Part shown: one piece after another, positions 1-64,000 of the stretch
Layout: every line of letters begins with the position of its first letter
Numbering within the stretch: the first letter of the stretch is position 1
NCBI GenBank assembly: GCA_047495785.1
Contig: JBLDXI010000013.1
Span: forward strand, 2,480,001 to 2,544,000
Direction: 5' to 3'
Length of the DNA stretch: 64,000 bases
Origin: Lepidodermella squamata
Taxonomy: Eukaryota > Animalia > Gastrotricha
Made by a program: the position numbers and the translations under genes
The notes under the pieces: generated by a model
What the model was told of the DNA's origin: nothing
The model's input: the letters and a program-made list of their open reading frames with translations, nothing else
Databases searched by the model: none

Positions 1-1281
1 TAACAGCCCTCAAAACAGAGACTAAATTTTTTGTATAAATTTCTAGGGCTTAGCGACAAGTTTGTTATAAAGCGCTGTCGAACAAATGACCAGCAAATAG
101 ACGCACTGCTTCTTCAGTCGCCACGTAGATCACGCTCGAGATAAGCGGCTTTCAAGCAAAGCCTCAGAAAAACTTGCCTTCTGCCCTGGCCAACAGAGCC
201 AAAGGCAGGCAGAATATTTCGGGCGAATACCTTCCGTTTTAGTCACTGATGAGCTTTTGATTTTCTATTCAAGGTTAAGTTATTTTTTGCGGAGAGTGCA
301 TCTCCCTATTGATTCCTTGTTTACCCAAGTCAGTGCCAAATTAGACTGCGTCATTTAATGTGCACAGAATAATAGAAATTCCACTAATTGACTAACATGG
401 ATATCAAAAGTTTTATAACCCGCAAAATTCCTGCGCGCTGAATTCGTGCAAAGCTTTCAAAGTATTTCAAAGCCGGACGTAAGAGCATTTTCCTGCCAAC
501 CGTGTGAGGCATGGGAACGCGTGACACTAGAGTTAGGAAATCACGTGGAAAGATGTGTCAAGCGTGTTAACCGGCAGGTAATGTTTCTGGTCAACGATGA
601 CTATCTGCTGACCAACGCTTATCTGCGTTAACCGCCCACGTTTTCCCTACCTTACTTGCATGAATCAGAATAATATTAGCGTAATGACGAAACACCTCAA
701 CCGTCCGCTATCAAAAAGGAAAATTCATCAAAATTATTCATTCATTTTTGATGACTTGTTGATTCGTGTTTTTATTGCTTGATAATATCTTCCTCTTCTC
801 ATCAAGTTCGGGTCATTCGAGTACGAATCCTTTTAGCTGAAGACCAGACTACTGTTGTAATGCAGAAAGCGCGAAGCCATTAGTCTGTCTCGTGTAAGTA
901 GTTGTTTGAATGCTCTTAATTATCGCTTCATTAACACGGATAGTTACGTCAGTTTTTTTCTACAACAAACTTCATAATGTGTTAAAATTTAACGCGTTAA
1001 TAAGATGAAGCTAATAATCTACCTTTATTATCTGCTTTACATTCGTAGACGATAACACAGTAGTAGGTGTGAGTTGTTTTTCTGACGCAATCATATGAAA
1101 AATAGGGAAAAAACTTGGATGAACCTTCCTAGGAAAGTGGCTGTGTTAATTCAAATTATATATGTTCTCAGTTGGCCCCAAGCGCATGAATAATTATCAC
1201 CTTCATTTAAAGCTATCATAATACTGAAACTTTTCTTTAGATCTTATTTTGATAAACTTCACAGTGGAAAACTTACTGGAT

Positions 1282-2469
1282 ATGTTGAGATCCTTACTCG
1301 TTTCCTCTCTATTGTTTGTCGGGCAAACAAATGGTAAAAATAACCAAGAAAATCTCACAGCTCTTCAAAATTTCGTTTTTTTCAGCCCAAAATACCGATG
1401 TGATTTTCCGATCCAACCCGACTGGTTGGACTTGTAGTGATACGCCATTTCAAGCTACTCGAGTCACATATTCATTCAGCGACGGGTCACCCCTTCGAGC
1501 TGTTGTAGCCAGAATAGTTCAATCTTGCCAGGCTTCATGTCGCAGCGCGAGTTGGTGTCGGGCTTTCTCGGTAGATTCACTACCAGTTTCCGCCCCGAAT
1601 ACTCCGAATAGCCGTACAACCAACGACTACTACGACAACTATTTGGACGAGAATCGGGATAGCTCTGCTGTTTGTAATTTATTCACCCAGACCTCGTGCC
1701 GCGTCGTGAGATGGCCAAGCCCACGTACTACAGTTTTAGCATACAAAATTGCGAGTAAGACATTTTTCGAATTTTAGCGACCTCAATTTAACTCCCTTTT
1801 GTGTTACTTTAGAGGTGGAAGGCTATGACTTGAATGAGCGAAAATGCCCGAAGCCTATTAACGTGTGGGTTGGCGGTCCGCCTGACCAATGTGCCCAGGC
1901 TTGTGATTATTCACCGCTTTGCGCTGGCTTCAACTACAAGTTTGCGGAAAATCAGTGCTTCTTGATTAACAACAACAAATCACTTGGCTTGGATGACGAG
2001 GATTCGGCCTGTCCGACCTTATCCTTAGTCAGCGATCCCTATCAAGTTTACTACGCCAAGAAAAGTAATTTTTGAATTTCCTTATAAATTCTGTGAAATT
2101 TAACGAATTTTTCAAGGCCCCATTTCACGATCGGAGCTCAATGATGCCCTGCCCCAGCAGCCTTTTGACGGCTTCTTCGGTCACAACGGCAATTGCCGAG
2201 GTGGTGTTACGTCGAATTTCGAAGCAATTCCAAGCAAAAATGGCGCGGCCCCTCAGGCCGTAGCAATCCTTTCTTGCCCGGGTTGCGAAGCCAACATCGA
2301 AAGCTGCATATCGACCTGCCGAGCTCAAAGATGGTGTAAAGGCGTTTCGGTGTTCATCGGCACGAAACTCGACTACACAAAACCGATTTGCTTCCTGAAA
2401 GCTACTAAATGCGCCGCTTCACAAATCGACCAAAATGCAGTCTATCGCTTCTTCGAGAAACTTGAATAA
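1282..2469 (+). CDS. Secreted protein with three PAN/Apple-like domains (exons 1282-1333, 1386-1754, 1813-2064, 2117-2469)
   Basis: Hand-spliced in frame across three GT-AG introns. Signal peptide MLRSLLVSSLLFVGQTNA. Three repeats of the C-x3-C-x5-C-x-[AG]-[FV]...C pattern (CQASCRSASWCRAFS; CAQACDYSPLCAGFNY..CFL; CISTCRAQRWCKGVS..CFLK). TAA at 2467-2469. Confidence 0.8.
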
Positions 2470-2535
2470 TTTCACGTAAAAATTATATATTTGATAAATT
2501 GTTTAGAAATTCAAGCCCGTTGCTGTTGTGTCTCT

Positions 2536-2556
2536 TCTCTCTCTCTCTCTCTCTCT
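2536..2556. repeat. (CT)n microsatellite between convergent 3' ends
   Basis: About 10 perfect CT units. Confidence 0.9.
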
Positions 2557-2804
2557 GCCGTGTTCCTTCAGCTGCCTGTACGTGTTTTCTCATCGACAAC
2601 TTTTAAAAAACTCGTGAATTTTTTATTTACCATTTTATTGTTAAAATGTCAATTTATTTACAACAAATAAAGCTCGTGAGTGAACGGCATTTCGAGGCAT
2701 CGTCGCTTCTATTTTACAAATCAACTAGCTGAAAAAAGATTACAGAGACCAAACCGTACTATGAACTAGGCTTTTCTGCAGGACTCAGAAATTTTGAATT
2801 TTTT

Positions 2805-5501
2805 TTAATGATCGCTCGGTGGCATTCCATTAGATCTCGCCGCGGCTCTTGCTCGAGCCGACGAGGCTGTAATATTCGGCGCTGTCAGGGAACAAAGGAA
2901 GTGTTTAAACGCCGTTCCTGGGTAAATAAGTTCCCAATGCAGTTCAACAGCTGTTGACATTTGTTCGTAAAAAGCTGGTTTCGAAGCCAGGCGACGAAGG
3001 CCCCGAGGCAAGAACGTCAAGTCAGGCGCGTCATCGCCAAAATCACTCGTCGATTTGCGAGCTTCGGGCGATAGTAAATAGACCCAAGATTCGAAATCCA
3101 GCGATCCTTTCAAGACATCGGTCGTCATGCCTAGCAACTGCTCCGAGTTAGATACGCTCATAGTGCCGGTTGTAGGCCGCCGAAGTGCGAATGGTGACGT
3201 TGAAATGTAAAGCAATCGAACTGGCCGGTCTTTATCTCGACTCAGATTTTCGATCGATCGGCCGACTGGATCGCAAAATGGGCCTAAAATCTGGCAAACC
3301 GTTTCTGAACTAGGCACGTGGTCATTCAGAGCCTTTGATCGTGCAGTTGGCGTTTGTTTCTCCTCCTGAACATCACCTGTGGTCACTCGATTACGCCAGG
3401 CTTCCGGCCAATTGTGAATGTTCTCATCGACCCAGTCATCGAAACGGATCAAAGGATCGTTCGGTGTTCGATGTGTATAGGTTGAGATCTCGCCAGTTGG
3501 CGTAAGGCCAATCATGGTGATAGCTACGTCATACGAAGGGGTCGATGTTAGATAGGTCCAGGCCCGAGGAAGGGCTTTCAGATACTGACGAAGGTAGAAA
3601 AGATGGGTCTGGCTTAGCTCTGTAGGTAGTGCCGCTATTACGATAACGTGGGTTGAATCACACCGGCCGATATCTATTTAAGAAATCAAAAATAGATTTT
3701 TAATAAAGCTTTTTAAAATTCTTACTTCTATCGCATTTCGGAATAGGTTCCCATTGTCCCTGAAGGGAGCATGAAGCTGCGTCCACGTCGCGAATTTTGT
3801 AGCCATCTACACAGTCGAATTTGATGGAGTCCCCGGGGTAAGCAACTAGACTTTCAGGGTAGGCCCATTTCCTCGAAACCTCTTCGCCATTTCGAATCAC
3901 TGGTATCACATCGCAGCTAGCTAGCTCAAAAGCAGATCAAGAATTAGGGTTGATATATTTTCGGACTTTGGGAACTTACCTCCCAACGCGTCTTTCCTAG
4001 TAGTTTGTTGGATTGTAACGCACATCGGTAGGGTTGTCCAGAATCCATCGCTTTTACAGTAGACCAGCTCAGAACCGGGCGGGAAAGGCGCGTAATTCGC
4101 CCGGTCAACACATCCGTAGTAAACAGCATCACCAGTGCTGATTGACTTGGTGCCTTCGAACGATTTATGAACAACTGTTGCTCCGTTGATAGTCGGAATT
4201 TCGCCGCAGCCTTTAGTGTTTGGCTTACTCAGGACACAAATCGGCAAGTCGGCCCACGACATGTCGTCGCGGCACTGCGCGATCGCCACCGTGCTTATCG
4301 ACATCGCCATTTCGTCCTGATCGGCCAGTTGATAGCCCTCGAGGCACTCGTAGATCACCCTGTCACCCACGCGACTTTTTTCGATGAAGGTCTTAGAGCG
4401 AACGAAGGCGTTTGCGATGAGTAACGCGGGCCCACATGATGCTGGCGCGACCGTTGCTAAGGGTATGGTCACTACAGGAATCGCTCTTTGGGTAGGAATA
4501 GTCGGGTTAGTAGTCCGAATCGAAGTTTGCCTAGTCGTAGTAGGAGTCATGGTAGTCGAACCCGAAGTCGTAGGTGTTGTCCTCGTCGTTGTAGTAGTCG
4601 TAGTTGTCGTAGTTGTTGACGTAGTTGTAGTTGGCTCCTCATCCGGGGCGATTAGCGAAAAAAGAGCCGGATGTCTACCCCTTGATTGAATGAATATGTC
4701 TTTCCCCATTGTTATCTCAGCCCTTCCATCCAGATTTACAACACCGAAAAACCCTATGTAAGTCGGGAAGGTGATGGCACTTTCATATCTGAAGGGTAAA
4801 ATCAGCTCGGTAGCAGGTAATTTCCAGTTTTCGTACGCCACCCCGATAACTTGGCCAGGTTTGACCTTGAATCTGAATTTCGGCGGAATTATATAAGTGT
4901 TCCAGCCTTTTTGTTGGGTCGTTAAAACGATCGAGTAATTCGCTAGCCGGAAAGCGTAAAGGCCAATTCGATCGAAAACTACGACGAAGAAAGGCGACCC
5001 GGCTTTGTCTTGTAACTGGTTGTAGTAAGACCAGCCTGTCACTGTTCCGGCACATTCGACGCGCATAAACTCGAAAATGTGAAGTAAAGGCGACGCCTCG
5101 GGGAAATTTGTATTCAAAAAGTCGCCCGGATCGCCTGCGAAACAGCCTTCTTTGCATATCAACGGCGTTGAGTCGTACTGAAAGCTATAGGTAGCGTCAT
5201 CGCCATTCCGCCTACACCGCATTGTTTCCCAGGCATGGCCTGATGTTGAGTAGTAACCGGCTTTGCAGCTGACGTTGAGCGAAGAAAATGGGATATACCG
5301 GATGAGGGATCGGGTGTCGAGTTTCACGCCTTCGTCAAGAACTGGAGGATCACATCCGAATGGGGGTTGGTCTTGAGCTATCACAAATTCTTTAAATTAA
5401 AATAATAATTTTAATAGGAGGAATTTTAAGAAATTACCTGAGATAGCTAATGCTAGGACTAGAATCGATGTGATAAATTTAATTTCTTGCGAACATGGCA
5501 T
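2805..5501 (-). CDS. Secreted multi-domain protein: CCP/sushi, unnamed beta domain, Thr-rich mucin linker, three more CCP, degenerate VWA-like C-terminus (exons 5501-5438, 5389-3980, 3920-3726, 3673-2805)
   Basis: Signal peptide MPCSQEIKFITSILVLALAIS. CCP motifs (CGP..VGDRVIYECLEGY..CRDDMSW..LPIC; CKSDGFWTTLPMC; CSLQGQWEPIPKC). Poly-Thr at ~4500-4630. The last exon has a VWA-like strand/helix pattern (THVIVIAA, RPVRLLYISTSP) with no DxSxS MIDAS. Confidence 0.75.
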
Positions 5502-6387
5502 ATTTTGTGCCAAAACGTATAGCAATATAACTTTACGGCTAAATTTTCATGAGTTTGCTCGTTTACCGTTTCAACGCTAATATTGCCAAAAGTTGTGAGT
5601 TGCTATAAGAGCGCATGTTATTTTTAGAGACGCGTCGGGCAATTAGCCATCACACAGCTCCGGTTCGCGGGCACCTACAGTGTTAACGCGTTCACAGGCC
5701 AGCCGGCAATCTCCTGTCTTGTTATTACTCGGCTTGTTTCTCGCGCGTTCATTTACTGCACTCTGTTATTAGCCACTACCTTGTAGCAATTATTGTTGTT
5801 CATTACATTATTGCGATTGTGGTGGTACAACAGCAATTAGTTTTCGTTGAACGGTCATATAAACAAAAGCGTTGAAATGAGACTGCGTATAGCTTGTATA
5901 TTTACAAATAACCTCATAAATATACAAACCTCGGCTTTTCTTCGAAAATTCACTGACCCTGAAGGTGAGGAAAAAGTCACTCTCGAATTTTAGAACATGC
6001 TCTTCCTTTATTTCTGCTTTTCATTCATTATCATGTTCGAAAGAACGCATTGACAAGCCTCAAAGTATAAAAATTTAAATAATTATCGCATTTCTTTTTA
6101 CAATAAAATGATTTTAAAATGATATTATTATTATTGGTTTGTACAACAATCAATCAAACGATTCGCGAATAAATGTCATCGATTTGTCATTTCTTTCATC
6201 TTAGGATGCTTTGAATACTTTTACAGGTACAAAAAATGGAGGTCGATTTTCAGGGGGTCTAAAAGCGCATATATATTCAAGACAATTAAATTTCCATCCG
6301 TAAGATCATCACATGATAACTAATTTTCTGACGTTGTAAAAGAGTAGAGAGAAAGATATCCATCATATTGATTGGTAGCAAAAACGT

Positions 6388-9300
6388 TTAAAGAATAGCC
6401 GCATTTTGCGAGCTGAAAAGCGCCGAATAGCCGGTGTTGTTGTTTTCGGAGAGTTGCAACTGGTTCGCCGCGGCTAAAATTCTACCGGACGCTGTTAGCT
6501 TTTGGTTAATAAACGGCGTCGCTTGATTGTTGTTCAGCATTTCAGTGGTGACTGGCACTGCGTTGTCCCAAAATTCCGGATTATCAGCCTGCGCGAAGTC
6601 GATGGCGCCATCGTCCGAGTTCGGCGGGCTAGGCACGCCACTCGCGTCTGGGATCACCATAGACGACCTAACCATCTCAGCCGTGGTTGTGAAGTTGTTA
6701 TTCCGCTGCGAGTTGTTCGCCATTCTCAACGACGCGTAGGCAGTTCCGAGGCGGGGCAGGCGCGGGCTTTTGAAGTTCGTCGCGGTTTTCTGCTGCTTCT
6801 CCGCGCTCATAACCGGCGACATGAAATTCGACGGCGGGCGGATGTTGTCGACAAAGTGATCGATCGGCTCATTGTCGTAGACAACAAAGCCGTTGTTCGC
6901 GTCGTGGCTGCCGGACGATGTCGAATCACTGCCGCCGCCTAGAATCGGCCGGCGGCAACTCGACGAGCGAGACGCGGCTGAATTTCCGTTTGACCCAGTT
7001 CCGGACAACGGCCCACCCGTGTACAACAGCAACGGCCTATCCGGTCCCGGGGGTGACATCGGCATGGAGCCGCTGTGCTCGCCCGCCGACGAGCTTCGCT
7101 CATTCAAATGGTTGACCTGGGTCCGGAAACTGCCCCTGCCAATCATTTGCGGCGTGCCAATCATCATCTGCTGCACCCCGCCGCGATTCATCGGGGTCTG
7201 GATATACGTGAAAGCTGAATGATGACCCGATTTGTGAAGACTGTCCCCAGCCCTTGTGACCGGTACAGTCAACAGCGACGTTTTCGTCGAGCAAAACCGC
7301 CTAGCCCTACGACGGCAGATGCAAGCCGTGTAAACCGCCAGCAGAACCGCGATGATTCCGAACGATGACCCGAGCAGGGTTGGCAAGAAAGCAGGGTGAG
7401 ACGTTAGAACTGGCAAAACATCGCTGTGTTCACTGCTGCTGATCCCGTTCAAATTGACTTTGAGTTGAGCAAACGGGCCCTCGCCAGCCCTGTTCATCGC
7501 CGTAACCTTGACAACGTACACCTCCTCAGGCCTCAGACCGTCAAAAGCCGCGTGGAGAGTAGTAGAATTCGTGACTTGGGTCAGCAGCGGGAATAAAGAC
7601 GGCGCATTCGGGCCGAGGAACAACTGCGCCCTGTAGCCGATAATCACGCCGTTTTGGCCGTCCGAACTCGGCGCCTCCCACTGGACGTAAATTCCAGTGC
7701 CGTTGTCGACACGACTGGCAACTAGCGATCGAACTGTTTTCGACGGAGCCGCTTCCAATGTTCGGAAATTCGCGCTTTGCGACGCGCCTTCGATGTTCTC
7801 GTCGAAGAACGGAATCACCTCAACGCGGTAGTTCGAAAACGGCGATAAACCAGTTATGAGGTACCATCGCAAAGCGAGTTCGCTCTTTTGGACGTGGCGG
7901 ACGATTTCGGCCTCGTTCGGGTTTGAAAGCGATCGAGCTCTCACCTCCATGTGTTCGACCAGGTCGTAGTCAGTAAGACCCCGCCAGTTAAGGCGGACAG
8001 AGTCGCTGGTTACAACTTCGCTCTCCAACATTCGGAAAACGGGTTGCTTCGGGTAGTTGCCGTTAGCTGGTTTGTTGCGTTGAACGGGCCGCGGGGTCGG
8101 GAGACCCCGGGTGACAGCACCCACCGCCAGGGTTCGCACAGGGTCCGACGGCTCTGATGGCAGGCTGTAGCCGTAGGTGTTTCTAGCCCGAATTCTGAAC
8201 TGATAAGCGCTTGATGGCCGTAAACCAGTCACGGTGAAGCGGTCATTCGGAACGGCTAGGTCGACAACCTCCCAGCTAGCTACGCCGCCGTCTAGGAAGA
8301 GTTTCTCGACGACGTAGCCGAAAACGGTGGCGCGGCCTTCGTAGGGGCTGCGGGTCCAGGTTAGGGACACTACGGTGTCTCCGGAGTCGAGAACGGCTGG
8401 TCGGGACGGAGCGCCTGGGGCACTTCTCGGGTCGAAACCGCTGTTGCCATCCCAAGCCAGGCCAGGTACCAGGTCGACCCGAACCCGGGCAGAGGCGGTG
8501 GATTCGCCCGTTTCGGAAATCGCCCGACACGCGTAGAGACCAGCGTCTTGAGGTTGAATGTCGATAATGTCAAGGGTAGTGCCGTCTTCTGAGATTGAGA
8601 AGCGATCGGCGGCCGAGTTAGATCGCATGTTGATCAGCGGCCTGCCGTCGCGGTTCCAGCGAATCGAAGGCTGGGGGTCGCCCTCGGCGCGGCAGCGAAG
8701 GGTGACTCGACTTTTCGGGAGAACCAGCTGATCCGTCGGCGGCACGTCGACTAGCTGAGGAGCAGGGCGGGGGTCGTGCTGGCGGACATCGAGAAGTGTC
8801 CACGCCTCAGCACGGCCGAGGTTTGATATCGCGAGGCAGGTGAATCGGCCAGAGTCGGAAAGACGCAAATTGCGAATGTGGAGCGAACCGTCATCCGCGA
8901 CGAAAATTCTACCGCCATCGTGAGATTGGCCTAGGAGCAGTTGGATTCCGTTTGAGTGATCAGGTAGTTGCCAGTAAACAGCAGGCAGAGGATAACCACG
9001 AACTGAGCATTCCATTACTAAAAGAAAAAAATCACATTTTTACATTAAATTTTGAAAATATTTGAAATTTTGAAAATTTCAATTTCAATTTCAATTCCAA
9101 AATTTTGTAGAGAAAAACTTCGTTTGTAAATACAATTTGTAAAATAGTTGTGAAAATAATTTTACATTCCGAATTTTCGTTGAGAACAAATCGCGTTAAA
9201 TTTTAAATTTTGAATTTCAATTTCAATTTCAATTCCGAAATTTCGAATTTTCAAAATCCAAAATCTCGTAGAGAAAAATTGCAAAAAGATTTTGGGCAAT

Positions 9301-11076
9301 TTTAAATTCAATTTTAATTTCAAAATTTTAAAATGTCTCTCATTCAGATACTTACCAACTGTTCGGCCTTGAGCTGCTACAGTTTTTGGGGCAGGTTGGA
9401 CTCGGAAACTAGGCTTCGAATTGACTCGTAACAGAGCTTCCTTCGTATCGGAACCAGCTTCATTTCGAGCCTGGCAAACGTAAGTCCCAGCATCTTCCTC
9501 AGCAATCGGATTGATCACCAAAGTGTCAGCATTGACAATTTGAGCGCGAGATGGTAACGGACGGCCAGATGCCGAATTTCGCCGCGACCAGAAAATCATC
9601 GGTGACGGGTTGCCAGTAGCTCGGCACTTGAACTGAACCAGCTCGCCTTCGTTCGATGTTTTATTCTCCGGGGCAACGGTGATTTTCGGCTTTTCAAGGA
9701 CTTCAAGAATCGCCGGGCTGGTTTGGCGATGATCGGCCGCGTTTTCTGCCCGGCAAACGTAGTGCCCGGCATCTGTTCGCTTAATGTCGACAATCTCGAG
9801 ATTTCCGTTCGTTAGATAACGAATTCGGCCATCCGAGTTGGACGACTCGACCTGTTGCTTGGCATTTCGCGGCAGTTCGACGCCGTCTTTCCACCATGAA
9901 ATATGCGGCTCGGGTGAGCCTCGGGGTGGTCGGCATTCGAAAACAGCTGCATCACCGACGACAGCTTTGACGCTCTGAGGGCTGAGCAAGAACTGAGTTC
10001 TGAGGTAGGCCATTGTGATGTTGGCAGGCTCTGATAACGTCCAGCCGAATGAGTTGGAAACATTGCACCGGTAGCTTCCAAAGTCTGAGTTTTGACCAGG
10101 CCGGCGGCCTTGTTGAGCAGAGAGAATTAGCAGGTAATCAGATTCTTGAATGCGAACGCTTGGATCGGCCTCCAGAATGTTGCCTAAAAAAATAAGAAAT
10201 CAAATTATTAAGGAGGAGTTTTTTCATCTTTCAGCCTGGATTATTTTTTCCTTGTTTCTGTGTTTTTGTTATTTTGTATTTATCCGGGGTTAATTTAGCG
10301 TGTGAGAAGGTGTCCCCGCGCTTTTCGGTGTGACCGGTGTCATCAATGCGTTTTCGCACGGCAATAAAAACAAACCACTTCTAGATGGCTAATCCCACTC
10401 GAGGCTCTTTATTTTTGCCTCGATTCGCAAGAGGGGAGATGATTATGATGAGACCCGTGGATGATAATGCGCGACAAATAAATAGTACACTACAACCGCC
10501 GGGCAGGCAGAGGAATTCCGGCTTTGATATCATGAGATATTATTACCTGGTAGGTAGCTAATTAATTTGGCTGTGCGCGCGCTCTGACAAAAGAGTGGGC
10601 CGGCGCGCGCGTTTGTTCGAATTATTATTGCCGGCGCGCAAATCCGGGGCATCAACTACTTAGCCGCGCGTTTTGTTTGCGGCTCGCGATGACCCGGCGT
10701 CATTAATAAGCGCGAGGCACCCTCGTCACGGACTCGTTGCGACTCGAGTGAGACACCGAGAAGCCACAAATACCACATTATTATTTTATTGCCGGGGTCA
10801 AATATTGACCGGCGGGCGGTTTCGCCGCAAAAGAGGGTGCGGCCCGGTAAACACGCCGAGATTTAGTGCCGCGCGGAATAACTCACCGTCTTTCAGCCAT
10901 TCAACGCTTGTCTCGCCGCTATCGGCGCCACTATTCGCTCGACAGTGCAGCTTTATCGCATCGCCTCGGGCGTAGACCCCACTTCGAGGATGTTCGACAA
11001 CGACCGGCGGCTTCGAAGGCGCCGCGACGCATATCGCGACGACGAAACACGACAACAAAATCGACGTGGTGACCAT
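6388..11076 (-). CDS. robo: Roundabout (Robo) receptor: signal peptide, 5 Ig, 3 FN3, TM, cytoplasmic tail (exons 11076-10887, 10183-9356, 9017-6388)
   Basis: The splice model is in frame (WLKDG|NILEAD; RTVV|MECS). Canonical 5Ig+3FN3 layout. Ig2 AYLRTQF...FECRPPRGSPEP is typical of Robo. TM LLGSSFGIIAVLLAVYTACIC followed by RRR. Confidence 0.92.
9040..9330. repeat. Degenerate AT-rich tandem repeat (AATTTC units, duplicated GTAGAGAAAAA block) inside Robo intron 2
   Basis: AATTTCAATTTCAATTTCAATTCC and GTAGAGAAAAA each occur twice. This explains the spurious KILKLKLNLK tail of ORF 9162-10013. Confidence 0.7.
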
Positions 11077-14000
11077 TTAACTGGTTTTTAATTGCCGCAT
11101 CAAAAAATCAACGTTGAAACACAAATAATAACGAGTAAAAGATCTAGATGAATATAACAGAAAAATTGCAAAAATCATCAAGATAACTGTGCAGAGTAAT
11201 TATTTGCGTTGGCGGGAATCGATGTTTTGGTTACGAACGCGCCGGGCGTAACACTGTAATGATGTTAAGATGATGTTGTTGGTCTGCTCGGGAGAATCGC
11301 AGCACAGGCTAACCGGAAATGTGGCGTCATTACACGCGCCAGGCGCATCATTCGTTACTGCTGTTATTTGTGTTAAGCGTTTGTTAAGGAGGCGAAACCC
11401 TAGACCAATTTACTACCGAACTCGGGTGATGATACATTTCGCGTATGGAATTTCTCAACAGCCGATCGATGTTATTAGTCGCCAGTCGATTCCTATACTG
11501 CAGCAGAGCAGCTAAACAGCTGCAACCAGGCCGCGCTATGCATGATTACTTCCGAGAGGTGGGGCGATCTCGCACTACACCATTTATTGCCGATAGGTAG
11601 TAAAGAAAAAGGTAAACATAAAATAATAAACCTGGCGCCATGCTAGGGGTGAAAATTTTGTAATACAGTATGCGCGGTATCATGCCGTTGTGTTTTCTCA
11701 AAAATCGACGGAAATAAAAAGTCGCGGGCTAAAAATAACAAAACATCGCCGCGTTGTTTGTTATTATTGTTGGTGTGTTAAAAGGCCGTAAAAAGAAGCT
11801 GTTGCTGTTATTATTATTGTTAAAAATCATATCGAATATCGGCGAGCGGGCGCATTTTCGCGCAGTAGTAATTGGCGACAGACCGGACCTAATAATCAGC
11901 AGTCAGTCAGCTGCTGGCTACTAGCAGTAAATAACCCGCGCACTATGTTGCAGTTCGGGCCGGAAAAGAGAGAAGAGGGGACACGAGCCGAATTACGCAA
12001 TTTTTCGATCGAATATAATATAGGCCACTAGGCAAATAATGGCATTAGCTCGGGGTAATAAACACAGTGATATAAAGTTACATTATTTCTGGCGACGAAG
12101 AGTTGCCGAGTGAGTTCATTATGGCAGATTAAAGTCGGTTACTACACGAAGTGAACCCATCGCGCTTCCGGGCCGCAAGAAGTGACAGTAGTAGAAGGCA
12201 GGTTAATGATGACCCGGTGTTTAATTCTACTGATGGCCACTTTGTCCCGGTGGCTCGAGCTTCTACATTTCACAGCAGTCGTGAATGTGATGCTGTGCAG
12301 TGTTGTTGTATACTAATAAATATAGCGGCGGGCATATCTATGTAAAACAGGGTGATCGCGCGCGCGTTGCTGCAATAATAATAATAAATGAAGGTTCAAG
12401 AAGCCCGCGGCTTGGAAAGTGTGCCTATAGCTTCGGGCACAGGTGAACTTCGCGTGAGTGACACGGAGCGCGGCGGCTAAAAAGCCTGCTGCACGCTCGT
12501 GATTATTGTTTAGCATTTTGGTATAGGTATAGGTCATAATCATATAGTAATAATCACGCGTTCGTTCGCGCGAATTGAATAGCGGATCGAGAGAGAGCCC
12601 AGCGAGAACGCGCGGGATGGGCGCGACACACAAATTAAAGGCGTGTTTCATTATTATTTAGTACACGCTATACACCTGGCCGCTAAGTTTTATGGCTACC
12701 TACCTATACGATCTACCAAAACGCACAGCAGTGGCCATCTGCGTACAACAACGGGCCGATTGATCGACGACGCGGCAAAACGCACGCACGCAGGACCCTC
12801 TCATCGTCATCGAAATAATAATTAAAAATAGACCGGGCACGCGCTCTATTATTATTTTATACCTATATAAAACCTAAAATCGACATGGCATCAGCTTAAC
12901 AACACAACAATGTCGATTCGTCAAATAATAGCAAAATTATGGTAAACAAATCGCTCCTGGTTCCCACTTGAATACAATAAACAATTGCGATGGGCAAAAA
13001 CCCGGCAGCTTGAGATAAAGCCCTAAAACAAGTATTTACCTGTAATTTAAACTGTGAACCTAAACAAGCGATAAGCAAGTGAACAACTGCGGTATATATA
13101 GCGTCGCTGTCACCCTAATGCTAAGGCTATTTGAAATTGAGATGGAAAATTTCGCAGCGATGAGTCAGTTACCTTGTCGACGAAAAACTAGCTGGGAAAC
13201 AAAATATATCCAGGGGTTTATACAGCATTTGCGTGGCCTTCTCATCACCGCGTTGTCTAACTCGCGTATTAGCGTGTTTGTACAAACAGCGAGCGAAATA
13301 GATAGAGATGCCCTTTGTTATAGCCGTAATAACAATAATATACAACATCTCATGAGCAAATAAATAAGTAAACGGGTGGGGTAGTACGTGCCAGTCGACA
13401 ACACGACGACGACGAAACGGTTTCTCATCATCGCGCAGTTTGTAAGATGAGACAAACAGCCGATTAGCAGCACTTTCGAACTCGCAGAGAGAGACAGGAT
13501 GTATTAGATAGTAAAAACGATGATTTGAAGAGGAAGGAAGGACGGACGGAGGGACCGGTTTCGATGGTGTTACGACACCGCGCTAGCTGCAACACACGAC
13601 GTGTGATGTCCAGTTGCGAATCTGGGCTTGTTTCGCGCGCGCTCAAAAACAGCTGACAGGCGGCTGTGCGCTACAACAGTAGGGTGTTACAATATTATTA
13701 GCCGACACACGGGATCTGATTTCGGTAGTGTTAAGTGCCTGGCGCCAAACGCGTGGCAAAAATAGCGGCTACGCGCGGATTAGCCGCGACCGGTCGCGAT
13801 AAAATTCGGTCGGAAATTCCGGTTCGGATCAGCAAAACCGGTGCACAGGATGATCTGAAAATTCTCGCGAGTCTGATCGCTTTGGTAAATAATAAGTAGC
13901 CGCTTTGATCATCATTTGCACAAGTGCAAAAAATCACGCGCGCACGCCTGATTTTTATTAACCAACCGTAAAAAACGCACTGTTTTTAAGGTAGATTTTT

Positions 14001-17000
14001 CGCGCGTGCAATTACCGCGCTCGCAGGTGGGATCCGGTGTTGGTATTTCGCTGATTTTTTTTATATCAAGATAATAAAACGCGCGCCCAAGCATGCCAGA
14101 CGTCAGGTCGCGCGTATAATGAAGTGAGCGCGTTATAAAAATTAGCGTCGCTGGGCGTTTAATGATCTACCCAGGTCTAATATCTAATCGCTAGCGCGTG
14201 CTACCGAAAAATCGGCCTTTCGTCACGTCGCGAAACAAATGGAGCAGGTGCCAACGCGATGACAACAACACAACAACAACTTGTTATTGTTTTTGAAAAC
14301 ACTACTTGCCGCGAGCCATTTCTACTGTATGAAACGGGCGAAACGGCAGTAATATTATTGAATTAAAAACGATCGCGAACAGGAATAGCAAAATAATAGT
14401 ATTAAATGATTATTTTTATATTGTGTAAACAAAACACAAATCGACACGCAAAGTTTTGCTGTCGTCAAAATTAAAATTCGATCACGTAAAAATTGAGTGA
14501 CGATGATTATTTTGATTAAATGAGGCAGCGCAGTAAATAATATTTTATGGGCCGGGATGAAAAATGAAAAATTCAATGCGCTTCGTATAAAACGTTGGCA
14601 AATATCCGAGATATTATAGCATCAGCTTCGGAATAATGTAATTGAAGGCGCGACACCGGCGCTTACTTATACTACTCATTTTCAGACAAGCTACCGGTGA
14701 TCGATTTATTTTTCAAACTGCGCGTACACAAACGCAAACGAGACGCTCACATGCTGCTGCTGTTGTTGTTGTATATTTACGTATTAAGGCCGAGCGTCAT
14801 TTCGGCTATCGTCGACAAATAAGAAGAAGAACACAGCAGCAGTATAATATCAATCGCCAGCCTTAATACTGCACGATGTCAAATGTCGCGCGGAAGTGTT
14901 TGTTGTTTTAAGAGAGTCGCGCGCCGCTTTTTAGCTTAGTAAAAAAATCGAACAAAATAGCCGTAAAAATTCCCACGACATGAAATGGGTTGTTGTTATT
15001 GACAGAATTTATCGAACGATAATCACGCAAAATTGCCGGGAAGCCATTTAATTGGTAGAGTAGTATAAGGCGCCGCTAAAAATCGCATCGTTACCAGCGG
15101 AAGTCGCCACTTTTAGCAAACAATAATTACACAAACGCTAAATAGCCGGGTGGCAATTTAACTGCAACTATGCTGCTAAGAGCGGGAGTAGCTTAATAAT
15201 AAATAATAATAAATAAATAATGCCTTAGTTAGTAAATAATACACGCGGCTTGATGAAGTGCTGGTTCCGCTTTCAACTTGGCTCCTCGATTTAGCGGATA
15301 AAGACCGCAGCCACCCTAAAATGATGCGAGAAAATAATAATATTACTATGTTCGCGCTTATCACGCTTATCGCGCGCTTTTGCCGCCAGCAGCAGCAGTA
15401 GCGGCAACAGCCAACCAACTAGTCATCATCATCATTCAGTAAAAAGATCGTGACTGACTGATGATGTTGCGGAGAAAAACAAAGTGCAACTAGTTTTCAC
15501 GAGAGACACAAAGCACGAGCCATCAAGATTGGTGACAAGCGCGACTATATAGTAAGACAGAGCACCAAAAATATGCCACTAGATGTTGTCTTTTATAACA
15601 TATTAAAGGCGCAGATTACCTTTCTTTCATTGAAAGCGCCGGTGTTTGTTTACACGCCATACTAAAAAGACTAGGGCTCTATTTTTGCCACGTTTTTAAT
15701 CATAATATTAAGGTGGTGTGGTTGGCTATTATAGGCGACGCGTGCGCGCCTCAGGCTAATTAGGCAATATATTACGAAAAGTATATCCTTCAATTTACTT
15801 AAAAGAGACTTGAATCAAGATAATAAACAAAAAAATAAACCCGACCCTACTCACTTAGCAACCTCAAAATGGTTAATGGGAAAATATTTATACGGTGACT
15901 AAGCTAGGGTAGAGTGTGAAAAAGGTGCACTACCAGCGGGTGCGTTCCACTGCGATACGCTTTGGTGGCAAGATAACGGAAGTTGATCGAAGGAAGCTAG
16001 CGAAAAAAAGAGAGGATTTAAGATTTATAGTCGCACGACGCGATCGCAGGTGCATATAAATAAGGGATGCACATCTTGGCGTATAGTAATTTGCGCGAAC
16101 GGTATAGAACAAGAAAAAAAGACTACACATGCCCATTTATTTATTGTCTCTTATGCCGAGCCATGTTATCTATCTATCTCCTGTTTCCGCCCGCAACAAC
16201 AACTATATACTTACCTGCTACTACAACTAGTAGCTTGTAGCAGCTATTGTAAGCGGTAAACTGTAAAGATGGATATATTATAGGCTACAAGATTTTTATG
16301 GCTGATAATATAATATAGTAAATATGTTCAAGTAGGGTCGACGAGCATAACAATCGCGGCCGTGAAGTGCCGACACTTGTCGATTACAATAATGCGGGCA
16401 CTTTTTGCGCACAGGTAAATCGCCACTACCTGTCTTTTACTGCGCCTAACAATAAATCAGCAGCGATTACCCCGTCGTCTCCAGACAAGAATATGGCCTT
16501 GAAATAACAATAGCCGGCGTTGGAGTATAGAGAGAGCGAAAAAACCCGGCGCGATGGATACGCCTGTAAAAACAGGCAGCGATTAAATTAGCCGTCGACC
16601 TTGCAAAAACAAATAATTTTTCACGCAGTCAGGTATCTAACCTGAGCGCTGTTGTTTTGCGATGAAATAGAGATAAGTTATTGACGGTTGTGTTGGCAGA
16701 GCGCAAAAACAACGGCGGCGCACCCAACGCGTGCTCGCGATGAGTCAAAATACCGACAACCTGACTCTCGACTCAGCGGTATAGATCGAAAGAACAAATT
16801 ACGTAAATAGTCCTAACAACAAATTTGTAGATACATATTTCTGTGATATAGATTGATGATTGTGCGGTAAGCAAAAAGCGCGATGACAGGCGAGATGTTG
16901 GAATTATTATTTGATAAGAATAGATAGCGCGGCAAAGGGCCATCTGTTTATAGCTGTTACGGATAGAGTCGCAACGCCAAACACGAGGCGCGTGTTTTTA

Positions 17001-20000
17001 CATAGCCGCGGCTCATCCCTGTCTCTCTGGAGTAGTAGGGTGTTCATTACTCGAGTGCCAGTAATTTGTTTGAGCTGTGTAGCCTAATAAGCGAATAATC
17101 AGGCAGCGGCATTCCTGGCCCGGTGCCGGGGCTGCCGACAAAGCCGCGAGCTCGGCGGGTCCGGAGGCTCTATGTGTATGTGTGATGTCATCGAACGATC
17201 ATGAACGTGCGCCGCGTAATGGTTTAAATTGATAGCTCATCTCATCGCGATGCCGACAGACGGAGGCGCACAGGTTCTGCGCGCAACGCCGCCGGCTATA
17301 AATGCTGAATTAATTGACTAGTTACCTAGCTACCAGTGTAGTTGTTGCGCAACAACTACACGGTTCCAATAATTATAACAATCATCATCTCGTTACCTAA
17401 TCAGCGCAGGTAAATGAGCCGCTAAGCTATTATACATGCAGCCGCGGAAAAAATCGTGAAGAAATCCACCTTAAAACTTGCACGCGCGCGAGTTTGTGGT
17501 TCAACGCAAGTTCATACCTTGTCGTTGTAAAAAGTATAATAACGAGGCACGAGCGTCGTTTCAAACTAAAAGAGGCGAGGATAGGAGGATTGGAATAAAT
17601 CTTTGTTCTAGAGGCGCACCGGTCATCAAGCCGGTCACCTTACATGCTTGTAAGATCAAAGGCGCCGAGACAGCACGTTTCACACATATAATATATTTTT
17701 CAATTATTAGCTATAGAGCTAACAGCTACTGCTGTTATCATCATCAGGTCGCGGTGAATGCGGGTATGAGATTTCAAATAAACTCGGGTGTCGTATAACA
17801 GGCTTCATCCGGTGGAGCAGCAAAAGTTCACCTTTGGCCGCATCTTTGTGTATCTATTCGGCAATGCCATAAACAAATTATTGCGCGCGCGCAGAGGTTT
17901 CATTGAATTAACAGCGGGGCCAAATACCTTGAAAGCCAAGCCAAGAGCTCGTGTGATGCTGTCAAAAAGCGCTGTAGCCGACAAAGACTCGCGCGCGCGA
18001 CCCGGCAGAAAGTTTTATTGCAGGCTCGTGTCGTCGCTCGCCGCCGTGTTGATGGTCACGCGATGTCGCTGTTCCAAATTAGCATTGTCACCAGCCGAGA
18101 ATGAGTAGTAGGTATATATCGCTTTGCAAAACTTGGCAGTAAAACATTTATTTAATCGCGCGAGTTTTAATTGAAATGTTTCCACCATAATATTGTGTAA
18201 AAACCAAAGGCTAATATTTGGTCAAACTTGAGAAATGAAAACAATAAAATTTAATTGAACTCTTCATTGAAAAAAAGTAAAATAAAGAGACGTGATGAAA
18301 AATGAAGTCAAATAAAGCGCCAAGTGTTTGTGTTATTATTCACTCAAGATTATTTGTTCTTAAAAAGTTCGAAGCGATTCCGCGGATTAAGCGCGTTGTT
18401 CGGACATATATAAGGTGATAACTCGATGCACTGAGTGTATGTTTTTTTTTTATGGGCGCTGCAATAAATCAATGTAGCAAATGTAAAGAATTGCCGTTAT
18501 TGCTTGAGTTATGTGTGTTGGAAGTTGGGAAATAATTCTATTATTATTTACCAAGCAAGCGTGTTAATGCGATAATATGACTGAACTCGGTGATCTGTGG
18601 GCCGAGAGGGAGGAGCGATCGCCTTCTTGTTACAAGTATCCGGGCAGTTTAAACAGTTGCGTGTTGCGCAAGTTCGGCCACGCGCCTAGCCGCAGGACGT
18701 TGCACGCGACCCGGAATTGCCAGCTCAACGCGAAACAAGCTAATTCGGGCGAAGAAATCAAATCATTACAATTGATTTCTTGGCGCGCGGCGTACGGCCA
18801 GGTAGACGGCGCCGGTCAGGTATAATCTGTCTGCGCAGATTAGACACGCGGATTACTTATTATATAGTGGCCGTCGAGTGTGAACATGATTGATTATTGC
18901 CACTCCTTTTACAACAATAATAATAATAATATAATGCAGTACCTTGGCGGTTCACAGCTGCCAAGACCAACACGTGGCCGAAACTGACCAGAACAGATGT
19001 TTATTCGGGACTGAGAAATTGAAAAATAACATGAACGGCGAACAAAATGACGGCACGATGTACATAATTTTTCGATTCGTTAAACACGAAAAATTGGCCA
19101 TATGACAAATTTGAGACGGATGAGAGACTTAGCTGACTAATTATAGCCTCCCTTATAAGATTTCACAAGGGAAAATCGGCACTGTCTTTTGAAAACTGTG
19201 ACGAATCCCATAAATCCCAAGAATTGCGAGAAATTCATAGTTTCCCTTGCTAAAAATGCCCGATAATTCGAGCAATCGCAAATAATGAGATCTCTTGCAC
19301 CTGCTAGCCGCTGTTGATAAAGCAAAATTATCCGTTAGAAAACAAAGTGGCCATTAGCGGGAAAATGGATAAAAATAATCGTTTATTTACTCGCTTGTTT
19401 ACGCCTTGAAATGCGAAAATGGAGAGCAAAAAATCAACACGACGATCTGTTCTGTTCGGAACATTTTCACTTCGCGCGGACCCAAAAGCTGCTATTTGTC
19501 TTTTGCGGCCATTGATCAGTGACGGCGCATCGCCGGCAGGCGCGTCCGCCGATCTTCGAGGCGCGTCGTCTATTTACGATATATAGCATATCTCGTCATA
19601 TTCAGCATCTTCAAATCAACACTTGGCGTAGCGAGTGTGCTTGATTAACACTTCGTTTTCAGCTGTGCATTTGCCAAAGTAACAAACCACAATCTAATTA
19701 TCAGCCGTCAATTGGCTACTGCGCGGCTAGGCGGCCGCCGTCGTCGCGCGTGTCTCGGCTGCATTTTGGCCTCTATTATATGCGTTTAAGGGGCCGTGTC
19801 GGATGCGATTGCCGAGCCTGGAGATTTTAAGAGTCGATCGTTATTGCTAATAAATTCTGGCGATGAGCCGGCTGTCTCCGCGTAGGGGCATCGTATCACT
19901 CACTGTCGTCGCAGTTTTATGACATATAATATTGTATTTCAAGTGCTCGGACTTGAAAAGGGCGAGTATGGTGGTACTGGCCGACGGTCGTTTGACGATC

Positions 20001-20430
20001 ACGCGCTTCCTCTCCCGCGCCGTGTCAAGCACTGGCTCGCCAGTGTGACCTCCGGTCAGCCGGCAGTGCGGCCAACGCGCATCTCATTTGACTTTCCGAC
20101 GGCGTGGATTAATTACAGCTATCGTAAAAATCGTGACAATAATTTGGCGAGACGGCGCCAGGGCGTCAGTAAGGCGAGACACAGTGTGAAGAGTCAAGGG
20201 CGCTTGTGTTACTTTTAATTTATTGTTGTTTATTATTAAAATTTAGCGCTATATTAAGACGCAGCGGCGCACCGTTCCGTGCAGATTTATGTTTGTAGAA
20301 GGCGATGAAAGACAATGATTGATGCGCGTCGACGCTCGGCCGTGTCTTCAGGGAGATGAGACGGTCGAGCGTCCTTTATCTAGCGTTAATAACTGATAAT
20401 TAGATTGCACTCATTTAGCATACGCATTGA
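11077..20430. promoter_or_regulatory. 9.3 kb non-coding upstream/regulatory domain of robo
   Basis: No credible ORF or spliced CDS. About 7 times longer than the divergent gaps elsewhere in the window (0.7-1.4 kb), and 5' of a neurodevelopmental gene. Confidence 0.55.
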
Positions 20431-20795
20431 CAGCGTTCGATTGACCGCCGACATGTTACTTACTGCGATATGGCAAAACATCCTGCTTCATAACATTGAG
20501 CCTAGAACCTAATGTAATGGTTATCTCGGCATTTGCAAGGAATCTGCCCGGTTTCAACGAGTTAACCCCGCGTGATCAGCAAAAGCTGTTCGCCTTCTCC
20601 TATTTCTCAATCTTGTTGCGGTTTTAGAATATGAGTACGCTCAGCAAGATGAACCTAAATACATCAGTGCCTTCGCTCTGAACGAAGTTCGTCCGCTATA
20701 AATTTTCCAGGCAAGGTTCCAAGCCATAGCCGCTTTGACGCAGGAAAAAATTTCGGAAACCGGTGCTAAATTGAGCCACTGGGGCCTGTCGTCTA
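20431..20795 (+). pseudogene. Dead copy of part of the nuclear receptor ligand-binding domain (donor 50877-51235)
   Basis: Direct alignment within the window: ~19 substitutions, a 7-nt insertion (GAACCTA), a 1-nt deletion and a CAA>TAA stop. Confidence 0.95.
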
Positions 20796-20806
20796 CTTGT
20801 AAGGAA

Positions 20807-21193
20807 TATACGTTGATTGCATCAACGGCTTGAATAAAAGATTTTACTCCTGGGGACATCCATTAGTGTTTTCACTACGAAGTGCATTAGCGTCTCGTGT
20901 TTGTCTAAAGCCAGGTTAAGACTTGAATAACAAACGGCGCTTCAACTCCATTTTGACAGCGTTCCGATCTACATTCCCGCGCTGCAACAAGCTGAAGTTC
21001 TCCTGAGCCCTCCTCGCCAGAAAAGGCAACGCAGCCGACAGCGTGCCATACGCAACAGATTGATACACAAAGTAGCCGTGACTTGCCAACCATTCCGATA
21101 TGTAGTCCGTAAACCCCCAAGTTTGGCCGAACATTGCCACATCGGGGCGTTCGCGATACATCTTTTCACGCATATTCAACGCTTGGCTTATAG
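20807..21193 (-). pseudogene. Copy of the proline dehydrogenase 3' end and 3' UTR (donor 51721-52107)
   Basis: 387 nt colinear, gap-free match with ~10 substitutions, all in the coding part. 5'-truncated and fused to unrelated sequence at 21194. Confidence 0.95.
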
Positions 21194-22620
21194 CCAGGCA
21201 GGCAGAACAATTCATACGGCCGGTTCGGCGATCTTTCGTCGAGATCACGCACTAATGCGATCGTGTCACAGTAGCGCCAGCTTGCAACATAGGTCGACAA
21301 CGTGTTAGCGACTCGCAATTCTGAATCGGCGAGCGAGTAGCCGAACCGATCGGCCGCTTGGTAGACAAAACGCGAGTAACTACCGTGCGCAGTCCTAGAT
21401 CCACAGCCACCCACATTTCCGCAGTCGGATCTGAAAATAAAACAAGAATCCCGTATCAAAAAAGAAATTGAAAGCAATATAGCTACTGAAAGGTGCTTGT
21501 TGAAAAAAATGCTTCTCGTTGTTAATTAGTTCATTATAGAATAATTATTTTGCCTTTTAATTAGTTTCGTCATCATACCTATTACGTATACCCTGTGGCA
21601 AGCTGATGACGAACTTTCGTCATGTTGACACCCGAAGTCAACCAAGTGCCGGATCCTGATTGAAGGCTTGGCACTGTAATAGCGCCAGGCCAAGGCAGGT
21701 CGAACGATGTCTGCGGATTTGTCGGAGCTGTCCAACCGGGCGGTGCGCCGTATTCATCGGCTGATACGAAGCTGAACGCGCAGCTTATCCAGTTGGGAGG
21801 CTGATAGAAGCCGAGTACGTCTCCTGCGATCACATTCAAGCCATTCGTTCCGTTGAATTCCCTGTTTTTGAATAGAATAGATGCCGCTTCTACTTCTCTA
21901 TAATGTATTCACTTATACAAGGTGAGTTTTCGGAACGATTGAGAATACGAGTGAATGCGGAACGGAACAACGCCAGCTCAGGGTATCGTCGGAAATATTC
22001 CGAAAATTCTGCAGGAAGTATGACCGATCCAAGTCTGGATAGTTCGCCCGTCGCTGAGACTGAATAACTCGTAAAATAACTTCCCATTGAATGAGAGTTC
22101 CTGTAAAATTTGACGGAGGGACCGACCCAACCATTCCAGCCGTAGCCGCTGTCACATCTTGTATGTCATGACTTGGCATTTCTGAGGGCAGAGGATTTGG
22201 TTGGCCAACAACGCAGACCTGCCCGGTCGCACCACCAGTAGCATCTAGTGCCGAGAATACACCATCTGTTACAACTGCTCGAGATTTGCCGAGGCGGCGA
22301 ATGCATTGGAGAGAACGACGTTCCTTTTCAAGGCCCAGCTTTTGCTGGGAGAATTGTAAGCTGAAACCTGGCATATCTCCATCGGCACATTTTTCTGGCG
22401 AGTTAAGACGGACCAGGCTTTGAATTCGGAAGAGCTGATAGCCGAATCGGTTGACGATCAGCTGCTTCAGACGGAGACAGTAGGGTGTAAGCGATCAGTG
22501 GATTAGACGCTGCATCGACAACATTGTTTACAGGTTTGTCACCAAGTGTCACATTGATTGCAGGAAATTGCGAATCGAAGCGGTCGACTTGGCATCCAAA
22601 CAGATAGAATCGGAATGCGA
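21194..22620 (-). pseudogene. Intron-containing fragment of a discoidin-end/CCP/beta-domain extracellular gene, distant relative of the gene at 2805-5501
   Basis: Exon pieces with GT-AG junctions (e.g. GYT|SDCGN at 21586/21430). IAFRFYLFGC resembles the end of an F5/8 type C domain. TGTLIQWEV and LNVIAGDVLGFY parallel AGTVTGWSY and VKPGQVIGVAY in the 2805-5501 gene. Frame breaks near 22490 and 21915; no start or stop. Confidence 0.65.
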
Positions 22621-22622
22621 TG

Positions 22623-22883
22623 AGACGAAACGGACGAAAAATCAAAATCTTTAGCTTTAGTCGAAGAGTTGCGACCGATTTTCAAGCATCTGGAATTTTT
22701 CGGTATTTATTTACCCTCAATTTTTTCTCATTCGAACAATCGTGATAGTTCATGGAAGAAAATAATATTGACCTGAGCAAATTAGCATGGTCTTGCGACT
22801 GTTTCATGATCGTCGTCAGAGGTGACTTACTGCCTGATAAAGCGGCTCAAAACTTCACCCATTTTCTGCCAAACGCTTCCGCC
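22623..22883 (+). pseudogene. Copy of the exon 3-intron-exon 4 segment of the FMN-reductase-like gene (donor 34804-35074)
   Basis: Direct alignment (IDLSKLAWSCDCFMIVVRGDLLPDKAAQNFTHFLPN vs IDMSKLAWSCDCFMIIVRGD...). The intron is retained, so the copy is DNA-level. There is a 6-nt CTTTAG duplication and the acceptor is deleted. Confidence 0.93.
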
Positions 22884-22967
22884 CTCTCGCATATCAGGCG
22901 AGCACAGCACGTTGACCATCGACTTGCTTTGCGTCTTATTGTTGCTATCATGATCGTAGTTGAAATA

Positions 22968-24353
22968 CTGTAAACGTATTAATTTTCGCGGTATTTTTGA
23001 ATTCGCGGACGGCCCATTTTCGGTCATTTTTCATTTTCGCGGATTCTTGAATTCGCGGACTCAACTTTGGAAAAATTACCATTTTCGCGCTCAATTATTT
23101 TCGCGGACGTGTAATTTTCGCGGTGATATGAATTCGCGCAATTGCCGCCTCGGTGATTCGCAGAGCCGCAGCGCACGCAAATGAACAGGTGCGCTCGTCG
23201 ACCAAACAATAAAGCCTATTACGCACATTTGCGAGTGCGCGTCCAGGGCGGCGGTTGTCTTGATCGCAGTGTTCCTACCTACCTAAGCGCGATCTTTGAT
23301 GGGCACCCTGTGAATCGGGAGCATGCCGTTAGAATTTTATTGGCCCACCCCATGTCCAATTGGAAGCGGCGCGCAGGTGGCTACAGCGCACGCTGAATTT
23401 GTCTAAAATGTTTTAAAAACTCCCGTGTCACTCGCGCGCAAAATTTGATTGAATAGAAGCTCAAAAATCCGTAAAAAATGCTTCACTTTTTAACTTATGG
23501 TGCAAATTATATGAACAACTCAAGTTTTCGACGGTGAGGAATTCCTAGGAACAAATTAGATATTTGGATTCAGCGTGAAAAGTTGAGCTACACGGCAAAT
23601 ATACGCGCGCCTATGATCAAAATTAGGGAAGAAATAGGGGTATTAAATCATCCGTTGTGCTCGCGCGCGTGTTTGTGTGCGTCTGTTGATGACGCGCGCG
23701 CAAGACCTTCAACAGGCAGAGCGCGGCACATGCGCTGTTTTTAAGCGCGCGCGCTCATACAGTTAAACGTTTCTTCCGCATTTCTTCATCATTTTGAAAG
23801 AAAAAAGTGCAAAAATTGGCGACATTTCAACACAAAATGTCACGCTGAATCAAAATATCTAATTTGTTTATTGAAATTCATCGCCGTCGAAAACTTTATA
23901 TTGCCTGCTCCAGTCAAATTTGCGTTTTTGATAATTATTTCATCACACGGGCGCGCACCGATTCGCCTATGAAAACTGAGACTAAAATCGTGTAATATTA
24001 ATGCTATTCGAATTTTTTTGCTGCTTTCAAATTGTCGGTAATACTTACATGCCGAGTACTGTTAAACGACGTTCGTTATTCAAATTTTGTGTAGAACTGA
24101 TGAAGATGAAAGTAAGTAGGTAAAAAAACAGCGAAGCGATTTCCTAAAAAAACACACTTTCACTTGTGGGTCAATTTGACAAAGTAATTATGGCGCGCCC
24201 TAATTTTCACGAAAACATTTCTTTCACGCGCCTTAATTTCCGCGAAAATAATTTTTCACGCGGACTAATTTTCGCGGTTTTTAAATTCGCGGCCGGAGAA
24301 AATCCGCGAAATCCGCGAAAATTAATACTATGCGAAAAATAATACGTTTACAG
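22968..24353. mobile_element. Non-autonomous Tc1/mariner-type DNA transposon (MITE-like), 1386 bp
   Basis: 22-bp TIRs CTGTAAACGTATTA(A/T)TTTTCGC with 1 mismatch. TA duplication at 22966-67 and 24354-55. Many subterminal TTTTCGCGG/CCGCGAAAA motifs. No transposase ORF. Confidence 0.92.
23522..23896. repeat. Internal 56-bp inverted repeat pair (23522-23577 / 23841-23896) within the MITE
   Basis: 49/56 identity after reverse-complementing (AAGTTTTCGACGG..ACAAATTAGATATTT..ATTCAGCGTG). Confidence 0.85.
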
Positions 24354-25412
24354 TAATTTGGCTTCGAGTAACAGCTAGGCCCAAATAAATGGTCGTAGCT
24401 CTCTTCGGGCCGGCAGCCACAGGTCACCTTGTCCTTTTCCGCTGGATTACGATCGATAGGGTTAAGGTCGTCTATAAAGGATAGAAGGGAAATTTCTTAA
24501 AATTCGAGAATGATTGAAAGGTTACGGTAAATAAACAATTGACGGGTTCCTTTAGCTTGCATCACTTCGACAACCTTTTCCGGCCGAACTGGTTGCCATT
24601 GATTGGGATCTTCTCTTGAAGCTAGTAAATCCGCATGACTGTAGGGACGACTAGATTAAAGAAAAAACTCTTGAAAGTCAGAAATTTTTTTGGATCCTGT
24701 TGTCTATTCTAAAACCCCATTATAGAAGAATAGGATAACATTTCAAAAGCTTTACCCTTTATCTAGAAAGGTGTTCTGGAAAATTCCTTCATCACGCTGC
24801 CAGTCGTGCATCCTGCCGTAAGAAGTTCTGAAAAATGGGTCCGCCTTAACATTATGACGATCTTAGAGCTTCCGGTGTAACGAACCTGCTTTCCTTTCGC
24901 CGGCCATTTGGGTCACGCCGATAGGAATAAACATTTGTTTTATAGTCCATAGCCATTTTGAGCTTGATAATTCGCGAAAATCTAGCCAAAAAGTATCGTC
25001 CAATACACCACACCTTGTAACCTCAGCTCTTTGAGACGCCTCAGCGTTTTTGCACCCTTTCAGTCTGATATGAATGCGATGAAGAAAAATCAATCTTGTA
25101 CGCTATGTTATTTTTGCTCCCAGAAAATCACCGCATTTTTTTTCACAGAGGCAACTGGGCACCAATCAACATAAAAACGATACTATACCGCTCGTAGCAT
25201 AAAAGACGACATGATTTAATGCGCCAATCGAACGGATATACGTTCGCGACTTGCGCTCAAGTCATAATTTGTTCAGGCGATATGGAAACCCAGACAATTG
25301 GACACCGCTATTTTATTCGCAATTTTTTTTACAATAATTATCATTTAAATTCGCTTCACAAAAATCACTAGAAATTCAAACGTGAGAACAGAGTGTCAAT
25401 CGGACTAGATTT

Positions 25413-26669
25413 TCAACTCGGCGGCTTTTCCATGGTGAAAAGCGACCCGAAAACGATGTGTTGAACAATAGGGAATTTGGCTAGCACCTCGCCTCGATAC
25501 ATTTTAATAAGACCCTGGTTCGCCTTAGCCCAGTTCGGCACCCCAGATATATTCCATAGCTGGTTTGAATGTTCGGCGAACGGGCCGGTTTTCACCTGTG
25601 TGATGTATCTGATCGCGCTCAGAAACAAATAATCGGCATAATGACGGTCGTAAATGCTTGGTTCTGGGAAATTCGATGGTAGAATTGACGTGTGGTCCTG
25701 AAGTTGAGATGCACCCCATAAGAAGGGCAAAAATTGGTAGTCATCCAAACACCAAACACCATGACTACCCGCGGGTTCCATTCTGAAAATTGAAAAAAAT
25801 TAAAATTTAATTTAAATTAAAAAAAAATTCGAAAAAGAAGATTCCAGGCTTCTGACATTATTTAAAAAATTCCAAAATACCGTATTTTTTGTTACCATAG
25901 CAGCCCGGCCTACTCAAATTTCAACCTCAAAATTTTGCAAATTTCAAAAAATAATTTTTGGTGAATAGTTCATTTTTGACGTTTTCGAACCGACTTGACC
26001 CCTCAACCCTGGGCTACTATTAGTGGATGGGCTACTATTGGAACAAATACGGTGTACCGATAATTCATTTTTTATTTACCTGTATGTTACTTGAAGTTTT
26101 CGGCACATCTGTAAATACTGGTCGAAAGCTTGAAGGAGAAACGCAGTGCCATCGGTATCGTTTAAAAACCCGATTTTATAGAGGATCAAGCCGAAAATGA
26201 CGAAATTTAGCTCATGCCCAGTGCCATAGTCGATTCTAGTCGAATTTCCGAAGGCATCGAGCAGATAGGGCTTTAGTTCGACTTTCGCCCGGCGAAAGCC
26301 GCCTCCTTCCGGCAACATTTTGTCGAGTAATTCGTCGCAATTTTCCGACATTTTCTTGAACCATTCACGGTACGCCTGATTACCGAATCGCGCTGGCTGT
26401 TGAATTGGCGGAGTTTCGTCGATTAACCGGCTCAAACTGTCGATTAGAGCTAGGATCGATTTAATATTATCGCTAATTTGGTAATCTTTCGTTGATGAAA
26501 TCGCTTTGTTACACACGCAATCGTTGAGCCATAGCATGAATTTAATAAGATCGGCATAAGCAGGCGATTGCTCCCATTTTCGCATGTCCATTGGCTTCAA
26601 AACCGCGCGTTTCGGCTCGACGAACTCGTGCGTTTCTGGGTTTACTCGTTCTAGCTGTGGTGAAGTCAT
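25413..26669 (-). CDS. PTPA: Serine/threonine-protein phosphatase 2A activator (exons 26669-26080, 25782-25413)
   Basis: RFGNQAYR, FGNSTRIDYGTGHE, YR|MEPAGSHGVWCLDDYQFLPFLWG, KTGPFAEHS motifs. Confidence 0.96.
25880..26052. mobile_element. Short MITE (~173 bp) in the PTPA intron
   Basis: Imperfect TIRs TA|CCGTATTT..TTACCATAGCAGCCC / GGGCTACTATTGGAACAAATACGG|TG, and a duplicated GGGCTACTATT subterminal motif. Confidence 0.72.
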
Positions 26670-26852
26670 TTTAATATATAAAAAATCGACTATTTGAAAA
26701 GAAACCGTTGTTATTCATCTCACAATCACTTTACTATTACGTCGAGTACAAAAGCGTCTGAATGTCCGTAGAAATCAAACATAATAGGCAAGTGGAAGAC
26801 ATTGAAAAATTGCATGCGATTATTATTTTATTTGTAATTATTATATATTTGA

Positions 26853-27811
26853 TTATCGGAATCGATGAGTCGTATGATCGCGGAAATATTGATGCTCGAG
26901 CGCAGCTTTATCAGTTATCCGACTCGCCGGGTTGAGAATTAACATTTTCTGCAGCAAATCTCGACCGTTTGCTGATAGACGCGGTACGACGTGGCTTAAA
27001 GACGAAGCACCTGATGTCACGCCTAACGAAGCCGAAGTTGATATTGGCCGGTAATCGGGTAAAGATGTCACACCAGGCCATGATTCTTCGCTTGGCCAGC
27101 CTGAAATGGGAGTGAAAAGTTATTTAATATACCTCCGCCTTGAAAATTACTACCTAATAATTTGAAAATTTTCTTCAATTGATCGTCCGCATCTGTACCA
27201 GGGAACAAAGGTCTGCCACCATTGGCCAACTCAGCGAAAATACAACCAGCCGACCAGGCGTCTACCGCAGTATCGTATTGACGAGATCCGAAGAGAATTT
27301 CAGGGGCGCGGTACCATAATGTAACTACTTCGCATGAAAATGACCGAACAGGAATGCCAAAAGCACGAGCTAATCCAAAGTCGGCCAAGCGGAGCTCGCC
27401 ATTACGAGTTAGAAGTAGGTTTTGAGGCTTCAAATCGCGGTGGAGTACATGCTTTCTGTGGCAATATTCAATGCCGCTCAGCAACTGATGAAATAAGTTT
27501 CGCACCAAATTTTGATCGATTTCTCCGTTGCAGCTCTCGAAAAAGCGCTTCAGATCTTGATCACAGTATTCAAAGACTAGAGTGAGAATCTTCTCGCTGT
27601 GAAGAACGTCGATTAAGCGTACAATGTTGGGGTGACGCAGCTCCTTTAAAAGAGCGATCTCTCGCAAGGCTGAACTCGGAACGCCTTCGTCTTCCAAGTC
27701 CAAGCGCACACGTTTCAAAGCGACGATCTCCTGAGTTTGCCGATTTTTCGCTTTGAAGACCATGCCATACGTACCTTCGCCAATTTTCTCAATTTTTTCA
27801 TATTTTTCCAT
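26853..27811 (-). CDS. CDK5: Cyclin-dependent kinase 5 (exons 27811-27154, 27100-26853)
   Basis: [34 protein letters not shown]; splice KLLG|[10 protein letters not shown]. Confidence 0.96.
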
Positions 27812-27909
27812 CGAAATGAATAATAATTATCTATGAAGTCCATGAATATGATGATGAGATAAATTTAATGAAAAACTCATATGAGCGAGATAAAAATCTG
27901 GGACAACAC

Positions 27910-28308
27910 CTATTCTTTCTCTTCAGGCTTAGCGCCGGTGGGAGGGCGATCGATGGTGTTCTCATCGAATGCTTTTCTGGCTTTTTTCAACTCGTCATTC
28001 ATTAAAAGAAGCTCTTTGACGCGTGAGAACTTGCGTTCATCTTTGCGAATGAGAAAAATAATATCTTCAACCATGACTCGGCCAGCTTTGCTAACATCAA
28101 CAGCTCGTTTAGTCATATCGATTACGTACTCGATTGCCAGATGTTCCAGCAGATCTACTGTGTCTTGGTATGGATTGTCTTCATCGCCGAATCCGAACAG
28201 CATGAAGCGAATTTCTTTAGCAAAAATACCGGCTTGAATAGTTGAATGAGTTACTTGATCATCATCGTCAAGTAACTCCTCTTCGCCAACGCCGACATAG
28301 GATGCCAT
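27910..28308 (-). CDS. TAF13: TFIID subunit 13 (single exon)
   Basis: IFAKEIRFMLFGFGDEDNPY..TVDLLE..VEDIIFLIRKDERKFSRVKELLLMNDELKKARKAFDE. Confidence 0.95.
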   Translation of the reverse strand: MASYVGVGEEELLDDDDQVTHSTIQAGIFAKEIRFMLFGFGDEDNPYQDTVDLLEHLAIEYVIDMTKRAVDVSKAGRVMVEDIIFLIRKDERKFSRVKELLLMNDELKKARKAFDENTIDRPPTGAKPEEKE

Positions 28309-29665
28309 GTTTTATAAAGAATTTTTACTTACGGAGACTTCTAGAAGAAGAAGAAAATGCGAGTGATCTAGCAAACGTTCAGGTTGTTTTCTGTTTGCAA
28401 CAACGTTACACAAATATATGAATTCGAATAGATTTGATCGCCGATCAACGAGAACACAGAATCAACAAGTCTTGACAGCAAAGAGCCAACATGTTGGTCT
28501 AAGTCAACCAATTGAGGATAGATTTACCAGCAAACGGAGCGTGAGGTAAATGCCTTATGCCATAGGCCTTCTGTCCTCCGTTCTCGCAGAATAATCAAAC
28601 AGGACGACTGCGATGTAAATAGGAAATGGGTAAACTGTAGCCAGCCTTTCTCGCAGTAATTACAAAAACTCAAAGAATATCTCACTTTCATTTCCAAGCG
28701 TCATCAGCCTGTTAGATGAACTGGGAATGATGCGAAAGTGGTGGGTATAAAGGCACAGCAGTTAGCAGTTCTAGAAATTGTAATGTGCCCCTAGCTTTGA
28801 TTTTTGGTGAGTATAACTCTGCGGTTCCTGTATGCTGCATGCAGGAAGCAGACACACAGCTTGACCAGCCAAGCAGCCAAAACAGCCGAGAGCCAACAGC
28901 CGAGAAGATGAAGGTTACACTTGATTAGTTAACACTTCATTCTTTGTTTATCACGCATATTAACTTTTAGTTCAGAGGACGAGAGATATAGTTCTCAAGA
29001 AAATTTTCCAATATATATTATCGAGAAATATTGCTTTGAATTGTCATAAAATGAGCAATCCGTAAAAAATCTTGGCAGTCGGTACAGACGAGTTCACCGT
29101 TTATGGTGCTATGATTCAAAGCAGTAACGGTGAAATCATACTCTCGAATCTTGCATTACGCTGAGACTTTTGTCTTGTTTGATTTGTTACTCCGATACTT
29201 GTTTTCTTCACGAAGAACTAGACGAAGCAACAGCCATCGACGTATTGAATGCATTTTGAATCCACTTGTTCTTAGAACTAGTAAATAGCTCAGTTTTTCT
29301 TGGCAACCGCATCTCGGATCTATTGGTTCCTTCTATTAGCTGCACCAGTTGAAGAAATAGCGTCGAAGGGGAGAACGGAAGACGTCTCTTGACCTTTCAT
29401 CCTGTGCCACCTCCAGTCCTCGAAGAGTTATCTGTACATTTTTATGTCTACATCATGAGTAATTTGGGCTGCATTTTTCTTTCATTTTCTGATTATAGTA
29501 TGAATTGAATAGCTGCTTATTTCTACACTCTAGACCTAACTAACGCATAGGTGTGGTAGTTATAACAGGCTTATGTCGTAGTTTAGAGCTTGAAAATATG
29601 ATTTTGTGGCTTTCCTTTTTTCATACATTGTAACTCTCCGTATTTTACTAGGCTTTTATTTCTGA

Positions 29666-31032
29666 ATGGTTGCTATGAACAGCTGGGAGAAGCTGCGAGC
29701 TGCTCAGCATGATGCGTGGGCTTTGGTTGATACTGCTGTTACTGAGGATGAGAAAGCAACTGGTAGCGAGAAACGACGTGCGTTGCCATTCTATAAGTCT
29801 GGTTTAGAAGCCTTAAATGTTGCGATAAAAATTGATACTAGCGGTATCACTGATGAAGCAACTAAAGAGAGGGCCAACCGTTTGCGCCAGAAAATCGAAA
29901 AGAACATAGATTACGTCAGGGAGCGTATTCGCTTAATTGAGACACTCCCACCTCTAACAACAACTCATCGCAGCGCTCGACCTACGTCAACTTTGTCATC
30001 CCGGACGACCGCTAAAACTGCTGCTCCCTCGAAAACTGACAAAGGCGACGCAAAACTTACCCTTAAAAATGTCGACAAGGCTTTAGCCGAAGCTATCTTA
30101 TCTGAAATAGTCACTCCCGCTGGCAAAGGCCCAACTTTCGATGACGTAATTGGCGTTGAAGAGTGCAAAGAAGCTCTGAACGAAGCAGTGATATTACCAG
30201 CTGTGCGACCTGATCTCTTCACAGGATCCCGCGTTCCACCTAAGTAATAATTCAACTATTAATATCTAACACGATTGTAAACTTTGCACTGATTTGCAGA
30301 GGTGTTTTACTGTATGGACCTCCTGGTAATGGGAAAACGTTGTTAGCTAAAGCGGTTGCTAATCAAGCGAATGCTACGTTTTTCTCCATCACCGCATCAA
30401 CCCTCATATCGAAATGGATGGGCGAGAGCGAAAAGCTGGTTCGAGCTCTGTTCACAGCAGCTCGCGAGCTTCAACCATCTGTCATTTTTCTTGACGAATG
30501 TGATTCTATCCTCACCGAACGCAAAAGTGGTGACAACGACTCTATTCGTCGCGTGAAGACCCAATTTCTCGTCGAATGTGACGGTCTCTCAACCGGTGAA
30601 AATGAGCGTGTTGTATTGCTAGCAGCTACAAACAGACCTTGGGATTTGGATACTGCAGCTTTGCGTCGGTTACCTCGTCGAATTTACCTACCACTACCAG
30701 ATGCCAAATGCCGAGCTGCAATCCTCACTAGCTGGTATGAGAAAAACAAGCAACAAGCCAGTTTGTCTCCCAGTGAAATCGAAGAGCTAGCCGATAAAAT
30801 GGAAGGTTACTCGGCTGCTGATATGACTCAATTATTTCAAAACGCTGCATTAGCTCCACTCCGCGAGCTCAGTATTGAAGTTCAGAAAACTATCGACCGC
30901 AAAGACATTCGCCCAATTAATGCCAACGATATTTGTGCTTCGATGCGAAAAATTCGCCCATCAGCTTCCGACCCGGCTGCTCTTCGCGAATTCGAGAAAT
31001 GGACAGCTGAATTCGGCTCATCGGGTCTTTAA
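29666..31032 (+). CDS. SPAST: Spastin (MIT + AAA microtubule-severing ATPase; exons 29666-30243, 30300-31032)
   Basis: MIT domain, LKNVDKALAEAILSEI, EAVILPAVRPDLFTG, Walker A GPPGNGKT across the splice, SKWMGESEKLVRALF, ATNRPWDLD. Confidence 0.88.
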
Positions 31033-31198
31033 TTAGCAAATTAAAAAACCGGTGCATTATTGATACTTTGCTTCTTCGTATTTTAATGTGATTTTCGCTC
31101 GTTTAATCAAGGATTTTGAAACAATTGATTTCATTTTTTAACTGCTTTTTCTATAATAGGCATGATCTTATTAAATCTGTAGATTTATTCGTGGTTCA

Positions 31199-33484
31199 AT
31201 GGCGCGGAAAGACGTTCCAATGGGCAAGCCCGGGCAACAAAAACGCGGAAATTCGAGTGGTAAAAACGTTGATGAAAAAGATGCGGCGAACAAGAAAGGC
31301 AGCCCATCTTCATCTTCGAAATCCACCCCTCAACTGCGGCGATCTGGGCGCAATTCTTCAAATAGCAATAAAAGCGACTCTTATTTGTCTTCGGATCCGA
31401 ACTTCGCGGCATTCAAAGAGCGCCTTGTTGCTATCGGCCTCGAACTTCGCGATATAATTGGCGATGGGTTTGTGGTTTTAATTTTTTTCTAGCAATTTGA
31501 ACGCAATTTTGTGGTATTTAGGAATTGTTTATTCCGAGCTCTCGGTGACCAGCTCGATGGCAGCGACTGTGATCATTTGAAACATCGCGAGGATGTTGTC
31601 CGGTACATGATAAAACACGAAAATGATTTCTCCCCTTTCGTCGAAGACGATGTGCCATTCTCAAAACACAGTGCGTTGAACTCATTTGTCGCCTTAATTT
31701 TGTTTAATGATTTTTTTCTTGCAGTCGACGAACTTCGCCAACCTGGTACATTTGCTGGCAATGACGCGATTGTAGCGTTCGCCCGGTTGCACAAAGTAAC
31801 AATCATAATTCACCAGCTCGACGCGCCGGCGATTGAAATTAAAGGCGCAGATGAGTCGGCCCGCCAGTTGCACATCTCATACCACAACGGCGATCACTAT
31901 TCGTCGGTGCGGCGCATCAACGACTCGACTAACAAACCAGTCAACATTCGGCTGACTCCCATTGTTGGCAGCAACTCTCAAAATAATAATCATAATAATA
32001 ACAATAATAACAAAGACCATCGATCTTCATCGTCTGCCTCAAATTCGTCGAATCACAGTGGGAAAACGCAATCGTCTACGCCGAATACTAGCGGCTTCTC
32101 CGACCTAGCGGCGATTAATGAAATTATCGAGCGGACCGGCTGTGATGACGTTGAACTCGTGAAATCGTCGCTGGCCGATAACGAAAATGACGTAGCGGCG
32201 ACGATTGACTCGGTTATGGCGATTCTTACCGTGACTCGCGCCGACTCGGCCGCGTCCTCTATAGACGGCGCCGGCAGTGACGGTGAACTGGGCTCGAGTC
32301 AAAACAGCAATTCGGCTAAATCTTCTGCTAAAGGACGGGTGAGTCGCATTATTTCAAATAATTAGAAGCCAGGGTAGTATAACTTAGTGCACCTCAAATC
32401 TGAACATGACCCTCTTTGATTTTGATTTCGAGTCGACATGTTTTGAACAAAAGACATCTATGTTGAACCGGGATTTTTCATTCAATTGCTCTACTCAGGA
32501 TAGGGTTCCTCTATTTGTTTATTTGCACTTTAGAAGCCTTGGAAGCTACAAAATTAGTTAAACTTGTAACATATCTAAGAAATGTTGGGCAACAAAATTT
32601 TTCAAATAAAAACTCAAATTATTCAAATTCAAATAAAAAATGCGGAGGTTTCTTGAAATTTTTCATTGGATGCTAAAATCATGGCCTAATTAGAACCCTG
32701 AGCTAGCTGATTAATCAAGTGGGAACTCTTATAATATGAGCTCTCAAGATCCAGTATCGAAATTGGCTCAACGTGAATTCGTCTTAAACTTCCGGTTATG
32801 GTCGAACATTCACGTAGGTAACCCTACATTTGGGCTCCAGGACAAATATGATTTTTCGAGTTTCAGTTCTCCTTTTTTATTTCCAAGCCAAATCGATAAA
32901 TCTCACTATAAAACTCATCGATAAAACGTTATGAGGATTGTTTTACGTAGCCTACAGAATTTTTATCGATTTCTCAAGTCAGTGATTTTTCCAATATCAG
33001 GAGCCTTGGAAGCCAACATTGAAAATGTTTCTACCCAGCTGATGATACAAAGTCCGACTGTCATGGAAGGCATCACTAGCGATAAGTAAAATTTAGCTGG
33101 ATACTAAATTTCAGTAGTGCGTATGCCAAGACCCATTCCTAAATTTGGCCTGAAATTTGGCTGAACCGCAACCCCTAATTCTGAAAAGAGGCTTATGGCA
33201 TGGGCATATTCATTGTAAAGATGACTAACCAGAGTATGTCCTGAGTTGTGGGAAAATCATCATTTTTCAATGCTTTTATTTATGTTTTCTACTTTTGTTT
33301 ATAGTCTCAACAAGCGAGGGCGAAGAAGGTGGAGAAAAAAATTCGGCGAATGCAAGAGCGTCGCGAGCAGTACCTAACGTCGAAAGGCCCCGTGGACGAG
33401 TCGTCGCGGCGCAGCCAGCAGCCGTCGCCGTCGTCCGATGTCGTAATAATAAACTCGGCGAAATTAGACATTGTCTCAGTATAG
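31199..33484 (+). CDS. OTUD3: OTU deubiquitinase 3 (exons ~31199-31467, 31521-31670, 31725-32338, 33305-33484)
   Basis: GDG|[53 protein letters not shown]-like IIERTGCDD, basic C-terminal exon. Confidence 0.92.
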
Positions 33485-34235
33485 CAAAACATTGCGAACT
33501 TATGTAATAGTATCATTATGTACCATTTATTTGCAATCTTTTATCACAAGATGTCTGTTTCTTTCTGGAAAAAAATGTCTTGAAAATCCTGTTTTCTGCA
33601 TCAGTCTTACGGTTTGTTTTTCTTCATCTCTCTCTACTTATAAATATTAAAAAAAAACGATGCCTTTCTCTTGCTATAAAAATATTAATTTAGCAAGAAA
33701 TTATCATTAATTTAGTTTTTTATTGGTAAAATATAACTAAAAAAATGACTTTTATTTGTTGCTTGAGAGAATTCGATACGAGGTGAATCTAAACGGATTA
33801 TTTTTGTGTTCAACTACTATGAAGTATGAACAGGTGAGAAAGAGACCCCTTTGAATTGAATGAAAGTCGAAAAAACGCATTTTGAACCAAATAAAAAATA
33901 TTTTCGCAATTATCAATTGTTTTTTCTATAAAAAAATTCGGTGCTTCAAAGCCACTAATAATAATGCGGTGGAAAATGTGAGCAAATTACTAAAGCTGGT
34001 TTGTTTACTCAGGACACACCGGTCCGAGAATTATTTTATGCCGTAAAAACGTGCCCGGAAATGTCCATCGACTAATCGCCGGCGAGATTTTGCATGAAAT
34101 TTACGTGGTTTTAATCGATTGCGAGGCCTGAGTTCAGCCCACCGATGCGATGGTACAGAGAATCAGAGTGGAGTCAGTAAACACCAAATGAGTAACTGAG
34201 CAACTTTTTAATTTTTTAAGTTCGTGGTACTAGAA

Positions 34236-35363
34236 ATGGGAGGCGTCTGGTGAGTAGCTCGTTGATATTTTAGCCACCCTAATATTTTTTGTTCAGCCCA
34301 TTTTGCCCGGCCAGGCGTATCGAGCCGATGGATGCCGATACTTCACAGGTGGTCGTGCGTTTCAACGACGTTCCAACCTTTTACAGCCCAGTGGTCGATA
34401 CGGCTGTTCAGACTGATTTGCCGTCACCCTGGGCGACCGATGTGAGGCGGAATAGAACAGATCACGACACACCGTCTGTAGCTCCGATGACGTCAATTGT
34501 AAACGAATCTCCGTTCAATACTACGAATTCTCAGCTGGAAAGTCTCACAGAACTTGATATTCAGAACAACCCAATGATGATTACTAGGCGGTCGCTATAT
34601 CACAAGTCGTTCAACACGCCAGAATTTGAGGAGGAAATACATTTGTGAGTGCACTGTATCGATTTATAAATTATTGTAACTTCGTTATTTCCTTCCTATA
34701 ATTTTTGTCTGATGTGAATTTTCTTAAATTTTCTTAAAATAATTTACAGGAGAGATATTCCTTCTCGCGTCGATGATATCAATATTACCCTCGGTATATT
34801 GTTAGACGAAACAGACGACAAATCAAAATCTTTAGTTGAGGAGCTGCGACCCATTTTCAAGCATTTGGAATTTTTCGGTAGTTATTTTTTACCCTTATTT
34901 TTTACTATTCAAACAATTACGGTTACAGAATCGAAGCTTCCGATGGAAGGCAACAATATCGACATGAGCAAGTTAGCGTGGTCTTGCGACTGTTTCATGA
35001 TCATCGTCAGAGGTGACTTACTGCCTGATAAAGCGGCTCAAAACTTCACCCATTTTCTGCCAAACGGTTCCGCCGAGGCGAAAAACAATCCATTCTACGC
35101 CAAACCAACAGCTATTGCATGCGAAGGTACACTTCTATTTATCATCAGTGAAAAAATTAAGGTGGCGTTTTCATCTTTTTATTTTAGAAATTTCATTGGT
35201 CTCGGATCTTCGTAATTTTTTGAATTCGATCGGTGCTGTCGTGATGCCTTCGGTTTTAACCACAACCGCCAATATGCCGGCAAGTGAGAGCAAGGCGGTG
35301 AATGAGCTCAAATTATACGCAACAGCCCTCAAACTCATCAAATTGAGTACTCTGACTGTGTAA
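34236..35363 (+). CDS. Probably N-myristoylated protein with a degenerate NADPH-dependent FMN reductase (flavodoxin-like) domain (5 exons)
   Basis: Hand-spliced: MGGVC|PFCPARRIEP...EEIHL|RDIP...LAWSCDCFMIIV...PFYAKPTAIACE|EISLVSDLRNFLNSIGAVVMPS...ELKLYATALK. The C-terminal half follows the FMN_red pattern, recognised from memory only. Confidence 0.65.
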
Positions 35364-35623
35364 TAAAATACTCAATTATTCAAAATTTACCTTTATTTTT
35401 CATCATGCATTTTTCGACAAAACAAATTATTCCGCAAAAAATCAAAGTTTGACCTAATTTCGCATACAATAACGTTCACAATAATAATAATAATAAATCG
35501 ATAATACAATAGACAAAGGCCGCGTTATCGTCTGTTTTTTTATCATGGTCGTATAAAGCTGAGAAAGCACCGACATTCAATCAAAATTCATACAAAACTG
35601 GGTTATTATCGTCTCGAAGAATC

Positions 35624-38600
35624 TCATTTCCAAACTTTGATTGTGCCATCACGTGATGTTGTAACCAAGTAAGGCTGAGCAGCCCGACACACTGTGACAC
35701 CTGTAATTATATCCCGGTGACCCGGCGGCACCCACAGGGGCGAAACCGCATCGGGCGGGATGGCCCGGGCAGGCGATCCGCCTAAACCCTGCTCAGCCTC
35801 GGCGATGACCTCAGTTCCATCGATAATTCGCGATTCATAGCGGCAATTCAGGCTTTGCGGGTCTCGAGCCGCTGGCACGACTAGTCGGCACTGCTGCGCA
35901 CCGGTAAGGTTCCACAAACGAACTCGCTGGTCGGAGGAACCCGTGAAAAATTGCCGACCATCAGGGAATGGATACACAGCAGATACGTAGTGATGCGAAT
36001 TCTGAGTTTGCTGCAAAAAAATTAAAATAATAAATAAATCGAAATAAATTGATGTTACTTACACTTTGGAAGGCTAGGGGTGGGTTAGTACTGGCCCAAA
36101 GTGCCTTGAGGCGTGACCCGGTTTCAATGTCCCACGAGCTGAATTCATTATTACCCTGGAACCCAGCGTAGACGCTCTTCGACGGCGCCGAATCCGGCAG
36201 CAAATAACGAACCCGGTGATTATGAGGGTGGACGATATTTTTCACAGCCAGCCTAAAACGCGCATCCCACGCTGTGAGAACACCACTTGACGAACCGGTA
36301 ACGAAGCAGTAAGAATCCGGGATGTCACAGGCGGCCATGATAAGGCCTGATCTCAAATCAGCCTGTTGCGACCAAACAACCCAGTTGGACGGGTTCATGC
36401 GCCAATCGACGAGCATAACTCGGCCTAAGGCGGTTGCGACCCATCCTAGACTCAGGTTGAAACTGCAGACCGCTGCGGACATGACGTGATCGCGTTCGAC
36501 CTCTTGGTGATTCTTCAAACTGGCGAAAACCGGCTGGCAACAGTCGCTGAGGTCGATGTTCGACGCGCCCTGGCCGAGTTTGATCACGTGAACGCAGCCA
36601 GTTGTCGAAATCGCGACCATGTGGTTGTAGTAGTTGAGCAACTGGCGCATTTTGTGATCGGCGCCGCAGTTGTACCGAACAATGGACTGATTGACAATTT
36701 GACTTCCGTCCATTTTGTTGCAATCGTACAGGCGAACGAGGCCGTCATCGCTGGCTGTTGCGAACAGGGACTGATCGAAGCCGTTGCCGACTGGTGTTAG
36801 CCGATACATAGGACCACTGGTTTCGTTGAAATTCGCGACCAGAATGGACTTGATCTGCAAAAATTCATGAAAAGCTTAATTTATCAGCTGTCATTGAATA
36901 AGCAAAAAATCTACTGAAAAATTGCAAATACCCAGTAAAAATTGAAAGGCAACGATTACTGGCCTTTGCCGTGGCCTGAGTCAATTGTTTTTTGTAAATG
37001 TTAAATTTTCATGTTTTAGGCTTTAATCCACCTTAAAAGATGAGTTGCCGAAAGGTTCAACACTTAATTGTTACCCTTTCACGGCCGACATTTGTTCAGC
37101 CAAGCCAACAAATGATTTTTAGAATTTTCAGGCAAATGAAGCCAATAGAAAATATTTATAAAATCTTCGGCGATTTCTTTCAAGGACGCATTCTCTAAAA
37201 TTCGCATTTTAGTGGTGTGCTTGGAAATCAATTTTCTCAGCAACCCTTTTACTTTCGCTTTGATCTAGAAAGCGACATCAAGAGCTCACGATGTCAGAAA
37301 TCCCGCCAACTCCCAATTTTCCAGTTTTAATTGGGAATTCAAAATTGCAATGAATTTCAAGCTGGATACAAAAATTTAGTTTCAGGTATCTCACTCAGAG
37401 TTTGATTTGTTCAAAAAACAACAGGTAAGAAAACAAACCTGTAGCGATGGAAACGCGCTGGTTTGAGCCTGTCTGGCTCGGATTCCGCTGAAAATTGGAT
37501 CCGTATTCGCTTTCGCCAGTCGGTTTTCGACGAAAGATTGCGACGCACTCTCCGGGGCAGCGCCCAGATTGATGCCAGAAACCAAAACGCCGCGAACCAG
37601 CGAGGTCATAGAAACGCTATTTATGCCCATTGGCGATAGACAGGCCGAATCCGGGGCGACAACCGCCGAGACCTGACTGCTGCTAGTTGACGTCGACAGC
37701 CCACCAACAGTCGCGCCACTTATCGTCGATGACGCATTCGTTTGCGTCGAAGTGACGGTATTAAAATTTGACGAAGAAACACCCTGATCACTGGTTTGAT
37801 TACTACTCGCTTCTGAGCTTCGCTGCACTGCAATTTCAATCGAATTTGAGCTAGGCGGGGTCGATCGCACTGCTCCGAACATTTCACGCCATTCTGTGTT
37901 AACGTCATCGTCTTCATTGCGAGTCCGACGGGGCGGCCCAATTTCCCAGGCGCTACCTGATTGACCACCCCCACCTGGCGGGACTGCGATTTGAAACGGG
38001 TTCGTGATAAAACGTCTCCTCGCTTCTTCCATTCGAATGCGTTTCAAAGAAGGTGGTTTCAACAAATTCTGACCGTTGATAAAATTTCCGGTGACAGTAA
38101 CCAGAGCGGCGGGTAGAGTGGGTCCGGATTTGTTCGTCTGAGTCAGTTGTTCGTTAACAATGCTCCTCAACGGGCGGGTTCGCTTCAGAAAATCACGCAG
38201 ATTCAACAAATACTGCTCATGTTCCGGTTTCATGCCCATATTTCGCATTCGCTCCATGCTGCCGGCCGCTTTTTCTGTAATTCCATCCGGAAATCGACCG
38301 TTAAAACTCGAAGCACGTCGCTTGCTTGATAGCAAATCGAAAATTCCGTCGAAGTATTGCGATTTCAGGATAAAATCGTAGATTGGACGGGGAATTTCTT
38401 CCTTCAAAGCAACTGCCAGCATTTTTTGGTCGTTGAATTGGCTCAACGGGTATCGGAGGTAAGGCTCCAATTTCGGCCTTACATAACAAATAACGTCCGC
38501 AGACGGCGAACTAGCGGCTAGAATTGAACAGAATTCAACCGCGGCTGCTCTCAGCCATTGATTAGGGTGGGCGAGGAAGGGTCGAATGTGGTCGAAAAGC

Positions 38601-40666
38601 TCGTGTTTTGTAAATCGTTCCAACAAACCGGCTAGGGTAAGTCGAGAGGTGCACCAAATCGTGCGGAAAATGACAAATTCCTCTGCATCGGCCAAGCCCT
38701 GAATCAACAAAGGCTTGAGAATTTTATCGACTTGCGCCCCGATGTAAGCACTGATGGCTAAAATCGCCATGTAAAACTCCATTCTCAGTTGCCAATCGAA
38801 TTTATCGTTCAAAAATGTGACCATATGTGACAGTAAAATGTCGCAGGTTTTTTGAAAGCCGAAAACAGTGCATAGATCAACAACTGACCCCTCGAGTAGA
38901 GAACGACGGACGATTGAACTAGAATCTGAAATTAAACCAACAACCGTGTGTTGAATCGAAGAATGCAGCAGCAGTTCATCACGCTCGTAAGACGCCAAAT
39001 CAGTACTAGCATCCCGATTCGATCGCAAAAAAAACACGGCCGTTTGAGCAAATTGGCCGACTTTCCGAGCCAAAGTCGCCCGAACCAAGGCACTTTCATC
39101 GCTAATAAGACTAGCAATTTCTGGTAGAATATACTCTGTAAAAACGGCGGCTTCGGACGGTGGAACAGTTTTGATATTTCTCAAGCTATCGGCCAGAACT
39201 GAAACCAACTCACAACGAACCAGGTAACTTGGGTCGTTGACAAAACAAATGAGAAACGGAATGATGCGTTCCAAAACAATTGAGTCCGGCAGATGCGAAC
39301 TTAATATGAAGCAAATGTTTAAATACTTCAATTTGGACTCAAGGCGGCGCAGGTTTCTTGCGCACGATAGGACCAACGGCAACAGCAAAATGGTTCCCTC
39401 ATCCCCGGCAATGTCGTCCAAAATATTTCTCCCCGGCCGAGTTATATCCGCGTGAATTTTCTCGATGATATCATCAACACAAGTCATCGGCTTTTCCAGC
39501 AACGCATCAAACAGTGGTTTCAGGGTAGTATAGAAGTACGATGGAAAAGCTTTGTCGCGAAATTGGACAAGGTATGAATCGGCTGAATCTCGCAATTGTG
39601 AATCAGCTTGAATCATATGCCGAACCATGGACTGAATTGCTGGGTCTTGAATTTTCGATAACACAGCTTCAGGGAAATATTGACCTCGTTTGAATAACAA
39701 CAGCTGCTCAAGATCAAACAAAATTTGACCTTCAGTGAAAAGCTCAGCAATAACACAGCCAGCGGAAAAAATGTCCATTTTGTGCGTGAGTTGAACGTTC
39801 CCTGGAAACTCATCGTTTCCAAGGTCTCGCCAGCCAGCAATAGACTGTTGCTGAAGTTGGCTTGCCTGATTTTGAGAAGAAGCAGGGGAAACAAATCGTT
39901 CAGGTGCCAAATAACAAGTCCTTCGGCGAGCGGTGTCAAAGAAGTAAGAAAAATCACTAGGGTTGTCCTAAAAGACATTTCAAATGATGGCAAATAAATA
40001 ATTAGTTTAGTTTAAATTTACGATAGGCAGAGACGTAGGCTTGAAATTAGCAAAGTCGCTGATTACCAACCAGTTCCAAGACGTTATGAGAACGTTTTCA
40101 GACTTGATGTCGCCATGGCAAACGTTGTGCTTTTGACATTGCTCCAATGCACATAGCAACTGGAATGCAAGCCACTTTTTCTCGATCAATGTTAAGAAAG
40201 GGCGAGTGCTGATTCTATCGTACAAGCTATACGAAAAATAAGGCCGAACCAGGTAGGCATAGCCATATCGTTCCTGGATTTTAACTTGTAAGTAGGGGCA
40301 ACAGTTTCTGCAACCCGACAGCTTCTTCTCCAGCACTGAATATCGAAGAATATTGAATGATTCATTAATAAGACGAAAACATACCATCAAGTCGCTCCTT
40401 GTAATAAGCGAGAGGGATAGAGCTATCCAAAATGATGAAGAACTTGATCACGTAGTAGCCTCCGTTCGAATCTCTGGCTCTGGCAACTTTAAGAAATCGG
40501 GTGATACCGAAGCTATACAGATCAACATTATTGATTATTCACAGCCAGTAAACAGACGAGAGACGAGAACTAACCTTTTGTCGTACTTGTACTCTTGAAT
40601 TTCCGAGAAATAGTGTTCCAAGGGTCTAATTTGAGCTGGCACGATGCCAGCCAACTGGTTCCCCAT
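35624..40666 (-). CDS. PIK3R4: Phosphoinositide 3-kinase regulatory subunit 4 / Vps15 (pseudokinase, HEAT, WD40)
   Basis: [13 protein letters not shown] start, [63 protein letters not shown]-terminal WD40 [21 protein letters not shown]. Confidence 0.95.
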
Positions 40667-41396
40667 GAAAACTTCCTTCAAATGTTTCCAATTATACTAC
40701 GCAATAAATAATAAACAAAGATATCAAAGAACTGAGAATTTCTGACAGCTAGTTCGTCGAAATGAACAGAAAAGAAACTAGAAACCTCATCGGCGGCAAC
40801 TGAAAAATAAAATTGGAACATTTCCGGCTCGACGCTCGAATTAAACCAAGCACCGAAGAGAAGCGACTGCTTTCGTCCGATTGATTTATAAGAGCCAGAA
40901 GGGATAGCCGATTCAACACGTCGAACGGTTCGATTAACATAAGGTCTAAAAGCAATCAGCCTTCGCTCTTTTCATCATCTCAGCTGACACCCTTTTTGTT
41001 TCGGACTCTCTCTCGCGTCTGTCTTTTTTTGCGCCAATAAGCTCAATCAAAATAGGTTTTGACCGTAAAATAAAATGATTTCAATGATCAATGAGTTCAT
41101 TCCATGGAAATGCTTTTTACAGACAATGAGCTAAATCCCGAAAAAATCTGGCCTTAATGGCGGGCTAGAAGGAGCGCGTGGCAAAAATGCGGAAGAAATC
41201 GCCGGTCACGAGCCCCTCGGCACGCTTGCCTTTCGTCAGTGATTTGAGCTCGCTCTCGCTTTGAGCTTTGATCTGTTTTCTGACAAGCAGCGATCGATGC
41301 AACGACTTTTTTATTACCTGTTATATTATTCTTGTCGCATCTTATATTAATAACTCTCTACTCTCTTTCTGTCCCGTAGAATTTGCTGAGAAGGAA

Positions 41397-43166
41397 ATGA
41401 CAATGGCTCGAAACAGTGATAGTGTCTTCGATCCGATATCTTCTTACATGTCGAAGCTGGTGTCAGACTATAACACGTTGCGTTTCTCTGCAAGTCGTGA
41501 ATCTTTTGAATTCTGGGATATTGTTGTTCTAACGGCGAGTAATGAGGAACAGAAGCAAGCCTTCGAAATGATGATTCAAAGTCGCCTTAATAGTAGCAAT
41601 CCATTGCCTTCTTTTGTCGACTATTTTGTTGTTGCTGATCCTCCTGGCTGCAAGGTTGGCAATGGAGGATCTACATTACACACGCTTCATGAGTTGCACT
41701 GCAAGTTTGGCGATAAACTATTCAGTAGCCGAGTCCTGCTAATGCATTGTGGAGGCCAAAGTCAAAGGCTTCCTTCTGCATCTATTCTTGGTAAAATATT
41801 TTCCCCACTGCCGACTGGCCAGCCTATCTTCGAATTTATCGACATAAAGTTATGCAATTACCTGCCATTTATCAAAAATATGAAACCCGGCGTGTTTCTC
41901 GTACCGTGCGATGACGTACAACCTCTTTGTCTCCGTGAGCCTTTTCTACCTGAAAATTGCGCATTCAACAAGAGTGGCTTCTCTGTTGTGGCCCATCCAT
42001 CGACTCTTGAGATCGGAACAAAGCATGGTGTCTATGTTTTGCCCATTGATAGTCTTGTTGACGAGTATGTCGACTTGGTTCCCGTGAAGAGAGTACTTCA
42101 GAAACCAACCGTCACTGCCATGCGGAAGGCTAATGCAATTTTGCACAATACCAGCGGCAAAGAGTTCTGTTATTCTGACAGTACCTTCTATTTTTGTCAT
42201 TCGATTTCGCAAAAACTGCTGAAGTTTTATCACCAAGAAGCTCCCTTGACATGCGAAATCGATTCTTACGGCGACTTCTTACAATGTCTTGGCCCGCTCG
42301 CAACCTCTGACTACGTTACAGACGACCGTAATGTTTCTTCTGTCTCTTCTACCCTCCAACAAACTAGACTTCGCGTTTATGATCTCCTCCACAACGAACC
42401 TGTTAACGCTTTGGTATTGCACAAGTCGGCCTATATTCACTTTGGGACCATGCCCGAATACATCAACAATATGGTTGACGCTGATTATATTTTGAGCAAA
42501 GCTCATTCTAGCAATCCTGGCCTTCGTCACTTCTTTGAGCCCTACCATCCGAATGCCCTGAAAATTACCTTAGTAGACTCATTCTTGCATTCCGCCTTTA
42601 AATGTGACATGTCTGCTTGCATCATGCGAAGTGTGGTTGGTCCCAATGTTAACATTCATGCCCCATGTGTTGTCATTGAATATTCGTTTTTGACCTCTCG
42701 TTTGTGCATCGAATCGGAATGTATCATCAGCCAATGCTTCTGGCGAAATTCTAGTGAAAGCTTGAAAATTCCTTCTGGTTTGTTTTTGTATACCTTGGCA
42801 ATCCGTGGAGGCTTGTTTGCCACTGTCGCATTTGGTGTCTACGATGATTTGAAATACTCTGTTGCTGGTTGTGACTTGAAATATCTGAATAGCAACGTAA
42901 CATACGGTTCGGTTGCGAAAGCTCATAATATAACGAATTCTGTGGAAACGAAGCTCAATCTTTGGAATGCTAAATTATTCCGCGCATTTGCGACACCGGA
43001 CGAGGCTTTTTCTCAAACAGTAAACTTTGTCAATTCCGCACTTGCTCTACATGGAGACAAGGCTGACAGCGGGAGCTCACCCGGCGAATATTTCAGCATC
43101 GCTGAACTCTTAGCAATGAGTGATGTCAAAGAAACTATCAAGCTTCGCCAAGCTACTCAAATCTAA
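41397..43166 (+). CDS. FPGT: Fucose-1-phosphate guanylyltransferase (single exon)
   Basis: FWDIVVLTA, DPPGCKVGNGGSTL, HCGGQSQRLPSASILGKIFSPLP, IGTKHGVYVL, CEIDSYGDFLQCLG, HFGTMPEY. Confidence 0.92.
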   Translation: MTMARNSDSVFDPISSYMSKLVSDYNTLRFSASRESFEFWDIVVLTASNEEQKQAFEMMIQSRLNSSNPLPSFVDYFVVADPPGCKVGNGGSTLHTLHELHCKFGDKLFSSRVLLMHCGGQSQRLPSASILGKIFSPLPTGQPIFEFIDIKLCNYLPFIKNMKPGVFLVPCDDVQPLCLREPFLPENCAFNKSGFSVVAHPSTLEIGTKHGVYVLPIDSLVDEYVDLVPVKRVLQKPTVTAMRKANAILHNTSGKEFCYSDSTFYFCHSISQKLLKFYHQEAPLTCEIDSYGDFLQCLGPLATSDYVTDDRNVSSVSSTLQQTRLRVYDLLHNEPVNALVLHKSAYIHFGTMPEYINNMVDADYILSKAHSSNPGLRHFFEPYHPNALKITLVDSFLHSAFKCDMSACIMRSVVGPNVNIHAPCVVIEYSFLTSRLCIESECIISQCFWRNSSESLKIPSGLFLYTLAIRGGLFATVAFGVYDDLKYSVAGCDLKYLNSNVTYGSVAKAHNITNSVETKLNLWNAKLFRAFATPDEAFSQTVNFVNSALALHGDKADSGSSPGEYFSIAELLAMSDVKETIKLRQATQI

Positions 43167-43297
43167 TTTATGCATTGACAATCCATGTCTGGCTGTGCCT
43201 TTCAGACTTGTACTAACTTATTTTTCTTGGTGTTGTCTTTATGGAGAAAAGCAACTAAATTAGTTTGATTTTATATTCTTAATTTTTCATTATAGGA

Positions 43298-45622
43298 ATG
43301 AATTTTATTTACGTTGCTGCCCTTTTGTTGGCGGTTGGCTACGTGAAAGCCGCGGAACGTACCCTAATCTTGGTCGACAACTGGGGTATTCGTGAAACCC
43401 ATTCTCAATACTTCAAATTTCTGAAAGGTACGAGATTTCACATATATTTTATGAATATTCATGAAACGTAAAATTAAATGATGGTTGTGAACAATCTCTG
43501 AATGCTCTTATGATTACGAACTTTATATTATGCTGATAAATCTAAAGTTTTGCACCTTTTTCCATAATTATTTTCGCTCTGCTAAGAAGTTTTTTGTCTT
43601 ATCAGATTCTGGCTTCGAACTGACCTTCAAGACTGCTGATGACAAGTCGATCAATTTGTTCAAGTACGGCGAGCGCAGCTACGACCACCTCATCCTGTTC
43701 TGCCCCTCAGTCCAGGAATTCGGCAATTCGCTGACCGTCCAAGATCTGTCTGCCTTCGTTGACCAGGGTGGCAACGTGATCGTTGGCGCAAATTCTCAAA
43801 TCGAAGATCAAATTCGCGAGTTCGGTTCTGAATGCGGTGTCGAATTCGATGAAGGCAAGACCGCTGTTATCGATCATTTGTCCTACTCGCTGCCGACCAC
43901 CACCGGAACTTCGATCCCTGACGATGGCCGCCACACCCTGGTTGTCGCTGAATCGAACCAGCTCATCAACTCTGACCTCATTGTCGGCAAACCGAGCGGC
44001 GCTCCTCTCCTCTACCGAGGCGTTGGTTTGGTCGCTGATAGCGAAAATCCTCTCGTCTACCCGGTTCTCCGCGCTTCAGCCACCTCTTACTCGTACAATC
44101 CCGACCAGGTAATTTTCTAGTTGGATTAAATTTATGTTTGAGGTGTTTTAACGATGAGTTGAACAATCTTTGATAAAACGATGATTTCTAAAAATGTCTG
44201 ATCTGAAAAACTACAAAAAATTATTCATGAAAAACAAGTTTTAAGGGTCGAGTTTTTAATTTTGAAATTTCGCTTTTTTCAGGCCATCTCTGATTTCCCG
44301 CTCGGTGTTGGCAAGAACATGCTCCTGATTGCTGCCCTCCAGGCTCGTAACAACGCCCGCGTCGTTCTGTCCGGCTCCATTGAATTTTTCTCGGACGCTT
44401 TCTTCGCTAGCTCGGTCCACAAATCCGGCGACGTTAAAACGTAATTTTTTGTTGCAATTATCATATTTTTGCTATACCTATTTACATGATGGTTGTGAAC
44501 AATCTCTGATCGTAGAATTGATTACGAACTTTTAAAAATTCTGATAAATTATTAAATTATTGCAAATTTGAGGAAGTTTTCAACCGGAAATGATAGAAAT
44601 ATTATATATTTTTCAGCCACGAGAAGTCTGGCAATGAGCAAGTTGCCAGGTCTGTCACCATGTGGGCCTTCAAGCAGTCCGGTGTTCTTCGTTACGGAAA
44701 CGTCCATCACCACCTAGTCACCGAGAAGACCACCCCGAAGGAGTACACGATCAACGACGACGTCGAATATACCATCGATATCGAACGCCTGGTTGACGGA
44801 AAATGGTCTCCCCTCGAAGCCACCGATGTCCAGCTCGAGTTCATCCGCATCGACCCGTTTGTCCGCACCGTTCTGAAGCGCAACGGCAAGACCTTCTCGG
44901 CTCGTTTCAAGCTGCCTGACGTTTATGGCGTGTTCAAATTCTCGGTCGAATACAACCGCGTCGGCTACACGTTCCTCAACTCAGTTACTCAGGTTAGTTG
45001 CATGAAAAAACGCCACGTGATGCTGTACTTTGCCCTCATAAATGCGTGTTTTTTCTTTCACGTGAATGGAATACATATCATTCAGAAAAAAGTGCTGTGG
45101 CTTTCTAGAATAAATACTCTATTCTTATCAGACCAAGTCCAGTGTTTGCTCAAGGCTAGCATAATTAAGCGTATAATCTAGTTGATTGTTTCAGAATGTT
45201 AGGTTCGCCATGATTTGTGGCTTATTTTTCAAGGCGTAGTTATCACACAATTAAAAATTAGTCGCGTGCCTTTGTGGCGCAGCTTCTTCAACAAAAAATG
45301 TACTCGTCCTAGTTCAAGACAGCATTATGTAATTCATCCTAACCTTTTAAAAGGGAGGAACCTCGTGCGGTATATTCAGTTATCATTTAAGGTATTCAAT
45401 TTTAGTAGTAGTAGTAGCAATAGCTCATTCACCGCATTTATATTATTTCATACTATTTTATAGGTGTCGGTCCGCCCGTTCACGCATCTGCAGTATGAGC
45501 GCTTCATTCCATGCGCCTACCCGTACTACGCATCGGCATTCTCCATGATGGGCGGTGTTGTTCTGCTCTCCCTGGTTTTCCTGCACTACCGCGAACCGAC
45601 GGCCAAGCCGAAAGCCGAGTAA
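43298..45622 (+). CDS. DDOST: Oligosaccharyltransferase 48 kDa subunit (exons 43298-43427, 43606-44108, 44283-44440, 44617-44992, 45464-45622)
   Basis: Signal peptide, [77 protein letters not shown] end. Confidence 0.96.
43472..43541 (+). ncRNA. Box C/D snoRNA, copy 1 (DDOST intron 1)
   Basis: C box ATGATGG 43478, guide GTGAACAATCT, D' CTGA 43498, C' ATGATT, D CTGA 43533. The guide is complementary to conserved 28S GGAUUGUUCAC. Confidence 0.85.
44145..44211 (+). ncRNA. Box C/D snoRNA, divergent dual-guide copy (DDOST intron 2)
   Basis: Terminal stem GTTTT/AAAAC, C-like ACGATGA, guide TGAACAATCT + D' TTGA, second guide AAATGTCTGA(T) + D CTGA 44203. Confidence 0.8.
44480..44549 (+). ncRNA. 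Box C/D snoRNA, copy 3 (DDOST intron 3)
   Basis: Stem ATTTA/TAAAT, C box 44486, ATGATGGTTGTGAACAATCTCTGA identical to copy 1, shared TGATTACGAACTTT, D CTGA 44541. Confidence 0.85.
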
Positions 45623-45925
45623 AAGCTCGCAGTGCAGTTTATTGTGTAACTACTAGTTTCATTACATGCGCGAAGACGATGCTTCATGAAAAACTTTTTT
45701 CCCGTCGATGAGCGCTTTTATGCTATTATGGTGAATATTCGGTTGGTGTCTGAATGTGTTATTATTATTATTATGTTCCGGGTTGTGCTCTAACGCATGC
45801 TTTATCTTGTCGATTGCCAAAAATTTTCGTTTGTGAAACAAACTAAACTGCTGTGACAACAATGAAACGAAAAATTTGAGTTGTGGAATTTCAAGGAGGA
45901 TTTTTCATTTCATAGTGCGTTAAAA

Positions 45926-47360
45926 ATGGCTGAGGCTTACGTTACTCTGGCAACGAATGATTCGTACGCATTCGGAGCTGCTACCCTGGCTGCTTCATTG
46001 CGCCGAACTGGAACCACCCGCGCCATTGTCTGCCTGGTAACGACGGGCGTTTCGCCGTTGATGCGCGTTTGCCTCGAGCGATTTTTCGACCGACTGGTCT
46101 ACGTCGATGTTTTCGACTCGAAAGACGCGGCCAATCTAGCTCTCCTCGGCCGCCCTGAGCTCGGATGCACGTTCACGAAATTGTCGTGCTGGCGCTTGAC
46201 TGACTATCAGAAAGCTGTCTTCCTCGATGCCGACACCCTGGTGCTAACAAACATTGACGACCTCTTCCAGCGCGAGGAATTATCCGCCTCTCCTGACCTC
46301 GGTTGGCCCGATTGTTTCAACTCGGGCGTGTTTGTCTTCAAGCCCAGTGAGACGACGTACCAGAAGTTGGTCGAATTCGCCGCGAGCCATGGTAGCTTCG
46401 ACGGTGGTGACCAGGGTCTGCTGAACTCGTTTTTCGGCGACTGGGCCCACACTGACATCGGCCGCCACCTGCCGTACGTCTACAACACGGCGTTCATGGC
46501 CGCCCCGTACAGCTACTTGCCGGCTCTGAAGCACTTCTTCACGAATCTGAAGGTGATTCACTTTTTGGGCGCGCTCAAGCCTTGGTTGTTGCCGACGGAT
46601 GCGAGTGGCAACCCGCTCATTCCGCCCAATCTTGACATGCACGAGTACTCGAAGAAACTCGTCAGTGCATGGTGGGATGTCTACAACGTTGACGTCAAGC
46701 ACCGCCTAGCCGAGGTTTGTCTCTAAAAAATGTTTCATTTCATCCAGAAATTTTACATTTCATTACTTGAATTCATGATTAGACATATCCAGCCACAAAG
46801 GTAAAGAGGGCTATTTGTAGTGACGTCTTTTGCTTGCATGGCTATTAAATTTGCATTTTTGAAGGTGGACTTTTTTTAGCTTGAATTAATTTTAGCAATA
46901 ATATCCCGACTAATTTTGCTTGCTTTTGCTTGTATGATATAATTCCTTTGTTAATTGTCAGTTTCATTTCCAGGGCGTCCAAATCAGCAGCAGCACGGAA
47001 GGATCGGTTTTCAGCGCCGCTGCTCAGGGTCACGCTCTATCGCCCGAGGAAGAGGATCGTCTGCACCGTGCCGCGTGGGAATCCGGCTATGTTGAATTCG
47101 GCGGTCGCGACTCTTTCCACAACATCAAGTCTCACATTGACACGGTCATGGCGAAACCAGGCCCGGCCCCGACTTCGCGCCCGACCTCGGCGACCGCCGC
47201 AGCACCGGCTGCCGCTGCTGCGCCGAAGCCGGCGGCAGCTGCTCCTGCGGCCGCGAAACCAACTACCGCTGCCCCTGCCGCAAAACCGACGACCGCTGCT
47301 CCTGCGACAAAACCGACGTCCGCTGCACCTGCTAAGCCGGCCGATCCCAAGAAGAAATAA
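45926..47360 (+). CDS. GYG1: Glycogenin (exons 45926-46714, possible microexon 46783-46800, 46973-47360)
   Basis: AYVTLATNDSY, RPELGCTFTKL, FLDADT, GWPDCFNSG, SFDGGDQGLLN, YSYLPA (autoglucosylated Tyr), glycogen-synthase-binding WESGYVEFGGRDSFHNIKSHID. Confidence 0.95.
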
Positions 47361-49492
47361 ATAAAGCCACACCGAAATTCGAAAATAATTGAATCGAACT
47401 TGGTCGCATAAAACCAAAGAAAACTTGAATGTTGAAAATTATGTTATGATTAAAATATATATGATATAATATAAATGTGCATCCCGTGAGATATATTTAT
47501 GAGAAGAGCTGAGTAAAATTTGCTCGGAACATCATGGGGGTGTTTGGCTGGTCATGAATCACCGAGCAAATGATTTATTACTACAAAGATATTGTTGTTC
47601 CCGTGTATTTTTTCATTAAAAAATTTGTCCGGTAGCAGTTTTCTTGAAAACTCTAAACCCGTGTCGTTCTTCCAAGCTCTTAACCGTTGCTTTGCTGCAT
47701 CGAAAAAGTGCACTGTTGAAACCAATCCCGGTACATTGGTCACTGCTATGCTGTCTCAAACTAGCTCAAGCAAAATTAGTGAGTGACATTATTTACTGTA
47801 AAATCTTGTACGACTCATTTGAAATTGATGGTTGGTTTTTGTTTTGTTTATCAATAAAGCGCTTTTCTCAAGTATTATATGTCGATGGAAAAATTATGAT
47901 GAAACCTGGTGGATCATTATTGCTTTCCAATGTTCTGTACCTCCTGCGACCTACGCCAAAAATACCTGTTACTTGTGCCTACTCGTAGTAATGATATTCC
48001 GCCATATGGAATCAACGACTTAGACGCTTCATAAAATTGAATGAAAATCTGAATTGCCCCGTTTCTATGAAATCATTGCATTGGCACTTGGAAAATAAAC
48101 TATGCAACGTAACAACGCGTGTTGGTTTGTTTTGATAAAACGCAGTTGAAGAAAAATTCAAGAAGGAAGCTGAAGGCATGTGACATGCGGACGGATACAG
48201 AACCAAACCGGTTTTTTGCCCGAAAACATCGCGGAGAAGATTATCGCTTTCGATTTATCATTATTTTTATTTTTAATGCAGAGGTCGCTCTCAGTATTTG
48301 AATATTCGTATTCCAAGGCTCAGGCAAAAAATCACGTGGCGTCACATGTTCGTCCGTCACGTGACTGAAGGAATCGGAATTTGTATGAAAAAAATTAAGA
48401 CGTGGGCTGTGATTCAAGCCCTTATGCCCACTTACCAAGGGCCCGAATCGATTGCCGCGTCTCAAAGGAGGAGGACGAGCTAGCAGTCTTTGAGACGGAA
48501 GACAGAAAATAAAGTATTTTCACATGCCAGCTCGGCTTTGGAGGTAGATGTTCGCCGTCTTTGCATTTTACGCTTCGACTGCCAAGTTTTCAAGCGAGCT
48601 TATTTTGTCCGTAAAGAGTTTTGCGTGAAATGGCTTTTCGTCATTTTCTGACTGGGATCAATTTTTTGATGAAGCAGATGGGCTTTTCAGGACTTGGCCG
48701 TTGATGCATCGCCACACCTGTATCCCCAGATGGACATGGCGTTTCTCCTCATATCAGTTTCGCAATTCGCAATTCGCAATTCGCAATTCAGTTCGTTTCG
48801 CATTAAATTTATACTGGCAGTTCTTCCAGCTTTTATTACGTAGTCACATGACTTGGGTAAATTATCAACATAGAGAAATATTTTTTAGCTGCAGCGCCTA
48901 GTTGTGCAATTTTGTTTCATGATAACATCTTTTTTATTCTTTTAGGTTTCAAACTCAGCGCATCGATGGTTGACAACAAGGCAGCGTGCAATGAAGGTAA
49001 TTATCTGCAAAAGTTGAGCACACTTTAAATTATTTGTGTGCTCGGCTATGCTCATCTAGGCTAGGTTGACAAATCTACGTGTTCAGCCCTATAACCTGAC
49101 GGGCGGTGGAAATAACCTCAGTAATTGCGTCCTGACGGCCGATTCGTGTTTAATAGCTCGTTAGAAATGTTCGAAGCGTTTTTTTGCTCGAGTTATTTGC
49201 GTGGGTATAACCATCATGCGACGCTGGAAGAGCTGTAACAAAAAACGATGGAGCCTGTTAAAACGGCGTTGTTTCTTGTTTCTCTCCGCCGTCTAATTAT
49301 AGCCCGAGAGTGCGCGAATATTCACTGCCGCCGTACACAAGCGGGTTAATGTAAGCTAGTTTGATGACAATGCAACGCAGTCTTATTAATATGAAGAGAT
49401 AATAAAAAATACAGCTAAATAATTGAAGTAGAGTATTGTAAAATATTTCGAGCCGGAATAAATTCTTGCTTTAAAAGCGTCTGCGAATTATA

Positions 49493-51540
49493 ATGGCGGC
49501 GATGGTTGACAGACGGCAGTGCGCGGTATGCCTAAAAATTTTGAAATTTCACTGAGTGATTTTTCGAGTCTATTAGGTGTGTCATCGTGATCTTACAGAG
49601 GAGGACAGCGATCATGCGATCAACCTTGTGGTTGACACATCAGCCAGCTCTTCAAATTCGAAGACATCGGAAGAAACGTATTCGCAAATAGTCTGCACGC
49701 CGTGCAAGGTGAGAATCATTTTTTTCATGTCTCCCTATTCTAAAACTGTAATACCAACGAAATAGAAATTTTACGATCGGATAAAATTTACGGATAGAGA
49801 ATTGCCGGCAGAATCGAGTCAATGTGACCACACCGGGACAATCGATGGGTGTGAAAGTTGCCGGGCTCAGCTTTGCCACCGCTTTCTGTCAGAAATCGCG
49901 TGTCACAAGCCACCGCCAGCTGCTCCGAGAACCCTGCCCGTTAACGTTGATCAGGGAACTGTGAATGTTAGCGTCAAGTTGCTCCCATGCGAGGTCTGCG
50001 GGGCATCGAGCAGTGGGTAAGATTTCCCAGGAATCTTCTACTTCGAATCCGACTGATGTTTTTACTGTTCAGGTATCATTTTGGTGCAATGACTTGCGAG
50101 GGCTGCAAGACATTTTATCGGCGAGCTGTTGGTCGTGGTTTAACTTGCTGTTTCTCGGCAAGAGCCGCCGAGGTTTTGACCCACCGGGAGAAGATTGAAA
50201 AGTGCAAGCATTGCCGTATGGAGGCTTGCATCAAACTTGGAATGTCCATTACACGATCGCGTCGAGGTCGCCCCTCGTCATCCTTCCGAGCTACCACGTC
50301 CCAATACGTCAAAAGCTTGTACGAAAGCAATAAACTGTTAGTCGAACCTCTTAGCAGGAAGGACGTTGCTTTACCGCAATACGCTGACGCGCCAACTTCG
50401 CCGTTTGAAGACAATTCAAACACCACAGCAACCCCAATTTCGCTCTCAGTCGATGCATCATGGAGCACCTCTGCGCCTGTTTTTCCCCAATCCCAGGCAG
50501 ATGACAGCCAACAACCGGTGAGCCTCAGCATTCAGCGGCCTAAAGTTCCTGTTAAAACTTCGGCTAGATCGCAAGATTTTCCATCGCCATCGGGCAGTAA
50601 TAAAGCTGAATCTATTTCAAGCAAATCTTTCTCTACTGAGGAAAGTCTTGCTCCGATGGAAACAGAATCAGCCAACGAGCGGGTTGAGACTGAGCGCCAT
50701 GTTGCAGACAAGTTGCGAAAATCAGCGATAAGTAACGCGGGACTGCCGATTGGGCGATCTGATCTTCACATAAGCATTGGAGCAGACATCAAGCATGTCC
50801 ATCGAATGGAAGCCAAAGAATTTCTCCTCGCTGTCAGTGATGCCGGGAAATACTTGCGGGGAATTCCCAATGCTCCCAGCGTTCGATTAACCGCGGACAT
50901 GTCACTTACTGCGATATGGCAAAACATCCTGCTTCATAACATTGAGCCTAATGTAATGGTTACCTCGGCGTTTGCAAGGAATCTGCCCGGTTTCAACGAG
51001 TTAACCCCGCGTGATCAGCAAAAGCTGTTCGCCTTCTCTTATTTCTCAATTCTTGTCGCGGTTTTAGGATACGAGTACGCTCAGCAGGATGAACCTAAAT
51101 ACATCAGTGCATTCGCTCTGAACGAAGTTCGTCCGCTACAAATTTTTCAAGCGAAATTCCAAGCCATAGCCGCCTTGACGCAGGAAAAAATTGCGGAAAC
51201 CGGTGCTAAATTGAGCCACTGGGGCCTGTCGTCTATGGAGCTATATCTGCTATGCGGCTCATTGTTTTTCAACCAAAATTTGGTAGGTTTGGAAGACCCG
51301 GCTTGCGTCGCCCGACTGGCGGATTGTTATCAGAAGGCATTCACGGAAGTTTGCCAATCACGCTTTTTCAGCGGGCTGGACGATATCAACCTGTACGATA
51401 TGACCTCGTTCTTCAAAAGATCGATAGCACCTGATTTTCTTTCCCTGACACAATGGCTGGCGACACATTTCCCTGAGCTAGTGAACATTGGTTGTTATTG
51501 GTCTGATATAAGCCAAGTCCTGATGAGTTTGATAACGTAA
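49493..51540 (+). CDS. Nuclear hormone receptor with two tandem DNA-binding domains and a ligand-binding domain (exons 49493-49525, 49577-49708, 49766-50016, 50073-51540)
   Basis: Introns of 51, 57 and 56 nt give one frame: CA|VC...CTPCK|KFYDRI...CESCRAQLC (DBD1); CEVCGASSSG|YHFGAMTCEGCKTFYRR...CKHCRMEACIKLGM (DBD2); LBD signature FARNLPGFNELTPRDQ. Confidence 0.85.
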
Positions 51541-51829
51541 AGAATTAGCATCCGCTCGGCGCACTCATTATAATATGCTCGTTGCCAATTGCAAATGTGC
51601 TATTCTTACGTGTTTAAGGGTCCTTTATTTATGCAAAATAACTGTTCCTCTCATCCCTTTGTTCTCATAGACTCATATAGACATGCTTCGCGCGTCTGCT
51701 TGTGCTTTTCGGGAATCTGTTATACGTTGATTGCATCAACGGCTTGAATAAAAGATTTTACTCCTGGGGACATCCATTAGTGTTTTCACTACGAAGTGCA
51801 TTAGCGTCTCGTGTTTGTCTAAAGCCAGG

Positions 51830-53640
51830 TTAAGATTTGAATAGCAAACGGCGCTTCAACTCCATTTTGATAGCGTTCCGATCTACATTTCCGCGCTGCA
51901 ACATGCTGAAGTTCTCCTGAGCCCTCCTCGCCAGAAAAGGCAACGCAGCCGACAGCGTGCCATACGCAACAGATTGATACACAAAGTAGCCGTGACTTGC
52001 CAACCATTCCGATATGTAGTCCGTAAACCCCCAAGTTTGGCCGAACATTGCCACATCGGGGCGCTCGCGATACAGCTTTTCATGCTTATTCAAAGCTTGG
52101 CTTATAGTCGCCCAATTATGTGTTGCGGTGATTATTGCTCCGGAATCTGTCGAGTTGAAGCTGTCCAACATTTTCAGCAGAATTTTGTCGTAGTTTTTAT
52201 TGGTCCCTTCGTAATTTTCCCAAACAGGCGAAGGCTGTCCGTTTGCTGTAGCCATGGCTCTTTCACTGTCCATGTAAGCTCCTCGAACCAGCTTCAGAGC
52301 GAATTTTGCACCATTTTCCTGGCAGAACTTCAAATCACAATCTGCCCGCCCTTCGGTTTTCTGATTTTAAAAAACAGGAGTAAGTAGCCAAATTAATGGG
52401 TAGATGACTAAACCGTCAAGTAGGCTTGATATGTTCCAAAAATCCAAGCTTTTTGCTTATTGGCGTGTTGCATCATACCAACAGCTAGCATCTATTGACG
52501 AAAACGAAGTTCCGAATGCCTTGGGTTTTTTTAGATAAGGTGATACCAAAATTGCAGGATTCATGCAGTCGAGCTCCCCATCGACAAAAAGCCGAACTTT
52601 GTTTTGCTCTACTACCTGAAATGATTCACTCATCAGTAATCTTCTCCGGCAATGAAATTAAGGTTACTTTTGCCACTTTGCCAAGCGCTTTTAAAGCGCC
52701 GCAGAACTCGCTGATATCAGAAGGCGGTAAAGCTCCAAGTTTAGCCTGGAAAAGCAATTATGGGTCGTTAAAACACGCCCTGAAAGCTTACCAAATGCTC
52801 GGAAAGTTGACGATCGGAATCAGGTGCTATCATGGATGATGAAACCAGTTTATACAATATCTCTTTCTCTTGTGGCTTAATTCTCTCCAGCGCTGATGTC
52901 AGGTGGACCAAAGCTACCGGCTGAAAATCGGCAGATAATATACTTATGAATCATATGAGAGAAGAGCTACCTTAACAAAAGCTGAAATCCGGAATTGACT
53001 AGCAGTTTCGTTCCCAATATCTCGAACCAAGTTGAGAAGTTCGACGAATTTTTCCGCGTTCAGATCGAACATAACCCTTATAAACAGGTAATAGAAGCAG
53101 TTTCTTTTTGAAAATGTTTGTGACTAGTTACTTTTCGTCCGTATCTAGGCCCGTCTCGTCCACCATTAGCAGCATCATATGAAGGCCTTTAGTCTTCATT
53201 GCCGCGGCTGTTTTGCGAATGCTATCAGGGTTTTCGCCGCAAACGAATTGGTTGTAGAAGGTGTGTCGCATCAATGCATCAAATAACTTATTTCCAATGA
53301 TTTTCGGACCAGATTTAATCAGCTAGAAGAATTCAGCTAACGGCTGTTGGTGGGAAAATTTAGGGAAATTACTGTTTCACTGTTTTTGGCGATATATTTC
53401 TGCGAAGAGGCCTTCAATATCGCGTAAGATCGCAACAATTCCGCTGTGCTTTTCTAGATTAGATCGGAAAATAGGCAGTTATCGGATTCTCGAGATCATT
53501 CAAACCTTTGAGAATGAACTCAGCCGCTTCTCCATGGAAATATCTGGGCTAACTTGAACTTGAGTAGCCAAGCAAGCTTTCCGCAAAGCTCCATTCGAGG
53601 AGCGAACAGTCAGCCTGAGAGCAGTTGATGTGAATAACAT
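51830..53640 (-). CDS. Mitochondrial proline/hydroxyproline dehydrogenase (PRODH2-like), multi-exon
   Basis: Mitochondrial-type presequence MLFTSTALRLTVRSS, SK|KSTAELLRSY, RLFVDGE, KLVRGAYM, ATHN, FGQ..G..D, RRAQEN. Confidence 0.9.
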
Positions 53641-54395
53641 TTTCCCCGCAAACAAATGAAGTCCTAAATTGTTATTTCAACTCTCACCTTCAATTCAGCC
53701 GCAACTCACGCTATCATTTTACGTTTCGGGAGAAGTAAGCAGACCGTGAAGCTGTTTTCCCGCTGAAATTTATGCACTGGTTTGGTTGTAATTTTTAGCT
53801 TTTTGGTCTCGGGAGGCCCATCTCAATGCCTGTCAAAAACGTTAATCAGGCCACCTGAACCAGCAACAAAAGGCTCGTCCCTTTTGGGACTTCACCTCCA
53901 TCCAACAATAGCCCGATATTGCGATAGATTTGTTTCCTTTATTCTCGCTTTTTCTTATAAAAATGATGGCGCATTTTAATACAGGTTACCTTTTTTCATC
54001 TCACAAAAGCCAGGCACAATAGAAACAATAATGGTCAGTATATTATGCGAAAAACAAACCGCCTTGGCCCTCGCGAGTGCACCTTGTTGGCGTTAAAAAT
54101 ATGCAATAATAATACAGTAAAAACGTTAAAGCATAACTTTATACGAGAGAGGCTGCAAAATGGAAATACGCACGTTTAGAGAGATTGCAAATACATAGAT
54201 GAAGTAGGTCAAACGGCAAAGACTTAAAGCAAACAATGACAACAGTTTAAAAGTAACACCTGAACGTTTCTCACAATCAAATATTACGCACGGGTTCAAA
54301 TTGTAACTGGAGTGTGGAAGCTGCAGTAATAAAAATAATACGCCGCTAAAATATTTAAACTTCTCAAACAAAATAACGCGATTGTCTTCATAGAT

Positions 54396-55366
54396 TTACG
54401 ACGACGAGACTTGCTTGTACTGAGGCTGAGAAATGTGAGACAGTTCGACTTCTTCCTTCGAGGCGACGGCCGAGCGTTTTCGAGTCGTGTCCTCGGTTCC
54501 GGTTGTGTAACTTCGGGAGGGTGAAGATCCTGACGTTAAAGGCACAGTTTCGGCTTCTTCTTTCCCTGAATAGCGTTTCTCATAAACGATATAATCACGA
54601 AGCAACAGCCCAGCAGCACCGAGGAACAAAACGAATGCAATCACGCAAAGAATAATTATTTCCTAAAAAAAATTAATAAAAATCTGTAATTCAGCCTTAA
54701 AATTTGACAAACCTTAGTATAATGATCCGGGACGTAGATAAAAAATCGCCAAGTGTGCATGTTCGTTCCGTTACCGCAGGCGTAAGTTATTCCCGAATGG
54801 CTCATGTTGAGATTGAGGATGATCAAATTCTGAGATTCAACGTCGGTTGTGATATCCGTGTAATAGGCTGCATCGCCCGATGATTTCGGCAGTTTCAAGG
54901 CAACGAAATTCGAGCTGTTACAAGAATCTGATGTGCATTTAAACCATGAGTAAGTCGACATATCGCCGTCATCAAGGCGACCAGCACAGTCTAGCACGAC
55001 ATCGATGCCCTGTTGAACGATGACCGAAGTTTGAGAAATCGAGATATTAGGGAAACCTTCTTGAGCGTCTTCTGGAATAATGCCAACCGAGTCCAGAAAA
55101 TAGCACGTTCGGTTTGTGTACTGTGCAGGGTCGACTGCTGCTTGTGAATTGATGTAAACTGACGGTTTCAGTGGGTAACAATCATCTTTGTGGGGTCTCA
55201 GCGCATCGACAACATATAAGTTTGAGCCAGTTGCACCGATATCGTAATCAGGGTTGTCTCTCAACGCAGCTAATGGAACACCAGTCAAACTTGATCCTCC
55301 TTCTTGAGCGAAGACGATGCACTTCAGGAGAAAAGCTGAGCACAAGACAACGAGGACGTTGTTCAT
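54396..55366 (-). CDS. Type I membrane protein with one Ig domain (exons 55366-54713, 54662-54396)
   Basis: Signal peptide MNNVLVVLCSAFLLKCIVFA; Ig motif VVLDC...YSWFK...LIILNL...GITYAC; TM IIILCVIAFVLFLGAAGLLL; YEKR juxtamembrane. Confidence 0.8.
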
Positions 55367-55567
55367 TCCAGTAATAAGAGATCTAAACAATTAAAAGCGC
55401 AAATGTTTGAAGGCAAGAAATAATTCATTTGATGAATACATATAAATAAAATAATAAAACCAGCAAATATTAGTCTAAACAAATCAAAACTCGAGAATCG
55501 ATAGCGTCTTGGTCCAACCACAGCAATTATTCTCAAATAAATTTACTCGCTAAAATAAATTCGATTC

Positions 55568-56164
55568 TCAAATGATAACAACAGGTGATAGCCGAGAACA
55601 TACGTTAGATGAGTATACAGCTCTAACTGCTAGATGGTAGCACCCGTCTGGTTTAACAGGAGCAAGGGTAGCGCCCATATTACCGTTATCTACAGGCGTC
55701 ACGGAAGCAATACGATGCCATCTGGACTTGATACACTGCTGTTTAGCTGGAGATTTGTTGAATGGTACAAATAATGCATAAATTTCGAACTGTTTAAGCA
55801 TCGGCTTTTTGCATGATGCAAGCCCTGGCACGCCCCATAGAATATAAATGGCATGCGAATGGTCTTGGAAAATTCTTTCGCCCAGAGTTATCAGAGGTAC
55901 TGGCAGTTTCGGATTGATAGCACCCGGAGGCTCGATATTGGCTAATGAAGTAGATGAAGATGATGAAGGACTATTTTGTATTGGATTCTTGGCAGCTTTG
56001 TACTTTGTGACAGCGGCTTTTAGTCTGGCCATATTCAAAGACAAATCCCTACTTGCTTGAGCGGCGGGAGTTTGACTGAGAAATTCGTCGCAGCATGTGG
56101 CAGAAAAACTTGATATTACGCATGGAAGTTTCTCCGGGGTGATAGTGAATGCCACCCGCCGCAT
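55568..56164 (-). CDS. Small protein consisting essentially of an ATF7IP/MCAF/Windei-type C-terminal FN3 domain
   Basis: IYILW..FEIYA..WHRIASV..MGATL..YHLAVRA parallels ATF7IP GIVLSW..YHLYA..WKKIGEV..MACTL..YYFAVRA. The start is uncertain; ATG 56164 follows a splice acceptor. Confidence 0.7.
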   Translation of the reverse strand: MRRVAFTITPEKLPCVISSFSATCCDEFLSQTPAAQASRDLSLNMARLKAAVTKYKAAKNPIQNSPSSSSSTSLANIEPPGAINPKLPVPLITLGERIFQDHSHAIYILWGVPGLASCKKPMLKQFEIYALFVPFNKSPAKQQCIKSRWHRIASVTPVDNGNMGATLAPVKPDGCYHLAVRAVYSSNVCSRLSPVVII

Positions 56165-57529
56165 ACAAAAACCTAACAAACAACCTAAAGGAATAGAGGA
56201 ATTATGCAAATTATCATTTCAGGATGATGGCTGTTCATAGCAATTCAATCGCATTACTCCACACTTAGAAACAACAAAATCATACAAAACCAACCCAAAG
56301 AGCTTGGCTTCAACCACGATTCAAAACATCTGCTAACCTCAATTCCAAATCAGTATTTAAGTAGTCAACCTAGGTATTGAGATAAGATTAAGGAACACTA
56401 TAGGCAGAATAGGAGATCACCGATTACGCTGAACGCTGAAAAGTAGGGATCGCAAAAAGTGAAAGATTACAGGTAGGAAAGACACGGAAGATGGTTTCAA
56501 GATCTGCAAACAGCCAAATAGGGGAAATCGTTAACAACAAAGTAAATTATAAATAGGTACCTACATCAATAAGAATTTCCTGGTCTTGGGCCTAACCTGA
56601 TCTGATCTACAGTAAAATATTCGGATACTATATTTGGCATCTATACTTTGTATTTGGTAGTTGGCATCGCTACTCGCGCGTAGGAATAGGCAGTGTGGCT
56701 GTTCATCCGGTTTTTATCTGCGCTGTTTGATCTCTAGATAGCGTAATGTTTAGAAAAAACTCCACCCCATGTATAACCATTTCTACCTGTCACCTGTCAC
56801 CCGTCACCTTCCAAGCAGCCGACAAGCTATTCGAGTCGACCTTCTTGGCACATCTGAAATCACTCTCACAACCCGATGCGACCCACCATTTCAGAATTAA
56901 ACAAATAAAAAATTATAATTGCACGTCTTGGTTGTTGCTTTTGCTAAAAATTTTACAATTATTTTTAGGTATTTGTATTACATTATAGTTCATAAGCAAA
57001 TGAAGCAAGCAGGATTCTTATACTTAAATGTGTGTTGCCTTCTTTTTGGCTCGGCGTCGAGATTCCAAGTCCCGAGAGTGCCGGTCACACTTGAATGCAC
57101 GAAGTGCTCATGACGCATCAAACGCCTTGGGATGTTTTGCTTAATGCTTCAGGCGAGGTTACAGCGTTGATTTTGCTACCTTTTTGGAGCCTGCTTTGCG
57201 ACTTCCGGTCTTATTAAGCTTTACTAAAAGAGCAATTATCAAACACCAAACGTCCGACACCCGACACCCCACACCTCATATTAATCGGCTTACAACTTAC
57301 AACCCATAACTAAAGCTGCAAAGTTTCGCATCCGCGCTCACATCATTTTTAGCCATGTCTAATGTTCATCAGTTCATAATATATTTAGTCTCACCACTTA
57401 ACACTAACCCGCTAAACACGTCCGTTGTTAAACTCAATATGGAAATTATAAAGTTTCATTCTCACCAAATTGATACTTCGAACCAGAGCCAATTGTTTGC
57501 CTTGGTTTTTAGTAGGGTATTTTCACACT

Positions 57530-59827
57530 ATGGTAACTTCCGACGAGGGTGATTTAGTTCGAATAAAAGCTATTTTCAATGGGTAAGTAAAAAACTGGTT
57601 TAGTTTATTGTGTTAATATTTGAAATTCTCTCAGGGAAGCGAGGATAACTTACACCAACAGACATATCGATTTCGAAAGCTTTGAAAAGGAGCTTAAGTC
57701 AATTTGTCTACTTGAACCGGACAATCCAGTTACCGTGAAATGGGTTGACGAAGAAGGTTTGTTGCAAGCAATATCAGCATTAGTGAATGATTATGTTTGA
57801 ATTTTAGGCGACCCTTGCACTATATCGAGCGAAATGGAGCTATCAGAGTGTTTCCGGTTGTATGAAGTGAATAAGGATAGCCAAGTTGTAATGTACGTTT
57901 TTCCGAGCCATCCGGCGAGGCCGGGGTTGCCTTGTAAAGGCGAAGACCGCAGCATATATCGGCGAGGTGCGAGGCGCTGGCGGAAACTCTACCACGTCAA
58001 CGGTCATCTTTACCAAGCTAAACGATTTAGTAGGGTACGTCCTTTACACGTGTGTGATAACGTTAATTAAAAAACATGATTACTCGAAACTTGATAGGTC
58101 TTTACATTCCAGTCATCGGTAAATCAGATCACCTGCTTTTATCAAATTCATACACTCAATGCCTTAAATTCGCATAATTGTAATAAAACTAAATTAGATT
58201 TATATAATCACAAATAATGGTTGGAGAAACTACTAATGCCTATTTTGTGTTGTAAGGAATCAACTAATGACTTCTTTTTTCACCACTTCTATCGAACAGA
58301 AAGCTATTTGCTCATATTGCTCGGACTATATCTGGGGTCTGGGCCTCCAAGGCTTCAAATGTGTCAATTGTAAACGTATGGTACACAAGAGATGCCACAA
58401 GCTGTACAAAGATCCGTGCCGAACGAGGCAGATTTTATCAACACCCACTCCCCAGCAACCATCCACGGCTCAAACCGTAACAGCCGCTTCATTACCTACA
58501 CCAACGAAAGCAACGAGCCCAGGAAGCGCTGGTTCATCGCCATTATCAGAAGAAAATGCCGGGCCCGAGCAGGCTGTTCCGGTACCGGCTTCAGACAAAA
58601 AACCCGCTCCTAATACCGAGTTTTTGGCCGGGCAGCCGGAAGATGCGCCCCGTATGCTAGAAGATGGTGAAAAACGTCTTGAACAATTCGATTTGATTCG
58701 AGTGATCGGCCGTGGTTCTTACGCCAAAGTGATGATGGTTGAGCACAAGAAAACGAAGCGAATTTACGCGATGAAGGTTATCAAAAAGGAATTAGTCGCC
58801 GACGAAGAAGATATAGAATGGGTGCAAACGGAGAAGCACGTTTTTGAAATCGCGTCTAACCACCCGTTTTTAGTCGGGCTTCATTCTTGTTTCCAAACCA
58901 CCAGTCGGCTGTTTTTCATCATTGAATTTGTCAATGGCGGCGATCTGATGTTTCATATGCAACGACAACGAAGGCTGCCCGAAGACCACGCTCGTTTTTA
59001 CGCGGCTGAAATCGCCGTTGGATTGCATTTTCTGCACGCGCGTGGAATCATTTATCGCGATCTCAAACTCGACAACGTTTTGTTGGATGCTGATGGTCAC
59101 ATTAAATTAACCGATTACGGTATGTGCAAGGAAGGCCTGCATGAGGGCGACAAAACTTCGACCTTTTGTGGCACGCCGAATTATATCGCCCCGGAAATTC
59201 TGCGAGGTGAGGAGTACGATTACAGTGTCGATTGGTGGGCTCTCGGCGTGTTGCTATACGAAATGCTGGCTGGAAGATCGCCGTTCGATCTCGGAAATAT
59301 GGAAAATCCTGAAGCAAATAGTGAAGAATATCTTTTCCAAGGTTAGAAAGTTACCCATTCTTAAGAAGGACGTCCTTATTTTTCTTTCTTTTCTAGTTAT
59401 CCTTGAAAAAGTTATCCGTATTCCGCGCTCTCTGAGCGTTAAAGCTGCTCAAATTTTGAAAGGATTCCTTAATAAGAATCAATTCGAGCGTCTTGGATGC
59501 ACCCCGGAAGGATTCGCCGAAATTGTCAATCATCCATTCTTCAAGTCAATCGACTGGGACGCGCTGGAGAAGCGCCAAGTTCCTCCGCCTTACAAGCCTA
59601 ATATCAAATCTGATCGGGATTTAGACTTTTTCGATCCGCAATTTACGAACGAGCCGGTTGTTTTGACGCCTGATGATTCGTAAGTTGAAGATTTTTGCCT
59701 CAAATCGAATAATTCAGTGATTTTTTTATCGATTTACAGGAAAAAGATTGCGAATATTGATCAGACCGAATTCGATGGATTCGAGTACACCAATCCGTTT
59801 TTGATGACTCAGGAAGATTCTGTCTAA
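57530..59827 (+). CDS. aPKC: Atypical protein kinase C (iota/zeta type), 6 exons
   Basis: PB1 (VRIKA..KWVDEE|GDPCTIS), pseudosubstrate [13 protein letters not shown], single C1, GRGSYAKV kinase, FDGFEYTNP hydrophobic motif, PDZ-binding end EDSV. Confidence 0.96.
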
Positions 59828-60520
59828 AGTATACCTACAAAAAAGATCATGCAATGAAAGTCTCTTATTAGTATTGCTTGCTGGTTTTTTCGTTATTATT
59901 GTTACATGGAACGGTCGCTTGAAGCCTTCTTACCATAATTTGTTACTTTTCGTAATTTATTTCTGTGCTTTTTACAGCAATTACAGCAATACCCGTAAAT
60001 TTATTTGAGCTGATTTCATTTGTACAGTCAATCGAGAGATGCATGCTTTTTATCCAAATTTTTTTAGTTCAAGTTTTCTGTTGTTAGCATTTACAATTTA
60101 GAGGCATTGGGCGTTATTTAAAAAATGTTATACTTAACCTTGTCGGAAATACTGCGTGTTGTGAACAATCGTATGCATTCTGAAGCAAAAGAACTGAGTG
60201 CTGGAGATGAAAAATCACATCTTTCTACTATGTTGCAAAAACTTGCATGCACACCATTATTGTCTGGTGCCAATATCTATCTAATAATTGTTTTATACTA
60301 CTTATTACCGTCTTCCGTCTGCGAATTGAATACATACATCGGTTGAACTACGATGGGATCACACTGCTTGAAATTCACAGCTCGCATCTTTCTCAGTTTT
60401 AAGTGATACTATGCCTGCTAATTAAGCGTTGTTATACCCGAAAAAAGGCGAAAAATAAAAGAAACTTACAGCTTATTATCGGAAAATTAACTCGGAGTGT
60501 CTTTTTAGTTGCTAAAAAAT

Positions 60521-62380
60521 ATGGAAGAAAAAGAAGTTCGGGAAGTTTTGGATAGGCTGGTTGCAGCTGCGGCGGCAGGTGCAAATGACTGGGCTTCCTA
60601 CCAGTGGCAGAATGACTGTAATTCAGTCCCATCCGATTCGACGAGTTGCGAAATCGACCCAAATCGCGACGATTCTTCCTATCACTGGTCGTCGAGTTCG
60701 TGCGAAAGTAGTGAAGAATCTGACCTGGAGATTGCTAGTGGGAGTGCGGCCGCGAAGTTGGGCCGCTGGAAAAAAGTGAAAAGCTCACCTATGAAAGTTA
60801 CCCCAGCTGCTCCAGTTATCGAGTCGAAGCCAGCCGATTGGCAGAGTCTAGCTAATTGGTATGTAAGGATATAATAATAAAATATATTTGGTCTTGGAAA
60901 ATTCAATTTCTAGGACTTACTCCTTGACCGAGCCGCTTCTAGTTGGAAAATCGACAACCGAATTCAACGATAGGGATACGTACTTGAAAGGCGTGAAATG
61001 GGCTCCTGATGGGTCTTGTTGGCTAGCGGCTGCCAACGATAACTCTCTTCGGATTTACAACTTACCCGAATTTTATTGCCGCTCGGAAATGGCGATTTCA
61101 TCCTATTCAGACGAATTTGTATGTTCAACTGGTTTTTTTTGCATTCCTGTTAATTTTGGACAGAATTTGGGGAAATTACTTGGAATATATTTCCAATTGA
61201 GTCTTTTTTCTAGAAACCTGAGGTGAAAGTGAACGAGGGCGATTGCATTTACGATTATTGTTGGTACCCATTCATGGACTCAAGTCAGCCGCATACTTGC
61301 TAGTGAGCAATTTCTAAATTTGCGAAAAATAATTGAATTTTTTTTTAGCTTTTTCTCGACATCGAAAGATCACCCAATTCACTTGCGAGATGCTTTTACC
61401 GGCCAACTGGCTGCGTCCTATATCGCTCGAAATCACGTCGATGTTCTCATCGCGCCTTTTGCTATTCATTGTTGCAAAGTCGACGGGAAAAAGCTTTACG
61501 CTGGCTACAATAGACAAATTAGAGTTTTCGACCTGGAAAGGCCTGGAGCTAATTGTCAATTGATGAAAAGTACCGTGGGTAATTTTTCTTTTACTCTCTT
61601 TTTTGGATTTTTTTTGAATTTTTGAATATGCAGAGCGAGACTTTGGTGGCATGGGTCAAACTGGGTTGATTTCATGTTTTGCTCAGGAGCCAACGGGTGG
61701 AAATTTGTTAGCGGCCGGTTGCTACGACAAATCAAGTAAAAAATTTCAAATTTAAGGAGGATTTTCAATTTTTTTTCAATTTTTTCAAAGTTGGCTTATA
61801 CAGTACGAATCAAATGATGCAGTTCAGCGTTATGGCGGCTCATCGAGCTGGTGTAACGCAGCTGGCATTCGGCCACAACGGCACATATTTGTACTCTGGA
61901 GCTAGGAAAGACGGCGATATACTATGCTGGGACGTCAGAAGGCCGGGCCTAGTGGTTGCCGCTTACCGCCGAGTTGTCACTACAAACCAAAGAATCCAAT
62001 TCGACATCACTGCGAACGGCAAATATCTAGTCTCCGGCGGATCTGATGGTCAGATATCGTTTTTCGATCTGACTGCTGCGATTTCAAGCTCATCAACCGA
62101 TAAGAAGGGCGTTCCGACTGTAGAACCAGTTTTCAGTTTTAACCCTCATACAGACTGTGCTAATGGCATTAGCCTCCACCCGTCTTTACCGCTAATGTTG
62201 ACGTCATCCGGCCAACGGTGGTTCGACATGAAACGGCTGATTTCGGGCAGTGATGATGATTCATCAGATTCCGATTACGACACGGAATTTTCAATACCTC
62301 GAACCTCGGATTATAAAGCAAAAATTAGCCCGGAAAATTCTTTGAAGTTGTGGCAGTTTGAGGCGATTTCGCTTTCGTAA
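60521..62380 (+). CDS. WRAP53: Telomerase Cajal body protein 1 (WD40), multi-exon
   Basis: YLKGVKWAPDGSC..DNSLRIYNLP, IYDYCWYP, HPIHLRDAFTG..ASY, LYSGARKD..ILCWDVR, TNQRIQFD, NGISLHP..SSGQR. Confidence 0.92.
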
Positions 62381-62446
62381 ATTCTGTGTTTTTTCGGCTC
62401 AATTTATTTTTACTTTTTTGTTATATTTTTTGATGAAGAAAATAAA

Positions 62447-63163
62447 TCAAGAGTAAAGCATCAGCGTGAAGCACGTTATGTTGATTGCGACAGCTGCGAC
62501 TGTGAGTAGGCCATAACAGCAGATGTCTAGAATTCTAATTAGTTGAATCTTGCCGAAACACCTGGTTGAAACTGAACGGGTAAAACGGGAAGTCTGGGCC
62601 AGGCCGCATGCTATAATTGCGTAGTTGGTACATACGACGCCTATGGTGTTCAGCGCAACTTGCTGAACTACCATATATGTGATATCCGAAGACTGCGGGA
62701 TTGAACTGGTAACCTGGTCTTGCAGGATAGTTAGGGCTAACATCACCGTCAACGAGACAGCTGGCCGATCTGGCATTTTAGCATCATGCTGAGCAGGAAA
62801 AAACCGGGTAAGGTCATGGTAATAAAAAAACGCTGCGGTTGTCGCTTCATTTTGACAGTGAAAACCAGCCGATCGTAGGGTACGGAGTACCCACGGTAGT
62901 TCACTTGAACCAGAGTTGCGTTGACATTCTCGACTACTTTCCAAATATCAGCCACGCCGCTGAAATCATCCTCGAGATCAGCGTAAGTAGCGTTTAATGA
63001 TACGAGGTAATTAGACTGGACAGATTCGAGGGTAACATAGCACGTCTGAGAGTCGAACGGAAATTTTTCAAGTTGGAGCTCGCAAAAAGAGGTCAGCTTA
63101 GTTATGACTTGCCATCGAATGGATCCCGTTGCATAGAAGTAGAGTCGAGCTGTCTCTCGCTGG
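62447..63163 (-). pseudogene. 3' exon of a Cys-loop ligand-gated ion channel subunit (nAChR/5-HT3-like), frameshifted; 5' part not found in window
   Basis: Acceptor at 63164; Cys-loop CELQLEKFPFDSQTC, pre-M1 KMKRQP, M1 in one frame, then M2-M4 (PDRPAVSLTVMLALTILQ...) in another frame; break at ~62775-62790. Confidence 0.75.
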
Positions 63164-64000
63164 CTACAAAAGGAAAAAAGGTTCCTAATTACTTACAATC
63201 GATCCATTCTCGACAGTCAAATGAAAAGGAGAATGAGCCGATATTTTGAAGGGATGTTGTGCCTTCAATTTTGAACAAAACAGATTCAAAACTTAGCAAG
63301 GAAGCGAATCAAGGAAAAAAAATCAGGCAAGCAAACTGGCACACCATACTAAATCAGTGGTTCTCTTCTACTCTTTTCTACACTTCGAAAAGCATTGGTG
63401 TGCCAAATGTGATCATTCATTCTTTTGACCTAAACCAGTGCTCCGCAAACTCGGTTGGGGCAGTTCATCGCGGCCGGAGAGCTTTTCTACAATGATGGCT
63501 GGAATGCGGCCGGCTACCCCGTTTCCTTCGATCATGACGCGAAATCATCCTATTTAAGACTATTTTCAGCCCATTATCAGTAAAATACCGTTAGCTAGAG
63601 CTCGCTTCGCTCGCATGTATTTTCAACCTCTGGTTTGCTGGGTCCAGTGTGGCAATCTTGAGCATTTCCTCTCATCTTTGAGTACCTATGTTCAAGTAGG
63701 AAACAGGAGGGACAAAACAATGTATGTGAGTTGAAGCCAAGACCCCCAGGAGCCATGTGGGGTAATCCTCGGGTCGCAACTGTGGCCCGTTCAGGTAAAC
63801 ATATGGACCGCAAATAATCGCATAGGAAGTACCCATAGAGCTAGTTTTAAGATAGAGGTCCTACTCCTGACTAAGGCTGTAAACGCCATGGGCACCAGAT
63901 GTTGTGATGAATCAGCATCGAGTGGTTGGAAAAGTAAACAAATCAGGTGATTTTCGATCGCTCATTATTCTTGAACGATTAGTCATAGTAAACAATTCCC

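Follow-up and report, generated by a model that had tools for sequence, protein, structure and literature searches.

Templated-insertion junctions are already well known from cancer, human disease and a few primate and fly breakpoints, and Girirajan et al. reportedly found, in 2009, mosaic new insertions at gibbon synteny breakpoints with a gene disrupted. Captures of gene fragments by Pack-MULEs and Helitrons can look similar. The closest described systems are templated-insertion chains and local-distant clusters (Li et al. 2020, PMC7025897); duplications at the staggered breaks of inversions have heterokaryotype and BIR/MMBIR models (PMC1885836, PMC6861252, PMC7584159), and tandem duplication with random loss or an eccDNA intermediate has been described as well (PMC7188851). 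In the literature we searched, no templated-insertion junction was reported from a gastrotrich.

Here we analysed a 64,000-nucleotide stretch of the Lepidodermella squamata genome (the window), in which four dead gene-derived pieces, a to d, are stitched to the broken end of a native gene, X (piece e). The features are as follows.

20431-20795 (+): piece a, dead part of a nuclear-receptor (NR) ligand-binding domain, 92.6% identical to its donor
20796-20806: 11-nt filler, replacing the 485 nt that separate the donors of a and b
20807-21193 (-): piece b, 3' end of proline dehydrogenase (PRODH) plus 112 nt of 3' non-coding sequence, 97.4% identical to its donor
20888-21325: 438 bp missing from the second mosaic haplotype, which removes the b-c junction (joint depth 50)
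21194-21196: 3-nt filler preceding piece c
21197-22622 (-), right end approximate: piece c, decayed internal part of a multi-exon gene from a multi-copy family, with an intron at about 21433-21591
22623-22883 (+): piece d, internal part of gene D, 82.7% identical to its donor with the intron (22703-22748) included
22884-22887: 4-nt filler after piece d
22888-22965 (-): last retained part of gene X exon 4, cut at 22888
22968-24353: MITE inside X exon 4, with terminal inverted repeats and a TA target duplication (22966-22967 and 24354-24355)
23522-23896: second, high-copy MITE nested in the first, with 64-nt arms that are 84% complementary
24354-24956 (-): gene X exons 24886-24956, 24756-24827, 24526-24650 and 24354-24471, frame open across them
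24519-25202: 684-bp deletion in a second version of this locus, which removes X exons 1-3 and leaves a 1-nt filler (joint depth 83)
34804-35074 (+): intact gene D, donor of d, intron 34878-34928
50877-51235 (+): intact, expressed NR, donor of a
51721-52107 (-): intact, expressed PRODH, donor of b

Like the chains of Li et al. and like FoSTeS/MMBIR, the block strings copied segments from local and distant templates together in one derivative chromosome, leaves the donors intact and may likewise not return to its point of departure. Unlike those chains, it is germline and on both haplotypes, all of its testable pieces are direct, and its copies are 3-17% diverged with a synonymous excess, a single event being our inference. 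As in the gibbon mosaics, a patchwork was inserted at an evolutionary break and a gene was disrupted, but here every piece is a gene fragment and an expressed version elsewhere stands in for the broken gene.

The mosaic was confirmed to be real and to occupy one locus. Neither an assembly chimera nor a multi-copy Helitron or Pack-MULE, two of the outcomes that the sequence-only reading had set against itself, was found. In the assembly the pieces are contiguous, one string on one chromosome, and mosaic-specific stretches of the run contigs lie at single-locus depth (98-108, against a haploid depth of ~48). These contigs show the left junction and the b-to-c joint, whereas the a-b and c-d joints were not seen among the listed pieces. 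Among the RNA contigs listed, none crosses a mosaic junction. The block is most likely inert, and no function is indicated for it.

Pieces a, b and d each match the donor earlier proposed, in direct orientation, and with these donors intact in the window the mosaic segments are extra copies. Pfam backs the NR and PRODH labels, and RNA contigs match both donors; NR lies between glycogenin and an Ig gene, in the same slot as in the outgroup but on the opposite strand. Piece a carries a single stop and two indels, 7 bp inserted and 1 bp deleted, both of which are missing from contigs of the second haplotype. The 11-nt filler in place of 485 nt was verified, and a full-length template for it is absent from the window; the a-b pair is the sole part of the mosaic that is collinear with its donors. 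Neither Pfam nor Atlas returned a family for c, D or X, and the earlier labels 'FMN_red-like' for D and 'discoidin/CCP' for c amount to motif resemblance, c carrying a discoidin/F-lectin-like motif. A window search bore out that c has no donor there; a sushi gene at 3921-5384 was ruled out by comparison, and an expressed relative, 5-12% diverged, lies outside the window.

Piece e had been described as a copied, truncated 4-exon gene starting after the MITE. The four exons and the truncation stand, but e begins at 22888 and, far from being a duplicate, represents native gene X, which sits next to PTPA, directly behind it, at its ancestral place. Nor do the pieces run end to end: e is interrupted by a TA-flanked MITE of 1386 bp, in which a second MITE is nested, and the empty site of the outer element is seen in DNA and RNA contigs. 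An expressed X exists elsewhere, 4-7% diverged from the local X, and its transcript runs on for 235+ nt of other sequence beyond the position matching 22888. The missing 3' end of X is not in the window, the side left of a included (best match 19/30). Three X versions occur in one run, and X has two loci if that run is the single animal of PMC11660948. In a distant relative X also follows PTPA, the next genes there being homeobox genes and not Robo, although with so distant an outgroup neither the Robo adjacency nor the break can be dated; outgroup Robo contigs reach no further than about 4 kb upstream of the large exon.

We then compared the copies with their donors by codon. Pieces a, b and d together differ from the donors by 29 synonymous and 16 non-synonymous changes (dN/dS 0.15-0.20; P 0.0001-0.002 against a dead copy of an identical template), and these counts bear out the proposal that purifying selection acted on the copied sequences for most of the time over which they diverged. 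The earlier tally of ~13 synonymous to 6 non-synonymous changes for a was exact on recount, and d, described as mostly synonymous, has 11 and 5; b has 5 of each, and the listed differences are 7 and 1 for c and 3 and 1 for e. Non-synonymous divergence is uniform over a, b and d (0.022-0.031; heterogeneity P=0.89, a test to which 16 changes give little power), as for a single date of death, and silent divergence is patchy (pS 0.07-0.25; heterogeneity P 0.08-0.10), as for alleles of different age. Within d, 14 changes fall in the first 125 coding nt versus 2 in the last 95 (P=0.016); the non-coding part of b has none in 112 nt versus about 7 in 43 for the d intron (P=1e-4), and in patches of d and c silent divergence reaches roughly 30-35%. 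We estimate a silent divergence of ~8-14% from the functional phase and a further 1-2.5% from dead time. Old dead-on-arrival junctions were rejected: at 7% per lineage b would have ~27 changes, and it has 10.

The sequence-only reading overlooked ancestral polymorphism as a source of silent change. In a species of high heterozygosity, such polymorphism can produce much of the synonymous excess, provided that silent diversity was 5-8%; allowing for it, P is 0.001-0.03 at 3%, 0.02-0.14 at 5% and 0.13-0.34 at 8% silent diversity. Heterozygosity is reported as 2.99%, with 66% of k-mers common to both haplotypes (PMC11660948). Polarising the changes would not separate a duplicate from template switching, because both predict a synonymous excess on both branches. 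A search for a close outgroup found none (the PRODH scan was blank, the best PTPA match 69% and the best protein relatives 32-70%), and in the outgroup neighbourhoods that we walked the orthologues of PRODH, D and C were not found.

We favour, with a probability of about one half, the reading that X was broken in a rearrangement and that the block is a single chain of templated insertions at this break, which was dead on arrival and copied from alleles already ~10% silently diverged. A break in X exon 4 would have been repaired by synthesis with several template switches, first to gene D, 12 kb away (~270 nt), then to gene C, at another place (~1.4 kb), and finally to PRODH (~390 nt) and the nuclear receptor (~360 nt), both 27-30 kb away, before the end of repair synthesis was joined to the upstream region of Robo. 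All pieces would have died together, about 1-2.5% of neutral divergence ago, their templates probably being alleles or a haplotype ~10% silently diverged from the present donors, and the dead pieces would thereby record gene versions older than those now at work; the loss of X here may have been tolerated because a second X pre-existed or arose in the same event. One haplotype would afterwards have gained the MITE and the other lost 438 + 684 bp. The mosaic runs NR-PRODH-C-D-X against a donor order of X<D<NR<PRODH, and because this order does not follow the donors it is not a simple collapsed duplicate; traces of the intervening VPS15, FPGT, OST48 and glycogenin were not found in it. Its junctions carry fillers of 11, 3 and 4 nt and no long homology; microhomology was not evident at junctions with known donors, where later deletions may have erased it. 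A history of selection in a dead copy is also expected when the template is a diverged allele, and serial template switching from a diverged haplotype, the second option of the sequence-only reading, fits better than the collapsed duplicate of its title. Counting against the template chain, a silent diversity of at least 5-8% is needed before ordinary polymorphism accounts for the silent excess, and the patches of d and c go up to roughly 30-35%; gene conversion of an old duplicate would also yield patchiness, and the collinear a-b pair could be a plain deletion.

Support for that title, with its collapsed copy of the neighbourhood, is weak: the history of purifying selection stands, and the non-collinear order, the lack of intervening remnants and the native e with a working copy elsewhere speak against it. 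Stated in full, a tandem duplication or a circular intermediate would have given a second copy of a block of at least 30 kb. The two copies would have worked until ~10% silent divergence and then undergone reciprocal loss, and deletions with at least one further rearrangement would have brought the stumps together; we consider this possible but less probable than the template chain. The block shares with tandem or eccDNA-mediated duplication the direct orientation and remnants with a history of purifying selection, and the silent excess is strong in all five pieces; the a-b pair is collinear with its 485-nt gap, and should C be located to the right of the window, the order NR-PRODH-C-D would amount to a circular permutation, for which a mechanism has been described (PMC7188851). 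Reciprocal loss, with X and C kept in one copy and PTPA to PRODH in the other, would explain why X and C survive elsewhere. Attrition is a real process here, as large deletions, the 438 and 684 bp of the second haplotype, erode the block now. Yet a single tandem duplication, which we rejected for its order conflict, cannot put NR<PRODH<C<D at the left end while leaving D<NR<PRODH at the right; three events or more are needed, all five genes must die within a window of ~1-2% divergence, a second PTPA copy is not evident, and duplicated BUSCOs make up only 2.8% of the assembly. TSD-like flanking by NR-PRODH was also rejected, the right copy being whole.

The remaining alternatives are all improbable to us. 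If staggered-break inversions had repeatedly re-used this breakpoint, every one would have left behind a short duplicated stub, which in a heterozygote may derive from the other arrangement. Such inversions share with this locus short dead gene duplicates, filler DNA and possible copying from a diverged homologue; the stub sizes fit Drosophila (median 321 bp, up to 1.9 kb; PMC1885836), a heterokaryotype origin would supply diverged templates (PMC6861252), and NR is flipped relative to the outgroup. Staggered-break duplicates are inverted, however, whereas each of a, b and d has the direct orientation; this one junction also combines four pieces taken from three places, and the uniform non-synonymous divergence argues for one date and not a series. 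Slightly less probable again is that a gene-capturing transposon (Helitron, Pack-MULE or Pack-TIR) landed in X and brought the pieces with it as cargo, which would account for a row of intron-bearing fragments of 0.3-1.4 kb from several genes. The single-locus depth of mosaic-specific contigs speaks against it, no terminal repeats or target duplication bracket 20431-22887, both MITEs are later insertions with a known empty site, and the X 3' end was not found across the block; for a Helitron, CTRR motifs near the left boundary include none in an A/T target, the hairpin being judged by eye. An amplification or assembly artefact is the least probable of all, even though the likely source genome was MDA-amplified, MDA makes chimeras by local template switching (PMC11660948), the sole DNA run is probably from the same amplified sample, and no listed contig spans the whole block. 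Such chimeras copy their templates exactly, whereas the pieces here are 3-17% diverged with stops and frameshifts; two different versions of the left junction, and haplotype-specific deletions too, lie at haploid depth, and two stretches of 364 bp and 197 bp that are identical to the window have diploid depth.

On the template-chain reading, the locus is a junction fixed in a compact invertebrate genome, datable to about 1-2.5% and still eroding by deletions of 0.4-0.7 kb. It also carries a warning that, in highly polymorphic species, a low dN/dS between a pseudogene and its parent is no proof that the copy was once functional. A more far-reaching possibility, which we regard as rather unlikely, is that the block is a fossil of a lost haplotype, from a time of two gene sets ~10-30% apart silently, one repair event having copied five genes' alleles of the lost set and moved the last gene of a conserved cluster to another site. 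The two sets would stem from a hybrid of cryptic species or from long-isolated arrangements. If this were true, a vanished parental genome would be legible from a single animal.

Self-comparison of the window recovered three long repeats, each with one copy inside 20431-22883, that pair pieces a, b and d of the mosaic (~20431-24956) with intact genes of the window; piece e, from gene X, carries an insertion of its own.

Repeat pairs from the window self-comparison, and the insertion in piece e
Piece a (NR ligand-binding domain): 50877-51235, direct orientation, 92.6% identity
Piece b (PRODH 3' end): 51721-52107, direct orientation, 97.4% identity
Piece d (part of gene D): 34804-35074, direct orientation, 82.7% identity
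Piece e: MITE of 1386 bp with a TA duplication, a second MITE nested within it

Pfam confirmed the donors of a and b as a nuclear receptor (NR) and a proline dehydrogenase (PRODH), as the sequence-only reading had named them; for its labels for c (discoidin/CCP) and D (FMN_red-like), database support was looked for and none was found. The 11-nt filler reported to join a to b is indeed present, and no full-length template for it was found within the window. Junction fillers measure 11, 3 and 4 nt, and long homology is absent.

Recounting piece a returned exactly the 13 synonymous and 6 non-synonymous changes counted earlier, plus one stop and two frameshifts, while piece b carries 5 and 5 (with 0 changes in 112 non-coding nt) and piece d 11 and 5. 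Pooled over the three pieces (29 synonymous, 16 non-synonymous), pS is 0.13-0.16, pN 0.024-0.026 and dN/dS 0.15-0.20, values that reject an origin by dead copying from a template identical to the donor (P 0.0001-0.002). The differences listed for c and e, both partial lists, run in the same direction (7 to 1 and 3 to 1). We observed similar pN across a, b and d (P=0.89) and clustering of silent differences, d having 14 changes in 125 nt and then 2 in 95 (P=0.016). With donor dN/dS set at 0-0.1, a two-phase solution assigns ~8-14% divergence to a functional phase and ~1-2.5% to a dead one. This does not require that the duplicate was ever functional, as another allele, if it was the template, would supply its own functional history. 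In a coalescent-variance simulation an allele template explains the silent excess only at silent diversity of at least 5-8%, a level plausible in an animal with 3% genome-wide heterozygosity.

The Lepidodermella squamata genome (122.8 Mb, 157 contigs, 43.3% GC, heterozygosity 2.99%) was sequenced from one animal, MDA-amplified, alongside C. elegans (PMC11660948). Our DNA support consists of contigs, not reads, from a 2024 run that is probably the assembly's source sample, with haploid depth near 48 and diploid depth near 100; the RNA contigs are from a 2015 run that is probably RNA. A 10.6-kb contig covers the transition between left flank and a, differing from the window at 20429-20430; exact window matches at depth 98-108 cover 21837-22200 and 22625-22821, and three joints skip window sequence.

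Joints in the DNA contigs
20888-21325: skipped, depth 50
22966-24353: skipped, depth 83
24519-25202: skipped, depth 83

Together, these differences, joints and depths show that the mosaic is present in two versions, as expected for two haplotypes, and that sequence specific to it occupies a single locus. A chimera made during amplification would be an exact copy confined to one version; such an origin is very unlikely here. Among the DNA contigs listed, none outside the assembly spans a|b or c|d. None of the RNA contigs listed crosses any mosaic junction; close to or exactly at each one they end or diverge from the mosaic, with loose ends at 20431, 20795, 20807 and 22888, that of c aligns from 21197 only, and RNA contigs share differences with the NR and PRODH donors.

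Summed depth reaches 989 at 22649 (window 22600-22660), where some high-copy contig matches a short stretch near c|d at 80% or more; the d sequence itself, matched exactly, is single-locus. A three-letter variant at 20746-20750, absent from the window's mosaic and from the donor, has a DNA depth of 77 and an RNA depth of 3.8 against 16 for the donor, and may mean that the second mosaic haplotype is transcribed at a low level, or may be another allele of the donor.

We give a probability of about 0.5 to a chain of templated insertions copied from a diverged homologue, in which repair would have switched templates piece after piece. The non-collinear order, the lack of gene remnants (window self-comparison found no traces in the mosaic of the genes between donors) and the fillers without long homology match such a chain, and its definition in PMC7025897 fits the mosaic's order and junctions; copying from a diverged homologue has likewise been proposed for some Drosophila inversions. 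Formerly functional duplicates reduced by deletions, as the sequence-only reading proposed, would account for the large silent excess, which in patches of d reaches ~30-35%, as it does in c on a rough estimate, at a locus where deletions are visibly active and where gene conversion could have made an old duplicate patchy; however, a single tandem duplication with losses cannot derive NR-PRODH-C-D-X from X<D<NR<PRODH, and we regard this origin as the less likely of the two. Staggered-break inversions predict inverted copies, and a, b and d are all direct; transposon capture is very unlikely on element ends and copy number. The mosaic probably belongs to a known type of structure; what sets it apart is that its templates were diverged and that X was relocated.

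ENA freshwater-metagenome contigs 5-37 kb long (L001-L010, L068-L074), probably of another gastrotrich, offer a distant outgroup against which the synteny of this genome can be compared. The mosaic's left neighbour is a 9-kb Robo upstream region, and homeobox genes, not Robo, occupy the corresponding place in the relative, where a cluster of divergent homeodomain reading frames lies ~5 kb downstream of X (L005 9086-11517). The Robo upstream DNA that borders the mosaic on its left is single-copy and contains a perfect 15-bp inverted repeat with TAATTA (19690-19704 and 20393-20407, 688 nt apart), possibly paired homeodomain sites or chance. The NR donor occupies its ancestral slot between glycogenin and the Ig gene on the strand opposite to the relative's, and PRODH is missing from that slot in the relative; the order FPGT-OST48-glycogenin-NR-Ig-FN3 is otherwise kept (window 41268-56209; L007 688-11065). 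One RNA contig continues leftward for 347 nt past the stretch homologous to b (window 51374-51830); if it is contiguous, the PRODH 3' UTR and the 3' end of the coding sequence of the nuclear receptor, a convergent gene, overlap. Within the zinc-finger region, the long NR ORF includes 57 nt (50017-50073) that keep the frame and have GT-AG ends, probably an intron.

Piece e had been taken for a copied fragment, a view not borne out by the relative, which shares the order OTU-spastin-TAF13-CDK5-PTPA-X (PTPA 63% identical), with X right after PTPA and 46-49% identical to e in amino acids; this conservation indicates that e is a native gene in its ancestral position. It spans 24956 down to 22888 because the 1386-bp MITE sits inside it, the empty site being present in both DNA and RNA contigs. 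RNA joints confirm three introns, and the reading frame is open as far as the cut. X occurs in three versions among the DNA contigs: that of the window, one without exons 1-3, and one with the RNA's letters and a different intron 2. Three versions in one diploid animal would imply a second X locus. Expressed X differs from e at 15 of 348 letters, and at 9 of 125 in exon 3. Conservation of gene order and strands from OTU to X (window 24956-33500; L001 141-6870) despite only ~63% PTPA identity fits a suggested operon; if the operon is real, relocated X would need a new promoter or upstream partner.

What the first reader, a model, noticed from the sequence alone, without database searches (positions are those of the whole stretch)
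49493..50280. Two-DBD nuclear receptor with a novel-looking first P-box (CTPCKK) and remodelled zinc fingers
Seen: three small exons, split across separate ORFs in the track, encode a first DBD: CAVC-x~38-CTPCKKFYDR...CDHTGTIDGCESCRAQLC. It precedes a second DBD CEVC-x13-CEGCKTFYRR...CCFSARAAEVLTHREKIEKCKHCR. Established: 2DBD-NRs are known from flatworms and other spiralians, typically with P-boxes CEACKK then CEGCKG. Here KK is retained but EA>TP and G>T, finger 1 has a ~25-aa insertion, and both second fingers lack normal D-box Cys spacing (possible His ligands). Inference: a divergent 2DBD receptor with altered or lost DBD1 specificity.
Basis: partly seen in the sequence, partly recalled or inferred. 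Interest (0 to 1): 0.75.

Follow-up and report, generated by a model that had tools for sequence, protein, structure and literature searches.

The report
Divergent two-DBD nuclear receptor gene
This is a real, expressed gene for a hormone-receptor-type gene switch that carries, in front of its normal DNA-binding module, a second one that has been heavily rebuilt; it belongs to a fast-evolving, unpublished offshoot of the rare 'two-DBD' receptors that this scan has already met elsewhere in the same genome.

Summary
Four exons on the + strand (49493-51540) encode a receptor of about 627 aa: remodelled DBD1, a 36-aa linker, DBD2, a long hinge and an LBD. RNA contigs carry the splice joints 49708/49766 and 50016/50073. 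The joint 49525/49577 has no RNA proof. It is supported because a syntenic relative on a metagenome scaffold (L002) has the same tiny first exon, the same intron splitting the first C-x|x-C, and the same intron right after the P-box (CK|KF).

DBD1 escapes Pfam in exon-wise searches. It keeps C-x2-C, C-x2-C-K-K-F-Y-x-R and C-x2-C-R-x3-C in the canonical order. Composition-preserving shuffles never reproduced these motifs. Finger I has a 37-residue loop where 13 is normal. Finger II reads C-x-H-x6-C-x2-C where relatives have C-x-C.

DBD2 matches zf-C4 (E 1.3e-10) with an odd finger II (CC-x17-C-x2-C). The LBD folds confidently as a nuclear-receptor LBD.

Outside its own small clade, the closest relatives are canonical 2DBD-NRA receptors.

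Verdict: this is a new variant of a known kind. The scan has already reported similar remodelled two-DBD receptors on other DNA of this genome. Zinc binding and DNA binding by DBD1 are untested. I did not build or search the joined spliced protein.

The parts
49476..49477 (+). Candidate acceptor AG for spliced-leader trans-splicing, 15 nt before the start codon
   Evidence: Inference only. A pyrimidine-rich stretch followed by AG is read. An earlier scan note (s1-407664) reports acceptors just before start codons in this genome. The relative L002 has TAG 3 nt before its ATG. No leader was seen in the reads here.
49493..49525 (+). Exon 1: MAAMVDRRQCA, holding the start codon and the first Cys of DBD1
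   Evidence: The donor is GTATGC at 49526. L002 has the same design: METTCR followed by a GT donor. The joint to exon 2 was not seen in RNA.
49526..49576 (+). Intron 1, 51 nt, GT..AG, splitting the first CxxC as C-A|V-C
   Evidence: The in-frame TAG at 49574-49576 closes the exon 2 frame upstream, so exon 2 has to be spliced in. L002 has a 56-nt intron at the same place. Some X1 contigs hold intron letters 49523-49562.
49577..49708 (+). Exon 2: second Cys of the CxxC, a 37-residue acidic and Ser-rich finger-I loop, and the P-box CTPCK
   Evidence: The end of the exon aligns to positions 15-25 of the canonical DBD1 profile. BLASTP against L002 exon 2 gives E 0.004. Pfam gives no hit.
49709..49765 (+). 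Intron 2, 57 nt, phase 0, lying between CK and KF of the recognition helix
   Evidence: A loose end in RNA run X1 reads the spliced joint GCACGCCGTGCAAG|AAATTTTACGATCGG. An intron lies at the same place in L002, L003, L007 and L008.
49766..50016 (+). Exon 3: KFYDR, then DBD1 finger II (C-D-H-x6-C-E-S-C-R-A-Q-L-C), a 36-aa Pro-rich linker, and the first CEVC of DBD2
   Evidence: Finger II aligns to canonical DBD1 profile positions 43-66 and to finger II of P0002 (BLASTP E 7e-4). Pfam and PDB give no hit.
50017..50072 (+). Intron 3, 56 nt, phase 2, inside finger I of DBD2
   Evidence: Loose ends in RNA run X1 read GCATCGAGCAGTGG|GTATCATTTTGGTG.
50073..51540 (+). Exon 4: the rest of DBD2 (CEGCKTFYRR, CC-x17-CKHC, GM), the hinge, the LBD and the stop codon
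   Evidence: Pfam zf-C4 E 1.3e-10 and Hormone_recep E 1e-4 (22.3 bits, below the 23.5 cut-off). PDB sequence search: RAR beta at 4.3e-11. X1 RNA contigs cover the exon.
49985..50244 (+). DBD2, interrupted by intron 3: canonical finger I (C-x2-C-x13-C-x2-C); finger II lacks Cys6
   Evidence: It scores 50 bits against a profile of second DBDs of canonical two-DBD receptors.
50821..51537 (+). Ligand-binding domain
   Evidence: AlphaFold2 with a 22-row alignment gives pLDDT 90.9 and pTM 0.90. Foldseek against PDB returns TR, RXR, ROR and PPAR LBDs at TM 0.6-0.77. The signature FARNLPGFNELTPRDQQKLF aligns to RAR/RXR. The AF-2 helix YWSDISQVL is present.

Best explanation
This is a protein-coding gene of the two-DBD nuclear receptor lineage (NR subfamily 7, nearest the 2DBD-NRA group). 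It sits in a small, fast-evolving clade whose zinc fingers have been rebuilt.

Shown: the protein is DBD1, a 36-aa linker, DBD2, a hinge of about 190 aa, then the LBD, with almost no A/B region.

Inferred mechanism:
- DBD2 is the main DNA reader. Its finger I and recognition helix (CEGCK-T-FYRR) are canonical, so it most likely reads an AGGTCA-type half-site. The basic tail after GM (RSRRGRP) may add minor-groove contacts.
- DBD2's finger II has no normal D-box (CC-x17-C-x2-C), so the usual DBD-DBD dimer contact on DNA is probably lost.
- DBD1 is translated and most likely still folds around two zinc ions. Site I would be four Cys around a 37-residue floppy acidic loop. Site II would be a Cys-His-Cys-Cys site (C-x-H-x6-C-x2-C).
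- DBD1 keeps the backbone-contacting Lys-Lys, Phe-Tyr and Arg of the recognition helix. The base-reading P-box residues are T-P here and differ in every relative. Its sequence specificity is therefore changed or relaxed. It probably serves as an auxiliary, lower-specificity DNA or partner contact tethered to DBD2, not as a second canonical half-site reader.
- The LBD has the full helical sandwich with an AF-2 helix, so ligand or cofactor control of transcription is expected.
For: - Gene model: the sequence, two of three splice joints in RNA, and all introns conserved in the syntenic relative L002. That relative is the window's sister in the tree at 100/96.
- DBD1 is more than chance: motif shuffles gave 0 of 1e6, and both exons align co-linearly, though weakly, to a profile of 43 canonical first DBDs.
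- DBD1 is conserved in kind across the clade. L002, L003, L007, L008 and P0006 all show C..C[KR] then KF[FYHC]xR, then C-x-C, then C..CR...C. All but P0006 have the intron before KF.
- Two-DBD kinship: 59 of 153 stored proteins, nearly all from the top 150 hits for exon 4, have two or more P-boxes, mostly CEACKK then CEGCKG. In an LBD-only search, the best non-clade hits are canonical 2DBD-NRA proteins P0129 and P0010 at about 5e-13. The careful tree joins the clade to 2DBD_A at 97/85.
- DBD2 and LBD.
- Purifying selection: a second haplotype over the LBD differs in 15 codons, 10 of them synonymously.
- Precedent for His in finger II of a working receptor: the CHC2 motif of flatworm HR96b (PMC8363021). 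The layout C-x-H-x8/9-C-x2-C also occurs in the single DBD of P0002 and P0044.
Against: - No Pfam or PDB hit for DBD1 searched exon by exon, and none for the first DBD of the relatives.
- BLASTP of exon 3 against the L002 counterpart is not significant.
- The exon 1-2 joint is not seen in RNA, and intron-1 letters occur in RNA contigs.
- RNA depth over exons 1-2 is about a third of that over exons 3-4.
- Compared with L002 and L003, one Cys of finger II is missing here, replaced by Ser.
- The single-sequence AlphaFold2 model of exon 3 is useless (pLDDT 47.7).
- The AU test does not reject a tree with the clade outside groups A and B (p 0.148).
- No zinc or DNA binding data exist.
Confidence: 0.8

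Rival explanations
1. DBD1 is a decaying relic. It is translated as an N-terminal extension but no longer folds around zinc or touches DNA, so the protein works as a one-DBD receptor.
For: - Pfam and PDB are blind to it.
- A finger-II Cys kept in L002 and L003 is Ser here.
- The base-reading P-box residues differ in every relative.
- The 37-residue acidic loop replaces the GxHYG hairpin.
Against: - Seven of the eight canonical ligand positions hold Cys, and a His lies two residues after the remaining finger-II Cys.
- KKFYxR and CxxCRxxxC are kept across relatives whose other residues have diverged beyond BLAST detection. That is the pattern expected under selection on the zinc core.
- The frame is open through 128 codons, and the introns are conserved.
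Confidence: 0.2
2. The main product lacks DBD1. Most transcripts start or are trans-spliced downstream, and exons 1-2 belong to a minor isoform or an untranslated leader.
For: - X1 depth is about 2-6 over 49.0-49.8 kb against 14-28 over exons 3-4.
- Intron-1 letters are present in X1 contigs.
- The exon 1-2 joint was not seen.
Against: - Exon 3 has no in-frame ATG, yet it holds the first CxxC of DBD2. A transcript starting there could not make a complete DBD2.
- The exon 2-3 joint is in RNA.
- Oligo-dT SMART libraries lose 5' ends.
- The ortholog keeps exon 1 and its intron.
Confidence: 0.1
3. The two-DBD layout arose independently in this lineage by duplication of a DBD exon. It would not be inherited from the ancestral 2DBD-NR, much as the nematode 2DBD-NRC group stands apart.
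For: - The AU test does not reject a placement outside groups A and B.
- The branches are long.
- The linker is longer (36 aa) than the published 17-22 aa.
Against: - The first P-box keeps the Lys-Lys that is diagnostic of 2DBD-NRA; P0006 and L007 in the same clade still read CEACKK and CEACRK.
- The LBD's best non-clade hits are 2DBD-NRA proteins.
- The careful tree joins the clade to 2DBD_A at 97/85.
- The canonical DBD1 profile fits exon 2 and exon 3 slightly better than the DBD2 profile does.
Confidence: 0.1

Closest known systems
2DBD-NRA (NR7A) receptors of flatworms, rotifers, molluscs and annelids (Wu et al. 2007, PMC1810520; Wu and LoVerde 2023, PMC10497141)
   Same: The architecture is DBD-DBD-hinge-LBD. 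The first P-box ends in Lys-Lys followed by F-F/Y-x-R. The second P-box is CEGCK. Their LBDs are the best non-clade matches, and the ML tree joins the clade to them.
   Different: - The published members have canonical C-x2-C-x13-C-x2-C and C-x5-C-x9-C-x2-C in both DBDs, with 17-22 aa between them.
- Here finger I of DBD1 has a 37-residue loop, and both second fingers lack the C-x5-C D-box.
- The P-boxes read CTPCKK and CEGCKT, and the linker is 36 aa.
- Pfam does not see DBD1.
- Gastrotricha are not in the published catalogue.
2DBD-NRB receptors, with P-P module CLPCKS then CEGCKK (PMC10497141)
   Same: Proline at the third P-box position of the first DBD.
   Different: Group B has Ser, not Lys, after CK. 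In the tree it does not group with this clade.
CHC2 zinc finger of parasitic flatworm HR96b, also called Vitellogenic Factor 1 (PMC8363021)
   Same: A His stands where a finger-II Cys ligand is expected, in a receptor that also has a long insertion in its DBD. That receptor is functional.
   Different: It belongs to a different subfamily (NR1J), has a single DBD, and the His sits in a D-box of normal length (C-x6-H...). Here the D-box is shrunk to C-x-H.
Remodelled two-DBD receptor arrays reported by this scan elsewhere in the same genome (s1-379641, s1-430038, s1-368300, s1-422653)
   Same: The same kind of gene: a stretched first DBD in front of a normal one, small introns, and expression.
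   Different: Those are tandem arrays. This is a single gene with a positional ortholog in a related species. I could not read those windows, so their sequence relationship to this gene is untested.
Nematode 2DBD-NRC group (PMC10497141)
   Same: A highly divergent, variable P-P module.
   Different: It comes from a different phylum. No member was identified among the hits here.

Membership tests
Nuclear receptor superfamily | A zf-C4 DNA-binding domain (Pfam PF00105) | tested here: met
   The DBD2 part in exon 4 gives E 1.3e-10, 42 bits against a cut-off of 21.1. PDB receptors match at up to 4.3e-11.
Nuclear receptor superfamily | A ligand-binding domain with the helical-sandwich fold | tested here: met
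   Pfam Hormone_recep scores 22.3 bits, just under the 23.5 cut-off. The AlphaFold2 model has pLDDT 90.9 and matches TR, RXR, ROR and PPAR LBDs at TM 0.6-0.77.
2DBD-NR (NR subfamily 7) | Two zf-C4 DBDs in tandem before one LBD | tested here: inconclusive
   The second DBD is clear. The first shows the ordered motifs CxxC, CxxCKKFYxR and CxxCRxxxC and aligns weakly to a first-DBD profile. It gives no Pfam or PDB hit exon by exon. The joined domain was not searched.
2DBD-NR (NR subfamily 7) | P-P module CEACKK then CEGCKG (group A), or CLPCKS then CEGCKK (group B) | tested here: not met
   Here it is CTPCKK then CEGCKT. Four of six and five of six residues match the group A module. Clade relatives read CSACKK, CGACKK, CEACRK and CEACKK.
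2DBD-NR (NR subfamily 7) | Canonical Cys spacing in both DBDs (C-x2-C-x13-C-x2-C and C-x5-C-x9-C-x2-C) | tested here: not met
   DBD1 is C-x2-C-x37-C-x2-C and C-x-H-x6-C-x2-C. DBD2 has a canonical finger I, but finger II is CC-x17-C-x2-C.
2DBD-NR (NR subfamily 7) | 17-22 residues between the two DBDs | tested here: not met
   36 residues lie between the C of CRAQLC and CEVC; about 31 counted from the position equivalent to GM.
2DBD-NR (NR subfamily 7) | Phylogenetic grouping with known two-DBD receptors | tested here: met
   The careful ML tree of DBD2 plus LBD joins the clade to 2DBD_A at 97/85. The LBD-only ranking agrees. Caveat: the AU test does not reject a placement outside groups A and B (p 0.148), and the tree has no defined outgroup.
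CHC2-type finger II (flatworm HR96b) | A His as zinc ligand in place of a finger-II Cys | not testable with these tools
   The sequence shows C-D-H where relatives have C-x-C. Testing zinc coordination needs protein chemistry or a solved structure.

The most novel reading that the evidence does not exclude
The clade is a third, undescribed branch of two-DBD receptors in which both second fingers have given up the D-box. DBD1 would then have become a new kind of zinc module: a Cys4 site carrying a long acidic loop, plus a Cys3His site. It would either read a half-site different from DBD2's, or act as an intramolecular DNA mimic that gates DBD2. One polypeptide would do what canonical receptors need a dimer for.
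Probability: 0.2. Interest if true: 0.65.

Novelty: new variant of a known kind. Interest (0 to 1): 0.45.

Why it matters
Almost nothing is known functionally about two-DBD receptors, and the published catalogue describes both of their DBDs as canonical with few exceptions. This gene and its relatives show that the first DBD can be rebuilt drastically. The changes are a 24-residue loop insertion, a collapsed D-box and a Cys-to-His change, while the zinc ligands and the Lys-Lys-Phe-Tyr-x-Arg helix are kept. That gives a natural series for asking which parts of a receptor DBD are needed for zinc binding and which for DNA reading. It also extends the class to a phylum absent from the catalogue, if the earlier identification as a gastrotrich holds. 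As a single gene it adds one more member to what this scan has already seen in arrays in the same genome. Its particular value is the positional ortholog, which allows a like-for-like comparison.

Tried and rejected
- Pfam on exons 2 and 3 separately: no family at E up to 10.
- phmmer of exon 3 against PDB: only chance hits.
- ESM Atlas features for exon 3: no usable hit.
- AlphaFold2 of exon 3 alone: pLDDT 47.7, not interpretable, so no fold search was run on it.
- Word-index protein search with exon 4: only three weak hits. The exhaustive HMMER search was needed to find relatives.
- The search of earlier findings by sequence: blank.
- The supplement of PMC10497141 was searched for CTPCKK, CSACKK and CGACKK and gave nothing. 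The positive control CEACKK was not found either, so this says nothing.
- BLASTP of exon 3 against its L002 counterpart: not significant.
- The sigma-70 promoter and terminator scan is irrelevant for a eukaryotic gene.
- A DBD-only tree of 181 rows was too short (66 columns) to resolve deep branches.
- Reading DBD1 as a chance Cys cluster or an untranslated leader is rejected by the shuffles, the open frame, the RNA joint and the ortholog.
No Pfam scan, profile search or structure prediction of the whole DBD1, or of the whole protein, was run.
Full report
**What is in the sequence.** On the + strand, four exons separated by introns of 51, 57 and 56 nt give one open frame.
- Exon 1 (49493-49525) reads MAAMVDRRQCA.
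- Exon 2 (49577-49708) reads VC, then 37 mostly acidic and Ser-rich residues, then CTPCK.
- Exon 3 (49766-50016) reads KFYDRIKFTDRELPAESSQCDHTGTIDGCESCRAQLC, then a Pro-rich linker, then KLLPCEVCGASSS.
- Exon 4 (50073-51540) continues with G|YHFGAMTCEGCKTFYRR...CCFSARAAEVLTHREKIEKCKHCRMEACIKLGM, a Ser/Thr/Pro-rich hinge and a C-terminal domain.

I never joined the exons in any tool or script, so nothing here rests on a search or fold of the whole first DBD.

**Is the gene model real?** Run X1 is RNA: its loose ends include a SMART adaptor and poly(A) tails. Its contigs carry the exact spliced joints 49708/49766 and 50016/50073, and they cover exon 4.

The joint 49525/49577 was not seen. The only record there is a fold-back contig that contains intron-1 letters, so some unspliced RNA or DNA is present. 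Depth over exons 1-2 is about a third of that over exons 3-4.

Three further facts support exon 1.
- The frame of exon 2 is closed just upstream by the TAG that forms its acceptor.
- Exons 2 and 3 contain no in-frame Met, although exon 3 holds the first CxxC of the undisputed DBD2.
- The nearest relative has the same layout.

That relative turned up when exon 4 was run through the exhaustive HMMER search. The second-best hit, P0005, is a prokaryote-style ORF call on a 27-kb eukaryotic metagenome scaffold (L002). tblastx shows that L002 is syntenic with window 44.0-56.1 kb. OST48 is 72-84% identical, a GT8 glycosyltransferase is 81% identical over 266 aa, and two further genes match. The receptor itself is only about 32% identical in the LBD, and it is inverted relative to its flanks.

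Upstream of the P0005 ORF, L002 reads as follows: ATG GAA ACA ACC TGC AGG|gtatat (METTCR), a 56-nt intron, then GTG TGT...TGC AGT GCA TGC AAG|gt (VC-x30-CSACK), a 48-nt intron, then KFFRRVRSLESGLLVRECSC...CRPCRARRC running on into its second DBD. The split of the first CxxC (C-x|x-C), the long finger-I loop and the phase-0 intron between CK and KF are therefore all conserved.

The same CK|KF (or CR|KF) intron and the same module order are readable in three more environmental loci, L003, L007 and L008. They appear without the intron in P0006.

**Is DBD1 more than chance, and is it a zf-C4 derivative?** Exon by exon, Pfam and a PDB sequence search see nothing. Pfam also misses the first DBD of the relatives.

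A profile built from the first DBDs of 43 canonical two-DBD receptors found here aligns the two exons co-linearly. The end of exon 2 falls on the Cys3-Cys4-Lys positions, and exon 3 falls on the Cys6...Cys7-x2-Cys8-Arg...Cys positions. The scores are weak: 155 of 3000 shuffles reached the exon 2 score and 24 of 3000 reached the exon 3 score.

The a-priori receptor motifs are far rarer in composition-preserving shuffles.
- 'C..CK' at the exon 2 end: 1.4e-4.
- '.F[FY].R' at the exon 3 start: 3.7e-4.
- 'C..CR...C': 2.2e-3.
- Each exon's pair of motifs together: 0 of 1,000,000.

In the alignment with relatives, L002 and L003 have C18-x-C20 after KF. This gene has S18-Q-C20-D-H22, followed after six residues by C-E-S-C-R-A-Q-L-C.

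Finger II of DBD1 thus has three Cys and a nearby His. The layout C-x-H-x8/9-C-x2-C recurs in the single DBD of the environmental receptors P0002 and P0044. His in finger II is published for the functional flatworm HR96b as the CHC2 motif (PMC8363021). A Cys3His site is therefore plausible, but it is inferred.

**DBD2 and LBD.** The exon 4 part of DBD2 matches zf-C4 at E 1.3e-10 and RAR/RXR/COUP structures at 1e-9 to 1e-11. Finger I, completed by CEVC in exon 3, has canonical spacing. Finger II has two adjacent Cys two to three residues before the usual Cys5 position and no Cys6 (CC-x17-C-x2-C). The closest relatives likewise lack Cys6.

The C-terminal 253 residues, folded with a 22-row alignment, give pLDDT 90.9. 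They match TR, RXR, ROR and PPAR ligand-binding domains at TM 0.6-0.77. The H3-H5 signature and an AF-2-like last helix are present, the latter with Asp where relatives have Glu.

A second haplotype in DNA run X2, partly present in RNA too, differs over 51039-51193 in 15 codons, 10 of them synonymously. This fits purifying selection.

**Family.** Of the 153 proteins stored, almost all from the exon 4 search, 59 have two or more P-boxes, mostly CEACKK...CEGCKG. A few are CLPCKS...CEGCKK.

With the LBD alone, the ranking is the small clade first (P0005, P0004, P0007, P0008), then the canonical 2DBD-NRA proteins P0129 and P0010 at about 5e-13, then P0006 and P0009, then mostly further 2DBD-NRA proteins.

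A careful ML tree of DBD2 plus LBD (69 rows, 389 columns) gives these groupings.
- The window is sister to L002 at 100/96.
- The clade of eight (window, L002, L003, L008, L009, P0006, P0009, P0044) has support 100/100.
- The clade joins 2DBD_A at 97/85.

The AU test does not reject a tree with the clade held outside groups A and B (p 0.148), and branches are long. The tree favours membership but does not prove it. The retained first module with its Lys-Lys P-box is the stronger argument.

Against the published definition (PMC1810520 and PMC10497141), the gene fails three features: the exact P-P module, the canonical Cys spacing and the 17-22 aa linker. I therefore file it as a new variant within the kind, not as a standard member.

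**How it most likely works.** Shown: an expressed receptor gene encoding DBD1, linker, DBD2, hinge and LBD.

Inferred from established receptor biology:
- DBD2, with a canonical finger I and CEGCK helix, reads an AGGTCA-type half-site.
- Loss of the D-box in both second fingers removes the usual dimer contact.
- DBD1 keeps the structural and phosphate-contacting residues, but its base-reading P-box residues vary from relative to relative (T-P, S-A, G-A, E-A). It carries an acidic 37-residue loop where canonical receptors have the GxHYG hairpin.
- It is more likely an auxiliary, altered-specificity or partner-binding zinc module than a second canonical reader.

My estimates are about 0.7 that DBD1 still binds zinc and about 0.35 that it still reads DNA sequence.

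**Context.** Earlier notes of this scan call the genome a gastrotrich with spliced-leader trans-splicing. They report large arrays of two-DBD receptors with remodelled first DBDs, a C-x-H finger-II family and a one-DBD offshoot on other pieces of it. I did not test the organism assignment. The kind of finding is therefore not new to the scan. I found no paper on gastrotrich nuclear receptors, and the phylum is absent from the 2023 catalogue.

Noticed in passing
window 51039-51193: DNA run X2 holds a second haplotype or near-copy of the LBD at about equal depth. It has 16 differences in 15 codons, 10 synonymous and 5 not. Part of it is also in RNA run X1.
   Followed up: partly
L002 1-9257 against window 44000-56150: A metagenome scaffold is syntenic with the window (OST48, a GT8 glycosyltransferase and two other genes, at 55-84% aa identity). 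The receptor is inverted relative to its flanks and only about 32% identical. The proline dehydrogenase gene at window 51.8-52.3 kb (- strand) has no counterpart on the scaffold.
   Followed up: partly
P0002 (L001 383-1510) and P0044: These environmental single-DBD receptors have a finger II that reads C-x-H-x8/9-C-x2-C with no Cys6. This is the same layout as finger II of DBD1 here and as the family in note s1-391734.
   Followed up: partly
window 49135-49802: RNA run X1 shows six low-depth contigs with 'opposite strands' joints 60-160 nt apart. They are most likely fold-back artefacts of the cDNA library or of assembly. They also show weak transcription from about 49030, upstream of the start codon.
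   Followed up: no
window 47088-48115: The upstream + strand gene ends with a poly(A) tail after 48115 in RNA run X1. About 1.4 kb of intergenic DNA separates it from the receptor, so the two are probably not one operon.
   Followed up: no
L003 3435-3497: The scaffold carrying P0004 has a run of N inside what looks like the finger-I loop exon of its first DBD. The start of that relative's DBD1 cannot be read.
   Followed up: no
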